Made by a program: the position numbers and the translations under genes | NCBI GenBank assembly: GCA_963705305.1 | Contig: OY970067.1 | Location: 1,920,001 to 1,984,000 of the forward strand | Length of the DNA stretch: 64,000 nt | Direction: 5' to 3' | From: an uncultured Methylomirabilota bacterium | GTDB lineage: Bacteria > Methylomirabilota > Methylomirabilia > Methylomirabilales > 2-02-FULL-66-22 | Shown: positions 1 to 64,000 of the stretch, in pieces | Position numbering within the stretch: position 1 is the stretch's first letter | Layout of the letters: each line of letters opens with the position of its first letter | Notes under the pieces: generated by a model | The model's input: only the letters and a program-made list of their open reading frames with translations | Database searches by the model: none | What the model was told of the DNA's origin: nothing

Positions 1-2
1 TG

Positions 3-626
3 ATGCCGTACCTGTACACGCTCTATTGGCGCGCCGCGCAATTCGGCGAGCCGATGCTGCGGCCGCTGTTCTACGAATTCGAGCCCGATGCAAGCGCCTG
101 GGCCGACAGCGACGACTTCATGCTGGGGCCGAGCCTGCTCGTGGCGTCGGTCGTCGAAGCCGGCCAACGCCAGCGGCGGGTCTATCTGCCACAGGGACCG
201 GCCGGTTGGTTCGACTTCTGGTCCGGAAACCGTTTCGGCGCCCGCAGGACAGTGCGCGCGCCAGCCCCGCTCGAGCGCATCCCTCTCTTCGTTCCGGCCG
301 GCGCAATGGTTCCGACAACGGACACAGACGACATGCGCAGGCGGCACGACGAGCCGTCGCGCGCGCTGCGCATCTTCCCCGGGCGCGGCCGTATGACGAC
401 GACCTTCACGCTGTACGAAGACGACGGGCGTACGCTCGCGTATCGCGACGGCGACTGGGCGCAGGTCGCGTTCGAGATGACGACGGGCGCGACGACGATC
501 GCGTTGCAGGCGCGCAAGAGCGGCGGCTATCGGCTGCCGTACGAGCGCATCCGCGTCGTACTGCCCGCCGGCGAGCGCAGGAGCGTGCGGCTCGACGGAC
601 AGGGGGTCGCGCTCGTCGTCGGATGA
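3..626 (+). CDS. Glycoside hydrolase family 31 (alpha-glucosidase/xylosidase), C-terminal part; 5' end lies outside the window
   Basis: PYLYT...GEPMLRPLFYEF...FMLGPSLLVA...VYLP...WFDFW...PLERIPLFV...LYEDDG is the typical GH31 C-terminal region. Confidence 0.9.
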   Translation: MPYLYTLYWRAAQFGEPMLRPLFYEFEPDASAWADSDDFMLGPSLLVASVVEAGQRQRRVYLPQGPAGWFDFWSGNRFGARRTVRAPAPLERIPLFVPAGAMVPTTDTDDMRRRHDEPSRALRIFPGRGRMTTTFTLYEDDGRTLAYRDGDWAQVAFEMTTGATTIALQARKSGGYRLPYERIRVVLPAGERRSVRLDGQGVALVVG

Positions 627-1002
627 ACGGGACGTCGCGGCCGCCGTCGGGCCACATTCCTCGCGCACGACGTGCGCTGGCTGACCGTATTCCGCGCGCG
701 CCACAAGAGGGCGGCGGCGCCTCCTGGCACGTGCGGCGCTAGCCTTTCGATTGGCCGGCACGTCCCTTCTCCCTCCCCGCGGCGACCCGCCGGTCCCTCG
801 CTCCGGCCGCGGGAGTGGCCGGATGTCACGCTCCGCCGGCGGCGGGGCGTGCCGCTTACCTGACGGGTGCCCGCCGCCAGCCGAGGAGCTTCCCCTTGAC
901 GGGGCCGTCCACCCGGGGTAGGGTCGGCGCACAGGGATGTCGGAAGCCCGCGCCGGACCGGCGCGGCGCAGCCACACGAGATCCGGCAAGAGGAGGAGCA
1001 TC

Positions 1003-1746
1003 ATGCAGACACGCGTCGCCCTCGTCACGGGCGGCTCACGGGGCATCGGCCGCGCCATCGCGCTGGAGCTGGCCCGCGCCGGGTACGCGGTGGGGGTCAA
1101 CTACGCCAACCGGCAGGATCAGGCGGAGGCGGTCGTCGCCGCGATCGCGACCGGCGGCGGGGAGGCGACTGCGCTCCAGGCGGATGTGGCCGACCCACGG
1201 GCGGTCGAGGCGATGTTCGCCGCGCTCGACCGGCGCTTCGGCCGCCTGGATGCCCTGGTGAACAACGCCGGCATCGGGACCCGGATCGAGTCCCTCACCG
1301 CCATCGACGATGCCACCTGGCGACGCACGCTGGCGGTAAACCTGGACGGGGCCTTCTACTGCCTCCGCGCCGCGGTGCCGCGCCTGCGGGCGGCCGGCGG
1401 GGGTCGGATCGTGAACGTCTCTTCGGGGGCGGCGAAGACGGGAGGGGCGATCGGGGCACACTATGCGGCCAGCAAGGCCGGCCTCCTGGCGTTGACCGCC
1501 AAGGCCGCCCGCGAGCTCGCCCGCGAGGGGATCGCCGTGAACGCCGTCCTGCCCTCGGTGATCGAGACCGAGATGATGGAATCGCTGGCGGCAACCCCCG
1601 CGGCCCGGGAGCGGCTGCAGGCCCAGTTCCCCATCGGCCGCTTCGGCCAGCCGGAGGAGGTGGCGCAGGTGGTGCGCTTCCTCGTGGCCGAGGCGCCGGC
1701 CTACCTGACGGGCGAGTTTCTCAGCCTGCGCGGCGGACGGCTGTAG
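1003..1746 (+). CDS. SDR family oxidoreductase (FabG-like)
   Basis: TGGSRGIG, NNAG and YAASK motifs; AGGAGGAG RBS at 991-998 before ATG 1003. Confidence 0.9.
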   Translation: MQTRVALVTGGSRGIGRAIALELARAGYAVGVNYANRQDQAEAVVAAIATGGGEATALQADVADPRAVEAMFAALDRRFGRLDALVNNAGIGTRIESLTAIDDATWRRTLAVNLDGAFYCLRAAVPRLRAAGGGRIVNVSSGAAKTGGAIGAHYAASKAGLLALTAKAARELAREGIAVNAVLPSVIETEMMESLAATPAARERLQAQFPIGRFGQPEEVAQVVRFLVAEAPAYLTGEFLSLRGGRL

Positions 1747-1762
1747 CGCCCCCCGCCCGCGC

Positions 1763-3472
1763 TCACGGCAGCAGGCCGGCGGCCTTCATGGCCGTGTAGG
1801 TCAAGTAGCCTCCCGACAGGTTGTGCGCCCGATACCCGCGCTGCGCCAGGAATCGCGTCGCGGAGTAGGCCCGCTGTCCCACCACACAGCAGATCCAAAG
1901 ATCGCGGTCCTTCGGCAGATCGCCATACCGATCGCGAAGCCGGGAGAGCGGCAGGTTGATCGCCCGGGGGATGTGGCCCTCGGCGAACTCGTCGGGCTCC
2001 CGCACATCCAGCACCAGTGCATCCGTGCGGGCGAGCTCCGCCCAGTCGGCGATGGGCATGTCGCCGGTCAGCACATTCGCCGCGAGCATTCCCGCCATGT
2101 TGACCGGATCCTTGGCGGCGCCATACTGCGGCGCATAGCACAGCTCGGCCTCGGCCAGATCGTGGACGGTGCCCCCGAACTGCATGGCCGTCGCGATCAC
2201 GTCGATCCGCCTCTCCACCCCCTCGCGCCCGACCGCCTGCGCACCCAGGATGCGCCCGTCGGGGACCGAGAACACCAGCTTGAGGTGGATGCGGCTGGCC
2301 CCGGGGTAGTAGCTGGCGTGGTGCCACGGGTGCAGGTATACCTTCTGGAAGGCCGTGACCCCCGCCCGCCGCAGGCCCTTCTCGCTGGCGCCGGTGGAGG
2401 CGACGGTCAGGCCCAGCACCCCCACCACGGCGGTGGCCTGCACCCCGCGGAACCGCGTGGCCCGCCCGGCGATCGATTCGGCCGCCACGCGGCCCTGGCG
2501 GTTGGCCGGCCCCGCCAGCGGCAGGACGGTGTCCTGGCCGGTCACCACATCCGGCACCTCGACGGCGTCGCCCACGGCCCAGATATGCCGATCGGAGGTG
2601 CGCATCTGGTCATCAACGGCGATGCCCCCGCGCCGCCCCAGGCGCAGGCCGGCCGCCTCGGCCAGGGCGATCTCGGGCCGGACGCCGATGGCGAGGATGA
2701 CGAGATCGGCGGGCAGCGCTGCCCCGCTCTCGGCGACGACGCGCAGGCCGCCGTCCTCGCGCCGCTCGATGGCGGCCAGCCCGTCGCCCAGCCGGAGCTG
2801 CACGCCCTCCGCCCGGAGGTGCTCCAGGAGGGGCGCGGCCATCTCCGGATCGAGCGGTGGCATCACCTGCGGCAGCTTCTCGAGGACGGTTACGGCCAGC
2901 TTCCGGTGGCGCAGGTTCTCGACCATCTCCAGCCCGATGAAGCCGGCCCCGACGACCACCGCGCTGGCGGCGTTCCGCTCGGCGATCCACGACCGGATGC
3001 GGCGCGAATCGGGGATGCTGCGCACCGCGAAGACGCCGGGCAGGTCCACGCCGGGCAGCGAGGGGCGGATCGGCGCCGCGCCCGGGGCCAGCACCAGCGC
3101 GTCGTAGCGCTCCGTGCGACTGGTGCCGCTCTTTCCATCGCGCACCGTGATGGTGCGCGCCCTGCAGTCGATGCCGGTGACTTCGGTCTCGGTCTGCATC
3201 TGGACGTTGAAGCGGACGCGGAACAGCTCCGGCGAGGCCACCAACAAGGCCTTTTCCTCCGCGATGACATCGCCGACGTAATACGGCAGCCCGCAATTCG
3301 CGAAGGAGACGTACGGACCGCGCTCGAAGACGACGATCTCGGCCGATTCGTCCAGGCGCCGCAGGCGCGCCGCGCATGAGGCGCCTCCCGCGACGCCGCC
3401 GACGATAAGGACGCGACGCGGAGCCGCGGGGTTGCCCGGGCCACCCGGGTGTGGATCGGCGTGCTGGCTCAT
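1763..3472 (-). CDS. CoA-disulfide/persulfide reductase with C-terminal rhodanese domain (CoADR-RHD/Npsr-like)
   Basis: GGVAGG FAD motif, SFANCGLPYY redox Cys, GAGFIGLE NADH motif, YAPQY; rhodanese LDVREPDEF..GHIP and CVVGQR; AGGAGGAG RBS on the minus strand. Confidence 0.9.
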   Translation of the reverse strand: MSQHADPHPGGPGNPAAPRRVLIVGGVAGGASCAARLRRLDESAEIVVFERGPYVSFANCGLPYYVGDVIAEEKALLVASPELFRVRFNVQMQTETEVTGIDCRARTITVRDGKSGTSRTERYDALVLAPGAAPIRPSLPGVDLPGVFAVRSIPDSRRIRSWIAERNAASAVVVGAGFIGLEMVENLRHRKLAVTVLEKLPQVMPPLDPEMAAPLLEHLRAEGVQLRLGDGLAAIERREDGGLRVVAESGAALPADLVILAIGVRPEIALAEAAGLRLGRRGGIAVDDQMRTSDRHIWAVGDAVEVPDVVTGQDTVLPLAGPANRQGRVAAESIAGRATRFRGVQATAVVGVLGLTVASTGASEKGLRRAGVTAFQKVYLHPWHHASYYPGASRIHLKLVFSVPDGRILGAQAVGREGVERRIDVIATAMQFGGTVHDLAEAELCYAPQYGAAKDPVNMAGMLAANVLTGDMPIADWAELARTDALVLDVREPDEFAEGHIPRAINLPLSRLRDRYGDLPKDRDLWICCVVGQRAYSATRFLAQRGYRAHNLSGGYLTYTAMKAAGLLP

Positions 3473-3494
3473 GCAGACTCCTCCTGCGTTAGCC

Positions 3495-3605
3495 CCATTC
3501 CGAAAATATCCCACCGCCAAGGCGCCAAGGGAAAAATTCGAATTTCGAAATCGAAAGGGGCTCTCTTGGCGTCATAGCGGGAGAATGGTTCTCTGGGTTC
3601 AAGGT
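3495..3605. repeat. Intergenic palindromic (REP-like) element, copy 1
   Basis: Arms CCGCCAAGGCGCCAAG (3514-3529) and CTTGGCGTCATAGCGG (3565-3580) around TTCGAAT-TTCGAAA-TCGAAA; 3512-3546 is identical to 16595-16629. Confidence 0.85.
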
Positions 3606-3630
3606 TCGGTGTCGGCTCCCCCTCCCGCTG

Positions 3631-4914
3631 TCAGCGGCCGGCGGGGCGGGGGAGCTCCATGAAGGTGCCCGCGCGGACCGCCGCCACGGCGACCAGCCGC
3701 CGGCCGGTCTTCCGGGTGCGTCCGTCCACGTCGGTCACGGTGAACTCGCCCTCCTCGAGCCGGAGCAGCGTGGCGTCGCCCACCCCGCCGATCTCCAGCC
3801 TCCCGAGCTCGGGGTGGCGGAGATTGGCCGCGGGATTCACGGTCATCCGCGGCAAGCACTCCTCGAAGGGCACGCCGAAGGCCATGAACTGGGTGGCCAC
3901 CATCATCAGGCTGAAATCGGGATCGGCGCCATTGACCCTGGTCAGGTCGGTGCTGAAGCTGTCCGGCAGCAGGCCCCGCTCGACGGCGGCCTGCATCTGG
4001 GGGAAGGCCATGTGGTTCCGACCGCGTGCCGTGTCGAGGCGGACGCCCCGCTCGCGGGCGGCGAAGACCTCAGGAATGATGGAGGCGCCCGGGATGGCCT
4101 GCACGCCCAGGATATTGGACTTGCGGCTGGTCAGGTAGTGGGAGACCACATCGCCGGGGCGGAGGAGATTCAGGATCTGCCCCAGCGGCTCGACCGTGTC
4201 CCCCACGTGGATCATGACGGGAAGCTTGGCCGCGTTGCCCGCCTCCAGGAGGAGCTTCAGGGCCGGCAGGCAGGGACCCCCCCCGGTCACGTAGGTGCTG
4301 AGGCGGGCCTTGAAGCCCACGATGACGTCGGGGTGCTGCTGCGCCAGCGCGACCGCCGCATCGACATCCAGCAGGGGCAGGAACGCCAGCTCGCCCAGGC
4401 GGGTGTCGGTCTGGCCGATGCTGGAGATGTTCAGCCACACCAGGACGCGGGTCTGGCTGGCCGCGATCACCGGCCGGAAGGCGCCGAAACTGGACGCGCC
4501 GCAGGTGCCCCCGTCGGCCACCGTGGTCGCCCCGCGGCGGATGCCGATGGCGTCGGGATTGGCGGCCTCGCCCAGGCCTTCCGCGGCATGGACGTGATCG
4601 TCGATCAAGCCGGGCACCACCAGCGCCCCGCTCGCCGATTCCACCCGGCTCGCCCGCGCCGGGTCGATGGCCGGCTCGATTGCGGCCACCCGGCCTGCCG
4701 CGAAGGCCACATCGAGCCGCCCACGCCGGCCCGAGGCCGGATCGATGAATTCCCCGCCCCTCACCAGCAGGTCGTAGCGGGGCTCCGCCTCGGTCGGGGA
4801 ACCGCCGCGGCCCGTCCGCCTCCCCGTTGCAGATTGGGGGTTTCCCTGTGTGCGTGCGCCCCCCGCCCGGTGGGCGGCAGACCGGCTCGATCCTGGTCGA
4901 TCAGACCTCTTCAT
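3631..4914 (-). CDS. Amidohydrolase / dihydroorotase-like metallohydrolase (deacetylase family)
   Basis: YDLLVRGG..IDP, PGLIDDHVH, GATTVADGG, GFKARLS, MIHVG, PGDVVSH, STD; RBS AGAGGAG upstream of ATG 4914. Confidence 0.85.
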   Translation of the reverse strand: MKRSDRPGSSRSAAHRAGGARTQGNPQSATGRRTGRGGSPTEAEPRYDLLVRGGEFIDPASGRRGRLDVAFAAGRVAAIEPAIDPARASRVESASGALVVPGLIDDHVHAAEGLGEAANPDAIGIRRGATTVADGGTCGASSFGAFRPVIAASQTRVLVWLNISSIGQTDTRLGELAFLPLLDVDAAVALAQQHPDVIVGFKARLSTYVTGGGPCLPALKLLLEAGNAAKLPVMIHVGDTVEPLGQILNLLRPGDVVSHYLTSRKSNILGVQAIPGASIIPEVFAARERGVRLDTARGRNHMAFPQMQAAVERGLLPDSFSTDLTRVNGADPDFSLMMVATQFMAFGVPFEECLPRMTVNPAANLRHPELGRLEIGGVGDATLLRLEEGEFTVTDVDGRTRKTGRRLVAVAAVRAGTFMELPRPAGR

Positions 4915-5691
4915 CGAACGTCTCTCCTCTGCAAGGGTCGGACCCGGGGCAGCCGGCCCCGCACGGCGCGCCGCCTCCCGGCGGCGACGCAGGGAACTCC
5001 GCCCACCAGCGGAACATCCACCAGAAAGCGCCGGGGTGTCAAGCCGCACCTCGAGGAAGGTGCTGGAGATCGAACAGGACCGCCCCGCGGAGGGCCGGGG
5101 GCCCGCCCGCCGCCGGCCGCGGCGGGGTGCAACGTTCCGCGAGCGAGATCCGGAGCATTCTCGCATTGACAATCCGGGCGGGTATTGATAGGCATACCGA
5201 CAAACAACGGGCCCCCTGTATGACCTGGGGGACGAATTCTCTGTTCGACCATTCCCCGGACGGCCCCACGGAAGCAGTAGCGAGCAACTCGATTGCGCGT
5301 CATCGGCAGCTTCCGCCATGTTGCTTGACTCGCCGCCGCTCGGCGGCGTCCAGATCTTCGAGAGGGGAAGTCGGGATGCGGCTCCCGGATTCCCCGGCCG
5401 CGCGGATGCCCCCTTCCAGACCGCGCCCGCCCGAACGATTCGCGTGACCCCGCCTCCCGGCCTCGGAATCCAGGACGCCCGCAGCGCCCCGGCCGAGGGG
5501 GCCGCCCGGGATGCGCCTCCAGCCCCCACGCGAGGGGGCGGGGGCCGAGCCTGGCTCATGGCGGAGAGGGGGGCCGGGCGGCCTCCCCCGCCGGGGCGGC
5601 GGGATGAGCTCTCCAACCCTCACACGGCCCGGCAGCCAGTATTCGTCGATCCCGTGCGAGAGTGCGCGGCGCCGGGTATGGAGGCAAGACC

Positions 5692-6999
5692 ATGAGTCTT
5701 CTGGGTATTGCGATTCTGGGGCTTTGGCTCGTCGCCTGCATCTTGCTGATGCGCGGCTACCCCATGGTCCCGGTGCTGATCGGATTGGCGATTATCTGGG
5801 GGCTGATGGCGGGGGCCGGCCACAAGGTGCTCACCGATGTGATTGAGGGCGGGATCTTCAGCTTCGCCACCACCACCATGGTGATCATCATGGGGGCGTG
5901 GATGGCGGAGTGCCTCATGCAGACCGGCATCGCCGAGACCCTGATCCGGAACGCGGCGGAGCTGGCCGGAGACCGCCCCCTCGCCGTGGCCATCACCATG
6001 GTGTGTGTGATCACCTTCCTGTTCACCTCGATGTACGGCGTGGGGGCCGCGGTCATGGTGGGCGTGATCGTCTTTCCCATCATGCTCAACCTGGGGATCC
6101 CGTCGGAGGTCGCCGCCCCGCTCTTCACCTTCTCGATCATCGCCGGCATCCAGCTCAGCCTCGTGGAGTGGGGCATCTGGAAGGCGCTGTTCAAGATCCC
6201 CCAGGACTTCAACGCCTTCTTTACCCTGTCCATGGTGCAGCTGTTCATCTGGGCGGCGCTGGCCATCGTCATGGCCATCGTGAGGATCCGTGCCACAGGC
6301 CCGGTGCGCGCCCACGCGGTGAACACCTCCAGCGGATACGGCCACGGGAGCGCCGACGAGGCGAAATCCGGTGTGGCGCGCAAGGCGCCCTGGTTCGCCC
6401 TGCTGACCCCGATCGTGCCGGTCGCCGTGGTGATGATCTTCAAGTGGCCGCTGGTGCCGGCCTTTCTCCTGGGCGTGGTCGTGGCGCTCCTGGCCACCAT
6501 CCATCATCGCCCCTTCCGCCAGAGCGTGGATCTGCTCCAGCGGGCCCTCTATGACGGCTTCCGCAGCATGGCACCGGTGTGCGCCGTCTGGATGATCATC
6601 GGCGCGATCATCAAAGCCTCCTCGCTCCCCGAGGTGCAGGCCCCATTGAAGAGCCTGCTGGGCGGGCTGCTGCCAAGCACCCCCTGGACCATCGTGGCGT
6701 TCCTGGGCATCTTCGCCCCGCTGGCCATCTACCGGGGCCCGGTCTGCCTGGCCGGCGTCGGCTCGGCCCTCGTGCCCCTGTTCTTGGGTATGAAGACGGT
6801 CAGCCCCGGCTTCCTCTTCGGGGCCTGGAAAGGGACCAACTACGTCCATGGGTCGACGGATCCGATCAACTCCTGGGTCCTCTGGACCCTCGGCTACCTC
6901 AACGTCCCCGGGGTCGTCCACATCAAGAAGACCCTCCCCTTCTCCTGGGTGGCGGCGATCCTCTCGGCCATCGCCGCTGTGCTGATCCTCCACTCCTGA
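5692..6999 (+). CDS. Ion-transporter superfamily permease (citrate/gluconate transporter-like)
   Basis: Many hydrophobic helices; GAW....QTGIAETLIR.AAEL.GDRP motif; GGAGG RBS. Confidence 0.75.
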   Translation: MSLLGIAILGLWLVACILLMRGYPMVPVLIGLAIIWGLMAGAGHKVLTDVIEGGIFSFATTTMVIIMGAWMAECLMQTGIAETLIRNAAELAGDRPLAVAITMVCVITFLFTSMYGVGAAVMVGVIVFPIMLNLGIPSEVAAPLFTFSIIAGIQLSLVEWGIWKALFKIPQDFNAFFTLSMVQLFIWAALAIVMAIVRIRATGPVRAHAVNTSSGYGHGSADEAKSGVARKAPWFALLTPIVPVAVVMIFKWPLVPAFLLGVVVALLATIHHRPFRQSVDLLQRALYDGFRSMAPVCAVWMIIGAIIKASSLPEVQAPLKSLLGGLLPSTPWTIVAFLGIFAPLAIYRGPVCLAGVGSALVPLFLGMKTVSPGFLFGAWKGTNYVHGSTDPINSWVLWTLGYLNVPGVVHIKKTLPFSWVAAILSAIAAVLILHS

Positions 7000-7115
7000 C
7001 GAAGCGGGCCGCCGCCGGCCGGGAGCTGCCTCCCATCTCGCGGGGGGCTCCCGGGCGCCGGCGGAAACCAGGCAGAACGCCCCCGGGCGCCCGGGGGGCT
7101 CCGGAGGGACGTCGG

Positions 7116-9263
7116 ATGGAAGTCCGGATCGGAATCGATGTGGGCGGCACCTTCACCAAGGCGGTCGCGATCGACAACGCCAGCCTCGAGATCGTGGGCA
7201 AGGCCAGTACCATGACCACCCACCGCGCGGCCGAGGGGGTCGCCGCCGGGGTCATCCAGGTCTTTCACGATGTCTTGGCCCAGACGCACATCGAGCCCTG
7301 CGAGGTGCGCTTCGTGGCTCACAGCACGACCCAGGCCACCAACGCCCTGCTGGAGGGGGATGTGGCGCCGGTCGGCATTCTGGGAATGGGCGGCTCCTGG
7401 CTGCAGAGCTGGCTGGCGCGCCGCCAGACCCGCATCGGGGACATCCAGCTGGCACCGGGGAAGACGCTACCCACCTTCCATGCCTACCTGCGGACGGCCG
7501 ATCTCACGACCGACGCCGTGCGCCGGGCGCTGGAAGAGCTGACCCGCCAGGGGGCCCGCGTCATCGTGGCGAGCGAAGCGTTCGGGGTGGACAGCAGCGC
7601 CAACGAGCGCCGGGTCATCGAGGTCGCGGAGGCGTTCGGCCTGCCGGCCTGCGGCGGCAGCGCGATCACCAAGCTGTACGGGCTGACCGTGCGGACCCGC
7701 ACCGCCGTGGTGAACGCCTCCATCCTCCCGAAGATGGTGGAGACCGCCGACATGACCGAGCGGAGCGTGCGCAGCGCCCACATCGAAGCCCCCCTCATGA
7801 TCATGCGCGGGGACGGCGGCCTCATGGATGTGGCCGAAATGCGCAAGCGGCCCATCGTGACCATGCTCTCGGGACCGGCAGCCAGCGTGGCCGGCGCCCT
7901 CATGTATTTGCGCGTCTCCGACGGGATTTTCTTCGAGGTGGGCGGCACCAGCACCAATATCGGCGTTATCAAGAACGGCCGTCCCATGGTGAAATACGTC
8001 GACCTGGGCGGCCATCGCACCTTCCTGAACTCTCTGGACGTGCGCGTCTTGGGCGTTGCCGGCGGGAGCATGCCCCGGCTGGCCCACGGCCAGCTCGTGG
8101 ACGTGGGGCCGCGGAGCGCGCACATCGCTGGGCTGCCCTACGCGGCCTTCGCCGACCCCGAGGAGCTGCGCGGATGCGAACTGATCCTGGTGCGCCCACG
8201 GCCGGCGGATCCGGAGGACTACGCGGCGGTCCGGACGCGGGCGGGGAAGGCCTATGCGATCACCAACACCTGCGCGGCCAACGTCCTGGGGCTGGCGCAG
8301 CCCGGCCACTACGCCTACGGGAACCCGGAGGCCGCCAGGGCGGCGATGGGGGCTCTAACCGGCCGCCTCGGCCAGCCCGTGGAGGCGGTGGCCCGGCGCA
8401 TCCTGGAGATTCCCTCGGCCAAGATCGCCGCCCTCCTCGAAACGCTCATCGCGGAGTACCAGCTGGAGCGCCGGGGGGTGGTCCTGGTGGGCGGGGGCGG
8501 CGGCGCGGCGGCCCTCATCCCCTTCACCGCGCAGGCCATGGGCCTGGAGTACCAGATCGCCAAGAATGCGGAGGTCATTTCCTCCATCGGGGTGGCGCTG
8601 TCCATGATCCGGGACATCGTGGAGCGCACGATCCCCAACCCCCGCCCCGAGGACATTGCGGCCATCAAGCGGGAAGCGGTGGAGGCCGCGGTGCGGGTGG
8701 GCGCAGCGCCCGAGTCCGTGCAGGTGTACATCGAGGTGGACAGCCAGAAGAGCCGGGTGCGCGCGACGGCGCTCGGCACCACCGAGCTGAAAGCCCGCGA
8801 TCTGCTCAGGGCGGTGAGCGGGGCAGAGGCGGCTGCCATCGCCGCCCAATCCATGCATGCCGACCCCGCCACCGTCCGCCTGCTGGGACAGACCGAGACC
8901 CTGCGCGTGTACGAGGGGCAGCTCGAACGGCGGGAATGGGGGGTGTTCCGCACAACCCGGCGACCGATCCGGGTGGTGGACCACCAGGGCTTCGTCAAGC
9001 TGCAGCGCGAGGTCGCCCTGGTGCAGCCGACCACCGTGGCGGTCTGGGCGGAGGCCTTCCGGGGCCTCTGGCAGAAGGGCACCGTCTACGTCGGGGACGC
9101 CACGGTGTACCCAGACATGTTCCTGCTGGTGGGCAGCCGGCTGATCGACCTGTCGGGCATGCAGAAGCTGGAGCAGGCGGAGGAGGTGGCCCGGACCGAA
9201 ACGGTGGGACACCCCGCGACCGAGACGATCGTCCTCATCGCCGGGATGCGAGAGGGGATGTAG
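7116..9263 (+). CDS. Hydantoinase/oxoprolinase A-type (HyuA-like, ASKHA ATPase fold) protein
   Basis: IGIDVGGTFTKAV, HSTTQATNALLEG, RTRTAVVNA, MRGDGG, SGPAAS, EVGGTSTNIG, GPRSA; GGAGG RBS before ATG 7116. Confidence 0.85.
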   Translation: MEVRIGIDVGGTFTKAVAIDNASLEIVGKASTMTTHRAAEGVAAGVIQVFHDVLAQTHIEPCEVRFVAHSTTQATNALLEGDVAPVGILGMGGSWLQSWLARRQTRIGDIQLAPGKTLPTFHAYLRTADLTTDAVRRALEELTRQGARVIVASEAFGVDSSANERRVIEVAEAFGLPACGGSAITKLYGLTVRTRTAVVNASILPKMVETADMTERSVRSAHIEAPLMIMRGDGGLMDVAEMRKRPIVTMLSGPAASVAGALMYLRVSDGIFFEVGGTSTNIGVIKNGRPMVKYVDLGGHRTFLNSLDVRVLGVAGGSMPRLAHGQLVDVGPRSAHIAGLPYAAFADPEELRGCELILVRPRPADPEDYAAVRTRAGKAYAITNTCAANVLGLAQPGHYAYGNPEAARAAMGALTGRLGQPVEAVARRILEIPSAKIAALLETLIAEYQLERRGVVLVGGGGGAAALIPFTAQAMGLEYQIAKNAEVISSIGVALSMIRDIVERTIPNPRPEDIAAIKREAVEAAVRVGAAPESVQVYIEVDSQKSRVRATALGTTELKARDLLRAVSGAEAAAIAAQSMHADPATVRLLGQTETLRVYEGQLERREWGVFRTTRRPIRVVDHQGFVKLQREVALVQPTTVAVWAEAFRGLWQKGTVYVGDATVYPDMFLLVGSRLIDLSGMQKLEQAEEVARTETVGHPATETIVLIAGMREGM

Positions 9264-9275
9264 TGGAGAGCTGGA

Positions 9276-9953
9276 ATGGAGCGGAATCCTGAGGTCTCGC
9301 GCCTGGTGGCGGCGGCCCTGGCCCGTCCGGTAGACGCGGCCCTCTGGGCGGCCATGCTGCGCGAGGATCTCGTGTACGCGAAGATCCCCGTGGACCTCCG
9401 CCAGCCGGCCATCGAGCGCGCCGCGGCCGCGGGCCGCCAGGCCGCACTCGAGTGCCGGACTCGTCACGGCACGGCCGATCCCGTCGCCCTCGTAAAGCAT
9501 TTCGGCGTTCGGCTTGTCGAAAGCGACGCGCCTTACGTGTACGGCAAGCTCGTGCAGACCTCCACCTACGTGCACCGAACTCCGACGATCACCCTCTACA
9601 CGGGGGCCATCGAGGAGATGAATCGCTTCCTGGCCGATCAGGATCTGACGGGACTTCTGGGCATCCGCGACGTACGCCCGGTCTACCTGGCCCATGAGCT
9701 GTTTCACCACCTGGAGGAGTCCTCCCTGGGTCGGGCGGCCGCTCTGGTGCGCGTCGTCACCTTCCGGCTCGGCCCGCTGATCCTGCGATCCGGGATCGCG
9801 CAGCTCAGCGAGATCGCCGCCGACGCCTTCGCCCAGCGACTGCTCGACCTGCCCGCCGCCCCGCGACTGCTCGATTACCTGACGGTCTGGATTCACAATG
9901 AAGCCGCAGGCCTCCGAGGCCTGGCAGCCCTGGCCGCGGAGGGCCCGGGATAG
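9276..9953 (+). CDS. Hypothetical protein with HExxH zinc-peptidase motif (ImmA/IrrE-like fold)
   Basis: LAHELFHHLE followed by EIAADAFA (E..A..FA pattern of ImmA/IrrE-type zincins). Confidence 0.7.
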   Translation: MERNPEVSRLVAAALARPVDAALWAAMLREDLVYAKIPVDLRQPAIERAAAAGRQAALECRTRHGTADPVALVKHFGVRLVESDAPYVYGKLVQTSTYVHRTPTITLYTGAIEEMNRFLADQDLTGLLGIRDVRPVYLAHELFHHLEESSLGRAAALVRVVTFRLGPLILRSGIAQLSEIAADAFAQRLLDLPAAPRLLDYLTVWIHNEAAGLRGLAALAAEGPG

Positions 9954-10106
9954 GTCCCCTTTTTACAGCCCCTCCGGGGCGCGGGTCCGCGGAGGGAGCG
10001 CTCGTGACCGAAATCAGTCGGGGCGCGCGCGGCCCGAATGCGGTGCCCGCGGGGGACCCGGCGCTGCGTGGCCGACCGCGAACACAACCGCCATCACCGC
10101 AACCGA

Positions 10107-10160
10107 TTGACAGCCCAACATGGCATGGGCATATTAGGCCGAAAATATGATCCGATATTG
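10107..10160 (+). promoter_or_regulatory. Putative sigma70 promoter with AT-rich operator-like inverted repeat
   Basis: TTGACA (10107) - 17 bp - CATATT (10130); AATAT-GATCCG-ATATT downstream; AT-rich patch in GC-rich DNA. Confidence 0.5.
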
Positions 10161-10249
10161 ATTCCATCGCGATCCGCAGGGCAGGCAAATCCGGCGTGGG
10201 GGCAGCCGCGGCCGGGCGAGAAAAACCCACACACAAAGGGGGCGAGGCC

Positions 10250-11329
10250 ATGAGTGAAGGGGTCCCGAAGACCATGCGCGCCGCCGTGCTGCATGGGAAG
10301 AACGATTTGCGGGTACAGGACTGTCCCGTGCCGATCCCCGGCCCCCTGGAGGTGCTGATGCGGGTCCACGCGTGTGCCATCTGCGGCACCGATCCGCGCG
10401 TCATCAGAGAGGGGTGGCCCGGCATGCCGCCCTTTGGGGTTTTCATCCCCGGCCATGAATACAGCGGACAGATCGTCGCGGTCGGCCCCGGGGTCACCGG
10501 GTTCGCCGTAGGAGACCGGGTGGCGATCGAGTCCCACAAGGGGTGCGGTCACTGCATCAACTGCAAGCGGGGGCGGTACACGATCTGCCTGAACTACGGC
10601 AAGCCGGAGACAGGGCACCGGCATTACGGATTCACCTTCAACGGGGGGTACGCCCAATATGCGGTGAACCATATCAGCACGCTGTACCGCATTGGCGATA
10701 ATGTCGCCTATGAAGAGGCCGCCCTGGTGACGACGGCCGCCTGCGTCCATTTCGCGCTGGACAACGTGGGCGGGCTTCTGGGCGGCGAGACGGTCGCGGT
10801 GCTGGGGCCCGGCCCCATCGGGTTGATGGGTGTGCAGCTGGTCAAGGCGCTGGGCGCCACCAAGGTCATCCTGACGGGGACTCGCCCCGAGCGGCTCGCG
10901 GCAGGCAAGGCGCTGGGCGCCAACGTCGTCGTGAACGTCCACGAGCAGGATCCGGTCGCGGTGGTGAAGGCTGAAACCGGGGGGCTCGGCGCCGAGCTCA
11001 TTCTGGAGTGCTCGGGAAGCTCTGAGGCGGCCGCGCAGGCGGTCGAGATGGGGCGGCGCGGCGCGCGGATCTCCTTCATCGGCGACCCGCACACCCCGGC
11101 CACCATCAACCTCCGGCGCTTCGTCCTGGAAGACATGCGGGCGGCCGGGGTGCGGGGCGAGGGCATGGCCGATTGCCAGCGCAGCCTGGCGCTGCTGGCG
11201 GCCGGCCGGATCGCCGCCAAGCCGATGATCACGCACCACTTCCCGCTGGAGCAGATCAACGAGGCCCTGCAAACCTTCATCCAGCGGAAAGGCGGGGCGC
11301 TCAAGGTGATCCTCCTGCCCAACGGATAG
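10250..11329 (+). CDS. Zn-dependent alcohol/polyol dehydrogenase (MDR family)
   Basis: CGTD, GHEYSG, CGHCINC..G...IC structural Zn site, GPGPIG. Confidence 0.9.
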   Translation: MSEGVPKTMRAAVLHGKNDLRVQDCPVPIPGPLEVLMRVHACAICGTDPRVIREGWPGMPPFGVFIPGHEYSGQIVAVGPGVTGFAVGDRVAIESHKGCGHCINCKRGRYTICLNYGKPETGHRHYGFTFNGGYAQYAVNHISTLYRIGDNVAYEEAALVTTAACVHFALDNVGGLLGGETVAVLGPGPIGLMGVQLVKALGATKVILTGTRPERLAAGKALGANVVVNVHEQDPVAVVKAETGGLGAELILECSGSSEAAAQAVEMGRRGARISFIGDPHTPATINLRRFVLEDMRAAGVRGEGMADCQRSLALLAAGRIAAKPMITHHFPLEQINEALQTFIQRKGGALKVILLPNG

Positions 11330-11373
11330 CCGCTCACCTCTCCGGGCCGCCGCATGACCGAACGGGACCAGTG

Positions 11374-12870
11374 ATGCCAGAGCAGCCCCTTCTTCGATCG
11401 CGACAGATCACGAAGACGTTCCCAGGCGTGCTGGCCCTGGACCGCATCGATTTTGACCTGTACCCGGGAGAGGTGCATGTGCTTCTGGGCGAGAACGGGG
11501 CGGGCAAGTCCACGCTCATGAAGGTCCTGGCCGGCGCCTACCAGCCCGATGCGGGGACGATCGAACTGTGCGAACGACCGGTGCGCCTCGCCAACCCGCG
11601 CCAGGCCCAGCGGCTCGGCGTGGGGATCATCTATCAGGAATTCAACTTGGCCCCCTACCTGAGCGTGGCTCAGAACATCTTCCTGGGCCGCTTTCCCCAC
11701 CGGTGGGGACTCCTGGACCAGGCCAGGATCCATGCCGAGAGCCGGCGTCTCCTGGACAGCCTGAACATGGCCATCGACACCCGGGCCAAGGTGGTGAGCC
11801 TCGGTGTGGCGCAGCAGCAGATGGTGGAGGTAGCCAAAGCCCTCTCCATGCAATCCAAGATCCTGATCATGGACGAGCCGACGGCGGCTCTGACCGAGCG
11901 CGAGATCGAGCAGCTCTTTGCCACGATTCGCCGCCTCAAGCAGCAGGGCATCGGGATCATCTATATCTCCCACCGCCTCCAGGAGGTGCACCAGATCGGC
12001 GATCGGGTGACGGTTCTGCGTGACGGCAAGCTGATCGGCACGCGCCCGGTGCAACAGGCGACGGTAGGCGAGCTCATCGCCATGATGGTGGGACGGACCA
12101 TCACCCAGATGTTCCCGCGCGACTACCAGCCCCGGGGGCAGGAGGCGCTGCGGGCGGAGGGGCTGGTGAGCGGGACCCGGCTGCGCGGGGCCTCCCTGAC
12201 CGTCCACGGGGGGGAGATCGTGGGGCTGGCCGGTTTGGTGGGGGCGGGGCGCACCGAGCTCGCTCGCGCGGTCTTCGGCGCGGACCCGGTCGAGCAGGGC
12301 CAGGTCTCCGTCTTCGGGCAGCCGGTGCGGGCCGCCAGTCCGGACAAGATGGTGAGCCTGGGGATGGGGCTGCTGCCCGAGGATCGAAAGCTCCAGGGGT
12401 TGGCCATGATCCTCTCCCTGAGCGAGAACGTGGTCCTGGCCAGCTTGCGGCGCCTGTTCCCGCGCCGCGTTGTGGACAAGAGCGCGGAGCGCGAGGTGGT
12501 GGCCCGGTATATCCGAGATCTCCGGATCGCCACACCCTCCCCCAACCGACTGGTGCAATATCTCTCCGGTGGGACGCAGCAGAAGGTCGTGCTGGCCAAG
12601 TGGCTCTGCACCCACTCCAAGATCTTCATCTTCGACGAGCCCACCCGGGGCATCGACGTCGGGGCCAAGGCGGAAATTCACGGCTTCATGAACGAGCTGG
12701 TCAAACAGGGTGCCGCGGTGCTGATGATCTCTTCCGACCTGCCGGAGATCCTGGGCATGAGTGATCGCATCTATGTGATGCGGCAGGGACGAGTTGTGGC
12801 CGAGGTTCCCCGCGAGCAGGCGACCCAGGAGCGGATCGTGGCATATGCCATGGGGCACCAGGTCGCGTGA
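11374..12870 (+). CDS. Sugar ABC transporter ATP-binding protein (RbsA/MglA type)
   Basis: GENGAGKST, two ABC domains, MDEPT, LSGGTQQKV, DEPTRGIDVGAK. Confidence 0.95.
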   Translation: MPEQPLLRSRQITKTFPGVLALDRIDFDLYPGEVHVLLGENGAGKSTLMKVLAGAYQPDAGTIELCERPVRLANPRQAQRLGVGIIYQEFNLAPYLSVAQNIFLGRFPHRWGLLDQARIHAESRRLLDSLNMAIDTRAKVVSLGVAQQQMVEVAKALSMQSKILIMDEPTAALTEREIEQLFATIRRLKQQGIGIIYISHRLQEVHQIGDRVTVLRDGKLIGTRPVQQATVGELIAMMVGRTITQMFPRDYQPRGQEALRAEGLVSGTRLRGASLTVHGGEIVGLAGLVGAGRTELARAVFGADPVEQGQVSVFGQPVRAASPDKMVSLGMGLLPEDRKLQGLAMILSLSENVVLASLRRLFPRRVVDKSAEREVVARYIRDLRIATPSPNRLVQYLSGGTQQKVVLAKWLCTHSKIFIFDEPTRGIDVGAKAEIHGFMNELVKQGAAVLMISSDLPEILGMSDRIYVMRQGRVVAEVPREQATQERIVAYAMGHQVA

Positions 12871-13854
12871 TGAGCGCCATGGACGACCCGGAGAGAGCGG
12901 GGGAGAACGTGACCACGCCGGCCCCGTGGAAGAGGGTCCCGCCGGTGGCGTGGGTGCTGCTGCTGCTGATCGCCTTCTTCGGCCTGGCCGCCCCGGGGTT
13001 CTTCACCGCCGGGAATTTCTTGAACATCACGCTCCAGGGGTCCGTCCTGCTGATCTTGGCGGTGGCGGCTACGCTGGTGATCCTGACGGAAGGCATCGAC
13101 CTCTCCCCGGGAAGCGTCCTCACCCTGGCCGGCGTCACCAGCGTCCTGGCGCTGCAGCAGGGGCTGCCCTTGCCGGCGGCGATTCTCACGGGGGTGCTGA
13201 CGGGGGTGGCCTGCGGGGCGGTGACCGGGCTCCTCATCACGCTGGGCAAGCTCCCTCCCTTCATCGCCACCCTGGGCATGATGGGGATGGCCGCAGGGAT
13301 GGCTCTGGTTTTTACCCGGCAGGGGGCCATCTATACCGATCGGCCCGGGTTCATCTTTCTGGGGAGCGGGTCCGTCGGACCGCTGCCCATGCCGACGGTC
13401 GTCTCCGGGCTCGTGTTCCTCCTGGCCTGGATCGTGCTGTACCAGACAGACTTCGGCCGATACATCATCTCCATCGGGGGCAACGAGGCGGGGACGCGCC
13501 TCTCCGGCGTCAACACCCGCTGGTGGGAGTTCCTGACCTACGTCGTGGCCGGTGCCCTGGCCGGGCTGGGGGGCGTGATCATGGCCGCCCGTCTGCATGC
13601 CGCCGATCCCATCGTGGGGAACGGGTGGGAGTTTGACGCCATCGCGGCCACGATCCTGGGCGGCACCAGCTTCGAGAAGGGCAATGGGGGCCTCGCGGGG
13701 ACGGTATTGGGCGTGCTGCTCATCGCGGTTCTGCGAAACGGGCTCGAACGTCGTCGGGGTGGAGGGGATGTGGCAGCCGGCGCTGATCGGCCTGGTCATC
13801 ATTGCCGCCATCGTGTTCAACGTCCTGCTCAAGCAGCGGGGGGTGATCCCGTGA
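12870..13854 (+). CDS. Sugar ABC permease 1 (RbsC type) with an apparent +1 frameshift at about 13746
   Basis: GIDLSPG, KLPPFIATLG, IGGNE; ...LRNGL continues as NVVGVEGMWQPALIG...VIP* only if one base is removed from ctcgaac. Confidence 0.8.
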
Positions 13855-14834
13855 GCCCCGCCGCCGAGGTCCGGGTCCGGGGGCGGCACCTGGATCGCCG
13901 CCTGCTCTCCACCGGCTCCCGGCTGTTCGCGCTGGTGTTGTTGTGCCTGGTCATGACGGCCGCCTCGCCGGTGTTCCTCACCGGCACGAACGCCCTGAAC
14001 GTGCTCCGCGTGGCCAGCCTTCTGGTCATCCTGGGCATCGGCCAGACCATCGTCATCCTCACGGCGGGCATCGATCTGTCCATCGGCGCGGTGCTGACCA
14101 TGTCCAGCGTCATCGCCGCGCTGGGGCTCAAGGCCGGCATCCCGTTGCTGCTGGCCCTGGCTGCAGGCCTGGCGGTGGGGGCGGTGCTGGGGTTTCTCAA
14201 CGGAGTGATGGTGGCGGTGGTCAAGCTGCCTCCTTTCATCGCCACCTACGGCATGATGTGGGTGGCCTCCGGCTTTGCGGTGGTGCTGCTCAAGGGGCAG
14301 GTCATCTACGGGTTTAAGGAGAACTTCCGATTCTTGGGGGTGGGGAATCTGATGGGAATCCCCATGCCGATCGTCGCCATGGCGGTCCTCTGGGCCCCGA
14401 CCTACTTTCTCCTGCGGCACACCACCTTCGGTCGGGCCCTCTATGCGGTCGGCGCCAATCCGGAGGCGGCCCGCCTCTCCGGTGTGAAGAAGGACCGGAC
14501 GCTCACCCTGGCGTACACCCTGAGCGGGTCGCTGGCGGCCGCCGCGGGGTTGGTCTACGTCGCGCGCCTGAATGCGGCCGAGGCGGGGATCGGGGCCAAC
14601 ATGCTCCTGCCGCCGATCGCGGCCGTCGTGATCGGCGGCACCAGCCTCTTCGGCGGCGAAGGAGGCATCGTGGGCACCGTGATCGGCGCCCTGATCATGA
14701 CCATCGTGCAGAATGGCATGAACCTGCTGGGCGTGGAATCCGTCTGGCAGGGAGTCGTGCTGGGAGCCCTGATCGTGATCGCCGTGCTCCTGGATCAATG
14801 GGCGCGGTGGGCCGTGGCCGGGGGGAACACCTGA
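13851..14834 (+). CDS. Sugar ABC permease 2 (RbsC type)
   Basis: GTG start overlapping the TGA of permease 1 (GTGA); GIDLSIG, KLPPFIATYG, GANPEAARLSG, IAAVVIGGTSLFGGEG. Confidence 0.88.
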   Translation: MSPAAEVRVRGRHLDRRLLSTGSRLFALVLLCLVMTAASPVFLTGTNALNVLRVASLLVILGIGQTIVILTAGIDLSIGAVLTMSSVIAALGLKAGIPLLLALAAGLAVGAVLGFLNGVMVAVVKLPPFIATYGMMWVASGFAVVLLKGQVIYGFKENFRFLGVGNLMGIPMPIVAMAVLWAPTYFLLRHTTFGRALYAVGANPEAARLSGVKKDRTLTLAYTLSGSLAAAAGLVYVARLNAAEAGIGANMLLPPIAAVVIGGTSLFGGEGGIVGTVIGALIMTIVQNGMNLLGVESVWQGVVLGALIVIAVLLDQWARWAVAGGNT

Positions 14835-14961
14835 GGTCGGCGAGGGGTCTCTCTGGACGGCCGGGAAGAGAGGACCCGCCGGATCGGCTGCTTGCCCGGG
14901 GGATGGCCGCAGCCATGCGTGCAACTCACTCGATCCGAAGCGCGCTTCGGAGGAGGACGCC

Positions 14962-15933
14962 ATGAACAGATTGGTTCCGCTGATCCTCGCAGCCTTCGTG
15001 CTCGCCTTCACCGTGGTGACGCCCGCCTCATCGCAGAGTCTCGAGCCGGTGTACAAGTTCGACACCAAAGTGAAGCCGGCCAGGCCCTATCGGATCGCCG
15101 TGGTTCTGAAGAACCTCACCGACCCCTTCTGGCTCACGCACCAGAGAGCTGCCGAGCAGGCCGGCAAGGATCTGGGCGTGGAGGTCACCGTCTTCGCCCC
15201 CACCAAGCCGGACAACGTGGAGGAGCAGATTCGCATCCTGGAGGATCTGATCTCGAAGAAGGTGGATGCGGTTGTGGTGGCGCCGACCAACACGCAGGCC
15301 ATCGCGGCGGGGGTGCAGAAGCTCAACGCGGCCAAGATTCCGGTGGTGTACGGCAACACCCGCGGCTCGGGGGGCAGCTTTGTTGCCTACATCGGTGCGG
15401 ATAATATCCTGGTGGGGCGGACCATGGCCGAGGAGATGGTCCGGCGCATGGGTGGGAAAGGGAAGCTCTTGATCCTGGAGGGCCTGCCCGGGCAGCAGAC
15501 CGCCGACGATCGCCTCAAAGGCGTGAAAGAGGTGCTGGCCAAGTACCCGGGGATCCAGGTCGCCTCCCAGACCGGCAAATGGACCCTGGACGAAAGCCGG
15601 AACGTCGCCGAGAACACGCTGGAGCGCTGGCCCGACCTCACCGCCATCCTGTGCATCGGCGGACAGATGGGCCTGGGGGCGGTGGAGGCCGTGAAGGCCG
15701 CCGACAAGGAAGGGAAGGTCATCATCTCCAGCATGGATGTCTATCCGGCACAGGTCGCCGCGGTGAAGGCCGGCAAGATCCAGTTCACCATCTCCCAGGC
15801 CCCGCAGGAGCAGGCCTACTGGAGCATCGTGGCCGCCGTCCGGGCGCTGAACGGCGAGAAGGTGCCGCAGGAGATTCGCACGCCCGTCGTGGTCGTCACC
15901 AAGGAGAATGTGGACAAATACGCAGAGCGGTGA
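14962..15933 (+). CDS. Sugar ABC substrate-binding protein (RbsB type)
   Basis: Signal peptide; DPFW, EEQIRILEDLISKKVDAVVVAP, YIGADN; GGAGGA RBS. Confidence 0.92.
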   Translation: MNRLVPLILAAFVLAFTVVTPASSQSLEPVYKFDTKVKPARPYRIAVVLKNLTDPFWLTHQRAAEQAGKDLGVEVTVFAPTKPDNVEEQIRILEDLISKKVDAVVVAPTNTQAIAAGVQKLNAAKIPVVYGNTRGSGGSFVAYIGADNILVGRTMAEEMVRRMGGKGKLLILEGLPGQQTADDRLKGVKEVLAKYPGIQVASQTGKWTLDESRNVAENTLERWPDLTAILCIGGQMGLGAVEAVKAADKEGKVIISSMDVYPAQVAAVKAGKIQFTISQAPQEQAYWSIVAAVRALNGEKVPQEIRTPVVVVTKENVDKYAER

Positions 15934-16129
15934 GCGCTCCACGCCAATATCCCTTAGCCCAGTGGGGGGGCGGGTCACACACTCTCGCCTCTTGCACCTC
16001 CCCCCTCGACTTGAAACACGGGAACAGCCGTGCGAGTATAATATAAATAGATATAGGAGAGCCGCGCCGAAGCCATCGACCGGCTTCCTGGGGCCAGCGG
16101 GCCGCGGAAGCCTCACGACAGGAGACACA

Positions 16130-16573
16130 ATGGGCAGAAACTGCAGATCATGGCTTGTTCGGGCCGCCGGCATCGTTCTGGCGTCCGCCCTCGGGTTTGC
16201 CATGGCGCCGAACGTGATGGCGCAGGATTGGCACGACCGGGGGCCGGGTTGGGACCGGCACCACGACATCCGGCATTTCGAGGAGCGGGACCTCCATATA
16301 TGGCGGAGCGGACACTGGGCGCACACCCGGCATCACGGGCGCCTGGGCTGGTGGTGGGTGGTCGGCGGAGTGTGGTACTTCTACGAAGCCCCGGTGTACC
16401 CGTATCCCAACCCGTACGTGCCGCCCGTGGTCGTGACGACGCCCCCGCCGGCCCAGGCCACGCCGCAGTACTGGTACTACTGCGGGAGCTCGCGGGCGTA
16501 CTATCCCTACGTCACGGCCTGTCCGGAGGGCTGGATGCAGGTGGTTCCGCAGACGGTGCCGCCTCGACAGTAG
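16130..16573 (+). CDS. Small secreted Trp/Pro/Tyr-rich hypothetical protein
   Basis: Signal peptide, GWWWVVGGVWYFY, C-terminal YWYYC....YYPYV..CP.GW..V.P motif; AGGAG RBS; TATAAT at 16037. Confidence 0.75.
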   Translation: MGRNCRSWLVRAAGIVLASALGFAMAPNVMAQDWHDRGPGWDRHHDIRHFEERDLHIWRSGHWAHTRHHGRLGWWWVVGGVWYFYEAPVYPYPNPYVPPVVVTTPPPAQATPQYWYYCGSSRAYYPYVTACPEGWMQVVPQTVPPRQ

Positions 16574-16576
16574 AAT

Positions 16577-16702
16577 CCATTCCGAATGGTATCTCACCGC
16601 CAAGGCGCCAAGGGAAAAATTCGAATTTCAAAGTTCGAACTTCGAAATTGAAAGGGGCGATCTTGGCGTCATGGCGGTTGAAGAGCTCTTTCGGTTCAAG
16701 GT
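16577..16702. repeat. Intergenic palindromic (REP-like) element, copy 2
   Basis: Same arms as copy 1; core is 14 nt (two heptamers) longer; lies between convergent genes. Confidence 0.85.
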
Positions 16703-16766
16703 GGGCTTGCACCGTGGGTGGCCAGCCGTGGTCTCCCGTCCGGGTCCGCTCCCCGCGTCGTGAGGC

Positions 16767-17880
16767 TCACAGCGTCCGGCGGAAGAGGGCCGTCGCCAGG
16801 ACGAACATCAGGGCGGTGAACCCGACCAAGAAGACGAGATCCCCGGCGATCGCCGTGAGCGAGGTGTTCTTCAGCAGGAGGCTCTTGAAGGCGTCCACGG
16901 CGTACGTGAAGGGGTCGAAGGCGGAGAACGTCCGCATCCACTGGGGAAAGCCGTAGACGGGATAGACGGCCCCGCTGGGGAAGAAGAGCAGCGTGTTCAG
17001 CACGCCGAAGGTGGCGCGCGGCACCAGCGGGTCGTTCACGCGGACCATCATGAGGAACATCATGCTGATGAGCGCGAGGGCCGTGGCCGCGATCACCAGC
17101 ACGAGCTTGCACAATCGGAGAGGATCCAGGGCGTTGGGGATGCCCGCGATGAGCGAGCCCAGAGTGGTCAGCACGAGCCCCGCCAGGAAGGCCTTCAGCG
17201 CTCCGGACAGGGTGAAGCCGAGAATCAGCTCGAACTTCTTGATGGGGGTCACCAGGTAGCCCTCGTGGAGGCCGCGGGCCTTGTCGTCGATGTAGATGAT
17301 GCCTCCCCCGATCATGGCCGAGACGAAGATGGCCAGCACGATCGAGCCGGACAGCAGGTACTGGATGTACGGGACGTAGGGATAGATCTCCACCACGGAG
17401 AGGGTGGCGCCCGGGTTGACCCGCGGCTGGATGCCGCCGTGATTGAATGCATCCAGCAGATCGGTCAAGGCCGCCTGGAGCGCACTCACCGAGAAATTAT
17501 CCGTGTTGTCCTCGATCAGGGCGACCTGCGGCTCGTTCTGGCTGAGCACCCGCCGGGAGAACCGCGGGGGAATGTTCAGCACCGCATTGATCTTGCCATT
17601 CCGAAGATCCGTCATGGCCTGCCGCAGATCCGTGTAATCCACGGTCGTGAAGGTGCGGGCATTGGCGGCGATGGCCCCGAACATCTCGCGGAGCTTCACC
17701 GTCTGCAGCGCCCGGTCCTGGTCCACCAGACCGACCTCCAGATTCTGGATCTTCCCGCCGAAGGCGTAGCCCAGGATCACCAGCTGCACCAGCGGAAAGA
17801 ACATGGAGACCAGGATCAGGGTCGGGCTGCGCAGGAACTTGCGGAACGTCCCGCTCAATCAGGGCGAGCACTCGGTGCAT
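16767..17880 (-). CDS. ABC-2 exporter permease (YbhS/YbhR-like) with an apparent +1 frameshift near codon 12
   Basis: MHRVLALIERD (from 17880) joins FRKFLRSPTLIL...QLVILGYAFGG only if one base is removed at about 17846; FPSGAVYP and PFTYAVD motifs. Confidence 0.8.
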
Positions 17881-17892
17881 GGAACGGCTTCC

Positions 17893-18882
17893 TCATTGCG
17901 ATCGGTACATGAAGCTGGGATCGTAACTCAGGGCATCCTGCAGCGCGTCCCGCAGCTGGCGGCCCGTGAAGTGCACGAACACGTCGTCCAGGGTGGTGCT
18001 CTGGACGGAGAGCGAGGTGATCGACAGCCCAGCCTGGCGGGCGGCCGCCAGCAGCTCCAGGGTGGTGCGGGGTCCGTTGTCGGAGCTGATGCGGAAGACG
18101 TGCCCGTCCGCCTTCACGTCCTGGGTGTCCGCCAGCCCCCGCAGAACATCTCCCCACCCGTCCGGGACCTGCGAGAAGCTCACCTCCAGGATGGTGCTGC
18201 CGGGAATGGAGGCCTTCAGCCGCAGGGGCGAATCCAGCGCCACCAGCTTTCCGTGGTCGACGATGGCGATGCGGTCGCAGAGCTTGTCGGCCTCGTCCAT
18301 GTAGTGGGTGGTCAGAAGAATGGTGAGGTCGCGCTCCTTCTTCAGGGAGGTGATCATCTCCCACACCGCCACGCGCGAGGCGGGATCCAGGCCGGTGCTG
18401 GGCTCATCCAGAAAGAAGGTCTTCGGCTCGTGGACCAGGCCGCGGGCGATCTCCAGCCGCCGGCGCATCCCCCCGGACAGGTTCTTCACCGGCTTGTCCT
18501 TCCAGGGCAGCAGGTCGACGACCCCCAGCAGGTGATCGATCACCCGGCTGCGCCTCTCCCGCGGCACGCCGTACAGCTTGGCAAAGATGAGCATGTTCTC
18601 CGCGGCGGTCAAATCCAGATCCGAGGTCATGGCCTGGGGGATCACGCCGATGGAGGTGCGCACCTGATCCGCCTCCGCCACCACGTCGAACCCGTTGACG
18701 CGCGCCGTGCCGGCCGTGGGGGGGAGGAGCGTGGTCAGCATGCGGATGAGCGTGGACTTCCCCGCGCCGTTGGGGCCCAGCAGGCCGAAGATCTCTCCCT
18801 CCTCGACCGCGAAACTCAGGTCGTCGACGGCGCAGAAAGAATTAAAGCTCTTTCGGATTCGGTTGACTTCGATGGCCGGCAT
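17893..18882 (-). CDS. ABC exporter ATP-binding protein
   Basis: GPNGAGKST, LSGGMRRRLEIARGL, LDEPSTGLDP, TTHYMDEA. Confidence 0.95.
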   Translation of the reverse strand: MPAIEVNRIRKSFNSFCAVDDLSFAVEEGEIFGLLGPNGAGKSTLIRMLTTLLPPTAGTARVNGFDVVAEADQVRTSIGVIPQAMTSDLDLTAAENMLIFAKLYGVPRERRSRVIDHLLGVVDLLPWKDKPVKNLSGGMRRRLEIARGLVHEPKTFFLDEPSTGLDPASRVAVWEMITSLKKERDLTILLTTHYMDEADKLCDRIAIVDHGKLVALDSPLRLKASIPGSTILEVSFSQVPDGWGDVLRGLADTQDVKADGHVFRISSDNGPRTTLELLAAARQAGLSITSLSVQSTTLDDVFVHFTGRQLRDALQDALSYDPSFMYRSQ

Positions 18883-18935
18883 ATGGGGTCGCCTTGCGCC
18901 TCCCGCCGCAGACAGCGGTCCGGGCACGGCGGTGA

Positions 18936-19991
18936 TCAGCGCACGTCCTGCGGGGGGAGCAGTACATACGCGGTCAGGCCGGGCCAGATCCGGCGATCGC
19001 TGTTGTCCACCCGGAGGCGGATTTCGAAGGTCTTGATGTCCCGCTTGGTCTGGCTGACGTCGCGCTGGGTAGCGTAGTCGGCATCCACGCCGCGGAAGTA
19101 GACGGCCCCCTCCTTCTCCAGACCCGAGGGGAGCCGCACCCGGAAATGGTCGCCGAGCCGGATCCGGTCGATGTACGTCTCCTCCACGTCGGCGCGAATC
19201 CAGAGGTTGTCGGGATCGATCAGCGAGAGGATCGGCTGGCCCACATTGACCACCTCGCCCTGCCGCGCGGCGTCCAGCGCGACGACCGCCGGGATCGGCG
19301 CCCGGATCTCGGTGTAGTCCAGCCGGACATTCGCCTTCTGTCTCTGCGCTCCGGCGGCGGCCCGCTGGTGGCGCATGGCCTCCAGCTCGTCCCGCCGGAT
19401 CTGGATCTGCTCCTCCGTGGACTGGGCCAGGGCGAGGGCCGCGCGCTGGGCCTCTACCTGCTTCTGCAGCGACTCCACGCGGGCCTGCTGTCCCTGGAGG
19501 GTCGTGCGGGCCTGGTCCATCTGCTGCGCCGCGATGGCGCCCTCCCGGAAGAGCTCCTGCATGCGCCTGTGGTCGAGCCGGGCCTGCTCCAGATCCGCCG
19601 CGGCCTGGGTCACCTGGGCCTGGGCCGCGGCCAGGGCCGCCTCCGCCTGGCGAATCTGATCCCGCGTCTGCGCCTCCTGGTAGCGCAGGGTCGTCACGGC
19701 CTGGGTCACCTGCGCCGTGGCGCTCTGCTCGGTGTGGGCGTAGTAGGCCCGGTCGGCCGCCAGCTCCTGCGGCTGGATCACGGCGAGCAGCTGGCCGGCC
19801 CGCACCGTGTCTCCCTCCTTCACCAGCAGGCGGGCGAGCTGGCCCTGGATCTGGGAGCTCACCACCACATCATCCGTCGTAACGATCCCCGTGAGGACCA
19901 TCTCCCGCGGGCGCAGGAGGGCCTGGGAGTACATGAGGCCGCCGGCCACCGCGGCCAGGATCACCAGGGCCAGCAGGATCTTGCGTCGCAT
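18936..19991 (-). CDS. HlyD-family periplasmic adaptor (YbhG-like)
   Basis: N-terminal TM helix, VKEGDTVRAGQLLA lipoyl half, long Q/A-rich coiled coil, IRAPI..VV. Confidence 0.9.
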   Translation of the reverse strand: MRRKILLALVILAAVAGGLMYSQALLRPREMVLTGIVTTDDVVVSSQIQGQLARLLVKEGDTVRAGQLLAVIQPQELAADRAYYAHTEQSATAQVTQAVTTLRYQEAQTRDQIRQAEAALAAAQAQVTQAAADLEQARLDHRRMQELFREGAIAAQQMDQARTTLQGQQARVESLQKQVEAQRAALALAQSTEEQIQIRRDELEAMRHQRAAAGAQRQKANVRLDYTEIRAPIPAVVALDAARQGEVVNVGQPILSLIDPDNLWIRADVEETYIDRIRLGDHFRVRLPSGLEKEGAVYFRGVDADYATQRDVSQTKRDIKTFEIRLRVDNSDRRIWPGLTAYVLLPPQDVR

Positions 19992-20626
19992 CAGGCGGTT
20001 GTCTCCGGATCGGTCAAGAGGGCGTAGCGGACGAACTGCACCACCTCCGCTTTGCGCCGCCGCAGGTTGGTCCGGCTGAAGAGGTTCTGTCCGCTCACCA
20101 GGCGAATGACGGGTGCGGCATTGAAATAGAAGACCGTCAGGGCCACCAGGGAGATCGCCGTATGGTCCACCTGGAACGGCCGGAACTCACCGGCCTGGAT
20201 GCCCCGGCGTAGCAGCGCCCCGAGCGCGCGGGCCACGGGGAGCATCCGCTCCGTCACCAGCCGGTCGCCCCCTCGCCCGCCCGCCAGCATCAGGCGCTGG
20301 AACAGGCGCGGGTAATGGGGGTGCGCGCCGATGAAGTCGAAATGGGCGCGGACGTACTCGAGGAGGATGGGCGCGGCCGGGCCGTCCTGCGAAAGGATCT
20401 CGATGGCCTTGCGCTGGAAGCCCTGCATGTGCTCGTCCAGGACCGCGTGGTAGATGTCCTCCTTGCTCTTGAAGTAGTAGTAGAGCAGCGCCTTGTTGAC
20501 GCCGGCCTCGGCCGCGATGGCGTCCGTCCGCGCCCCCGACAGGCCCTGCTCGGCGAAGATCCGCCCCGCGGCCTCCAGGATCATGGCCCGCGAGTCCCCG
20601 CCGCCCCGCTGGATGTGATTGCCCAT
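19991..20626 (-). CDS. TetR-family transcriptional regulator
   Basis: ILEAAGRIFAEQGLSGARTDAIAAEAGVNKALLYYYFKSKEDIY HTH. Confidence 0.93.
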   Translation of the reverse strand: MGNHIQRGGGDSRAMILEAAGRIFAEQGLSGARTDAIAAEAGVNKALLYYYFKSKEDIYHAVLDEHMQGFQRKAIEILSQDGPAAPILLEYVRAHFDFIGAHPHYPRLFQRLMLAGGRGGDRLVTERMLPVARALGALLRRGIQAGEFRPFQVDHTAISLVALTVFYFNAAPVIRLVSGQNLFSRTNLRRRKAEVVQFVRYALLTDPETTA

Positions 20627-20654
20627 GCCGACCACCGCACCGGGATGAATTGAC

Positions 20655-20691
20655 TAACTAGATAGTTAAATGATTGGACGGGTTCTGTCAA
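20655..20691 (-). promoter_or_regulatory. Putative TetR operator overlapping the efflux-operon promoter
   Basis: Perfect inverted repeat TAACTA-GA-TAGTTA (20655-20668), 17 bp from a minus-strand TTGACA (20691-20686). Confidence 0.65.
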
Positions 20692-20829
20692 CGGAAAGTT
20701 GCGGGTGGGCCGGATCAACGGCCGGCGCGGGGTCCGCGCGGCTCCCGGGGACCCGGGGGGCTCCCCCCGATCGATCGGCCGGCGGGCGGGTGGACGGAGG
20801 AGGCGGCCGGCGGAGGGTTGGACCGCCGA

Positions 20830-22470
20830 TCAGGCGCAGGCTGCCAGGGCCGTCTCCAGCTCCCCGAAACCGTCCAGGGACTCCAGGGTCGCTTCGCCGA
20901 TTCCCCGGAGCAGGACGAACCGGATCTGGCCGCTCTGGATCTTTTTGTCATACCGGACGAACCGGGTAACCTCCACGGCATCCATGGGGAGTGTCACCGG
21001 GAGGCCGAAGGCTTGCAGGAGCCGCTTCAGGCGGGTGAGGTCGTCCTCGCTGCAGAGCCGGCGGTGGGCCGAGAGGGTCGCGGCCACCGCCATGCCGATC
21101 GACACGGCCTCCCCGTGATTGGGGCCGTGGTACCCGGTGGCGGCCTCCAGGGCATGGCCCACCGTGTGGCCGAAGTTCAGCAGGGCCCGCACGCCGGTAT
21201 CCCATTCGTCCGCCTCCACCAGGTTGGCCTTGATCTCGCAGGCCTGGCGGACGAGGCGCGCCAGGACCCGGAGGTCGCGCGAGAGCACCTCCTCCACATT
21301 CCCCTCGAGGTACTCGAAGAGCTCCCGATCCCGGATCACCGCAACCTTCACCACCTCTGCCAGGCCGGCCCGGAACTCGCGGTCTTCCAGGGCGGTGAGG
21401 GTCTCCACGTCGCTGACCACCAGGCGCGGCTGATGGAAGGTCCCCACGAGGTTCTTTCCCTCCGGCAGGTTGACCCCCACCTTGCCCCCGATGCTGGTGT
21501 CGACCTGGGCGATCAGCGACGTGGGAAGATGGATCAGCGGGAGACCCCGGAGGTACGTGGCGGCGGCGTATCCGGCGATCTCCTCGATGACGACGCCCCC
21601 CAGGGCGAAGACGGGCGACCGGCGCTCCAGCCGGAGCTTGGCCATCTGCCGGTACAGCCAGCTGAGCTGCTCGAGCCCCTTGTCCTTCTCCTGCTCCGGG
21701 ATCTCGAGGCAGGTGACGACGCACCGGCTCTCATCGAGGACGCGCGCCAGGCGCAGGCCGAAGCGCTGGTTGTCCTTGGGATTGGTGATCAGCACGCCGG
21801 TCCCGGCGAGGTCGAGGCCCTGAATCAACCGCCCCACCTCGCCCAGGATGTTCGGGCCGATGATGACCTCGTGGGACCGGGGCCCCAGGGCCAGACGGAA
21901 GCCCTCGGCCGCGGCCGGCAGCGCCATCGCCGGTCCGCGGGGAGCCACGTGGTGCAGGTCCAGGAAATCCAGGATGTGCTTCACCACCTGGTCGATCGTC
22001 TGCGCGGAGGCGTCCACGATGAGGTCGGCCCTGGCGTAGACCGCTGCACGCTGCTCTAGAAGCGTCTGGATGCGCCCCAGCGTGTCCCCGCCCCAGAGCA
22101 TGGGTCGATCGTCGACCGAGCCGATGCGGGCCAGGATGGTTTTGGGGTCGGCGGTCAGCGTGATGACCAGGCCGTCCCGCTTCAGCGCCTCCAGATTGTG
22201 CGGGTTCACGATCGTCCCGCCCCCGGTGGCCACCACGCAGCCCGTCCGGTTCGCCACGTGCTCGACCATGCGGGTCTCCAGGGCACGAAAGGCGGACTCG
22301 CCCTGGGTCGCGAAGATCTGCGAGATGGGCATCCTGGCCTCGGCGGCGATCAGCGTGTCGAGGTCAAGAAAGTCGTACCCCAGCCGGATGGCCAGGCGCC
22401 GGCCCACCGAGGACTTGCCGGTGGCCATGAAACCCGCGAGGATAATATTTTGTCTGCCAGCCTGTGTCAT
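20830..22470 (-). CDS. aroKB: Bifunctional shikimate kinase / 3-dehydroquinate synthase fusion
   Basis: GFMATGKS, GESAFRALE, ATGGG, RPML (AroK); PTSLIAQVD.SIGGK, GKNLVGTFHQP, AEVVK, LNFGHTVGHALE, HGEAV (AroB). Confidence 0.88.
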   Translation of the reverse strand: MTQAGRQNIILAGFMATGKSSVGRRLAIRLGYDFLDLDTLIAAEARMPISQIFATQGESAFRALETRMVEHVANRTGCVVATGGGTIVNPHNLEALKRDGLVITLTADPKTILARIGSVDDRPMLWGGDTLGRIQTLLEQRAAVYARADLIVDASAQTIDQVVKHILDFLDLHHVAPRGPAMALPAAAEGFRLALGPRSHEVIIGPNILGEVGRLIQGLDLAGTGVLITNPKDNQRFGLRLARVLDESRCVVTCLEIPEQEKDKGLEQLSWLYRQMAKLRLERRSPVFALGGVVIEEIAGYAAATYLRGLPLIHLPTSLIAQVDTSIGGKVGVNLPEGKNLVGTFHQPRLVVSDVETLTALEDREFRAGLAEVVKVAVIRDRELFEYLEGNVEEVLSRDLRVLARLVRQACEIKANLVEADEWDTGVRALLNFGHTVGHALEAATGYHGPNHGEAVSIGMAVAATLSAHRRLCSEDDLTRLKRLLQAFGLPVTLPMDAVEVTRFVRYDKKIQSGQIRFVLLRGIGEATLESLDGFGELETALAACA

Positions 22471-22509
22471 ATCTGCTTCCGTGAGGTCGGCGGGAAGTAC
22501 GTAGATCTC

Positions 22510-22636
22510 GTTCCGAAGATATCTCACCACCAAGGCGCCAGAAATACCATGGCTGAAATGGGCGGATTACCGAGGGGCTGGAGCCGCGTCAAGTCCCCAC
22601 CAGGAATGCTGGAGGGGAATCCTGGTGTCATGGCGC
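22510..22636. repeat. Degenerate copy 3 of the palindromic element
   Basis: TTCCGAAGATATCTCACCACCAAGGCGCCA left arm and CTGGTGTCATGGCG right arm; different, longer spacer. Confidence 0.6.
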
Positions 22637-22685
22637 TCGATGATCTTTCTGGACTCTGAATAGGATGTACCTTAGGGCATCGGAA

Positions 22686-22855
22686 GCGACCAGTCAAGCG
22701 GAAGCGCAATGCCCCCCGCCGACTTGAGCCGGGGCTCGCGCACCCGTTCAGGATGACCGGCAAAGGCATCGTTCGTGGGAGAGAACTTCCTCCTCCCGCG
22801 CATGCCGGTTGGGTGATCCCTGTTCCCTGGCTGAATGGCGCCTTGACCAGATCGC
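22686..22855 (+). ncRNA. Possible rod-shaped structured RNA (6S-like?)
   Basis: Six nested helices found by hand, with G-U pairs favouring the + strand; no credible ORF. Confidence 0.25.
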
Positions 22856-23016
22856 CCATCTCTGCGAGGCCGAATTCCCCCACCCCCGAGGTCGCCGGGC
22901 CGGGACCGCCGAGCCCCAGGCCCGGCCTGCCAGCCGGATCCAACCCCTCCGCATACCCCCAGCAACAGGGCAGGTCTCGCGGGACTCCCGGCGACCTTGG
23001 CCGGCGGTGAGTATCC

Positions 23017-24003
23017 TTAAGGAATGCTGATGACGGTCTTGACGCGGCGAGGAGAGCGAAAGTCTGCCAGAGCTTGGCCGACCTCATCGAGGGGCCTCAC
23101 CTCCGTCAGGAGCGGAGTGACACGGATCTTTCCCTCCTTCAGAAGGTCGAGGACCGCCGGAAACTCGTCCGTGTAGATCATGGAGCCCAAGATGTTGAGC
23201 TCCTTCCGGGTGATCAGCGCCGAGGGCACGGAGGACTCCTTGTCGGGGAGCCCGGTGAGCACCACCCGGCCCCCAGGGGCGCTGAGCGCGACGATCTGGC
23301 CCGGCGCCTCGGGAACACCGCTGGTTTCATAGACGATTGAGAACGAGTCTGCATTATCTTGCAGTTCCGAGGTTGAGGCGAGTAGGGGCCTCGCTCCCAA
23401 TTCCGCGGCGAGGGCCAGCCGGGGCTCGGCGACGTCCAGGGCCGACACGTCCGCACCGGCCAGAGCGCACAACTGCACAAACAGAAGTCCAATTGCACCG
23501 GCCCCATAAACGAGGACCTTTTCCCTGAGATGAGGGAGGGCTGCGCGAAAACCATGAAAGGCTACGGCCAGCGGCTCTGCGAAGACGGCCGTCTCGTAGG
23601 GAAGTCCCTCGGGAAGGGCCCACACGAAGCTCTCCGGGGCGGCGACGTACTCGGCGAACACACCGTGGACGTCCAAGCCCAGCCGTACCTTGTGGCGGCA
23701 GATGTTGATCCGGCCGCTTCGGCACATGTCGCAGGCCCCGCACGCGAAATTCGGCTGCAGGACGACCCGCTCGCCGATGTGGAAACGGGACGCCCCGGGG
23801 CCCAGCGCCGCAACGTCCCCCACCGCCTCGTGGCCCAGGACGAGCGGGAGCGGTCCGCGGAGCGATCCAGAATATGCGGCATAGTCGGTGCCGCATATCC
23901 CCGCCTGCCGGAGGCGGACCAAGACTTCCTTCGGTTGCGGGTCAGGGGCGGGGATATCCGCCATTTCTATCTTGCCGGGTGCAACAAGAACCGCCGCCTT
24001 CAT
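23017..24003 (-). CDS. Zn-dependent dehydrogenase (sorbitol/threonine dehydrogenase-like)
   Basis: GICGTD, GHEAVG, CGACDMC..G..NIC, GAGAIG; GGAGG RBS. Confidence 0.9.
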   Translation of the reverse strand: MKAAVLVAPGKIEMADIPAPDPQPKEVLVRLRQAGICGTDYAAYSGSLRGPLPLVLGHEAVGDVAALGPGASRFHIGERVVLQPNFACGACDMCRSGRINICRHKVRLGLDVHGVFAEYVAAPESFVWALPEGLPYETAVFAEPLAVAFHGFRAALPHLREKVLVYGAGAIGLLFVQLCALAGADVSALDVAEPRLALAAELGARPLLASTSELQDNADSFSIVYETSGVPEAPGQIVALSAPGGRVVLTGLPDKESSVPSALITRKELNILGSMIYTDEFPAVLDLLKEGKIRVTPLLTEVRPLDEVGQALADFRSPRRVKTVISIP

Positions 24004-24074
24004 TTTTCCTCCGCCCTGGGTCCTGACTGGTTTCCCTCGAGGGATTGTGGGAGAAATGGAGGGATGAGAATCCC

Positions 24075-24130
24075 TTGACAGCATCCTTGAACCTATGCTA
24101 CCGATATTTCCGAAATATTTCAAAGGAATT
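24075..24130 (+). promoter_or_regulatory. gntR1 promoter/operator region
   Basis: TTGACA at 24075; ATATTTC-C-GAAATAT palindrome at 24104-24118; TAT at 24094, 24105 and 24116 (11-bp phase). Confidence 0.55.
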
Positions 24131-24160
24131 TGTGTGAAAATCTACGCAGGTTGAGAAGAA

Positions 24161-24802
24161 ATGAGAGATTTCAAGAGCAAGAAGCTGCGTGTCTATGAGA
24201 CGCTGAAACAGCGGATCATCAACCATGCTCTGCCGCCCGGCGAACCGATCAACGAAGCGATCCTGTCCAGAGACCTCAAGATAAGCAAGACGCCCATCCG
24301 CGAGGCCCTTCAGCAATTAGAGAAAGAGGGGTTTGTTGAGAATTTCCCTGGAAGGGGCAATTTCGTGTCCCGCATCTCCCTCCAGGATCTCCGGGAAACC
24401 TTCGAGATCCGAGAGATCCTGGAGTGCGAAGCAGGCAAGCGGGCGGCGCTCAAGCATGACCCCGGGAAACTAGAGGCGATCCGCAAGGCATTCGAGTCCG
24501 GGCAGGAGTCGCCCCCGGGAAGACTGCCCAGCCATTTCCGCTCGGGCGACCAGATCCACGCCTTCATCTTCGAGTCGCTGGGGAATCAGCGTCTGCAGGA
24601 GTTCTACCGACGGCTCTTGGATCACATCGTGCGGCATCGCATTCACTTCTTCAGCAATTCCCATGTCGGGCGGTCGGAGGCTTCGTACCAGGAGCACCTC
24701 GAGATCCTCGACGCCCTGGCCGCGCGGGACCCGGCCCGCTGCGAGCAGGCCATCAAGATGCATCTCAGGAATTCCCTCGACTACATCAAAAATATCATTT
24801 GA
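24161..24802 (+). CDS. GntR-family regulator (FCD domain), paralogue 1
   Basis: LPPGEPINE..LSRDL.ISKTPIREAL..LE.EG wHTH; EHLEILDAL..RD FCD. Confidence 0.93.
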   Translation: MRDFKSKKLRVYETLKQRIINHALPPGEPINEAILSRDLKISKTPIREALQQLEKEGFVENFPGRGNFVSRISLQDLRETFEIREILECEAGKRAALKHDPGKLEAIRKAFESGQESPPGRLPSHFRSGDQIHAFIFESLGNQRLQEFYRRLLDHIVRHRIHFFSNSHVGRSEASYQEHLEILDALAARDPARCEQAIKMHLRNSLDYIKNII

Positions 24803-24943
24803 GGTAAAAGGATCTCGAGAACTGACAGTAAGCCCTCCAACATCACTTGTGCCCCACCGAACACCGGAGAAGGGCAACCCGGCGGGGCGATCATCCATCC
24901 GTGCGATGCCGCGCTGTTCGGCCTCTTCCTTGGAGTGGCGTGA

Positions 24944-25690
24944 ATGGAACTGGAAGGGCTCGTGGCGATAATCACAGGATCGGGAAAGGGGATAGGCAAA
25001 GGCATTGCCGACGCATTCTTCCGGGAAGGCGCTCGGGTCGCCCTGTGGGATACGGACCTCGGATTGGTGAGACAGACGCGGACGGAACTCGATGCGTCAG
25101 GGCAGCGGACCCTTGCCGCAGGGGTCGACATCACGAGCGAGGCAGACGTTGGCCGGGCGGTCTCGCAAACGGGAGACAGATTCGGACGAATAGATGTCCT
25201 GGTCAACAACGCGGGGATTTCCCGTCATCGGCCGATTGAAGACATGACCGTCGAAATGTTCGAATCCGTGATGAGGGTCAACGTCACGGGGACGTTCATC
25301 TGTTGCCGGGCGGTCACCCCGATCATGAAGCGACAGAACAGGGGAAAGATCGTCAACATCTCCTCCCTGGGGGGTCGGACCGGCCGGCCGGGAGTTGCCG
25401 TCAACTATGCGGCGTCGAAGGCGGCCGTCATCGGCCTCACACAGACCCTGGCGAAGGAGCTTGGGCCTTCTGGCATATGGGTGAACGCCATCGCTCCCGG
25501 TCCGATCCTGACGGAGCAAACACGGCAGTACGTTCCCGAGCCGTTCGCCTCGTGGAACGTCGGTCGTGCGATTCTGAAGGACGGGTTGGCGGAGGATGTG
25601 GCCGGCGCCGCGGTCTATCTGGCATCGAGACGGTCGGATTGGGTGACCGGTGTAACCCTTGATGTGAACGGAGGGATCCTGATCCGCTGA
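24944..25690 (+). CDS. SDR oxidoreductase, paralogue of 39874-40620
   Basis: TGSGKGIG, NNAG, YAASK. Confidence 0.9.
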   Translation: MELEGLVAIITGSGKGIGKGIADAFFREGARVALWDTDLGLVRQTRTELDASGQRTLAAGVDITSEADVGRAVSQTGDRFGRIDVLVNNAGISRHRPIEDMTVEMFESVMRVNVTGTFICCRAVTPIMKRQNRGKIVNISSLGGRTGRPGVAVNYAASKAAVIGLTQTLAKELGPSGIWVNAIAPGPILTEQTRQYVPEPFASWNVGRAILKDGLAEDVAGAAVYLASRRSDWVTGVTLDVNGGILIR

Positions 25691-25823
25691 TAGAGGGTTC
25701 CTGCTGCCTTCTTTGGTCTGAAAGCAAGAGGTGGCGCCAGCCACCTCGATCGGCGTCAGAGGCGCCCCAAACGGAACGCGCGCACGGGCCGAGGTCGGCA
25801 ATCGGGCAGCGAATGAGGCGAGG

Positions 25824-27749
25824 ATGTCTGAGCGAGTGACCGCCCCCCTCGAGGGAGGCACGGAAATTGATGTCATGGCCAACCCGCCCGGGCAGCTGTC
25901 CGCTCTCGCGGACAGTTGCCGATTCGCCCCGTGGCTGGAAAGGACCTTCGATGCGGTTCTGATATTCATTCTGTTCTCAGAGCTGGTGCTGCTGTTCGGG
26001 AATACGATGTTGCGCGCCATTTGGGGAGAGTCCATTGAGTGGGCCAACGAGGCCGCGGGGTTTGCGCTGACCTCCTTGGCATTTATCGGGGGTGCTATCG
26101 CGTACCATCGCGGCTTGCACATGTCCGTGCATTACGTGCTGGAACGTCTCCCGAGCAAATTGCGAGGGTACGGGGAGGCGGCGGGGCATTGCATCACGCT
26201 GGCCGTCGCCGCCGTCGGGATCGGCCTCGCCTATCCGATGTTTTCCAGCTCTTGGTCGAACTGGACTCCTGTTCTTCAGATTCCCATATCGTGGACACTC
26301 CTGCCATACATCATCGGGATGGTCCTGCTGGCCGTATTTTCCCTGAGACGGCTGGTCAGGTACCCCCTCCGGATCTCAGTGGCCGGCGGAGTACTCGTCC
26401 TGGTACTGGGATCGATCTGGTTCTGGGCGCAGCAATACACGGGGCCGTGGAACGGCCTGGGTGGGATTTCGATCGCCCTGCTGCTCTTGCTGGCGATGGT
26501 CCTTTTCGGCGTCCCGATCGCCTTCGTGCTGACGATTGTGGCGTACATGTCTCTGGTGAGCGCCAGATCCGCCGAGATCATCGCCGTGCCGTTCGCGATG
26601 CAGAATGGAATCAGCAGCTTCATCTTGCTGGCCGTTCCTTTCTTCATCCTAGCAGGCAATATCATGACCGAGGGGGGTCTCACGAAACCCCTGGCAGATT
26701 GGGTCTGCTCGCTGGTGGGCCGCTTCCAGGGCGGGCTCATGCAGGCCGTCATCGTCGCCATGTACATCTTTTCCGGAATCTCGGGGTCCAAGATCGCGGA
26801 CGTCGCCGCGGTTGGCACCGCATTGAAGGGCATGTTGAAGGAACAAGGGTATCATCCAGCGGAGAGTACGGCTGCGTTTGCCGCCGCGGGGATCATGGGT
26901 GAAACCATTCCGCCCAGCCTCGTCATGATGGTGCTGGCATCGATCACCACGCTCTCCGTCGGCACCTTCTTTGTGACCGGGGTGGTTCCAGCCACGCTGA
27001 TGGCGCTCTCCCTGATGGTCTTCATTTGTTGCCGCGCGCGACTAAAAAGATGGCCGAGGTGCGAGCCGGTGTCGTGGGGGGTGAGGACCAAGCTCACCCT
27101 CTTGGCGGTGCCGGCGTTGCTGGTGCCGGTCATCTTGGTCGTGGGAATCGCAGGCGGGATTGCGACGCCGACCGAGGTCTCCTCCTTCGCGGTCGTGTAC
27201 GCCATACTGATCGCCATGGTACTCTATCGAAGCCTGGGAGTCCCCGGTCTCTCGGCTACGATGGGGCATGCAGCGGTGGCCTCGGGAATGATCCTCTTCA
27301 TGGTGTCCGCGGGATGCGCATTCTCCTGGAGTCTCACCATCGGCGGCCTGCCGAATCTGATCACGCAGTTTCTGAACAGTCTGGGGGGGTCGTCCGCCGT
27401 GTTCATGGTCACGTCGATCCTGACGTTGATTGTCATGGGCTCGATGCTGGAAGGCCTGCCCTCGCTGCTGATTTTCGGCCCGCTGCTGCTGCCGCTCGCC
27501 ACACAATACGGCGTGAATCAACTGCACTTCGGCATCGTGATCATTATCGCCATGGGCATCGGGACGTTCATCCCTCCCTTCGGGATCTGTTATTTCGTCA
27601 CCTGCGCGGTGCTCGAGGCCAGCGTGGAGGAGTCGACCCCCAGGTTCCTGCCGTACCTGGCCATCACGGTTGTGGGGCTGATAGTGATAGCGGCGGTTCC
27701 GTGGTTCAGCCTGGCGCTGCCAGCGGCGCTGCATCTTTCGGTGAAATGA
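25824..27749 (+). CDS. TRAP transporter fused small+large permease (DctQM); start uncertain
   Basis: DctQ-like N-terminal part; LLAVPFFILAG, FSGISGSKIAD, IPPS, ATPTE DctM motifs. Confidence 0.9.
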   Translation: MSERVTAPLEGGTEIDVMANPPGQLSALADSCRFAPWLERTFDAVLIFILFSELVLLFGNTMLRAIWGESIEWANEAAGFALTSLAFIGGAIAYHRGLHMSVHYVLERLPSKLRGYGEAAGHCITLAVAAVGIGLAYPMFSSSWSNWTPVLQIPISWTLLPYIIGMVLLAVFSLRRLVRYPLRISVAGGVLVLVLGSIWFWAQQYTGPWNGLGGISIALLLLLAMVLFGVPIAFVLTIVAYMSLVSARSAEIIAVPFAMQNGISSFILLAVPFFILAGNIMTEGGLTKPLADWVCSLVGRFQGGLMQAVIVAMYIFSGISGSKIADVAAVGTALKGMLKEQGYHPAESTAAFAAAGIMGETIPPSLVMMVLASITTLSVGTFFVTGVVPATLMALSLMVFICCRARLKRWPRCEPVSWGVRTKLTLLAVPALLVPVILVVGIAGGIATPTEVSSFAVVYAILIAMVLYRSLGVPGLSATMGHAAVASGMILFMVSAGCAFSWSLTIGGLPNLITQFLNSLGGSSAVFMVTSILTLIVMGSMLEGLPSLLIFGPLLLPLATQYGVNQLHFGIVIIIAMGIGTFIPPFGICYFVTCAVLEASVEESTPRFLPYLAITVVGLIVIAAVPWFSLALPAALHLSVK

Positions 27750-27908
27750 ACAGCGGACGGACATCGTCCGGCAGGACCGGGCCCACAGGGGGCGGGCGGC
27801 CGTTATTTCCCGATCCGGGATCATGATCATTCGGGGAGGAGGTGAAGAGGTTTCCAGGCTTCTGGCGAGGGGTCTACACGTCGCGGGTGTGCATTGAAGG
27901 AGGATGCG

Positions 27909-28958
27909 ATGAGGAAATCATTGGCGTTCGGTCTGATCACCCTCGGGATTTGTCTGGTGGCGTTGGCGGGACCTTCCTGGCTGGGTGTCCCACAAGCGCA
28001 GGCGGCGCAGTTCGAGATTAAGCTCGGCCATGCGGACCCACCGGATGTCTACACCTCCCGGAAGGCGGCCTCGTCGTCGGTTTTCAAGCAGATGGTGGAG
28101 AGCGAGACGGGCGGCGCCGTTGCGGTCAACCTGTTCCCGGCCGGCCAACTGGGAGGGGAAGCCCAGCTGGCTCAGGCCACGAAGCTGGGCAGCATTCAGG
28201 TGTCCATGCTGTCCGGGCCGTTTAGCACTTTCTGCCCGGAGGCGCAGGTCTTCGACATCCCCTATCTTTTTCCTTCGTACCTCGTGGCGTGGAATGTCCT
28301 CGCCGGGCCGTTCGGTAAGGATCTGGCCCAGGAGTGCCTGAAGAAGTCGGGGATGCGGATCCTGGAGTACGGCCAGGTGGGGTTCCGGAACTTCACGAAC
28401 TCGACCCGGCCGATCAAGTCGCCGGCGGACCTAAAGGGCATGAAGATCCGGGTGATGGAGAGCCCGGTCTACATGTCGCTCGTCCGGGCCCTGGGCGGCT
28501 CCCCGACCCCGGTTCCCTGGACGGAAACCTATACCGCCTTGCAGCAGAAGGTCGTCGACGGTGAGGAGAACCCCGTATCGTCCATCAAGTTCGCGAAGCT
28601 CTACGAGGTGCAGAAGTACCTGACCCTGGATGGGCATTCGTACGGGGTCAGCTTCATGCTCATGAATGAGAAGTTCTTCCAGAGCCTGCCCAAGCAGTAT
28701 CAGACCATTGTGAAGAACGCGGCGCTCACTGCCAGCGTTGTTGAAGACGGGATCGACACGCTCGATTCGTCCCTCGGCATCCAGTTCCTGAAAGACAAGG
28801 GGATGGAGGTGTACGCCCCCACGCCTGCGGAGAAGGAGGCCTTCAAGGCGGCCGCGCAGCCCGCGGTCATCGAGTACCTGGAGAAACAGATTGGACGGCC
28901 ATGGATCGATAAGGTGTTGAACGCCGTCAAGGCGACGGAAGCGTCGTTGGGGAACTAG
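27909..28958 (+). CDS. dctP: TRAP substrate-binding protein DctP
   Basis: Signal peptide; FPAGQLG, DLKGMKIRVM, YTALQQKVVDGEENP. Confidence 0.92.
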   Translation: MRKSLAFGLITLGICLVALAGPSWLGVPQAQAAQFEIKLGHADPPDVYTSRKAASSSVFKQMVESETGGAVAVNLFPAGQLGGEAQLAQATKLGSIQVSMLSGPFSTFCPEAQVFDIPYLFPSYLVAWNVLAGPFGKDLAQECLKKSGMRILEYGQVGFRNFTNSTRPIKSPADLKGMKIRVMESPVYMSLVRALGGSPTPVPWTETYTALQQKVVDGEENPVSSIKFAKLYEVQKYLTLDGHSYGVSFMLMNEKFFQSLPKQYQTIVKNAALTASVVEDGIDTLDSSLGIQFLKDKGMEVYAPTPAEKEAFKAAAQPAVIEYLEKQIGRPWIDKVLNAVKATEASLGN

Positions 28959-29132
28959 CAGGCTGCTGAAAAAGGCCCATCTGCCGCGTTGGCCCGCTCG
29001 GGCACTCGCTGCGGCGTATCGGAAGTACGCCTTGACCCGCCTGCGGCGGGTGCCCCGCCCATCGCGCGCGGCCTTGCATCTGGGCCCTTTTGAGCAGCCT
29101 GGGCGAAACCGGGCCTTTCAGTATCTTGCTAG
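28955..29132. mobile_element. Non-autonomous miniature inverted-repeat element (MITE), CTAG-flanked
   Basis: IR CAGGCTGCTGAAAAAGGCCCATCTGC (28959-28984) vs GCATCTGGGCCCTTTTGAGCAGCCTG (29076-29101), 22/26 match; second degenerate right end TTTCAGTATCTTG-CTAG; CTAG at 28955 and 29129. Confidence 0.7.
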
Positions 29133-29253
29133 AAGCGGCGAGGGTGCGCTGCCGGCCTGCGCAGGATAGCTACCGGACACTGCGGGGGCGGAGAGGTGCG
29201 TCCACCCCCGCAGCGGGCGGGAGTCGCGGGGCCGGGGATGGAGTTCAGCCGCC

Positions 29254-29562
29254 GTGGTGATCCAGTTTTTCGCGAGCCTGCGCGACATCACGCAAGAAAA
29301 GCAGATTGAATGGGAGCCCTGTCCGTCCACCCTGGGCGAGTTGCTCCGCCAGCTCTCCGAGAAATACGGCCCGCCGTTTCAGCGCTGGGTGCTCGACGGT
29401 GAGACGCTGGGCGAGTCGGTCCTGGTCCTGGTCAACGGCCGGGATGCGCGCCACGGCGCGGACCTCGAGACGCCCCTGGCCCCCGCCGATGTCGTCTCCA
29501 TTCTTCCGATGATGGCCGGCGGGAGGGCGCCGGCCAGCTGCCAACCCACCCTCCCCGGGTAG
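29254..29562 (+). CDS. MoaD/ThiS/SAMP-like ubiquitin-fold sulfur carrier; GG motif followed by a 12-aa tail
   Basis: FFASLRDIT, TLGELL..L...YG, VLVNGRD, LETPL...DVVSILP..AGG. Confidence 0.85.
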   Translation: MVIQFFASLRDITQEKQIEWEPCPSTLGELLRQLSEKYGPPFQRWVLDGETLGESVLVLVNGRDARHGADLETPLAPADVVSILPMMAGGRAPASCQPTLPG

Positions 29563-29599
29563 TGGGCCACGATTCGTCTGCGGGCGCTACAGTTTTCCC

Positions 29600-29658
29600 T
29601 TGACATTAGCCTGCCAATGACTATTTTTATTATATAATTGCACTATAGCGAAGATATA
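29600..29658 (+). promoter_or_regulatory. etfB promoter with phased TATA array
   Basis: TTGACA 29600, TATTTT 29622, TATA at 29633, 29644 and 29655; same layout as 37354-37412. Confidence 0.7.
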
Positions 29659-29712
29659 CTGATGGGAGGGGCATGGGGGGTCGGCCGGCCCAACCCGTCG
29701 ATAGGAGAGCAG

Positions 29713-30516
29713 ATGGCGTTCAGGATCCTGGTGACGAGCAAGCGTGTCGAGGACCCCGAATCGACGATCAGCGTGAGACCGGATGAATCCGGAATCAACA
29801 CGGAAGGCCTCACCTACAAGGTGAACCCGTTCGATGAGATCGCAGTCGAGGAAGGGTTACGCCTCAAGGAGCAGCACGGCGGGGAGGTGGTGGTCGCCTC
29901 GATCGGTGGCAGCGAGTCCATGGCCGAGATCCGCACGGCGCTGGCGATGGGCGCCGATCGCGGCGTACTGGTGCGGCACACCGGCGCGCTGGACCCGGGA
30001 ATCGTCGCGGCCTTGCTCCTGAAGGTTGTCGAGGAGGAGAAGCCCGACATCGTGATCCTGGGCAAGCAATCGGTGGACGACGACCAGAACCAGACCGGCC
30101 AGGTGCTGGCCGAGAAGCTTTCGTGGCCGCAGGCCACCTTCGCCTCCAAGAAGGAGAGCCTGGAGAGCGAGGCGGAGCGGAAAAGGCTCCCCGGCATCGC
30201 GGTCGACGCCGCTGGCAAGCGCATCCGGGTGGTGCGCGAGGTCGACGGCGGCGTGGAAACGCTCGAGCTCGAACTGCCTGCAGTGGTGACGACCGACCTG
30301 CGGCTCAATACGCCGCGGATCACGTCGCTCCCGGGGATCATGAAGGCGAAGAAGAAGCCATTGAAGGAGATCGAGGCAGCCGGCCTTGGCGTCGACCTCA
30401 GGCCCACGGTGGTGGTGAAGAGGCTCCTCGCGCCCGAGAAGCGCAAGGCCGGGGTGAAGGTCGCCGATGTGAACGAGCTCTGGGCGAAGGTGCATGACGA
30501 GACCAAGATCCTCTGA
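29713..30516 (+). CDS. etfB: Electron transfer flavoprotein beta subunit
   Basis: NPFDEIAVEEGLRLKE, ALAMGADRG, GKQSVDDD..QTG, REVDGG, LNTPR..SLPGIMKAKKKP. Confidence 0.95.
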   Translation: MAFRILVTSKRVEDPESTISVRPDESGINTEGLTYKVNPFDEIAVEEGLRLKEQHGGEVVVASIGGSESMAEIRTALAMGADRGVLVRHTGALDPGIVAALLLKVVEEEKPDIVILGKQSVDDDQNQTGQVLAEKLSWPQATFASKKESLESEAERKRLPGIAVDAAGKRIRVVREVDGGVETLELELPAVVTTDLRLNTPRITSLPGIMKAKKKPLKEIEAAGLGVDLRPTVVVKRLLAPEKRKAGVKVADVNELWAKVHDETKIL

Positions 30517-30534
30517 GGCCTCTGGGGGCGAGCC

Positions 30535-31497
30535 ATGTCCGGTATCCTCGTTGTTGTCGAGCAGTCGCACGGCCACATCAAGAAGGCGTCCCTCGCCGCC
30601 CTGGGAGCCAGCCGCACCCTGGCGGGACGCATCGGCGGCCAGGTCTCGGCGCTCGTCCTCGGCTGCGGCGTGGAACCCGTGGCAACGGAACTGGCCGACC
30701 TCGGCGTCCAGGTGAAGCTTGCCGACGCGCCGGTGCTGCAGCACTACCTCGCAGAGAGCTTTGCGGTGGTGGTCGCGGAGGCGGCCAGGGCCGATGGTGC
30801 GACGTGGATCATCGCCGCCGCCACGGCCCAGGGGAAGGACCTCCTGCCCCGTGCGGCAACCAAGTTGGGCGCGGCGTGCGCCACCGACGTCGTGGCGATC
30901 GCCGGAGAAGGCGCCACCGTGCTGCTCCGCCGTCCCATGTGGGCCGGCAGTGTCATTGCCGAGGTCGAGCTGACCACGCCCGTGAAGGCGTTCACGGTTC
31001 GCGCGAGCGAGTTTCCGGCGGCCAAGAAAGAAGGCTCCGGCTCGGTGACCCGGGTGGCCGTCTCCCTGGACGGGACGACGCTCAGGACCCGCTTCGTGGA
31101 GTTCGATGAGGTGAAGAGCACCCGGCCGGATCTCACCGAAGCGCGCATTGTCGTCTCCGGCGGACGCGGAACGAAGGGGGACTTCAAACAGATCGAGGGA
31201 CTCGCCGACGACCTCGGCGGTGCGGTGGGAGCGAGCCGGGCCGCGGTGGATGCCGGCTGGGTTCCCAATGACTGGCAAGTCGGTCAAACGGGGAAGGTGG
31301 TGGCTCCGGAGGTCTACATAGCCGCCGGCATCTCCGGATCTCTTCAGCATCTCGCAGGCATGAAGGGATCCAAGGTGATCATCGCGATCAACAATGATCC
31401 GGAAGCCCCGATCTTCCAGGTGGCGGACTACGGGCTCGTCGCGGACCTGTTCGAGGCGATCCCGGAGCTCCGAAAGAAGATAACCGCACAGGCGTGA
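30535..31497 (+). CDS. etfA: Electron transfer flavoprotein alpha subunit
   Basis: LTEARIVVSGGRG, GASRAAVDAGW, QVGQTGKVVAP, GISGSLQHLAGM. Confidence 0.95.
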   Translation: MSGILVVVEQSHGHIKKASLAALGASRTLAGRIGGQVSALVLGCGVEPVATELADLGVQVKLADAPVLQHYLAESFAVVVAEAARADGATWIIAAATAQGKDLLPRAATKLGAACATDVVAIAGEGATVLLRRPMWAGSVIAEVELTTPVKAFTVRASEFPAAKKEGSGSVTRVAVSLDGTTLRTRFVEFDEVKSTRPDLTEARIVVSGGRGTKGDFKQIEGLADDLGGAVGASRAAVDAGWVPNDWQVGQTGKVVAPEVYIAAGISGSLQHLAGMKGSKVIIAINNDPEAPIFQVADYGLVADLFEAIPELRKKITAQA

Positions 31498-31666
31498 CGG
31501 CCCCATGGCCGACGGCCGCCTGGCGCGTGCCGTCGCGACCGTGAGCTGCTCACAGCCAACGCACTCGGACTTCAATGCCGACATTCCTCGCCGATCCCCA
31601 CTTCTCAAGGACCGCTGCATACCGGCGGCGCGGTGCGTTGCCGCACATGCCAGGGGAGACATCGCC

Positions 31667-32839
31667 ATGGACTTCTCGTTGACCGACGAACAGAAGATGC
31701 TCGTCAGCGCGGTCCGTCGTTTCATCCAGACCGAGTTGAAGCCGCTCGAAGAGGAGATCGAGACAACAGGGCGTCTCGACCCGGCCAAGGCCAAGGAGAT
31801 CTTCCAGAAATCCCGAGAGCTCGGCTTCTACGCCATGAACATCCCCGAAGAGTACGGGGGTGGAGGGCTTTCCGCCGTGGATACGATGCTGGTGGAGGAG
31901 CAGTTTGGCCACACCACCGATATCCTCATCCGGCGGGCCTTCGGGAACGTCTACGAGGCGCTCCTGGTGTGCAACGACGCGCAGAAGGAGCGCTGGCTGC
32001 TGCCGGCAGTAAAGGGCGAGCGGATCTGCTCGATCGCCATGACCGAGCCGGGCGCCGGGTCCGACGCCGCCGGGATCAGCACCCGTGCCAGGAAGAACGG
32101 CGCGGGCTGGTCACTCACAGGGCAAAAGCACTTCGTCAGCGACGGGGAGTACTCCGACTTCTTCATCGTTTCCGCCGTGACGGACCCGGACAGCAAGCCA
32201 CGAGGGATCTCCCTATTCCTGGTCGACAAATCTGCGCCGGGCCTCACCGTCGGCCGGAATCAGGCCATGATGGGGCTCACGGGGACCAGCCATGTCGAGC
32301 TCTTCTTCGACGAGATGAAGCTCGGACCCGAGCACCTCCTGGGGGAGGAGGGACGGGGGATGCGGATCGTGCTGGAGACGCTGGGTCGCGTTCGCCTGGC
32401 GCAGGTCGGCGCCCGGGCGGTCGGCAAGGCGACGCACGCCCTGAACCTGATGGTGGAGTATTCCCGCGAACGGAAGCAGTTCGGAAAGCCGATCGGAGAC
32501 TTCCAGCTGGTTCAGCAGATGATCGCTGACAGCGTCATCGAGGTGAACGCCGCACGGCTGCTGCTGTACCGTGCGGCCTGGGAGATCGACCAGGGGCGCG
32601 ATGCGCGCGACTGGATTTCGATGGTCAAGGTTCACGCCGCCGAGACCATGGGACGGGTGATCGATCGTGCCGTCCAAATCTATGGCGGGATGGGGTTCTG
32701 CAAGGAGCTGCCGATCGAGCGCTATTACCGCGACTCGCGCGTGTACCGGATCTTCGACGGCACTTCCGAGATCCACCGCATCCTGGTGTCGCGCGCCGCG
32801 TTGAAGCACGGCGACCTGCTCTACGACGTGCGCGTCTAG
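31667..32839 (+). CDS. Acyl-CoA dehydrogenase
   Basis: IPEEYGGGG, AMTEPGAGSD, R.QFGKPI..FQ, QIYGGMG, RIFDGTSEI. Confidence 0.95.
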   Translation: MDFSLTDEQKMLVSAVRRFIQTELKPLEEEIETTGRLDPAKAKEIFQKSRELGFYAMNIPEEYGGGGLSAVDTMLVEEQFGHTTDILIRRAFGNVYEALLVCNDAQKERWLLPAVKGERICSIAMTEPGAGSDAAGISTRARKNGAGWSLTGQKHFVSDGEYSDFFIVSAVTDPDSKPRGISLFLVDKSAPGLTVGRNQAMMGLTGTSHVELFFDEMKLGPEHLLGEEGRGMRIVLETLGRVRLAQVGARAVGKATHALNLMVEYSRERKQFGKPIGDFQLVQQMIADSVIEVNAARLLLYRAAWEIDQGRDARDWISMVKVHAAETMGRVIDRAVQIYGGMGFCKELPIERYYRDSRVYRIFDGTSEIHRILVSRAALKHGDLLYDVRV

Positions 32840-32860
32840 CCCGCAAGGCGGGAGACCGGC

Positions 32861-33140
32861 ATGATCCAGAATAGGCTTACGACCGCGCAGGCGGCGGTGG
32901 AACTCATCCGGGACGGCGACACCGTCGGCCTCATCGGCGGCGGCGGGCTCCTTGAGGCGTCCTGCCTTTTTGCCGCCATCGAGCGGCGGTTCCTGAGCAC
33001 AGGGTCCCCCAGGGCACTCACCCTCGTCCACGCGCTCGGCATCGGCGATCGCAAGACGCAGTGTCCTTGGCCACACGGACGTCGGCCCGGCGATACCCTG
33101 CGAGCCGATCATCATGCCGTCGAGCCACTTCACCGCCTGA
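32861..33140 (+). pseudogene. YdiF-type acyl-CoA:acetate CoA-transferase remnant with a large internal deletion
   Basis: N-terminal ~66 codons (TAQAAVELIRDGDTV...GGGGLLEA...LTLVHALGIGDR), then in another frame a C-terminus-like VLGHTDVGPAIPCEPIIMPSSHFTA*. Confidence 0.75.
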
Positions 33141-33153
33141 ACGGAGGCACAGC

Positions 33154-34188
33154 GTGAATCCCACTCGCATCGCCGTCGCCGGCATCGGCAGCATGGGCCG
33201 CAAACATGTCGACCTTCTCCGTGCCGAGCCGCGTTGCGAGCTCGTCGCCGTTGCCGACCCGGCGCCGGAGGCGAAGGAATACGCGGCGCGGATCGGCGTG
33301 CCGTACTATGCGGACTATCGAGAGATGCTGGACCGCACGAAGCCGGAAGGGGCGATCATCGCCTCCCCCACCCCGTTCCACGCGGCGATGGGGATCGCCT
33401 GCGCCGAGCGGCGCATCCACATGCTGATGGAGAAGCCCATCGCCGAGTCGGTCCAGGCTGCACGACAGCTGTCGTCCGCGGCGGAGCGGGCAGGGGTCGC
33501 GCTACTCGTCGGCCACCACCGGCGCCACAACCCCATCATCGAGAAGGCGCGCGAGATCGTCCGGGGCGGATTGCTTGGGAGATTGACTGCGGTGACCGCC
33601 CTCTGGCTCGTGCGGAAGCCGGGCGCGTACTACGAGCTGGCGTGGCGCCGCGAGCCGGGCGGCGGTCCAATGCTCACGAATCTCATCCACGACCTGGACG
33701 ATCTCCGGTACGTCTGCGGGGAGATCGAGAGCGTCCAAGCCTACTGTTCGAGCAGTGTCCGGGGCTTCGCCGTCGAGGACACCGCGGCGCTGAGCTTGCG
33801 ATTCGCCGGGGGGGCGCTCGGCACGGTTATCACATCGGATGCGGTCGCGGCGCCCTGGAGCTGGGAACTGACCTCGGGAGAGAATGCGCTCTTCCCGCAG
33901 CAGCGGGAGAATTGCTACCTGTTCGCCGGGGTCGCCGCGTCGCTCACGGTGCCGAAGCTCGAGCTCTGGCGGTACCCGGGAGAGGAGGGATGGACTGCGC
34001 CGCTCTGCTGTGAGCGGATCGCCGTCGAGCCGGCCGACCCACTCGAGCGGCAGCTCCGTCATTTCTGCCGCGTGATTCGCGGGGAGGAGGCGCCCCGCAT
34101 CACCGGCGCCGACGCGACGCGTACCCTGAGCGTCGTCCTGGCAGCCAAGCGGGCCGCGGAGCTCGGGACCGCCGTGACCCCGGACTGA
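33154..34188 (+). CDS. Gfo/Idh/MocA family oxidoreductase
   Basis: GIGSMG, MEKPIA, VGHHRRHNP, GGGPMLTNLIHDLD; GGAGG RBS before GTG. Confidence 0.92.
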   Translation: MNPTRIAVAGIGSMGRKHVDLLRAEPRCELVAVADPAPEAKEYAARIGVPYYADYREMLDRTKPEGAIIASPTPFHAAMGIACAERRIHMLMEKPIAESVQAARQLSSAAERAGVALLVGHHRRHNPIIEKAREIVRGGLLGRLTAVTALWLVRKPGAYYELAWRREPGGGPMLTNLIHDLDDLRYVCGEIESVQAYCSSSVRGFAVEDTAALSLRFAGGALGTVITSDAVAAPWSWELTSGENALFPQQRENCYLFAGVAASLTVPKLELWRYPGEEGWTAPLCCERIAVEPADPLERQLRHFCRVIRGEEAPRITGADATRTLSVVLAAKRAAELGTAVTPD

Positions 34189-34229
34189 CCGATCGGCGGC
34201 GGATCTGCGGGGCCGAGAAAGAGGCCGAG

Positions 34230-35051
34230 ATGACGAGCCGGTACGTCGTGATCGGCAATCCGATCGCCCAGACCAAGTCCCCCTTTATTTACCGGGAGTT
34301 CGCCCGGCAAAGCGGGCAGGCCATGAGCTACGAGGCCATCCAGGCCCCCCTCGACGGATTCGCGGCGGTTCTGGCAGCGTTTCGTGCGGAAGGCGGGAAG
34401 GGCATCAACGTGGCCATGCCGTTCAAGATCGAGGCCTTCGCGCTGGCGACCGAGCTCACCGAACGGGCACAGCTCGCGGGCGCTGTCAACGTGATGCGAC
34501 TCGACGGCGAGCGAATCTTCGCGGACAACACCGACGGGGTCGGGCTGGTCCGCGACATCCGGGTCAATCTGAGGGGTGTGTTCCGCCGCGCACGCGTGCT
34601 TCTGCTGGGGGCAGGCGGCGCCGCCCACGGCGTAGCCCTGCCCATTCTCGAGGAGCGGCCCGCGCTCCTCGCCATCGCGAATCGCACCCCCGCCAAGGCC
34701 CGCGCGCTCGGCGCGCAGGTCTCGGGACGCGGCAACGTCGTGGCGGGAGGATACACCGAGGTCGCGGATGAGCCCTTCGATCTCGTCATCAACGCCACCC
34801 CGCCGAGCCCCAGCGGCGAGCCTCCCAGGGTCCCTGCCGCCGCGTTCAGGCGATGCGGCCTGGCCTACGACGTGGTGTACGGGAGAGGCCTCACTCCATT
34901 CCTGCGATTCGCCCGCGAGTCCGGTGCAGCCCGTGTGGCTGACGGCACCGGCATGCTGCTGGAGCAGGCCGCCGAGAATTTCTTCATCTGGCGGGGAATC
35001 CGCCCAGAGACGCAGGCACTGATCCGAAAGATTTCCGTGCCGCTCGTCTGA
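34230..35051 (+). CDS. aroE: Shikimate dehydrogenase (AroE-like)
   Basis: GNPIAQTKSP, NVAMPFK, AGAVN, NTDG.G, GAGGAA, NRT, DG.GML.EQAA. Confidence 0.85.
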   Translation: MTSRYVVIGNPIAQTKSPFIYREFARQSGQAMSYEAIQAPLDGFAAVLAAFRAEGGKGINVAMPFKIEAFALATELTERAQLAGAVNVMRLDGERIFADNTDGVGLVRDIRVNLRGVFRRARVLLLGAGGAAHGVALPILEERPALLAIANRTPAKARALGAQVSGRGNVVAGGYTEVADEPFDLVINATPPSPSGEPPRVPAAAFRRCGLAYDVVYGRGLTPFLRFARESGAARVADGTGMLLEQAAENFFIWRGIRPETQALIRKISVPLV

Positions 35052-35080
35052 ACCCTCTGGGAAGGAAAGGGGACTCGATC

Positions 35081-37138
35081 GTGGATCTCGGACAGGCAAC
35101 GCGGCCGATCATGTGGAACGTCCACGCCCCCTGGGTGATGTACGTCCTGTTCGGCGTGGCGCTGGCGATCTTCACCGCTGGCGTATACCGACGGGTCTCA
35201 GCGTGGCGGCGGGGGAAGGCGGATGAGGAGCGGCTCGGTGATTGGGGGAGGCGGCTCGCAATCTTGATCAAGGAGGTGCTTTTCCAGAGGCGGGTTCGCG
35301 ACGTGGCGCTGCCGGGCTGGTTCCACAGCCTCATCTTCTATTCCTTCCTCGTCCTCCTCGTCACCACATCGGTCGTGGCGCTGGACTACGACTTCGGGGC
35401 GCACTTCTTCAGGGGCTGGCTCTACGTGCTCCTCACCTTGGGCTGCGATGTCGGCGGGGCGCTGATCCTGGCCGGGGTGGTCATCGCCGGCCTGCGTCGG
35501 TATGTCCTCAAGCCGAAAACCATCGAGACGACGCTGGGGGACTCGTGGGCGCTGCTGCTCGTCGCGCTGCTGGTCCTGACGGGCTTCGCGGTCGCAGCGC
35601 TTCGCATCGCCGTGCTCGGCAGCCGCTGGGCGTACGTGTCCCCAGTTGCTTGGGCTCTGAGTGGGGCCTTCACCGGGATCTCACGCGAAACCCTCCGCCC
35701 CATTCACGCATGGATGTGGTGGTTGCACACCGCGCTGGCCATGACCTGGATTGCGACCATCCCGTTTACGAAGTTCTTTCACCTGCTGGCCCTGCCCACC
35801 AACGTGTTCTTCTCCAAGCTCGGGCCCCGCGGTGAACTGAAGCGCGTCGACATCGAAGCCCTCATGGCCGCCGATGATTTCGACGAGGCGGCTTTCAGTC
35901 TGGGCATTGCCAGGGCGGGCGACTTCACCTGGAAGCAGCGGCTGGACTTCGATGTGTGCATTTCGTGCGGGCGATGCGAGGAGGTGTGTCCGTCCTTCCA
36001 GGCGGGAGAGCCGTTCTCGCCCAAGCGGTTCGTCCAGGCGGGCCGCGAGCTGTCGGGCGACCGAGGCGGACGTGGAGGAGGCAGCGGCGAGGATCTACTG
36101 GTCGGGGGTCTGCTGGAGGAGCGGTTTATCTGGTTTTGCCGGACGTGCAGCGCGTGCGTGGAGGTGTGTCCCGCCGCAATCGACCACGTGGACACGATGG
36201 TGGAGGTGCGCCGGAACGAGCTGATGATGCAGGCCCGGCTGCCCGTCGAGGCTTCGCGCGCGTTGAAGCTGATGGAGTCGCAGGGCAACCCCTTCGGGAA
36301 CCGGAACCTCCGCAGCCAGTGGATCCAGCAGATGAAGGTGCCGGTAGTGCCATCCGGCGGAGATGTCGACGTGCTCTACTGGGTCGGCTGCCTCAGCACA
36401 TTCGACCAGTCGAAGCAGAAGATCGCGGCCGACGTGTTCAAGCTGCTGGAGCGATCGGGGCTCAGCTACGGCGTCCTGGGCGCCGACGAGACCTGCTGCG
36501 GGGATCCCGCCAGGGTGCTGGGCGACGAGCGACTGTTCCAGGAGAACGCCAAGGGGCAGGTCGCGGCCCTCCATGGCCGGACCTTCCGCACGCTGTTGGT
36601 GAGCTGCCCGCACTGCTTCAACGTCCTGGCGAACGAGTATCCGCAATTCGGAGCGAAGCTGAGGGTCGTCCACCACTCCCAGCTCCTCCAGGAGTTGGTG
36701 TCGCGCGGTGTGATCCGGCCCTCCCTGCCCAGCAGCGAGAAGATCGTCTACCACGACCCCTGTTACCTGGGCAGGTACCAGGGAATCTACGATGGCCCGA
36801 GGAAGCTGCTCGAGGCCATTCCGGGCGCCGCCGTGACTGAGATGGCCAGCTGCAAAGAGCGCAGCTTCTGCTGCGGCGGCGGTGGTGGACATTTCTGGAT
36901 GGACCTCAGAGCCGATGGTGCAGAGCGGGTCAACAATCTGCGCGTCGACCAGGCCCGCGAGGCTGGCGCAGCGGTCATCGCGACAGGTTGTCCCTACTGC
37001 CACCAGATGCTTGATGACTCGATAAAGCTTCGCGATCTGGACAAGCGGATGCGGGTGTTGGACATCGCCACGCTATTGCTTGACAGCGTTGAGGGGCGGA
37101 GGCCGACCGCCAGCCAGGACGGGGGTCTGCGACGCTGA
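35081..37138 (+). CDS. Membrane Fe-S oxidoreductase (FadF / ETF:menaquinone oxidoreductase-like; NarI-like TM domain + 2x[4Fe-4S] + CCG domains)
   Basis: TM helices with conserved His (FHSLIF, HTAL, KFFHL), CISCGRCEEVCP, CRTCSACVEVCP, CCG, CPHC, YHDPCYLGR, CCGGGGG, CPYC. Confidence 0.88.
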   Translation: MDLGQATRPIMWNVHAPWVMYVLFGVALAIFTAGVYRRVSAWRRGKADEERLGDWGRRLAILIKEVLFQRRVRDVALPGWFHSLIFYSFLVLLVTTSVVALDYDFGAHFFRGWLYVLLTLGCDVGGALILAGVVIAGLRRYVLKPKTIETTLGDSWALLLVALLVLTGFAVAALRIAVLGSRWAYVSPVAWALSGAFTGISRETLRPIHAWMWWLHTALAMTWIATIPFTKFFHLLALPTNVFFSKLGPRGELKRVDIEALMAADDFDEAAFSLGIARAGDFTWKQRLDFDVCISCGRCEEVCPSFQAGEPFSPKRFVQAGRELSGDRGGRGGGSGEDLLVGGLLEERFIWFCRTCSACVEVCPAAIDHVDTMVEVRRNELMMQARLPVEASRALKLMESQGNPFGNRNLRSQWIQQMKVPVVPSGGDVDVLYWVGCLSTFDQSKQKIAADVFKLLERSGLSYGVLGADETCCGDPARVLGDERLFQENAKGQVAALHGRTFRTLLVSCPHCFNVLANEYPQFGAKLRVVHHSQLLQELVSRGVIRPSLPSSEKIVYHDPCYLGRYQGIYDGPRKLLEAIPGAAVTEMASCKERSFCCGGGGGHFWMDLRADGAERVNNLRVDQAREAGAAVIATGCPYCHQMLDDSIKLRDLDKRMRVLDIATLLLDSVEGRRPTASQDGGLRR

Positions 37139-37353
37139 CGATGCATCCTTACCCTCGCGTTGGGTGCCGGTTCGGTCTATAGCTCCTCCACTGCGCAAGG
37201 ATCCGAGCGGCCTCATGAACCGCCCATACGTTCGATGTCACGTGGCCGCGATGTATGCCGATACGACGAAGGCCTCGGACCAGACCGTGCGCAGAACGCG
37301 GGAATCCTCCCGCGCGATTGCTGCGCCTTGTCTTGCTGCGACTTACATTTCTC

Positions 37354-37412
37354 TTGACATTGGTTTTGTCAGGACTATTCTTTCTCTATAGAAGGAGTAT
37401 AATGAAAATATA
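37354..37412 (+). promoter_or_regulatory. gntR2 operon promoter with phased TATA array
   Basis: TTGACA 37354, TATTCT 37376, TATA at 37387, 37398 and 37409. Confidence 0.7.
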
Positions 37413-37427
37413 GTGAGGGGGGCGGCA

Positions 37428-38078
37428 ATGGCGATCGGGTCGAAAAGCAAGAAAGCCATCGTGTACGAAACACTGAAGAAGCGGATCGTTACCCACTCCT
37501 TGAAGCCCGGCGAGCCGATCAATGAGGTTCTCCTGGCCAGGGAACTGAAAACGAGCACGACGCCGTTGCGGGAGGCCCTGCAGCAACTGCAGAAGGAGGG
37601 CTTTGTCGAGAACTTCCCGGGACGAGGCTCATTCGTGTCCAGAATCTCCACGCAGGATGTCAGGGAGCTGTTCGAGATGCGGGAGATGCTGGAATGCGAG
37701 GTGATCAGGAGAGTGGTCTCCCAGGGCCTCGTGCGCGAGCAGAGGGCCCTGGCCATTCGCAAGGAGTTTGAATCGTCCGAGGGCAAGAGCCGCCCCACTT
37801 CGCGAAACTACTTCACGCCGGGCGACCAGATCCACCTGTTTGTTTTCGAATGTCTGGGGAACAGACGCCTGCTTGAGTACTACCGCAGCCTCCAGGAGCA
37901 CATCGAGCGCATGCGCCTCTATTTCTTCAGCAACTTCCACGAAGAACGGGCCGAGCACTCGTTCAAAGAGCACCTGGAGATCCTCGATGCGCTGCTCGCT
38001 CACGACGCCGATCGCGCCGAGCGCGCGGTGCGCACGCACCTGGAAAACGCCATGGACTACTTGAAGCGAATGACGTAG
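37428..38078 (+). CDS. GntR-family regulator (FCD domain), paralogue 2
   Basis: Shares VYETLK.RI, FVENFPGRG, GDQIH and EHLEILDAL with 24161-24802. Confidence 0.93.
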   Translation: MAIGSKSKKAIVYETLKKRIVTHSLKPGEPINEVLLARELKTSTTPLREALQQLQKEGFVENFPGRGSFVSRISTQDVRELFEMREMLECEVIRRVVSQGLVREQRALAIRKEFESSEGKSRPTSRNYFTPGDQIHLFVFECLGNRRLLEYYRSLQEHIERMRLYFFSNFHEERAEHSFKEHLEILDALLAHDADRAERAVRTHLENAMDYLKRMT

Positions 38079-38099
38079 GGCGAGCCGGAGGAGTGAGAC

Positions 38100-38771
38100 A
38101 TGATCCATGTAATCAGCAAGATCGAACGACCGAAGAAATCCGTGATCGACCAGTTTCGAGAGGTCGGGGCCGCAACCGTCCACGAGGCATCCGGCCGGAA
38201 AGGGGCCGTCGATCCAGCCATCAAGCCCATTGCCAGAGGGGTCCGGCTCTGCGGCTCCGCCTTCACCGTCCAGTGCCACCCCGGGGACAACCTGATGCTA
38301 CACAAGGCTCTGGAGCGCGCCCAGCCGGGCGATGTCCTGGTGGCGACCGTCGGGGGCTGCTACGAAGGCGGATACTGGGGCGGACTGATGGGGACCTCGG
38401 GCCAGGCCAGGGGCCTGGGGGGGCTGGCCATCGACGGATGCGTCCGCGACTCCGCCGAGCTCATCCAGATGGGACTCCCGATCTTCTGCCGGGGGTTTTC
38501 CATCCGGGGCACGGTGAAGAGTGTTCTGGGCCTGATCAATCACCCGACGGTCTTCGGGGGGATCATGGTTCAGCCGGGGGACCTGATCCTGGGAGATGAC
38601 GACGGACTCGTCGTGGTCGAGCGGGCGGAGTGCGAGAGGGTCCTGGAGAAGTCGCTCGAGCGGAAGCGCGCCGAAGAGAAGAAAGCCGAGCAGTTGCGGG
38701 CGGGCATCTCGAGCGTCGAGCTGAACAAGCTCGGCAAGGTGTTCGAGACGCTCGGGCTTGTCGAGGAGTGA
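38100..38771 (+). CDS. 4-carboxy-4-hydroxy-2-oxoadipate / 4-hydroxy-4-methyl-2-oxoglutarate aldolase (LigK/ProA/GalC, RraA family)
   Basis: ATVHEA.GR, PGDNL..H, GYWGGL, IDG.VRD, GTVK..LG..N, PGD.I..DDDG.VVV as recalled for LigK. Confidence 0.85.
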   Translation: MIHVISKIERPKKSVIDQFREVGAATVHEASGRKGAVDPAIKPIARGVRLCGSAFTVQCHPGDNLMLHKALERAQPGDVLVATVGGCYEGGYWGGLMGTSGQARGLGGLAIDGCVRDSAELIQMGLPIFCRGFSIRGTVKSVLGLINHPTVFGGIMVQPGDLILGDDDGLVVVERAECERVLEKSLERKRAEEKKAEQLRAGISSVELNKLGKVFETLGLVEE

Positions 38772-38774
38772 GCC

Positions 38775-39812
38775 ATGCCTACTGTCACCGAGGCGCAACT
38801 GAAGGCAGCCGTCAGTCAGGTGCTCACGGGGTATGGCGCAGCCGAGGATGAGGCTCGGCTGGCCGCGGAGAGCATGGTGCAGGCCGAGATGCGGGGAACG
38901 GACACGCACGGGCTGCCCTACCTCAAGCTCTTGATCGAGCGCATCGAGGCCCGGATGGTGGCGGTCCCGACGCAGGTCACCATCGTCCGACAGGACCGAG
39001 CCACGGGCCTCCTCGACGGGGGCAACGGGATCGGGCAGGTGGCCGGATCGAAGGCCATGGAGCTGAGCGCCCAGAAGGCGCGGGAGTTCGGAATCGGCCT
39101 CACCCTCGTCCGCAACACCAACAACATCGGCTTCCTGGCGTTCTATACCCTCCGCGCGGCGGGGCAGGGGCTCGTGGGAGTGGCGATGGGCAACGCCAAC
39201 GCCGCCATCTCTCCCTGGGGGGGTGCCGAGCCGTTTTTCGGTACCAATCCCCTTTCCATCGCGGTGCCCGGCGACGACGAGCCGCTGGTCCTGGATATGT
39301 CCTCGAGCCTGGTGGCGCGGGGCAAGATCCGCAAGGCGCAGCGGCTGGGGGAGAAGATCCCACTGGGATGGGCGCATGACGAGTTCGGCGTGCCGACGGA
39401 GGACCCGGGGGCTGCGCTCAAGGGGACACTCGTGCCCATCGGCGGGCCGAAAGGGTACGGCCTGGCGCTGATGGTGGACGTCCTCGCCGGGATGCTGTCG
39501 GGGGCCGCGTTCGGGCCGGATATCAAGAGCTTCCATCAGCTCATGGGGCCGACCCGTGTCGGGGTGTTGATGCTGGCGATCGATGTGGAGCGGTTTATGC
39601 CCCTGGCCCAATTCCGGGGCCTCCTGAAGGGGTACGTCGGTTCGATCCGCAGCAGCCGGAAGGCGAAAGGTACGTCCCGCATCTATCTCCCCGGGGAGAT
39701 CGAGTCGGAGAAGGAGAAGACGAGCCGGGCGCATGGCATCCGGCTGAGCGACCCCTCCGTCGAGATGTTGAACCAGCTCCTGGAGAAGGCGAAGAGTTCC
39801 CTGCGCTTCTGA
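38775..39812 (+). CDS. Ldh_2 family 2-hydroxyacid dehydrogenase (ComC/AllD-like)
   Basis: G.DTHGL, LDGGNGIG, FGTNPL, LDMSSS.VARGK, GPKGYGLA, PGE. Confidence 0.9.
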   Translation: MPTVTEAQLKAAVSQVLTGYGAAEDEARLAAESMVQAEMRGTDTHGLPYLKLLIERIEARMVAVPTQVTIVRQDRATGLLDGGNGIGQVAGSKAMELSAQKAREFGIGLTLVRNTNNIGFLAFYTLRAAGQGLVGVAMGNANAAISPWGGAEPFFGTNPLSIAVPGDDEPLVLDMSSSLVARGKIRKAQRLGEKIPLGWAHDEFGVPTEDPGAALKGTLVPIGGPKGYGLALMVDVLAGMLSGAAFGPDIKSFHQLMGPTRVGVLMLAIDVERFMPLAQFRGLLKGYVGSIRSSRKAKGTSRIYLPGEIESEKEKTSRAHGIRLSDPSVEMLNQLLEKAKSSLRF

Positions 39813-39873
39813 GCGAGGACTGTCGTCGGTGTTGAGGAAGATGGCCGCCGTGGGGAGGGCGAAGGAGGATAGC

Positions 39874-40620
39874 ATGAACGAGCTGAAGGATCAGGTCGTG
39901 GCCGTGACGGGTTCGGGGAAGGGGCTGGGAAAGGGGATCGCCGAGCGGTGTTATGCCGAAGGGGCCATGGTCGTCACCTGGGATCGGTCCGGCCTGGCGA
40001 AGGGCGTGGCGGATACGCTGGATCCCTCCGGCAAGCGAACGCTCTACGTCCGGGCGGATGTGCGAGAGGAGAACCAAGTGGCGCAGGCCTTCGCCGAGAT
40101 CATGAAGAAGTTCGGGCGGGTGGACGTGCTCGTCAACAACGCTGGCATCTCGCGCCACAAGCCCATCGAAGAGATGAGCGTGGATCTCTTCGAAGAGGTG
40201 ATGAACACGAACACGACGGGCGTCTTTATCTGCTGCAAGGCCGCGACCCCCATCATGAAGAAGCAGGGGCGGGGCAAGATCGTCAACATCGCGTCCCTGG
40301 GAGGGCGCACCGGCCGGCCCGGCGTAGGGGTGAATTACGCGGCCTCCAAGGCCGCCGTGATCGCCATCACACAGACCCTGGCCCGGGAGCTGGGGCCGTC
40401 GGGGATCTACATGAACGCCATCGCCCCCGGTCCGATCCTGACAGAGCAAACCCGCCAATACCCCCCGGAGGTGTTTGCCAAGTGGAATGCCGGCCGGGCA
40501 GTCCAGAAGGACGGCCTGCCCGAGGACGTGGCCGACGCGGTCCTCTTCCTCGCCTCGAATCGGTCGGACTGGGTGACGGGGGTGACGCTGGATCTCAACG
40601 GCGGGATCCTCATCCGGTAG
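39874..40620 (+). CDS. SDR oxidoreductase, paralogue of 24944-25690
   Basis: TGSGKGLG, NNAGISRH, YAASK; AAGGAGG RBS. Confidence 0.9.
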   Translation: MNELKDQVVAVTGSGKGLGKGIAERCYAEGAMVVTWDRSGLAKGVADTLDPSGKRTLYVRADVREENQVAQAFAEIMKKFGRVDVLVNNAGISRHKPIEEMSVDLFEEVMNTNTTGVFICCKAATPIMKKQGRGKIVNIASLGGRTGRPGVGVNYAASKAAVIAITQTLARELGPSGIYMNAIAPGPILTEQTRQYPPEVFAKWNAGRAVQKDGLPEDVADAVLFLASNRSDWVTGVTLDLNGGILIR

Positions 40621-40695
40621 TCGTGAAATCGTGTGGGGCCGGCGCCGATCCTGTCGGCGGCGCCGGCGCGGCACCCTGCAAGAAAAGGAGGCGCG

Positions 40696-41055
40696 ATGTC
40701 CGAGCTGAAAGTCGTCAACATCAAGGATGTCCCTGGAGAGCGGCGGGATCCACCCCGGACGTCATGGATTCTCGTCTCGGAAAAGACCGTTGGCGCGCAA
40801 AATCTGGCGATGGGCGTCAACGAGACCGAGCCGGGGAGCATGGTGCCGGCGCACAAGCACGAGAAGGAAGAGGAGGTCATGTTCTTCCTGCAGGGGACCG
40901 GAAAGTTCGTCACCGAGGACCGGGAGATTCCGATCGGGCCGGGGATCGTGATCTATAACCCGCCGGGGAAGACGCACAAGATCCTGAACACGGGAAGCGA
41001 GGTCCTTCGGTTCGTCTGGATCTACGCGCCCCAGCTGGCAAGCCACCGCAAGTAA
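40696..41055 (+). CDS. Cupin domain protein
   Basis: PAHKHEKEEEVMFFLQG.G and PPG..H cupin metal motifs; AGGAGG RBS. Confidence 0.9.
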   Translation: MSELKVVNIKDVPGERRDPPRTSWILVSEKTVGAQNLAMGVNETEPGSMVPAHKHEKEEEVMFFLQGTGKFVTEDREIPIGPGIVIYNPPGKTHKILNTGSEVLRFVWIYAPQLASHRK

Positions 41056-41078
41056 CGAGGGGCAAAACTCAACCCGAA

Positions 41079-41130
41079 GTTCGTCTGGATCTATGCGCCG
41101 CAGTTGCCGCGGCATCGAGTGCAGACATGA
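41079..41130 (+). repeat. Duplicated 3' end of the cupin gene (remnant)
   Basis: Encodes FVWIYAPQLPRHRVQT* vs FVWIYAPQLASHRK* at 41011-41055, with synonymous differences. Confidence 0.8.
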
Positions 41131-41155
41131 CATCGAGAAGGAGGTAAGGGACGCC

Positions 41156-42121
41156 ATGAGCGACTGGAAATTCCCGCCGGCAGGCGGGCACATGGAAAAG
41201 CCCTCGAAGATCTATTACCAGACGATGACGAAGAAGGACATCGAGGAGCGCCTAAAGGTCAACGACATCCTGCTCATCCCGTTCGGCTCGACCGAGAACC
41301 ACGGCGACGCGCAGCCGTACGGCGAGGACGTGTTCATCGTGACGAGGATGTGCGAGATGATCGCGCAGAAGACCGGATGCACCGTGGCGGAGCCACTCTG
41401 GTACGCCTCGCATCCCTTCGCCCACCTGGGGCAGACGGGGACCGTTCCCATCCCCGACGATCTGACATCGGCGCTCGTGCGCTCGATCGTCTCAGGGTAC
41501 TGGAACGCAGGGTTCCGCAAGCAGATCCTGATGAGCAGCCACGGGCAAGAATACATCATCCCATCGGCCATCCAGGAGTGGGCCAAGAAGTACCAAGTTC
41601 CCGCCGTGATCATTTTCCTGGACGTGATGAAGATCATGGGCGACGCGCTGAAGGACAAGGCCCACGGCGGCCCCTTCGAGACCCCCTTCCGGCACGGTGA
41701 CGAGGCGGAGAACTCCATCTGCCTGGCGCTCTTCCCCGAGTTCGTGCAGATGGAGAACTGCGTCGACACCAAGACGTGGGGCTTCCTGCCCGAGGGGCAT
41801 ATCGACAAGGGCGGCGACATCTACAACTACCCCATTCCCGGCCAGAGCCACGTTGGCGGCAGCGGGGTGGAGTTCGCGGTCTATCCGGAAGGCGTGCTGG
41901 GCAAGCCGTCGCTCGCCAAGGCCGAGAAAGCCTACCAGGCCATCGAGAACTACATGAATTACGTTGTCAAGCTGCACAACGACATCCGGGCGAAATTCCC
42001 TCCGGGGGTGCTGCCGGAGGCAAAGTACATGACCCAGAGGAGCGCGGAGGAGATCGATCTTCTCCTCAAGGGGCCGGACAGGGGCGGCAGGCACCTCTAC
42101 ACGATCGCCTGGCCTGCGTGA
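41156..42121 (+). CDS. iolN: Creatininase-family ring hydrolase closely resembling Thermotoga IolN (3-dehydro-scyllo-inosose hydrolase)
   Basis: YYQTMT, IP.GSTENHG, GED, KTGCTVAEP.WY, GFRKQIL...HGQE, GGP.ETPF.H.DE.E, GFLPEGHIDK, YPEGV.GK match the IolN sequence as recalled. Confidence 0.8.
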   Translation: MSDWKFPPAGGHMEKPSKIYYQTMTKKDIEERLKVNDILLIPFGSTENHGDAQPYGEDVFIVTRMCEMIAQKTGCTVAEPLWYASHPFAHLGQTGTVPIPDDLTSALVRSIVSGYWNAGFRKQILMSSHGQEYIIPSAIQEWAKKYQVPAVIIFLDVMKIMGDALKDKAHGGPFETPFRHGDEAENSICLALFPEFVQMENCVDTKTWGFLPEGHIDKGGDIYNYPIPGQSHVGGSGVEFAVYPEGVLGKPSLAKAEKAYQAIENYMNYVVKLHNDIRAKFPPGVLPEAKYMTQRSAEEIDLLLKGPDRGGRHLYTIAWPA

Positions 42122-42277
42122 TCGGGAGGATTGTGAAAAGGGCAGTCGTCAAGGCAAACCAGAGTCCGGGCTCCTAAGCCGCTCACCCAGCTTGGGAGAG
42201 CCCGTTCCTTGGTTCATCGGCCGCGGGGGAGGCGCCGCTCGACCCTCCCCCGCGGTCTCAACACGCGAGGTCTGGAC

Positions 42278-43309
42278 ATGAAAGCCATTGTGAAAGCGCG
42301 GGAAGATGCGGGGGCCATGGAGGTCCGAGAGCTTCCCGTCCCGGAGCCCGGACCCGGCGAAGTGCTGGTCAAGATGCGGGCCGCAGGGATCTGTTTCAGC
42401 GACGTGATGATCCTGAACAACAAGTACAAGGGACGGGTCCCCGTGCCGATCCCTATGATCATGGGCCACGAGGGCGCGGGAGAGGTGGCCGCGGTCGGCA
42501 AGGGCGTGGAGCATGTCAAGGCCGGTGACAAGGTCGGCCTCAACCCGCTGTGGGGCTGCGGGCAGTGCGTGGATTGTCTGAACGGGCAGCCAAACATGTG
42601 CTCGACGTGGCGCCATCTGGGGATCACCTGCGACGGAACGTTCGCGGAATACCGGGCTGTTCCGGCCTTCACCGCCTGCAAGCTGCCGAAAAGCATCTCG
42701 CCGGTCGATGCCGCCTTCATCGAACCGATCAGCCTGGCGGTCCGTACCTTCGAGCATGTGAAACCGGTGCTCGGCGACACGGTGGCCATCATCGGCCCGG
42801 GATCGATCGGGCTCTTCCATCTGCAAGCCTTCAAGTCGGCGGGTGCTGCCAAGATAATGGTGATCGGCCTGGACCAGGACGCTCAGCGGTTCGAGATCGC
42901 GAAGCAGTTGGGAGCCGACCACATCATCAACGGGAGTAAGGAAGACGTGGTGAAGCGGGTGCGGGAGCTGACCAACGGCCTGGGAGCCGACATTGTTGTC
43001 GAAACCGCGAACCATCCCGCCACCGTCCCGCTGGCCGTCAACCTGGCTGCGGCACGAGGCCGCGTGCATCTGTTCGGTCTCTATCCGGAAGCCGCCATGA
43101 GCCCGCTCACCCTCCTCCGGGCTGGTGTGACCATGTCCGGAGACGTGGCGACCCTTCCGCGGTACTTCCTGCGAGCCATGCGCTGGATCGAGTACAAGAA
43201 GGTCCTGGCCGCGCCCATGGTCACCCGGTCGTTCCGTCTCGATCAGGCGCAAGAGGCCTTCCAGGCCTTCAGCCGGGGGGACAGCGTAAAGGTTCTGTTC
43301 GAGATGTAG
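42278..43309 (+). CDS. Zn-dependent dehydrogenase (MDR; positional analogue of IolM)
   Basis: GICFSD, GHEGAG, CGQCVDC..G..NMC, GPGSIG. Confidence 0.9.
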   Translation: MKAIVKAREDAGAMEVRELPVPEPGPGEVLVKMRAAGICFSDVMILNNKYKGRVPVPIPMIMGHEGAGEVAAVGKGVEHVKAGDKVGLNPLWGCGQCVDCLNGQPNMCSTWRHLGITCDGTFAEYRAVPAFTACKLPKSISPVDAAFIEPISLAVRTFEHVKPVLGDTVAIIGPGSIGLFHLQAFKSAGAAKIMVIGLDQDAQRFEIAKQLGADHIINGSKEDVVKRVRELTNGLGADIVVETANHPATVPLAVNLAAARGRVHLFGLYPEAAMSPLTLLRAGVTMSGDVATLPRYFLRAMRWIEYKKVLAAPMVTRSFRLDQAQEAFQAFSRGDSVKVLFEM

Positions 43310-43335
43310 GCAGCCCGTCACAAGGGGAGATGACC

Positions 43336-43782
43336 ATGAAGAAGATCCTGGTGCTGCATGGGGTCAACCTGAATATGTTCGGGAAGCGCGACCCCACCCA
43401 GTACGGGACAATCACCCTCGAGGAGATCAATCAGCAGCTCAGTGCCCTGGCCAGAGAGCTGGGGGTGGAGCTGGAGACCTTCCAGACGAACTTCGAAGGG
43501 GAGATCTGCGAGAAGATCCACACGGCGCACCTGGACAAGGTCGATGCGGTGATCGTCAACGCCGGCGCCTGGACGCATTACAGCATCGCTCTGCGCGACG
43601 CCCTGGCGATCCTGAAGGTCCCCATCATCGAATGTCACATGTCGAACATCCACGCGCGGGAGGAGTTCCGACACGTCTCCCACGTTTCTCCCCTGGCCAA
43701 GGGCATCATCGCCGGGTTCGGGGTTCAGAGTTATCTCCTGAGCCTTCGGGCCGCGGCAGCGCTGCTGTCAGGACAGGGATAG
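43336..43782 (+). CDS. aroQ: Type II 3-dehydroquinate dehydratase
   Basis: ILVLHG.NLN..GKRDP..YG, FQTN.EG, NAGAWTHYS.ALRDA, ECHMSNIHAREEFRH.S; alternative start 43330. Confidence 0.95.
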   Translation: MKKILVLHGVNLNMFGKRDPTQYGTITLEEINQQLSALARELGVELETFQTNFEGEICEKIHTAHLDKVDAVIVNAGAWTHYSIALRDALAILKVPIIECHMSNIHAREEFRHVSHVSPLAKGIIAGFGVQSYLLSLRAAAALLSGQG

Positions 43783-43829
43783 AAGGGGCGGGGCGCATCG
43801 GCGGACATCGTCAGCGGATGGAGTGCGGG

Positions 43830-44705
43830 ATGACGAAGACCCGATATGCATTTCTTCTGGGACAGCACATTTCCCATTCGCTTTCGCCGGCGATCCACAA
43901 TTCCGCCTATGCCGCGCTGGGGCTGGACTGCGAATTCCGGCTGCTCGACGTGCCCCCGGCCCAGCTCCGGGAGGCCCTGGCGCGCCTGCGACAACCCGAC
44001 TGTTTGGGGGCCATCGTCACCATGCCGTACAAACAGGAGATGCTCGCCGCCGCGGACGAGTGCTCGGATGCGGTCCGCCGCTGCGAGGCCGCCAATCTCA
44101 TAATCAACCGCGACGGGCGCTTTGCGCTCCACAACAACGATGTCGAGGCCATCGCCGCCTGCCTGGGTCGTCGCGCGGCCACGGTGGCCAGGGGGCAGGC
44201 GGTGATCCTGGGGGCGGGCGGCGCGGCGGCCGCCATGCTGGAGGCGCTGCGGCGCGTCCCGCCGACCCGGGTGCTCGTTCTGGCCCGGCGCGTGGAAGCC
44301 GCCACAGCGCTCGCCGGGCGGGCCCGCGACTGGCTCGGGGTGCCCGTCGAGGCGGGCCATCTGGCGGAGGGTGTGCCGGCGATGGCCACGGCGGCGGTCA
44401 TCTTCAATGCCACGCCTCTGGGGATGCGGCCGGGCGACCCCAGTCCCGTGCCGCGGGAAGCGCTGCGGCCCGGCCTGCTGGTCTATGACATCGTGTACCA
44501 GCGCGGGGGGCTCAGCGCGCTGCAGGCTGACGCCCTCGCCGCCGGGGCCCTGGTGTGCGATGGGTTGACCCATATCTTCGAGCAGACGCCCTTCTCCTTC
44601 CAGATGCTGACGGGCCGACCCGCCCCTCGCGAGGTGATGCTGAAAAGCCTCGTGGCGGCGGCGGGCCGAGAGCCGCTGGACTGGGGGGCGGATCGTCCAA
44701 CGTAA
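43830..44705 (+). CDS. Shikimate/quinate dehydrogenase family protein (divergent)
   Basis: HSLSP.IHN, VTMPYK, AAN, HNND, GAGGAA, NATPLGM, YDIVY. Confidence 0.85.
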   Translation: MTKTRYAFLLGQHISHSLSPAIHNSAYAALGLDCEFRLLDVPPAQLREALARLRQPDCLGAIVTMPYKQEMLAAADECSDAVRRCEAANLIINRDGRFALHNNDVEAIAACLGRRAATVARGQAVILGAGGAAAAMLEALRRVPPTRVLVLARRVEAATALAGRARDWLGVPVEAGHLAEGVPAMATAAVIFNATPLGMRPGDPSPVPREALRPGLLVYDIVYQRGGLSALQADALAAGALVCDGLTHIFEQTPFSFQMLTGRPAPREVMLKSLVAAAGREPLDWGADRPT

Positions 44706-44744
44706 ACGCGGCGAAAAGCGAGGCCGCAAAAGGAGGTTCCCCCC

Positions 44745-45071
44745 ATGATATACGAGATGCGTACCTACACCGCGATGCCCGGACGCCTGGCGGATCTGCA
44801 CAAGCGCTTTGCGGAGATCACGCTGGGCTTCTTTCAGAAACACGCCATTCGTGCCGTGGGATTCTGGACCAACGAACTGGGGGGCTCCTCGGATCAGTTG
44901 ATCTACATGCTGGCCTACGACAGCCTGGCCGATCGGGAAAAGAAGTGGGGCGCTTTCCTGGCGGATCCAGAGCGGTCGGCCAAGTTTGCGGAGACGGAGA
45001 AGAACGGCCCGCTGGTCCGGTGCCTCACGGCCCAGATCCTGCGGCCCACTCCGTACTCACCCATGCAGTGA
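44745..45071 (+). CDS. NIPSNAP family protein
   Basis: IYEMRTY...PG, F..H....VGFW, W.AF.ADP, LRPTPYSP. Confidence 0.9.
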   Translation: MIYEMRTYTAMPGRLADLHKRFAEITLGFFQKHAIRAVGFWTNELGGSSDQLIYMLAYDSLADREKKWGAFLADPERSAKFAETEKNGPLVRCLTAQILRPTPYSPMQ

Positions 45072-45114
45072 CGGGCAAGGACACACTGGCGATTCCAGTT
45101 CGAGGAGGTCGGAC

Positions 45115-46845
45115 GTGCGCAACATCGTGAGGGTCAACACCCGGACAGGCGAGATTCGCATCACAGCCGGCTCGGAGGACGAGCTTCGGTGGGGAGGCCG
45201 CTCGTTGATCGCGCACCTGATGCTGCGCGACGTGCGCCCCAGCTGTGATGCGCTGGGGAGAGAGAACAGGCTCATCGTGGCCTCGGGATGGTTGGGTGAC
45301 ACCTCGGTGACCACGGCGGGGCGATGTTCCGTTGGGGGCAAAAGCCCGCTCACGGGCGGTGTCAAGGAGGCCAACGTCGGCGGCGAGCCCGGCAGGAAGC
45401 TGGCGCGGCTCGGTATGCGGGCGCTGATATTGGAGGACGCGCCCGAGACGGCCGAGGCGCGGGTGCTCTGGATCGGAAAAGACAGGTGTGAGCTGCTGCC
45501 CGCGCCGGAGCTGCGGAAGGCGGAAGTGGCGCGGACCTTTCAGCTTCTGCACGAGCGGTTCGGCGAGGATGTCGGTATCTTCTGCATTGGGCCGGCGGGA
45601 GAAATGCGGCTCGGCGGCGCGGCCATCGCCACCACGGACAAGACGGGTGTCCAGGCGCGGTTTGCCGCGCGCGGCGGCTTGGGCGCCGTGATGGGCGCCA
45701 AGGGCATCAAGGCGATCGTCATCGACGATGCGGGCGTGCGGCCGGAGCCGGCCCATGACCCCGCCGCCTTGAATGCGGCCGGCCGGGAGCTATGGCAGAT
45801 CCTGCGGGATGACCCGAAGACCCAGAACCGCCACGACTTCGGGACGCCGGCCGTTCTGTCCATCTGCGACTCCCTCGGCATTCTCCCGACCCGGAACTTC
45901 CGGACCGGCCACTTCGAGGGGTTCGAGGCCATCTCGGGCGAGCGGGTGGCCGACCTGATCGTGGGTCGGGGCGGCGAGGGTGAGCGGGGAGTCCTGTGCG
46001 TTCGCGGCTGCAACATCCAGTGCTCCAACAATTTCCCCGACCCCGGCGGGAAGACGCTGGTGGCCTCGCTGCAGTACGAGAATATCGGCCTGCTGGGCTC
46101 GAATTGCGGCATCGACGATGTGGATGAGGTGGCCAGGATCAACCACCTCTGCAATCAGGTGGGGGTTGATACGATTGAAACCGGGGCGGCCATCGGCGTG
46201 GCCATGGAAGCCGGCGTGATCCCCTTCGGCGACTCGACGGGGGCCAAGGATCTCGTCCAGCAGATCGGACGGGGCACACCGCTCGGCCGGGTGCTGGGAA
46301 GCGGCGTGGTCGTGACCGGGCGCGTGTTCGGGGTCGGCCGCATCCCCGCCGTCAAGGGGCAGGCCATCCCCGCGTACGACCCGCGGTCGCTGAAGGGGAT
46401 CGGGGTCTCGTATGTGACCTCCCCCATGGGGGCGGATCACACCGCGGGCAACGCCCTGGAGATGGCCAAGGCCCTTGACCAGAAGAAAAAGGAAGGGCAG
46501 GTCGAGGCGTCGTTGCGGCTGCAGGTTCGGGCCGCACTCCTCGACAGTCTGGGGGTCTGCCTCTTCATTCGGCCGGCCTTTGTGAAGAACCCCGACCTCC
46601 TTCCGCGGCTGCTCAACGCCCGGTACGGCTGGTCCCTCACCTTTGCCGAGGTGCGGCAGATGGGGATCGAGTGCCTGAAAATGGAGCGGGACTTCAACCG
46701 CCTCGCCGGCGTGCTGGACGAGCTGTGCGACGTACCCGAGTTCATGCGGACCGAGCCGCTGCCGCCCTTCAACACGGTTTTCGATGTGCCTCGCGAGGAG
46801 ATGCAGCGGATCTGGGACGTGCAACTCCCCGAGGGTGTCTTTTAG
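45115..46845 (+). CDS. Aldehyde:ferredoxin oxidoreductase (W/Mo-pterin AOR family)
   Basis: KSPLTGGVKEAN.GG, IGPAGE, AARGGLGAVMG.K..KAIV, C..GC.I.C, YE, G.DTIE.G, KGQ.IP.YDPR, GADHT; GAGGAGG RBS before GTG. Confidence 0.92.
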   Translation: MRNIVRVNTRTGEIRITAGSEDELRWGGRSLIAHLMLRDVRPSCDALGRENRLIVASGWLGDTSVTTAGRCSVGGKSPLTGGVKEANVGGEPGRKLARLGMRALILEDAPETAEARVLWIGKDRCELLPAPELRKAEVARTFQLLHERFGEDVGIFCIGPAGEMRLGGAAIATTDKTGVQARFAARGGLGAVMGAKGIKAIVIDDAGVRPEPAHDPAALNAAGRELWQILRDDPKTQNRHDFGTPAVLSICDSLGILPTRNFRTGHFEGFEAISGERVADLIVGRGGEGERGVLCVRGCNIQCSNNFPDPGGKTLVASLQYENIGLLGSNCGIDDVDEVARINHLCNQVGVDTIETGAAIGVAMEAGVIPFGDSTGAKDLVQQIGRGTPLGRVLGSGVVVTGRVFGVGRIPAVKGQAIPAYDPRSLKGIGVSYVTSPMGADHTAGNALEMAKALDQKKKEGQVEASLRLQVRAALLDSLGVCLFIRPAFVKNPDLLPRLLNARYGWSLTFAEVRQMGIECLKMERDFNRLAGVLDELCDVPEFMRTEPLPPFNTVFDVPREEMQRIWDVQLPEGVF

Positions 46846-46957
46846 CCGGAGCCATCGGCCCGCGGCGGTCTTCGAAGTACGTGGTCCCGTATGCCTTGGA
46901 CCAGCCAGTCGTCGTGGTGGACGCGCTATTGAAGGAGACGTGAATAAGGAGACGTAG

Positions 46958-47782
46958 ATGGGCCAGAGTGATGGGGTGGAGAAACTTGCAGACCTGCAGG
47001 AGACCGCGGTGGAATTGCGGGAGCAGATCGCCGTGGTCCGCTTCAACCGGCCGCACGCACTGAACGCCACCACGCCTCGAACGCATGCCGAGCTCGTCCG
47101 CATCTTCACAACCATTCGAAATGATCCTGGCGTGCGGGTAACCATCCTGACCGGCACCGGGGACAAGTCCTTCTGCGTGGGCTCCGACATCAAGCGGTTC
47201 ACGACCATCGATTCCATCGCAGGAGGCCTGGCCGAACCGCAGGGACTGGAGCAGAACCGCTACCTGGAGATCGGCATCATCGAGGGGCTGGGGAAGCCGG
47301 TCATTGCGGCCGTGAACGGGCATTGCCTGGGCGGCGGGCTGGAGATCGCCATGGCGTGCGACTTCATGATCGCGTCGGATCGGGCCACCTTCGGCCTGCC
47401 GGAGCCCAAGCTGGGGCTGTTCTCGGCCAATGGGACGCAGCGTCTCGCCCGGCTGATCGGCCGAAATCGCGCCTTGGAACTGGCCCTGACCGCCGCCATC
47501 ATTCCGGCGGCCGAGGCGGAGCGCATCGGTCTCGTCAACCGGGTGGTTCCCCATGCCGACCTGCTGGTCGAGGCTGAACGGGTGGCCCGGACGATATCGG
47601 CCCTCGCCCCGGTTGCCCTTCGCGTGACTCGAGAATCCATCATACGAGGGTTGGAGATGCCGCTCCAGGACGCGCTTCGCGAGGATGAGTACCGCCATGC
47701 CGTCTTGTGCACAACAGAGGATCGCCTGGAGGGCGTCCAGGCCTTCAAGGAGAAGCGGCCTCCGCGATTCACAGGACGCTGA
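46958..47782 (+). CDS. Enoyl-CoA hydratase/isomerase (crotonase family)
   Basis: NRP..LNA, FCVGSD, KPVIAAVNG.CLGGGLE.A.ACD, FGLPE.KLG, AFKEKRPP.F. Confidence 0.92.
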   Translation: MGQSDGVEKLADLQETAVELREQIAVVRFNRPHALNATTPRTHAELVRIFTTIRNDPGVRVTILTGTGDKSFCVGSDIKRFTTIDSIAGGLAEPQGLEQNRYLEIGIIEGLGKPVIAAVNGHCLGGGLEIAMACDFMIASDRATFGLPEPKLGLFSANGTQRLARLIGRNRALELALTAAIIPAAEAERIGLVNRVVPHADLLVEAERVARTISALAPVALRVTRESIIRGLEMPLQDALREDEYRHAVLCTTEDRLEGVQAFKEKRPPRFTGR

Positions 47783-47832
47783 GGCATTCCCAGCGGCGAC
47801 CGCTGCCCGTTGCATAACTTCAAGGAGGCGCG

Positions 47833-48861
47833 ATGAAAGCGGTAGTCCTTCATGCCTATGGTGGACCGGAAGAGCTGAAAGTAGAGGAGGTGCCGCAGCC
47901 GACGCCGACCCCCGAGGAGGCCTTGGTCCGTATCCGGGCATGCGGGGTGTGTCATCTGGACATGATCGTGCGCTCGGGGATGCGGTCCCGAGCAACGCTT
48001 CCGCGGATCATCGGACACGAGCTCGCGGGGGAAGTTGTCGAGGTGGGCCCTGCGGTCAAGGATCTCTCGCCGGGTGACCGGGTCGCCTCCTTCAACTTCC
48101 AGGCGTGCGGCGAGTGCGAATGGTGCCGCCGGGGGCGTCCCTCTCTCTGTGTGCATCTGAAGGGGGACATCGGCCAGGGGCGGGATGGGGGCTACGCAGA
48201 ATACGTCGCGCTTCCCAGCGCCAACCTCGTCCGGATTCCCGACGGGCTGCCGTTCGAGCACGCATGTCTGGCCGCCTGCTGTTTCGCGCCGCCGTACAAG
48301 GCGATCCGACGGGTTGGGCGGATCCGACCCGGGGACACCGTGCTGGTCACGGGCGCCAGCGGCGGTCTGGGGATGGCGGCCATCCAGATCGCGCGCAAGT
48401 GTGGCGCGAGAACCATCGCCATCACCGCATCGCTATCGAAGGCGGAACGGGTGAAGGCCGCAGGGGCGGACGAGGTCATCGTCAACGGCGATGGCACCTT
48501 TGGGGACGAAGTGCGCAGGCTGACGGACGGAGCGGGGACGGACCTCGTCGTGGAGACGGTGGGCGGCCCAGCCTTCGCTGGGTCGCTTCGCAGCCTGGCG
48601 CGGGGCGGACGCTACGTGATCGTCGGTGAGCTGCACGGGAAACCGGTGCAAATGAATCTCGCGCTGATCATCCTGAAGGAGTGGGAGATCTACGGCGTGC
48701 AGAGCGCCTCGCGGGACGATCTGCACGAGATCCTCCACTTCATGCACCGCACCGGGCTGACGCCGACCATCTGGAAGACGATGCCGCTCGCCCAAGCCGC
48801 GGAGGCCCATTGCCAGCTCGCGAACCGGGAGGCGGTGGGCCGGATCATCTTGACGCCGTGA
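47833..48861 (+). CDS. Zn-binding MDR oxidoreductase (enoyl-CoA/acryloyl-CoA reductase- or ADH-like)
   Basis: GVCHLD, GHELAG, CGECEWC, VLVTGASGGLG. Confidence 0.85.
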   Translation: MKAVVLHAYGGPEELKVEEVPQPTPTPEEALVRIRACGVCHLDMIVRSGMRSRATLPRIIGHELAGEVVEVGPAVKDLSPGDRVASFNFQACGECEWCRRGRPSLCVHLKGDIGQGRDGGYAEYVALPSANLVRIPDGLPFEHACLAACCFAPPYKAIRRVGRIRPGDTVLVTGASGGLGMAAIQIARKCGARTIAITASLSKAERVKAAGADEVIVNGDGTFGDEVRRLTDGAGTDLVVETVGGPAFAGSLRSLARGGRYVIVGELHGKPVQMNLALIILKEWEIYGVQSASRDDLHEILHFMHRTGLTPTIWKTMPLAQAAEAHCQLANREAVGRIILTP

Positions 48862-49044
48862 CACCTCTGCTTGAAGGACGCGGACGGAGAGGAGGCGGGA
48901 CACTCAGGGCAGCGCCAGAAGTAACCAGGCTTCTTCATCGGGGGCCGTGGGCCCCAAGGAGGGCAGGAGATGGCAAGCATGGGAGGAGGCTCGAGGGTGT
49001 CCATGCGCACGGGGTGCGGCGGAGGCACATCGCGGGAAAAGGGC

Positions 49045-50241
49045 ATGTCCCTGCCGGGAGGATTCGCCCTGGGGCGACGTGGGGTCCTGCTGGTCCTTGG
49101 AGTGGCGCTTGTCGCCGCACTGGCGGCCGTACCGCCCGCGTTCGCCCAGACCGTCAAGCTCGCCACCCTGGCGGAGATCACGGGAGCCGGCGCGCCCGTT
49201 GGAAACATGTGGCGCGACGGAGTCAACCTGGCGGTTGAGGACATCAACAAGAAGGGCGGGATCCTGGGCCGGAAGGTGGAGAACATCACCATGGACACCC
49301 AGTCGGACCCGCCGACCGCCGTGTCCGTCATGCGTCGCGCGCTCAACGAGAAGCCGTTTGCCATCCTGGGGCCGGTGTACAGCAGCGGCACGCTGGCCAA
49401 CATGGACCTTGCGCGCCAGACCGGCATCCCCCAGATCACCGGGTCCGAAGCGGTGTTCCTGGTCGAAAAGGGGAATCCCAATATTTTTCTGACCTCCTTC
49501 ACTCAGCAGGTCAGCTTTGCGATTGCTGTCCGCTGGCTCGTCGACGATCTCAAGGCGCAGAAGATCGCGCTGATCTGGGTGAACGACGCCTTTGGCAAAG
49601 GCGGTCGGGACATGTTCCTCAAGTTTCTCAAGGAGAGAGGCAAGCCCCCCGTTGCGGATATTTCCACAGAGGTGGGGCAGGCCGATTTCACACCGGAGCT
49701 GACCCAGGTGCGGGCCTCCGGGGCTACCTACGTCATGATTTACCTCCACGAGGAGGAAAGCGCGCGCTTGATGATCCAACTCCGCAGCCTCGGGCTGAAC
49801 ATCCATGCGGTCGGTGAAACAACCCTCTGCACTCAGGACACCATCAATGCGGGCGGGGACGCCCTGAACGGTGCCATGTGCCATGTGCCGATGACGGCAG
49901 ATGCGCCCATTCCTGCCATGGTGGACGTGGCCAAGCGGTTTCGGGAGAAGTACGGGCACGGGCCAGACCACAACGCCTTCAAAGCATATATCGGAGTCCA
50001 CATGGTGAAGACAGTCGTGGACCGGGTAGGCGCCTTCGACCAGGCCAAGTTCCGCGACTGCTTGCATAACAACCTGTTCACCACGGCAGACGAACCCGGG
50101 TTGCTCATGGACATGTACATGGCCAACAACGGGGATGCCGATCGCCAAAGCTTTATCGTGGAGGTGCAGAACCGCCAGCAGAAGGTGATCGAGGCCGTGC
50201 CGATGTTGCACGGGCCCTACACCAAGCGGGCCTGTCGCTAA
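49045..50241 (+). CDS. Liv/HAAT-type ABC substrate-binding protein 1; start uncertain
   Basis: Signal peptide; LAVEDINKKGGILGRK, NDAFGKGG, DFTPEL. Confidence 0.9.
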   Translation: MSLPGGFALGRRGVLLVLGVALVAALAAVPPAFAQTVKLATLAEITGAGAPVGNMWRDGVNLAVEDINKKGGILGRKVENITMDTQSDPPTAVSVMRRALNEKPFAILGPVYSSGTLANMDLARQTGIPQITGSEAVFLVEKGNPNIFLTSFTQQVSFAIAVRWLVDDLKAQKIALIWVNDAFGKGGRDMFLKFLKERGKPPVADISTEVGQADFTPELTQVRASGATYVMIYLHEEESARLMIQLRSLGLNIHAVGETTLCTQDTINAGGDALNGAMCHVPMTADAPIPAMVDVAKRFREKYGHGPDHNAFKAYIGVHMVKTVVDRVGAFDQAKFRDCLHNNLFTTADEPGLLMDMYMANNGDADRQSFIVEVQNRQQKVIEAVPMLHGPYTKRACR

Positions 50242-50301
50242 AGCGGCGACCGGGGGGGGAGCCCCGGCTCCCCCTCTCTCGGGTAATCCTGGGGGACTGG
50301 C

Positions 50302-51177
50302 ATGACAGATGTTCTTCAGCTTTTCATCGCCGGGATCTCGATTGGCTCCATCTATGCCATGGTGGCGATCGGTTTTGTCCTCCTGTGGCAAACCTCCAAT
50401 ACGATCAACTTCGCGCAGGGGGAGTTCGTGACCCTCCCGGCGTTCCTGATGGTACTGTTCTGGAGCGTGCTCAAACTGCCGTTCGCCGTCGCGCTGGTAT
50501 GCACGATGCTCGTGTCCGCCCTGCTTCTGGGTGTTGTGGTCAAAAAGGCCATGGTGGACCCACTCATCCACTTGGGAGTCTTGCCCCTGGTGATTGCCAC
50601 CCTCGGCTTGAGCATGCTGGTTCGCTACTCGCTGCAACAATTCTGGACCCCGTTGGCCCTTCCGTTCCCGCCAATCTTCTCGCGGACGGGGATCAAGGTG
50701 GGGAGCGTGATTTTCTCCGTCGAGCAGATCGGAAACGTGGTGTTTGTGGCGGCGATTACCGGGGGGCTCGAACTATTCATCTCGCGGACCAAAATGGGCT
50801 GGGGCATGCAGGCTGTGGCGCAGAACCGCCACCTCGCCCGGACCCTGGGCATCGATGTCTCCCGCCTGGTGCTGCTCACCTTCGTTCTCAACGCGGCACT
50901 AACGGCGGCTGCGGCCGTGCTCATCGCGCCCGTCTACCTCGTGAAGTACGACATCGGCATCGGCCTGGGCTTGAAGGCGTTCTACGCCGCGATCATCGGT
51001 GGGTTCAACCAGATCCGGGGCGCGCTCCTAGGGGGACTGCTGGTGGGCGTGGTCGAGACGTATTCGGCGGCGTACATCTCCAGCCAGTATCGGGACGCCT
51101 TTGCCCTGGTCATTTTGATTGCGGTCCTGCTCTTCAAATCCGAGGGCATCTTGGGAGTCAAGGAAGAATGGTCGTAG
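50302..51177 (+). CDS. Liv-type ABC permease (LivH-like) 1
   Basis: GSIYAMVAIGF, INFAQGE, AVAQN...A..LGI, KAFYAAIIGG. Confidence 0.92.
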   Translation: MTDVLQLFIAGISIGSIYAMVAIGFVLLWQTSNTINFAQGEFVTLPAFLMVLFWSVLKLPFAVALVCTMLVSALLLGVVVKKAMVDPLIHLGVLPLVIATLGLSMLVRYSLQQFWTPLALPFPPIFSRTGIKVGSVIFSVEQIGNVVFVAAITGGLELFISRTKMGWGMQAVAQNRHLARTLGIDVSRLVLLTFVLNAALTAAAAVLIAPVYLVKYDIGIGLGLKAFYAAIIGGFNQIRGALLGGLLVGVVETYSAAYISSQYRDAFALVILIAVLLFKSEGILGVKEEWS

Positions 51178-51190
51178 GGAGGAGACACCC

Positions 51191-52186
51191 ATGACGCGCC
51201 GGCGGATTCTGGGATTGCTGATCGCCATTACGGTGCTCCTCCTGCTCCCCCTGGGGCTGGAACAATACAAGCTTTACCTGGCCAGCCTGACCTTGGTGTA
51301 TCTGATAGCGGTGATCGGCCTGAACCTCACCCTTGGGTACGCGGGGCAGATATCGCTGGCCACGGCTGCCATGATGTCCTTTGGCGCTTACGCCGTTGCC
51401 CTCCTGGTCCCCCGAGGAATCCCGTTCGAAGTTGCGCTTCTCGCCGGGGCGCTCTTCGCCTTTCTCTGGGGATTGGTCCTGGGGTTTCCCGCCCTCAAGG
51501 TGAAGCATCACTACCTGGCCATGGTGACGCTCGGGTTCAACGTCATTGTCTATCTGGTGATCCGCAACTGGGAATCATTCACGGGCGGCTCCTTCGGCAT
51601 CAATGCCATTCAGCGACCCGCCTGGGGACCGCTTCGCTTCGCGTCGGACCGCGCCTACTACTATTACATCCTGGGCTGGACCGCGCTGGTTGTGGCGTCG
51701 GCCTACTGGATTCTCCATTCCAGGTGGGGTCGGGCATTCCGGGCCATCCGGGAAAACGAGATGCGCGCCGAGGTGGTTGGAGTGAACCTGCGGAACTACA
51801 AGCTGATGGCCTTCGCCATTGGCTCGTTCTATGCCGGGATCGGCGGGGCCCTGTTCGCCCCCCTCCTGACGTATATCGACCCCAGCGCATTCACCCTGGA
51901 TCGTTCGTTCCAAGCTCTGATCATGGTGGTCCTGGGAGGTCTGGGCCGATTCGAGGGGCCGTTCATCGGGACGGCGGCGGTGACTCTCCTGCCCGAGGCG
52001 CTCCGTGGCTCCGAGGGGCTCTACCTCATTATCTATTCGCTCTCGGTCATCCTGATGATGGTTTTCATGCCCAAGGGCTTGGTGACGTTCTGGGACTGGG
52101 CGGTCGGGTGGGCCTCCGGTCAAAAGCCTGGAATGGCCCAGCCGCCCGGCGTGGAGAAATCGGCTGCCGTTTGGCATTCGAAATAA
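51191..52186 (+). CDS. Liv-type ABC permease (LivM-like) 1
   Basis: GYAGQISL, YLAMVTLGF, GRAFRAIRENE, MVVLGGLG. Confidence 0.92.
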   Translation: MTRRRILGLLIAITVLLLLPLGLEQYKLYLASLTLVYLIAVIGLNLTLGYAGQISLATAAMMSFGAYAVALLVPRGIPFEVALLAGALFAFLWGLVLGFPALKVKHHYLAMVTLGFNVIVYLVIRNWESFTGGSFGINAIQRPAWGPLRFASDRAYYYYILGWTALVVASAYWILHSRWGRAFRAIRENEMRAEVVGVNLRNYKLMAFAIGSFYAGIGGALFAPLLTYIDPSAFTLDRSFQALIMVVLGGLGRFEGPFIGTAAVTLLPEALRGSEGLYLIIYSLSVILMMVFMPKGLVTFWDWAVGWASGQKPGMAQPPGVEKSAAVWHSK

Positions 52187-52207
52187 TCCCGGCAAGGGAG
52201 AGCCAGG

Positions 52208-52945
52208 ATGCCAATGCTCGAGATTCGCGGCCTCAGCAAGCACTTCTTCCGGTTGCGCGCCGTGCAGGATGTGAGTTTCGGCGTCGAATCCAAGGAACTG
52301 CTGGGCTTGATCGGGCCGAACGGTTCCGGGAAGACGACCGTGTTCAACTGTGTGACCGGGATCCTCCCGGTCACGGGGGGACAGGTGTTGTTCAAGGGCG
52401 AGGACATTACCGGCAGCAACCCCGATGCCATCTATCATCGTGGGGTCGCCCGAACCTTCCAGCTCATCCAGCTCTTTCCGCAAATGACTGTGCTGGACAA
52501 CATGCTCATGGCAGGACAAGAGCGGAAGGGCACGATGCTGCGCCGCCTGCTGAGCCTGGATGAGACGGACGAGCGGGAGCGCGCGCTGAAGCTCTTGGAG
52601 TACCTGGATCTCTTCGCGGCGAAAGACGGCCTGGCAGCCAACCTGTCGTATGGGGAGCAGAAGATCCTGGACTTCGGCATGGCGCTTATGTCCGACCCCG
52701 AGATCGTTCTCCTGGATGAACCCATGGCCGGCGTCAACCCGACTGTCGTTAAACGGCTGGTCGGCTATATCCGAGATCTCAATAAGCGGGGAAACACCTT
52801 CGTGGTCATCGAGCATAACATGCAGGTGGTGATGTCCCTGTGCCAGCGCATCGTAGTCCTGAGCCAGGGGGAGAAGATCGCGGAAGGGACCCCTGAGGAG
52901 ATCCAGAAGAACCCGCTGGTCATGGAAGCCTACTTTGGGAGTTAG
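52208..52945 (+). CDS. Liv-type ABC ATPase (LivG-like) 1
   Basis: GPNGSGKTT, ARTFQ, LSYGEQK, LDEP.AG, IEHNM. Confidence 0.93.
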   Translation: MPMLEIRGLSKHFFRLRAVQDVSFGVESKELLGLIGPNGSGKTTVFNCVTGILPVTGGQVLFKGEDITGSNPDAIYHRGVARTFQLIQLFPQMTVLDNMLMAGQERKGTMLRRLLSLDETDERERALKLLEYLDLFAAKDGLAANLSYGEQKILDFGMALMSDPEIVLLDEPMAGVNPTVVKRLVGYIRDLNKRGNTFVVIEHNMQVVMSLCQRIVVLSQGEKIAEGTPEEIQKNPLVMEAYFGS

Positions 52946-52947
52946 GC

Positions 52948-53658
52948 ATGGCCCTGCTGGAAGTCGAGAACATTTACGCCGGATATGGTAAGTCGGAAGT
53001 TCTCCACGGCGTCAGCCTGAAGGTGGAGGCAGGGCAGATCGTCTCCATCATCGGTCCCAATGGGGCCGGCAAGTCCACGTTGTTCCTGACCGTCTTCGGT
53101 CTCCTTCCGGTCCGGCAGGGCCGTGTGGTCTTCGCCGGGGAGGAGGTCACGAATCGGCCGCCCGAGCTGCTCCTCCGCCGAGGGATGGCCTTGGTTCCTC
53201 AGGGGCGTAACGTGTTTCCGTTGATGTCGGTGGAAGAGAATATCCTCCTGGGCGCCTACATCCATAAGCGCACGGCTGAACTGCTGAAAGAGCTGGATCG
53301 GGTGTACGAGGTCTTCCCAATCTTGCGCGAGAAGCGGAATGAGCGAGCGAGCGATCTGTCCGGCGGTCAGCAGCAGATGCTGGAAATCGGCCGCTCGCTC
53401 ATCCTCAAGCCCAAGCTGATGCTCCTCGACGAGCCGACGCTGGGACTGGCTCCGCTGGTGTTCAAGCAGATCTTCGAGATCATCGTCCGTTTCAAGCAGC
53501 AAGGCCAGACCATCCTCTTGGTGGAGCAGAACGCGGCCAAGGCGCTGGAGATCTCCGATCGCGCGTACGTGATCGAGGTGGGCATGATTCGGTACGAGGG
53601 GTCGGGCGAGGTCATCCGAAACGACGAACGGGTCAAACGCCTGTACCTCGGCGGCTGA
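52948..53658 (+). CDS. Liv-type ABC ATPase (LivF-like) 1
   Basis: GPNGAGKST, LSGGQQQML, LDEPTLGLAP, VEQN. Confidence 0.93.
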   Translation: MALLEVENIYAGYGKSEVLHGVSLKVEAGQIVSIIGPNGAGKSTLFLTVFGLLPVRQGRVVFAGEEVTNRPPELLLRRGMALVPQGRNVFPLMSVEENILLGAYIHKRTAELLKELDRVYEVFPILREKRNERASDLSGGQQQMLEIGRSLILKPKLMLLDEPTLGLAPLVFKQIFEIIVRFKQQGQTILLVEQNAAKALEISDRAYVIEVGMIRYEGSGEVIRNDERVKRLYLGG

Positions 53659-53775
53659 AAGGCCGAGCGCTGCGCCGTGGGGTTTCAGAGTCAAGGGCGG
53701 GTTGCACGAACAGGGAGGTCATGGACAGAAACAGGGGGTCGGTGGGCGACTGACCTGCTCGAACGGAGGAGCCAC

Positions 53776-54240
53776 ATGTCCGCTGTGCACTACTACGAGG
53801 ATGCGAAGGTGGGGGATGAGTGTGTGACTCCCGCGGTCACAATCACCGATGCGCATATTCTGGCGTATGCGGGCGTCTCTGGCGACCACTCGCCTCCCCA
53901 CGTGGACGATGAGTACGCCCGGACCAGCGCATTCGGCGCCCGGGTGGCCCACGGGCTGCTGGGCCTGGCGGTCACCGACGGGCTGAAGACCCAAGCCGAG
54001 TACCGCTTCCCCCCCGGCATGTCCCTGGGGTGGACGTGGGATTTCACCGCGCCCATCAAGATCGGGGATACGGTCCACGTGAAGTTTCGCGTGGCGAGCA
54101 TGCGCACGACCAAGAAGCCGGCCTGGGGGATTGTCTACCTGGCCACGGAATTGATCAACCAGCGGGGCGAGGTAGTTCAGCGGGGGGAGCACCGCCTGAT
54201 GATTCCCCGCCGGGCCGCCAGCCCCCAGGGCGGGGCATAA
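53776..54240 (+). CDS. MaoC-like (R)-specific hydratase/dehydratase 1
   Basis: YYED, SGDHSP.H.D.EYA....FG.RVAHG, FTAPI.IGDT; GGAGGAG RBS. Confidence 0.9.
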   Translation: MSAVHYYEDAKVGDECVTPAVTITDAHILAYAGVSGDHSPPHVDDEYARTSAFGARVAHGLLGLAVTDGLKTQAEYRFPPGMSLGWTWDFTAPIKIGDTVHVKFRVASMRTTKKPAWGIVYLATELINQRGEVVQRGEHRLMIPRRAASPQGGA

Positions 54241-54302
54241 CTCAATTGGCGAGTGCGTCGGACACCGGTGAATCCGAATGCTCCGATAGGCTGCGAGGAT
54301 CG

Positions 54303-55535
54303 ATGATGCCAAGTCAGCCCCTTCCCCTGGAAGGCATTCGTGTAATCGACTTCACGCATTTCTTGGCCGGGCCGTACCTCACTCGATGCCTGGCGGCATT
54401 CGGCGCCGAGGTCATCAAGGTGGAACGTCCCACAGCCGGCGATGAGGCACGCACCCATCCCTACCTCATCGAGGGGCAGAGCGGCTACTACATCCAGCAG
54501 AACATGGGCAAGAAGGGGCTGTGCCTGAATCTCAAAGATCCCCGGGGTCTGCAGGTGCTCCATAAGCTTGCGCGGGCCTCGGACGTCTTCGTCGAGAACT
54601 ATCGACCGGGTGTCCTCGAGCGGCTACGTTTGGGATACGCGGAACTGTCTGCGCTTAATTCTGCTTTGATCTACTGCTCCGTCTCCGCCTACGGCCATAC
54701 CGGTCCTGACGCCGGTCGGCCGGGATACGGGCTCATCGGCGAGGCGAAGAGCGGGGTCATGGATCTCGTTGGGACGCCCGGGCAGGCGCCGCCGTTGCTG
54801 CGTGTGCCTGTCGCCGACATGTTCGCGGGCATCCATGGAGTAGCAGCGGTCTGCGCGGCGTTGGTGGGCCGGCAAACCACACAGCGGGGCCAGCACATCG
54901 ACATGGCGCTCTACGACTGCATGGTAGCGCTGCACGAGTTCGCGGTGCAGTGTTACACCTTGAGCGGCGGCAAGGAGATCCTGGAGCGCAGTGGGTCCGA
55001 TCTGCCGCAATCCACGCTCTATGGAGTTTTCGAAGCGCGCGACGGCTACCTGGGGATCGCTGCCCAGGTTGATGATGCATGGAAACGGCTGGCCCGACTC
55101 GTAGGAGGAGAGACGCTGGCAGCGGATCCCCGATTCCACAGCCTGGCAGGCCGGAACGCCCATCGGAAGGAATTGCTGGCGCGCGTGCAAGAGTGGGTGT
55201 CGGCTCAGCCAACCCGCAAAGAATGCGTGGCGGCCTTGGACTCGGCCGGCGTGCCATGTGCCCTAGTGCAACGCATCGACGAGGTGGTAGCCGATCCCCA
55301 GATCCGGGCGCGCGGCATGCTCTTTGAGCAGGAGCATCCCGTCCTGGGCCGCATCACCATGCCCAATGTGCCGTTCAAGTTCTCAGACGTGGATGTTACA
55401 CCGCGTCGGCCGGCGCCGCTGCTGGGTGAGCACAATCGGGAAATCCTCGCGACCACCCTGGGGTATTCGGGGGCCGAGGTAGAGGCCCTGGAGCGGGACG
55501 GCGTCCTGTACGCCGAAACCGCAGTGCACCGGTAG
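54303..55535 (+). CDS. Class III CoA-transferase (CaiB/BaiF family)
   Basis: PLEGIRVIDFT..LAGP, GAEVIKVE, DVFVENYRPG, YCSVS.YG.TGP, VAD, APLLGEHN. Confidence 0.93.
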   Translation: MMPSQPLPLEGIRVIDFTHFLAGPYLTRCLAAFGAEVIKVERPTAGDEARTHPYLIEGQSGYYIQQNMGKKGLCLNLKDPRGLQVLHKLARASDVFVENYRPGVLERLRLGYAELSALNSALIYCSVSAYGHTGPDAGRPGYGLIGEAKSGVMDLVGTPGQAPPLLRVPVADMFAGIHGVAAVCAALVGRQTTQRGQHIDMALYDCMVALHEFAVQCYTLSGGKEILERSGSDLPQSTLYGVFEARDGYLGIAAQVDDAWKRLARLVGGETLAADPRFHSLAGRNAHRKELLARVQEWVSAQPTRKECVAALDSAGVPCALVQRIDEVVADPQIRARGMLFEQEHPVLGRITMPNVPFKFSDVDVTPRRPAPLLGEHNREILATTLGYSGAEVEALERDGVLYAETAVHR

Positions 55536-55637
55536 CGCAGGGAGATCATCAACGCGGACACTTACCCCAGTCTCTTCTCGCTGTTCAGCGTGGGGGTCAT
55601 CCCTTTGCCCAATCGCATCGCTTCAGGGGTATTCTGC

Positions 55638-56726
55638 ATGAAGACTAGATTGACAGACTTACTCAACACGAAATTCCCGATTGTCCAATGCGGTATGGCC
55701 TCGGTCGCCTCTACAACTTTGGCCAGCGCTGTCTGTAAGGCGGGAGGCCTTGGCATTCTGGCTGCCGCCGGCCAGTCCGCCGAAGAATTGCGGACCGAGA
55801 TACGCCAAATGAAAGAAATGACTACCGGCAAGTTCGGAGTAAATCTGGTGCCGGTGGCACCCCGATTTCCCGTTCACTTCCGTGTTGCCTTAGAAGAAAG
55901 AGTGCCCGTCATGTGCTCCGGCCTGCGAAACCCATTCACCCTGATGAATACCAAAAAGCCGGAGGGGATGCTCTATGTTCCCACCGTGGGCAGTCTCAGA
56001 CAGGCGTTAAGCGTAGAGCGCGGGGGTGCCGATGCCGTTATCGTCCAAGGATGGGAAGCCGGCGGGCACGCGAGTGATGTGTCCTCGATGGTGCTCATAC
56101 CCGAGGTAGCCGAAAATGTTAAGATCCCGGTTATCGGAGCGGGTGGTTTTTGCGATGGCAAAGGCCTGGCGGCGGCACTTGCGCTCGGAGCTGAAGGGAT
56201 TGCGATGGGTACCCGCTTTGCCATTACTCAGGAGAGCCCGATTCCAGCCGTGCTGAAAGACGTGTATATAAAGTCAAATACGGCGGATGCCGTAGTGAGT
56301 GCCGTCTGGGATGGGTTCCCCATGAGGGTGCTGAGAGGCGAGAAAATGAAACATTATAAGGGGTGGTGGACACACCCCTGGGACTTGCCTTACTTCTTTT
56401 TTTCCGCCAAGAGAGCCTACCGTGCTAGTTGGCGGGAAATGATGGCGGCCGCAAGGGGCGCCAAACTGGTGCACGCCTCCCTTCCGCAATACCTGATCGG
56501 CATGGAGAAGAATCGCTTAACCATCGTTACAGGGGACATTCGGAAAGGGTTCTCCCCATCAGGACAGGTGGTCGGCCGCATTAAAGACATTCCGACCTGC
56601 GGTGAGCTGATGGAGCGCGTCGTCACCGAGGCTGATGCAATTTTAAGAAAGATCTCAGCCGATTATCAAATGACAAACCGTCTAGGTGTCCGACAAACCG
56701 CAGCGGCCCCGGAAATGCGAGGGTGA
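55638..56726 (+). CDS. Nitronate monooxygenase / FabK-like FMN enoyl-thioester reductase
   Basis: PIVQ.GM, AGGLGIL, FGVNL, QGWEAGGH, PVIGAGGF.DGKGLAAALALGA.G..MGTRF, GQVVG.I. Confidence 0.88.
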   Translation: MKTRLTDLLNTKFPIVQCGMASVASTTLASAVCKAGGLGILAAAGQSAEELRTEIRQMKEMTTGKFGVNLVPVAPRFPVHFRVALEERVPVMCSGLRNPFTLMNTKKPEGMLYVPTVGSLRQALSVERGGADAVIVQGWEAGGHASDVSSMVLIPEVAENVKIPVIGAGGFCDGKGLAAALALGAEGIAMGTRFAITQESPIPAVLKDVYIKSNTADAVVSAVWDGFPMRVLRGEKMKHYKGWWTHPWDLPYFFFSAKRAYRASWREMMAAARGAKLVHASLPQYLIGMEKNRLTIVTGDIRKGFSPSGQVVGRIKDIPTCGELMERVVTEADAILRKISADYQMTNRLGVRQTAAAPEMRG

Positions 56727-56786
56727 GGGCCCAGCGTCCTGTCCCGGTGGTTTGTGACACAAATTCTGCACGCGGAGTGGCGATTC

Positions 56787-56834
56787 GGCGTCCTGTACGC
56801 CGAAGCCACGGTGCGGCGGTAGCGTGGGGGAGAT
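56787..56834 (+). repeat. Imperfect direct repeat of the CoA-transferase 3' end (55500-55546)
   Basis: GGCGTCCTGTACGCCGAA (18 bp) is identical; GVLYAEATVRR* vs GVLYAETAVHR*; similarity continues past the stop codon. Confidence 0.85.
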
Positions 56835-57007
56835 GACGCCGCACTCCGGATCCGATGAGTCGCCCCGAGCCGTGGAAGCCCGGGAGGGACGATGCGAAGA
56901 GCGCTCGCCGCGAGCAGAGTCGATCTCGGCGTTGAGATCGATGCGCTGGTGACCAGTGCGGGCGCGCGATTTGAGACTTGTGAAACACCACGGGAGGTGT
57001 GAATGAG

Positions 57008-57868
57008 ATGGTCGCTCAACTGCTGATTAAGGGTCTATCGCTTGGCGCTATCTATGCGGTAATCGCGATCGGCTTCTGCTTGCTGTGGCAGACCTCCCGA
57101 CTGGTAAACTTTGCGCAGGGAGAGTTCGTCACCGTCCCCGCCTTCCTCATGCTGCTCTTCTACACTGTCCTCAAGGTCCCCTTGCCGCTTGCCATCCTCT
57201 TCGGGATCCTTGGCGCGGTTCTCCTTTTGGGGCTGGTCGTCAAGAAAATCCTGGTCGATCCGCTCATTGTGAGAGGCCTCATGTTGTTTGTCGTCGCCAC
57301 CATTGCGTTCAGCTCTCTCATCAAGGATTCCCTCACCCTCTTTGTGACACCCGAGGCGCTGGCCTTCCCGGCCATGATTCCCCAGAAGCCTCTCCAGTAT
57401 GCGGGGGCGATGTTCTCCTCCCTTGATCTCTGGAACATCCTCGTGGCGGCTGTACTGATCATGAGCCTGCATCTGTTCATTCGAAGGACGAAATCGGGCA
57501 AGGCCTTACAATCTGTGGCCCAGAACCGCGAGGCGGCAGAGATCATGGGGATCGATGTCGAAAAGATGATTCTGCTCGCCTTTACCATCAATGCGGTGCT
57601 GGCCGCCTTTGCCGCAGCATTGGCAGCTCCGATCTACATGGTCAAGTACGACATGGGATATGAGCTTGGCCTCAAGGCCTTCTACTCGGCCATCATCGGT
57701 GGATTCAATCAGGTCAGGGGGGCCTTGTTGGGCGGGCTTCTGGTGGGGCTGATCGAGACGTTTACCGCCGCCTACATCTCGACACAGTACAAATCGGGAT
57801 TTGTCCTGATCGTGCTGATCGTCGTGATTCTCTTCAAGCCGGAGGGTTTGCTGGGTACCAAGGAATAG
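57008..57868 (+). CDS. Liv-type ABC permease (LivH-like) 2
   Basis: GAIYA..AIGF, VNFAQGE, KAFYSAIIGGFNQ; alternative GTG start at 56999. Confidence 0.92.
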   Translation: MVAQLLIKGLSLGAIYAVIAIGFCLLWQTSRLVNFAQGEFVTVPAFLMLLFYTVLKVPLPLAILFGILGAVLLLGLVVKKILVDPLIVRGLMLFVVATIAFSSLIKDSLTLFVTPEALAFPAMIPQKPLQYAGAMFSSLDLWNILVAAVLIMSLHLFIRRTKSGKALQSVAQNREAAEIMGIDVEKMILLAFTINAVLAAFAAALAAPIYMVKYDMGYELGLKAFYSAIIGGFNQVRGALLGGLLVGLIETFTAAYISTQYKSGFVLIVLIVVILFKPEGLLGTKE

Positions 57869-57906
57869 TCCGCACCCTAACAGAGCTGTCGGCGAAAGGG
57901 ATTCGT

Positions 57907-58887
57907 ATGGAAAATGTTCAACGCAGGATGGAAGCACGACATGTGCTCATTGGATGGCTCTGCACGCTCGCTGCTCTCCTGATCCCGGTGCTTTTTTTTA
58001 GATCGCAGTACCTCCTGTATATATGCAGCCTCACTTGCATTTATATGATCGGCGCCACCGGCCTGAACATTATCTTGGGCTACGCAGGCCAGATATCCCT
58101 GGCGCATGCCGCGTTCTATGGAATTGGAGCCTACGTCGTTGCCCTCGGAGCTCCTACCGTCTCGTTTTGGATTGCGCTTCCTTTGGCGGGGCTTGTGTGC
58201 TTTGTGATCGGATTGGCCCTCGGCTTTCCGGCGTTGCGGGTGAAGACGCATTTTCTGGCCATGGTGACCCTGGGGTTCAATATCATTGTGTACCTCATTC
58301 TCATCAACGAACAGAAGTGGACGGGAGGTCCATACGGGATATTTAATATTGAGCGGCCCAAAGTCGGTCTCCTGGCCTTCACTTCCGCTCGTGGATATCA
58401 GGTCCTCGTCGCCGTGGTGACGTGTGTGCTCCTGTTTCTCGCCTTTTGGCTCTTGAACTCGCAATGGGGGAGAGCCTTCAAGGCCATTCGGGAAAACGAG
58501 GCGCGAGGAGAAATGCTCGGCGTGAACGTACGCAATTATACCCTGATGGCGTTTGCCATCGGATCGAGTTTTGCCGGTCTTGGTGGAGCTTTGATCGCAC
58601 CACTCTTTGGCTATATTGATCCCACGATGTTTGCCCTGGGGTTCTCGTTCCAGTTTCTTCTCATGGTGGTCGTCGGAGGTGTCGGAAGATTCGAGGGTCC
58701 GCTGATCGGGGCGATGATCGTCGTGATCCTGCCCGAGTGTCTGCGGATTACGGACAAACTGTTCCCGATTCTCTATGCGCTGGCCGCTATGCTCATCTTG
58801 ATCTTCATGCCCAAAGGGATGGCAAGTGTGGTTGATTGGGGATACAAGAAATTGACGGGGAAGAATGAGTTGCTGCTGACGAAATAG
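57907..58887 (+). CDS. Liv-type ABC permease (LivM-like) 2
   Basis: GYAGQISLAHAAF, LAMVTLGF, GRAFKAIRENE. Confidence 0.92.
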   Translation: MENVQRRMEARHVLIGWLCTLAALLIPVLFFRSQYLLYICSLTCIYMIGATGLNIILGYAGQISLAHAAFYGIGAYVVALGAPTVSFWIALPLAGLVCFVIGLALGFPALRVKTHFLAMVTLGFNIIVYLILINEQKWTGGPYGIFNIERPKVGLLAFTSARGYQVLVAVVTCVLLFLAFWLLNSQWGRAFKAIRENEARGEMLGVNVRNYTLMAFAIGSSFAGLGGALIAPLFGYIDPTMFALGFSFQFLLMVVVGGVGRFEGPLIGAMIVVILPECLRITDKLFPILYALAAMLILIFMPKGMASVVDWGYKKLTGKNELLLTK

Positions 58888-58899
58888 ATAGGAGCCCCG

Positions 58900-59652
58900 A
58901 TGACTTCCAAGAGAGCACTCGAGGTTATGGGCTTGGAGAAACACTTTCAAGGGTTTGCGGCCTTAAAAGGGGTGGACTTGTACGTAAATGAAGGGGAGCT
59001 ATTTGGGCTCATAGGCCCGAATGGCTCGGGGAAAACGACCTTCTTCAACTGCGTGACAGGAGCTCTCAAATGCACGCGGGGGAAGGTGCTCTTCCAAGGA
59101 AAGGATGTCACAAATAAACCCCCGTATGCGCTTTACAGGATGGGGATTGGCAGGACATTTCAACTGATCGAGGCGTTTCCCCAGATGACGGTGCTGGACA
59201 ACATGCTCCTGGCGATTCAGGAGGGACAGGGCAGCATGTTCAGCCGCCTCTTTAAGTTCCGAGAGGATTCGAACGAAGCCAGGGCCGTCGAGTTGTTAGA
59301 GTTTCTGAGAATCGCGGTAGTCAAGGGCGAGTATGCAAGGGATCTCTCGTACGGCCAGCAGAAACTGCTGGATTTTGGCATGGTGCTGATGTCCCAGCCG
59401 AGGCTGATTCTCCTGGATGAGCCGACGTGCGGTGTAGAGATCGAGATGCGGGAACAGATGATGCACTATATCAGGGAGCTGAACAAGCGTGGCCATACGA
59501 TCGTTGTGATCGAGCATAATATGGATGTGGTGATGGGCCTGTGCGAGCGAATTGCCGTCCTGGATGCCGGAGAGAAGATCGCGGAAGGAAGCCCGGCAGA
59601 AATTCAGAACAACCAGAAGGTCATCAATTCGTACTTCGGGGCGGAGGAATGA
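58900..59652 (+). CDS. Liv-type ABC ATPase (LivG-like) 2
   Basis: GPNGSGKTT, GRTFQ, LSYGQQK, IEHNM. Confidence 0.93.
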   Translation: MTSKRALEVMGLEKHFQGFAALKGVDLYVNEGELFGLIGPNGSGKTTFFNCVTGALKCTRGKVLFQGKDVTNKPPYALYRMGIGRTFQLIEAFPQMTVLDNMLLAIQEGQGSMFSRLFKFREDSNEARAVELLEFLRIAVVKGEYARDLSYGQQKLLDFGMVLMSQPRLILLDEPTCGVEIEMREQMMHYIRELNKRGHTIVVIEHNMDVVMGLCERIAVLDAGEKIAEGSPAEIQNNQKVINSYFGAEE

Positions 59653-60365
59653 TGCTACAGATCAAGGAGCTCGTTTCCGGTTACGGGAAGTCGGAAGTCC
59701 TCCGCGGCGTGAGTCTGGATGTCAAAAAGGGGCAGATCGTCACGATTATCGGGCCAAACGGAGCAGGCAAGACGACACTGTTCCGGACCATCTTTGGCCT
59801 CCTGCCGGCCAGAAAAGGGCAGCTCCTGTTCGAGGAGGAGGACCTATCGAAATTATCGCCCTTGGCACGGTTGAAGAAGGGCATCGCGCTCGTCCCGCAG
59901 GGAAGGATGGTCTTTCCATACTTGACCGTCCTGGAGAATATGGAGATGGGGGCGTATACGGTCAAGAACGAGAAGCAGATCCAGGAGAGAATGGAGGAGT
60001 GCTACAGGCTATTCCCGGTTCTGCAGGAGAGGAAGCACCAGCGGGCAGGGACTCTCAGCGGCGGGGAGCAGCAGATGCTCGTGATCGCCCGGGCCCTGAT
60101 GAGCAAGCCCCGGTTCCTGATGCTGGACGAACCCTCGCTCGGGATTTCGCCACGTCTCGTCAAGGACATCTTCAAAACCATCCATATCATCAATCAAAAC
60201 GGGGAAACGACGATTGCCCTGGTTGAACAGAATGCCAACATTGCCTTGAAGGCTGCCCACTACGGGTATGTCATTGAGGGGGGCCAGGTGAAAATGAGCG
60301 GGTCGGCCCAGGACCTGCTCAACGATGAACGGGTAAAACATACCTATCTTGGGAAAAAAACATGA
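59649..60365 (+). CDS. Liv-type ABC ATPase (LivF-like) 2
   Basis: GPNGAGKTT, LSGGEQQML, LDEPSLG, VEQN. Confidence 0.93.
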   Translation: MMLQIKELVSGYGKSEVLRGVSLDVKKGQIVTIIGPNGAGKTTLFRTIFGLLPARKGQLLFEEEDLSKLSPLARLKKGIALVPQGRMVFPYLTVLENMEMGAYTVKNEKQIQERMEECYRLFPVLQERKHQRAGTLSGGEQQMLVIARALMSKPRFLMLDEPSLGISPRLVKDIFKTIHIINQNGETTIALVEQNANIALKAAHYGYVIEGGQVKMSGSAQDLLNDERVKHTYLGKKT

Positions 60366-60599
60366 TCCCCTGAATACCCGAATATAGGGAAGGAATGCCG
60401 GTGCGGCCCCTGGAATGCGCACCTGACGAGCGATTGTTCACCGGGTGTGGAATCGAGGATGGACGCCTTGGAATGAGGGCGGCTTGATGACCTCTGGAGG
60501 AGGAGGTGGTGCGATTGGAGGGCGCAAGGTGAGGAATCGGATAAACGTCATGAACTGTGCATACAATCAGCCGGGGTGCATGCGGGAAAGGAGAGGGCA

Positions 60600-61769
60600 A
60601 TGACGCGAAGGATCTTTGGGATCGGTGCTGTAGCAGCCATGATCTCACTCGTGCTTGCGAGCTTGAGTGTCGCAGCCGAGCCCGTAAAAATCGGCATCGT
60701 GTGCGAGCTGACAGGCTCCGGCGCGACCGATGGCATTCGCTTTCAACGCGGCGTGGTCATGGCGATGGACGACATCAACGCGAAGGGGGGAATGCTCGGA
60801 CGGCAGGTCGAGCAATTCAGCCTCGACACCAGGACAGAGCCGGCGGTCTCGGTCGCCGCGATGATGAAAGCCGTGGAACAGAAGCCGTTTGTCGTCATGG
60901 GGACCGTGTACAGCGGCTCCACCATTGTCAACATGAAGGTGTTGGAGCGGGCAGGCATCCCGCAATTCACAGGGTCCTCCGCGCCCGCCATAACCGAGCA
61001 GGGGAATCTGAATATCTTCCGAATGGAGCTCAACAGCGCGCTCGAGATGAAGGAGACCGTCAAGTGGCTCACGGATGTCTTGAAGACCAAGAAGCTGGCG
61101 ATCCTTTACAGCAGTGACGCCTTTGGGAAAGGATTGCGAGACCCCCTCGTGGAGCTCCTCAAGCCCCAGGGTGTGCAGATTGTTGCGGATGTCGTCAGCG
61201 AATTGGGACAGAGCGATTTCACGGGAGAGCTGGCGCGGGTCAAGGCCTCGGGGGCCGACACCTTGTTCCTTGCCGTCCATGAGGAGGAAACCGGCCGGGT
61301 ATTTCGCCAAGCGCGGGAAATCGGCCTGAACAAGATGATGCGGTTTGTCGGATCCAGCACACTTTTGACCACCGACGTCCTGCGGCTGGCAGGCGATGCC
61401 GCGGACGGGGCGCTCGCGCATGTTGGCCTGACCAATACCTCCCCGGCGATCATGCCGGTAGCGGCGCGATACGAAAAGAAGTACCAGGAGCAGCCGGACC
61501 ACAACTTCATGAAAGGGTATATTGGGCTGCAGATCGCGAACGCCGTCGTCGAGGAGACGAAATCGTTTGACCAGCAGAAGTTCCGGGATTTCCTCCATAA
61601 CCGGACCCTGTGCGCCAAGAAGCACCCGGGCATTCTGCTGGACGTCCATTACGACGGGAAGGGGGATTTTGACCGGGACACGTTCATCATCACCGCCAAG
61701 AATGGCAAGCAGGTTCTGCAGGGGACTCTCCCCGCGCTGGAGCCGGCACTGCTCGCGGAATGCAAGTAG
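60600..61769 (+). CDS. Liv/HAAT-type ABC substrate-binding protein 2
   Basis: Signal peptide; DINAKGGMLGR, DAFGKG, DFTGEL, PDHN..K.YIG shared with SBP 1. Confidence 0.9.
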   Translation: MTRRIFGIGAVAAMISLVLASLSVAAEPVKIGIVCELTGSGATDGIRFQRGVVMAMDDINAKGGMLGRQVEQFSLDTRTEPAVSVAAMMKAVEQKPFVVMGTVYSGSTIVNMKVLERAGIPQFTGSSAPAITEQGNLNIFRMELNSALEMKETVKWLTDVLKTKKLAILYSSDAFGKGLRDPLVELLKPQGVQIVADVVSELGQSDFTGELARVKASGADTLFLAVHEEETGRVFRQAREIGLNKMMRFVGSSTLLTTDVLRLAGDAADGALAHVGLTNTSPAIMPVAARYEKKYQEQPDHNFMKGYIGLQIANAVVEETKSFDQQKFRDFLHNRTLCAKKHPGILLDVHYDGKGDFDRDTFIITAKNGKQVLQGTLPALEPALLAECK

Positions 61770-62135
61770 GTCGCCGTACGCCGTTTGTGCTCGTGCAACC
61801 TTTCGGTTGCTGCTTCTACCCCTGATGATCGCGCGCTGGGCCCGCACCGCCGATTAGCGTTCCGGGCCCAGCGCCGCAAAAACCAGTCGCACGGCAAAGA
61901 CTGTGCTGCATCAAGGGTGAATGACTGAAACCAGGAAACACCAGGAGCCGTATCGAAGCCTCGATTTGATGCCACTGTAGTGGGCGCGTGGCCAGTCGGA
62001 GGTGCCTGCGCCTACACTCTCGTCACGCGAGGACGCAGCGTCCCTTTCGTCGAACGCGGCGAGCGCCCCGGCGCCGATCGGGAACACACGGGATTCACGT
62101 GCGAGTGAGACAGCTGCTCTGAAGAAGGGAGCTCA

Positions 62136-62603
62136 ATGATAACCGGTAAGTATTTCGAGGATTTCGTTCTAGGAGAAACAACTACATCTCCAGACAGGAC
62201 CATTACCGATGACGGCATCCGTCTATATTGCGAGACCGCGCAAATTGATCAGCCCATTCATAAGGATCCGCAGGCTTGCCTCGCACACTTCGGGCGGGCC
62301 AATCTGCTGGCACCCGGCATCATGATCGTTGGCATTGCAGATGCCATATTCTCCCAGCTTGTCAGTCCGGCCGTGCCGTATTCCCCGCATTATGGTTACG
62401 ACAAGATCCGCTTCATCAAGCCGGTGTTTGGCGGGGACATCCTGCATTGTGAATTCAAGTTGGCGGAGAAGCGCACACGCGACGGTCAGTACGGGGTGTT
62501 GACCTTTGAAACGTATGTGAAAACGCAGGATGGCGACCCGGTCATCTTCATCGTAGATAAGCTCTTGGTTGCCTATCGTAACGCCCTTCCTTCGAACACA
62601 TAG
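62136..62603 (+). CDS. MaoC-like dehydratase 2
   Basis: GKYFEDF..GE, RTITD, QPIH.D, YGYDKIRFIKPVF.GD. Confidence 0.88.
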   Translation: MITGKYFEDFVLGETTTSPDRTITDDGIRLYCETAQIDQPIHKDPQACLAHFGRANLLAPGIMIVGIADAIFSQLVSPAVPYSPHYGYDKIRFIKPVFGGDILHCEFKLAEKRTRDGQYGVLTFETYVKTQDGDPVIFIVDKLLVAYRNALPSNT

Positions 62604-62620
62604 GGCAAAGGAGGAAGACA

Positions 62621-64000
62621 GTGCATGCGGGAGTTAGAGCGGGAAGCGGTGTGGTTCCGATAATAAGCGCCGAGGAGGCCGTTGGTATGATCCAGGACGG
62701 CGATATCGTCGCCTTTGGCGGGACGGGCGGCGGCATTGCCGAGCCCACGGTGCTCATTGATGCGCTGGCTAACCGGTACAAGACAACACAAACCCCCAAG
62801 AACTTGACTTTTTTCCATGCCACAGGCCTAGGCGACCGTGCCGATAAAGGGATGTCGCCGCTCGCGCAAAAGGGGCTGGTCAAACGCCTCATCGGCGGCC
62901 ACTACGCGCAATCCGCCCGACTTGCGGAGATGGCAAATCGCAACGAGGTCGAGGCGTATAATTTTCCAATGGGTCTTATGACTCAGATGTATCGGGCGGC
63001 GGCGGCGAAGCAACCCGGGATACTCACGCATGTTGGGCTGGGGACGTTTCTCGACCCAAGGCAGCGGGGGGGGAAGGTCAATGAAGTAACTACGGAGGAG
63101 TTGGTCGAATTGTATGTCATCAACGGAAAGGAGTATCTCTTCTACCATTCGATTTTTCCAACGGTCGGCTTGCTCAGGGGGACAACGGCTGACGCAGAGG
63201 GATATCTGTCGATGGAAGACGAGGTAATGTACCTCGATAATCTTGCGCTGGCAACGGCCGTGCGCAACAGCGGCGGCAAGGTCTTCGCGCAGGTACAGCG
63301 CGTCGTCAAGAATCGGAGCCTTCACCCCAAAACGATCGTCGTTCCCGGATATCTCATCGATGCGCTGGTCGTGGTTCCGGATCAGACGCAGCTGTATGGG
63401 GCTCCGGTCAACCGCTTCATGTCCGGCGACTATATTCTTGAGGACAGCGCGGCCACTCCCATGCCTCTGAATGAGCGAAAGGTCATCGTGCGGCGCGCGC
63501 TCATGGAAGTTAAGCCCGGCGACGTCGGGAACATCGGCGTCGGCATAGCCGATGGAATAGGAATCGTCGCAAGAGAGGAAGGCGTCGATGAGGAGTTCAC
63601 GCTGACGGTCGAGACAGGACCAATCGGGGGGATTAGCGCGCAGGGTATCTTCTTTGGCGCGAGCGTGAACGTGCATGGCGTGATTGATATGCCGTCGATG
63701 TTCGATTTCTATGATGGGGGCGGGCTTGATATCTGCTTCCTCAGCTTTGCCGAGGTAGATCGCCACGGCAACGTGAACGTGCATAAATTTAGCGGTCAGT
63801 TGGTTGGGACGGGCGGTTTTGTGAATATCTCACAAAATACCCGCAAGGTCGTCTTTTGTGGGACGCTTCGGGCGGGAGGGTTGAAGGTCGGCATTGACGA
63901 CGGCGGACTGAAAATCCTCCAGGAAGGAAGGGTAGTCAAATTTGTCGATCAGTGCGATGAAATTACGTTCAACGGGCGTGACGCAATTGCGCGGGGGCAG
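62621..64000 (+). CDS. ydiF: YdiF-type acyl-CoA:acetate/3-ketoacid CoA-transferase; runs off the window and is absent from the ORF track
   Basis: AGGAGG RBS + GTG; translated by hand: TGLGDRADKG.SPLAQ.GLVK, GTFLDPRQ.GGK.NEVT, EDEVMYLD, QTQLYG.PVNRF.SGD, TVETGPIGG (catalytic Glu), GTGGF..IS; very close to E. coli YdiF as recalled. Confidence 0.9.
   Translation, partial: MHAGVRAGSGVVPIISAEEAVGMIQDGDIVAFGGTGGGIAEPTVLIDALANRYKTTQTPKNLTFFHATGLGDRADKGMSPLAQKGLVKRLIGGHYAQSARLAEMANRNEVEAYNFPMGLMTQMYRAAAAKQPGILTHVGLGTFLDPRQRGGKVNEVTTEELVELYVINGKEYLFYHSIFPTVGLLRGTTADAEGYLSMEDEVMYLDNLALATAVRNSGGKVFAQVQRVVKNRSLHPKTIVVPGYLIDALVVVPDQTQLYGAPVNRFMSGDYILEDSAATPMPLNERKVIVRRALMEVKPGDVGNIGVGIADGIGIVAREEGVDEEFTLTVETGPIGGISAQGIFFGASVNVHGVIDMPSMFDFYDGGGLDICFLSFAEVDRHGNVNVHKFSGQLVGTGGFVNISQNTRKVVFCGTLRAGGLKVGIDDGGLKILQEGRVVKFVDQCDEITFNGRDAIARGQ

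Follow-up and report, generated by a model that had tools for sequence, protein, structure and literature searches.

A widely conserved gene cluster joining a LigK-type aldolase to an IolN-like hydrolase, most likely for the O2-independent degradation of quinate/shikimate-type ring acids

Which compound is degraded by a gene run that places a LigK-type aldolase and an IolN-like hydrolase beside AroQ and an AroE-like dehydrogenase, and by what chemistry, is the question raised by a locus of an uncultured Methylomirabilota bacterium, studied here in a window of 64,000 nucleotides (the whole stretch of DNA analysed). The earlier note on this DNA had read the run as a route for quinate and shikimate in which the ring is opened by water; its observation has been confirmed and its interpretation partly supported. 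The gene cluster is real, operon-like and widely conserved, mostly in anaerobic bacteria. Judged from its gene content, it most likely serves to degrade quinate/shikimate-type plant ring acids without O2, the ring being opened by water and without a dioxygenase. In the literature searched, no description of a hydrolytic ring-opening route for quinate or shikimate was found, in line with the earlier remark that no characterised pathway with this gene set was known. We infer the substrate and all seven steps of the pathway from what was observed: which genes are present, how their synteny is conserved, how the clades are structured and where one enzyme is replaced by a non-orthologous one.

The run opens with a GntR/FCD regulator gene (37413..38078, plus strand; PF00392 and PF07729), near a promoter-like TTGACA-16-TATTCT (37354-37381), a kind of site whose number is not above chance, and goes on with ten named genes, all on the plus strand and with intergenic gaps of 3 to 156 nt. 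Profile matches placed every family listed in the earlier note for 37413-46845 at its coordinates, and the starts at 39874, 41156 and 42278 are consistent with homologue lengths and Shine-Dalgarno-like sequences. The absence of a ring-cleavage dioxygenase from the window was likewise borne out: Dioxygenase_C, LigB, Amidohydro_2 and AP_endonuc_2 domains had no match in a scan of 19 + 96 ORFs of the window, nor had PF00775 or PF02900 (intradiol and LigB-type dioxygenases) in the whole genome (98.9% complete). The claimed O2-independence would concern the chemistry and not the organism, since the host genome has three haem-copper oxidase genes.

The genes do lie within 38100..46845, as had been delimited, but the island is larger, reaching upstream as far as 23017-28958, where a second set with a regulator, an SDR and a TRAP transporter lies. 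Pfam matches identify here a second Zn-dehydrogenase (23017-24123, minus strand), a GntR/FCD regulator (24161-24802) 73% identical to the cluster regulator of the closest syntenic locus (L079), an SDR (24944-25690) with 70-74% identity to cluster SDRs and a TRAP DctQM fusion (25731-27749), followed by a DctP (27894-28958) with 54-61% identity to TRAP binding proteins inside Syntrophales/Thermodesulfobacteriota clusters. Just upstream of the run, a GFO/IDH/MocA dehydrogenase (33061-34188, plus strand; IolG model 141 bits, below 355) and a canonical AroE (34230-35051, plus strand; NF001310 318 bits, above 221), together spanning 33061..35051, are possible feeder dehydrogenases; GFO homologues (40-48% identity; IolG-like, all under the family cut-off) occur in 20 of 71 related loci. 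Downstream, a Liv-type ABC transporter (48970..53658, plus strand; Peripla_BP_6, BPD_transp_2, ABC_tran), made up of a binding protein (48970-50241), two permeases (50302-51177 and 51119-52186) and two ATPases (52208-52945 and 52948-53658), is the probable uptake system in this lineage, and L079 has the same transporter inside its cluster (binding protein 41%, permeases 53-54% identity). Taken together, the run 37413-46845, the transporters and the upstream set would form an operon for the catabolism of a hydroaromatic carboxylic acid, and a reasonable balance of probability favours quinate/shikimate, entering through 3-dehydroquinate, as its substrate, because of the AroQ/AroE linkage and the transporter types.

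The protein encoded at 41156-42121 belongs to a cupin-linked IolN clade and, within it, to a LigK-linked subclade, B1 (71 loci, SH-aLRT 100); all LigK-linked loci fall within one IolN clade (SH-aLRT 100). Among the 42 B1 loci that are fully flanked, that is, with 6 kb or more of sequence on either side, LigK is present in 42, Ldh_2 in 41, the cupin in 39 and AOR in 33, so that the arrangement is far beyond chance, LigK standing beside IolN in every one. The gene-neighbourhood search proposed in the earlier note thus gave the recurrent linkage that had been expected. The order LigK-Ldh_2-AOR-(SDR)-cupin-IolN is kept over at least five phyla, the cluster being found in Spirochaetota, Thermodesulfobacteriota, Atribacterota, Bacillota and Methylomirabilota, mostly in anaerobic lineages and in the isolates Desulfacinum infernum DSM 9756, Fervidicola ferrireducens Y170 and Thermovorax subterraneus DSM 21563, and GntR precedes LigK in 47 of the 71 loci. 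AroQ, often in two copies, lies within 9 kb in 13 of the 42 fully flanked loci, in none of 11 loci of the sister cupin-linked subclade B2 and in none of five of clade A; it is an accessory gene of the cluster. B2 loci keep cupin-IolN-AOR-Ldh_2 (cupin immediately upstream of IolN 11/11, AOR 11/11, Ldh_2 8/11) without LigK and AroQ, which fits a module for the CO-CH2OH end made by IolN, LigK being specific to a quinate-type C1 centre. Furthermore, 40 of the 42 loci have a TRAP or TTT (37) or Liv-type ABC (3) transporter; TRAP and TTT systems are organic-acid importers, which argues for a carboxylate and not inositol as the substrate. Conservation does not extend to NIPSNAP, ECH or the second Zn-dehydrogenase.

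The proposed chemistry, from 3,5-didehydroquinate through a ketol acid and CHA (4-carboxy-4-hydroxy-2-oxoadipate) to pyruvate and oxaloacetate, is coherent as a set of predicted steps. In the first, AroE-like, SDR or GFO dehydrogenases and AroQ would bring quinate and shikimate to 3-dehydroquinate. AroQ, a type II 3-dehydroquinate dehydratase (43330..43782, plus strand; TIGR01088 188 bits, above 169.85; PDB match 6CV6, 207 bits), would connect 3-dehydroshikimate with 3-dehydroquinate, and the AroE-like gene (43830..44705, start alternatively 43818, plus strand; Shikimate_dh_N 81 bits) would serve as shikimate/quinate dehydrogenase. The latter lies under every NCBIfam cut-off and, among related loci, has an orthologue (78%) in L079 only; AroE-like genes are rare, an L020-type query having matched 6 of the 71 B1 loci. 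The SDR (39874..40620, plus strand; adh_short_C2 218 bits) is proposed as a ring dehydrogenase, for example from quinate to 3-dehydroquinate, and has no unique step; it occurs in 45 of the 71 loci and is absent from those of Thermosediminibacteraceae, which have a second Zn-dehydrogenase instead.

In the second step, the Zn-dependent medium-chain dehydrogenase adjacent to IolN (42278..43309, plus strand; ADH_N and ADH_zinc_N) would oxidise C5 of 3-dehydroquinate to give 3,5-didehydroquinate, a cyclic 2-hydroxy-1,3-dione. A Zn-dehydrogenase stands beside IolN in 54 of the 71 loci; that of the window is 91% identical to its L079 counterpart, and in the PDB it is related to threonine and sorbitol dehydrogenases. 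Its scores stay below the cut-offs of both the Tdh (241 against 458 bits) and the IolM model (201 against 450 bits), and identity as IolM was rejected. Chemical reasoning leads one to expect that 3,5-didehydroquinate loses water readily to give gallate, so its quick capture would be needed. The putative creatininase-fold C-C hydrolase (41156..42121, plus strand; homologue length 321 aa) would then cut C3-C4 to give HOOC-CH2-C(OH)(COOH)-CH2-CO-CH2OH. NF041098 scores this protein as an IolN equivalog (490 bits, cut-off 245), which counts against the quinate reading, as does its 53-55% identity to the IolN of Thermotoga-genus loci.

The ketol end would next be isomerised to a 2-hydroxyaldehyde by the small metal-binding monocupin (Cupin_2; 40696..41055, plus strand; PF07883), which lies immediately upstream of IolN in 39 of the 42 loci. 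Its His53, His55, Glu59 and His94 are invariant across 24 homologues, and the nearest folds to its AF2 model (pLDDT 92.4) are generic monocupins, phosphomannose isomerases among them, an unspecific match. The aldehyde would be oxidised to the acid by the tungsten-type aldehyde:ferredoxin oxidoreductase, AOR (45115..46845, plus strand; AFOR_N 170 and AFOR_C 226 bits), or by an NAD(P) aldehyde dehydrogenase in some relatives: a PF00171 enzyme replaces AOR in L011, L040, L057, L068 and L085, in the last of these in the AOR slot itself, a replacement that supports the aldehyde oxidation step. The Ldh_2-family 2-hydroxyacid dehydrogenase (38775..39812, plus strand; PF02615 367 bits) would yield CHA from the 2-hydroxy acid; it is under all NCBIfam equivalog cut-offs, and the PDB structures related to it are those of type-2 malate, sulfolactate and ureidoglycolate dehydrogenases. 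Finally, the LigK-type (RraA-like) class II aldolase (38100..38771, plus strand; PF03737 150 bits) would split CHA into pyruvate and oxaloacetate. It scores 225.5 bits with NF006731 (cut-off 179) and 214.5 bits with TIGR02798, under 304.5, and its best PDB match is the P. putida HMG/CHA aldolase 3NOJ (181.9 bits over 217 residues). Of the functional residues of 3NOJ, Arg123, Asp124 and Glu199 have conserved counterparts, which speaks for this assignment; the position of Asp102 is taken by Gly, which speaks against it, as does the shortfall in the TIGR02798 score.

By derivation, the net reaction would be quinate + 2 H2O -> pyruvate + oxaloacetate + 8 [H], the 8 [H] matching four oxidoreductase steps, and carbon-by-carbon bookkeeping of the ring opened at C3-C4 gives exactly the CHA skeleton. 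The earlier statement that nearly every gene fits a step is limited by the SDR and by the NIPSNAP-domain protein (44745..45071, plus strand; PF07978 85 bits), which has no counterpart in any related locus. Of the genes behind the quinate/shikimate reading, AroQ is accessory and the AroE-like gene has its orthologue in L079 only, which weighs against that reading.

The same enzyme logic could act on another ring acid as growth substrate, gallate or an unrecognised carboxylated cyclitol, although this is rather unlikely. Gallate would enter by AroQ-like hydration or by reduction, with quinate and shikimate as side feeders or non-substrates. LigK is known from the lower pathway of gallate and protocatechuate; tannase genes are found in B2 loci L086, L089 and L108 and BD-FAE esterase genes in L102, L103, L104, L110 and L114; AroQ is duplicated in many Spirochaetota loci, the second copy lacking the motif histidine, and AroQ is missing from 29 of the 42 fully flanked B1 loci. 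However, the Zn-dehydrogenase beside IolN fits an alcohol oxidised to a dione, a need that gallate would not have, the hydration of gallate would cost its aromaticity (chemical reasoning), and no conserved decarboxylase or ring reductase was found in B1.

Much less probable is a variant of the Thermotoga-type inositol route, in which IolG-like and Zn-dehydrogenases would form diketo-inositol, IolN 5-keto-L-gluconate, and cupin, AOR and Ldh_2 would oxidise the latter to a keto-aldarate. The NF041098 score, the name '3-dehydro-scyllo-inosose hydrolase' given to clade members in the sources and the GFO/IDH/MocA genes of the window and its relatives speak for it. Against it, IolM, IolO and IolG were found in none of the 71 B1 loci at the identity thresholds used, the neighbouring Zn-dehydrogenase falls far below the IolM cut-off, TRAP or TTT importers prevail and AroQ is enriched. 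Moreover, an RraA-type aldolase requires a 3-deoxy-4-hydroxy-2-oxo acid, which inositol carbon would yield only with the help of a dehydratase, an enzyme missing from the conserved genes. True IolG-IolM-IolN-IolO loci form separate IolN clades, and inositol genes in place of aro genes, the pattern to which the earlier note had tied the failure of its reading, occur in those other clades only. Elsewhere the same genome encodes a separate inositol set, an IolM (552 bits, above 450) paired with an IolN to which the window hydrolase is 35% identical. That the genes stand side by side with no pathway in common, or serve biosynthesis, for example by an alternative route towards dehydroquinate, is highly improbable. 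Two Atribacterota clusters do adjoin aromatic biosynthesis genes (DAHP synthase and EPSP synthase in L053, prephenate dehydrogenase in L022), but the order kept across phyla and the GntR/FCD regulator and uptake systems typical for catabolism argue otherwise, and on chemical grounds a C-C hydrolase could not feasibly be run backwards from a free acid.

Degradation of quinate/shikimate by hydrolytic ring opening, the preferred reading, has partial likenesses among known systems. The closest is the inositol pathway of Thermotoga maritima, which, as summarised in PMC5931981, goes via diketo-inositol and 5-keto-L-gluconate, with genes TM0411-TM0416 for IolG, IolM, IolN and IolO (Rodionova et al. 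2013, cited in PMC5931981). Both place a creatininase-fold hydrolase beside a Zn-dependent dehydrogenase, and in that outline a cyclitol likewise becomes a 2-hydroxy-1,3-dione that is opened hydrolytically to a CO-CH2OH acid. The B1 hydrolase nevertheless belongs to another IolN clade (53-55% identity of the window protein to IolN of Thermotoga/Pseudothermotoga MAG loci, the Thermotoga-genus loci being the reference used), its dehydrogenase is not IolM, IolO and IolG are absent, the downstream enzymes are cupin, AOR, Ldh_2 and LigK, and the importers are of TRAP, TTT or Liv type, in contrast to the sugar-type ABC binding protein of inositol loci.

With the lower protocatechuate 4,5-cleavage/gallate pathway (LigI, LigJ, LigK; GalB, GalC) the cluster would have in common the aldolase family, CHA as last intermediate, and pyruvate and oxaloacetate as products; no ring-cleavage dioxygenase, LigI or LigJ is present in the window, and the route to CHA would start from a ring that is not aromatic, with hydrolysis followed by three more reactions. 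Aerobic quinate/shikimate catabolism employs quinate/shikimate dehydrogenase, AroQ/QsuC and dehydroshikimate dehydratase, followed by protocatechuate dioxygenases; the likely substrates, AroE-like dehydrogenases and type II dehydroquinase are common to both, but the cluster lacks aromatisation and any O2-dependent step, and nothing was recognised as a dehydroshikimate dehydratase, the AP_endonuc_2 proteins of relatives having no solved relative at E <= 1. Anaerobic phloroglucinol degradation, in which phloroglucinol reductase precedes the hydrolytic opening of dihydrophloroglucinol, is similar in the O2-independent hydrolysis of a cyclic 1,3-dione in anaerobes, and differs in enzyme families, substrate and products. 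Finally, uronate isomerase and uronate dehydrogenase carry out ketol-to-uronate isomerisation and aldehyde-to-aldarate oxidation in hexuronate metabolism; the proposed fourth and fifth steps would mirror these reactions, but with a branched C7 acid as substrate and with a small cupin and an AOR of the tungsten type (or an aldehyde dehydrogenase) as the enzymes.

The cluster under study lies on the + strand, and every gene that the earlier note had named was recovered at its place with Pfam and NCBIfam models. A GntR/FCD regulator (37413-38078, PF00392 and PF07729) precedes an RraA-like aldolase of LigK type (38100-38771), an Ldh_2 dehydrogenase (38775-39812, PF02615, 367 bits), an SDR (39874-40620, adh_short_C2, 218 bits), a Cupin_2 protein (40696-41055, PF07883), an IolN-like hydrolase of creatininase fold (41156-42121), a Zn-dehydrogenase (42278-43309), AroQ (43330-43782), an AroE-like protein (43830-44705), a NIPSNAP protein (44745-45071, PF07978, 85 bits) and an AOR (45115-46845). 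Gene starts were set by start codons with Shine-Dalgarno-like sequences and by homologue lengths, and the starts first proposed at 39874, 41156 and 42278 coincide with those refined in this way. The reported lack of a dioxygenase, LigI/LigJ and IolE/IolO was also borne out: among the 19 + 96 ORFs scanned in the window, none has a dioxygenase domain, an amidohydrolase domain of LigI/LigJ type or an AP_endonuc_2 domain (IolE/IolO type). The host genome, a single contig of 5.65 Mb (completeness 98.9%, contamination 6.5%), gave 0 matches to PF00775 and PF02900 over its whole length. Moreover, it carries three genes for haem-copper oxidase subunit I, so that the host need not be a strict anaerobe.

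The surroundings of the cluster deserve description. Directly upstream, a co-oriented run (29638-37138) encodes EtfB, EtfA, an acyl-CoA dehydrogenase, a GFO/IDH/MocA dehydrogenase and a canonical AroE (the last two at 33061-35051), as well as a membrane oxidoreductase with CCG/4Fe-4S and nitrate-reductase-gamma-like domains. Further upstream, the stretch 23017-28958 holds a second GntR/FCD regulator, an SDR, a Zn-dehydrogenase and a TRAP system, whose proteins are 54-74% identical to parts found inside other clusters of the LigK-linked kind described below. A shikimate kinase fused to 3-dehydroquinate synthase (SKI and DHQ_synthase in one 567-aa ORF, 20830-22533, - strand) is encoded some 15 kb upstream of the cluster. 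The nearest syntenic relative is L079, from a Methylomirabilota MAG (L-numbers denote loci of IolN-family relatives), with identities of 77% for LigK, 75% for Ldh_2, 80% for the SDR, 77% for the cupin, 91% for the Zn-dehydrogenase, 75% for AroQ, 78% for the AroE-like protein and 84% for AOR; in L079 a Liv-type ABC transporter lies inside the cluster. A second Zn-dehydrogenase in the window (47833-48861) has its sole match elsewhere, at 41%, in L079. The NIPSNAP gene, initially counted as a member of the cluster, has no counterpart in other loci, and neither has ECH.

The IolN-like protein scores 144.8 bits with PF02633 and 490 bits with NF041098 (cut-off 245), and the positions aligned to creatininase, which we take to be metal ligands, are invariant in A1. 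In a tree of 128 IolN-family sequences, and in a second, quick tree of 75 sequences including Thermotoga-genus loci, three kinds of clade were found: those with the Thermotoga-type inositol genes (IolG-IolM-IolN-IolO), a cupin-linked clade (B) and, inside the latter, a LigK-linked subclade (B1, 71 loci in the larger tree), with SH-aLRT values in the quick tree of 99 for B and 100 for B1. In the inositol-type clades the NCBIfam scores are 467-477 bits for IolG (> 355), 549-555 for IolM (> 450) and 230-247 for the IolO-like proteins (< 300). The Thermotoga and Pseudothermotoga MAG loci, obtained by pattern scan, belong among these clades, apart from B, and are accompanied by sugar-type binding proteins; they served as stand-in for the characterised T. 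maritima IolN, which was not among the 120 homologues listed in a search seeded from locus L116. A PDB sequence search with IolN returned creatininases only. The window protein falls in B1 in the quick tree, outside the Thermotoga-type inositol loci, and is 53-55% identical to Thermotoga-genus IolN and 35% identical to the host's own paralogue, which adjoins a true IolM (552 bits).

An inositol reading of the cluster, in which the hydrolase would act on inosose derivatives, draws on the match of the hydrolase to the IolN equivalog model and on the recurrence of GFO genes (20 of the 71 B1 loci). It is rejected here: IolM, IolO and IolG are absent from all 71 B1 loci, no AP_endonuc_2 domain occurs in the window, and the candidate partners in the window fall below the respective models (Zn-dehydrogenase 201 bits against 450 for IolM; GFO 141 bits against 355 for IolG). 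A biosynthetic or reverse reading of the cluster was likewise rejected.

Two further observations concern the hydrolase genes themselves. A third IolN paralogue of the host (C1:5198217-5199141; L051:10215-11187), 48-53% identical to that of the window, spans two frames, owing either to a frameshift in the gene or to an error of assembly; its neighbours are an SDR and an ABC transporter of sugar type. In the window, the IolN gene alone (41073-42127) is 88-92% identical in nucleotide sequence to Spirochaetota/Syntrophaceae MAG loci (L027, L001, L003 and L009), the remainder of the cluster being closest (76-85%) to L079, whose IolN has just 62% protein identity. Judged from these identities, IolN in the window seems to have been replaced recently, as a single gene, by an orthologue from another phylum.

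A neighbourhood comparison seeded with the hydrolase had been proposed as the test of the pathway, and it was carried out on 41 loci from a hydrolase scan (one genome per species) and on the best 80 of 571 relatives from an alignment-based scan; window proteins and some marker proteins were placed on all loci by tblastn. The main counts refer to genes within 9 kb in loci where IolN is flanked by 6 kb or more on either side, namely 42 for B1 and 11 for B2, the LigK-less sister loci. LigK is present in 42/42 B1 loci and in 0/11 of B2, Ldh_2 in 41/42 and 8/11, the cupin in 39/42 and 11/11, AOR in 33/42 and 11/11, and AroQ in 13/42 and 0/11. A TRAP or TTT transporter is found in 37/42 and 1/11, and a Liv-type ABC transporter in 3/42 and 9/11; IolM, IolO and IolG number 0, 0 and 0 of 42 in B1 and 1, 0 and 0 of 11 in B2. 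Over all 71 B1 loci, LigK occurs in 56, Ldh_2 in 55, AOR in 51, the cupin in 63, AroQ in 17, the Zn-dehydrogenase in 54, the SDR in 45 and an AroE-like gene of the kind seen in L020 in 6. Of the 15 loci lacking LigK, 13 are cut off less than 4 kb upstream of IolN; L069 and, partly, L096 are the exceptions. B1 extends over Spirochaetota, Thermodesulfobacteriota, Atribacterota, Bacillota and Methylomirabilota, and takes in three cultured genera (Desulfacinum, Fervidicola and Thermovorax) which we take to be strict anaerobes.

In Spirochaetota clusters a Creatinase_N/Peptidase_M24 protein follows the Zn-dehydrogenase (L020:13809-15285 and 14 B1 loci), often followed in turn by a ThiS-like small protein; the former has no step in the proposed pathway. 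The B2 loci, from Chloroflexota, Acidobacteriota, Bipolaricaulota and Bacillota, carry between cupin and IolN a protein of about 304 aa without Pfam match (11/11 flanked B2 loci, 0/42 of B1; L102:9053-9967 and counterparts, 25/30 B2 loci overall), for which the Atlas lead is Peptidase_U32-like only. Tannase genes (L086, L089, L108) and BD-FAE esterase genes (L102, L103, L104, L110, L114) are found near B2 clusters, which may act on other plant ring acids through a related pathway.

Regarding the aldehyde step, the window AOR matches AFOR_N (170 bits) and AFOR_C (226 bits); with NF007354 it gives 65.8 bits, below the cut-off of 868, and thus belongs to the family without being an equivalog of the enzyme that the model names. 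An intact AOR is missing from nine B1 loci that are fully flanked. A PF00171 aldehyde dehydrogenase is encoded in three of them (L057, L068, L085), and in L085 its place is exactly between Ldh_2 and cupin; in L027 the AOR is broken, and in L002, L004, L013, L053 and L055 neither AOR nor aldehyde dehydrogenase was seen. The aldehyde dehydrogenase also occurs in the partly flanked L011 and L040. This exchange is the strongest single argument for an aldehyde as an intermediate of the pathway.

Four points argue for a substrate that is a carboxylate related to dehydroquinate: the types of transporter, the enrichment of AroQ in B1 relative to B2 and to clade A (0/5), the AroE-like genes of some loci, and the kind of substrate that an RraA-type aldolase requires, a 4-substituted 4-hydroxy-2-oxo acid. 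One feeder dehydrogenase and then the Zn-dehydrogenase would lead to 3,5-didehydroquinate, to be cleaved at C3-C4; ketol isomerisation, aldehyde oxidation and oxidation of the 2-hydroxy acid would follow, the outcome being, by our own carbon bookkeeping, exactly 4-carboxy-4-hydroxy-2-oxoadipate (CHA), which the LigK-type aldolase would split into pyruvate and oxaloacetate. The balance that we derive, quinate + 2 H2O = pyruvate + oxaloacetate + 8 [H], calls for four oxidoreductases, a number matched by the Zn-dehydrogenase, AOR and Ldh_2 together with one feeder dehydrogenase. The retention of cupin, IolN, AOR and Ldh_2 in the LigK-less B2 loci fits a cassette for the CO-CH2OH end common to IolN products, and the presence of LigK would go with the tertiary carboxy-carbinol in quinate. 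The proposed dione should be prone to dehydration to gallate.

As regards single proteins, the aldolase exceeds NF006731 (225.5 bits, cut-off 179) and stays below TIGR02798 (214.5 against 304.5). Aligned to 3NOJ, it keeps the counterparts of Arg123, Asp124 and Glu199, presumably the catalytic arginine and metal-binding acidic residues; Asp102, which we also assign to the metal site, is replaced by Gly, and this is a weak point. The usual context of HMG/CHA aldolases, LigI/LigJ or GalB/GalD with a ring-cleavage dioxygenase, is missing from the window. AroQ passes TIGR01088 (188 bits, cut-off 169.85), matches PDB 6CV6 (207 bits) and has the histidine of its ECHMSN motif. The AroE-like protein falls below every NCBIfam cut-off (best NF001319, 182 bits against 252), and the upstream canonical AroE (34230-35051) passes (318 bits, cut-off 221). 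Where AroQ genes are paired in Spirochaetota loci, the second copy (L020:16776-17237, L016:12140-12583, L023:955-1380) has Phe or Gln for the presumably catalytic His of the E-x-H-x-S-N motif, and this copy may have a changed function or be inactive. An AP_endonuc_2 protein adjoining the L020 AroQ genes had no solved relative at E <= 1, so that a role as dehydroshikimate dehydratase is neither supported nor contradicted. For the cupin, PDB sequence search, Atlas, an AF2 model and Foldseek returned generic monocupins throughout and nothing function-specific, and its function is inferred from gene position only. In the PDB, the TRAP binding protein and its Liv-type counterpart have relatives (about 190 and 85 bits, respectively) that are too distant for ligand transfer.

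Taken together, the cluster probably encodes an O2-independent pathway that opens a dehydroquinate-type ring hydrolytically and yields pyruvate and oxaloacetate. Of the original proposal, the gene list is confirmed; the interpretation came through its own comparative test and is still a hypothesis, a well-founded one; AroQ and AroE turn out to be accessory genes, and the steps are predicted ones. A wider reading, put forward tentatively, is that this might be the non-aromatising quinate/shikimate route of anaerobes, gene-transferred over at least five phyla, with cupin-IolN-AOR (or aldehyde dehydrogenase)-Ldh_2 as a general cassette converting cyclic 2-hydroxy-1,3-diones of any kind to 2-oxo acids; the LigK-less sister clusters would reuse it, along with the U32-like protein, on further plant ring compounds, e.g. 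tannin- or chlorogenate-derived acids.

Plants contain quinate and shikimate in abundance, both as the free acids and in the form of chlorogenic acids. In the full-text literature searched, subscription journals lying outside its coverage, no paper on this gene set or on an anaerobic non-aromatising quinate pathway was found, nor any gene-level anaerobic quinate/shikimate pathway. If true, the hydrolytic route would supply a missing link in the anaerobic carbon cycle of soils, sediments, digesters and guts, giving an oxygen-free enzymatic path from hydroaromatics to central metabolites and tungsten-type AOR a defined physiological role; the automatic '3-dehydro-scyllo-inosose hydrolase' names on proteins of this clade would need correction. 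Isolates and substrates for a direct test of the pathway are available. A pattern scan with AT-rich codons gave no Ilyobacter or other Fusobacteriota among the 80 of 102 loci listed, a result uninformative on absence. The proposed pathway is built from known enzyme kinds; the intermediates of the Thermotoga inositol pathway have been described (PMC5931981), and specialised quinate and shikimate fermenters are known, such as Ilyobacter insuetus (Brune et al. 2002, as cited in PMC10512730).
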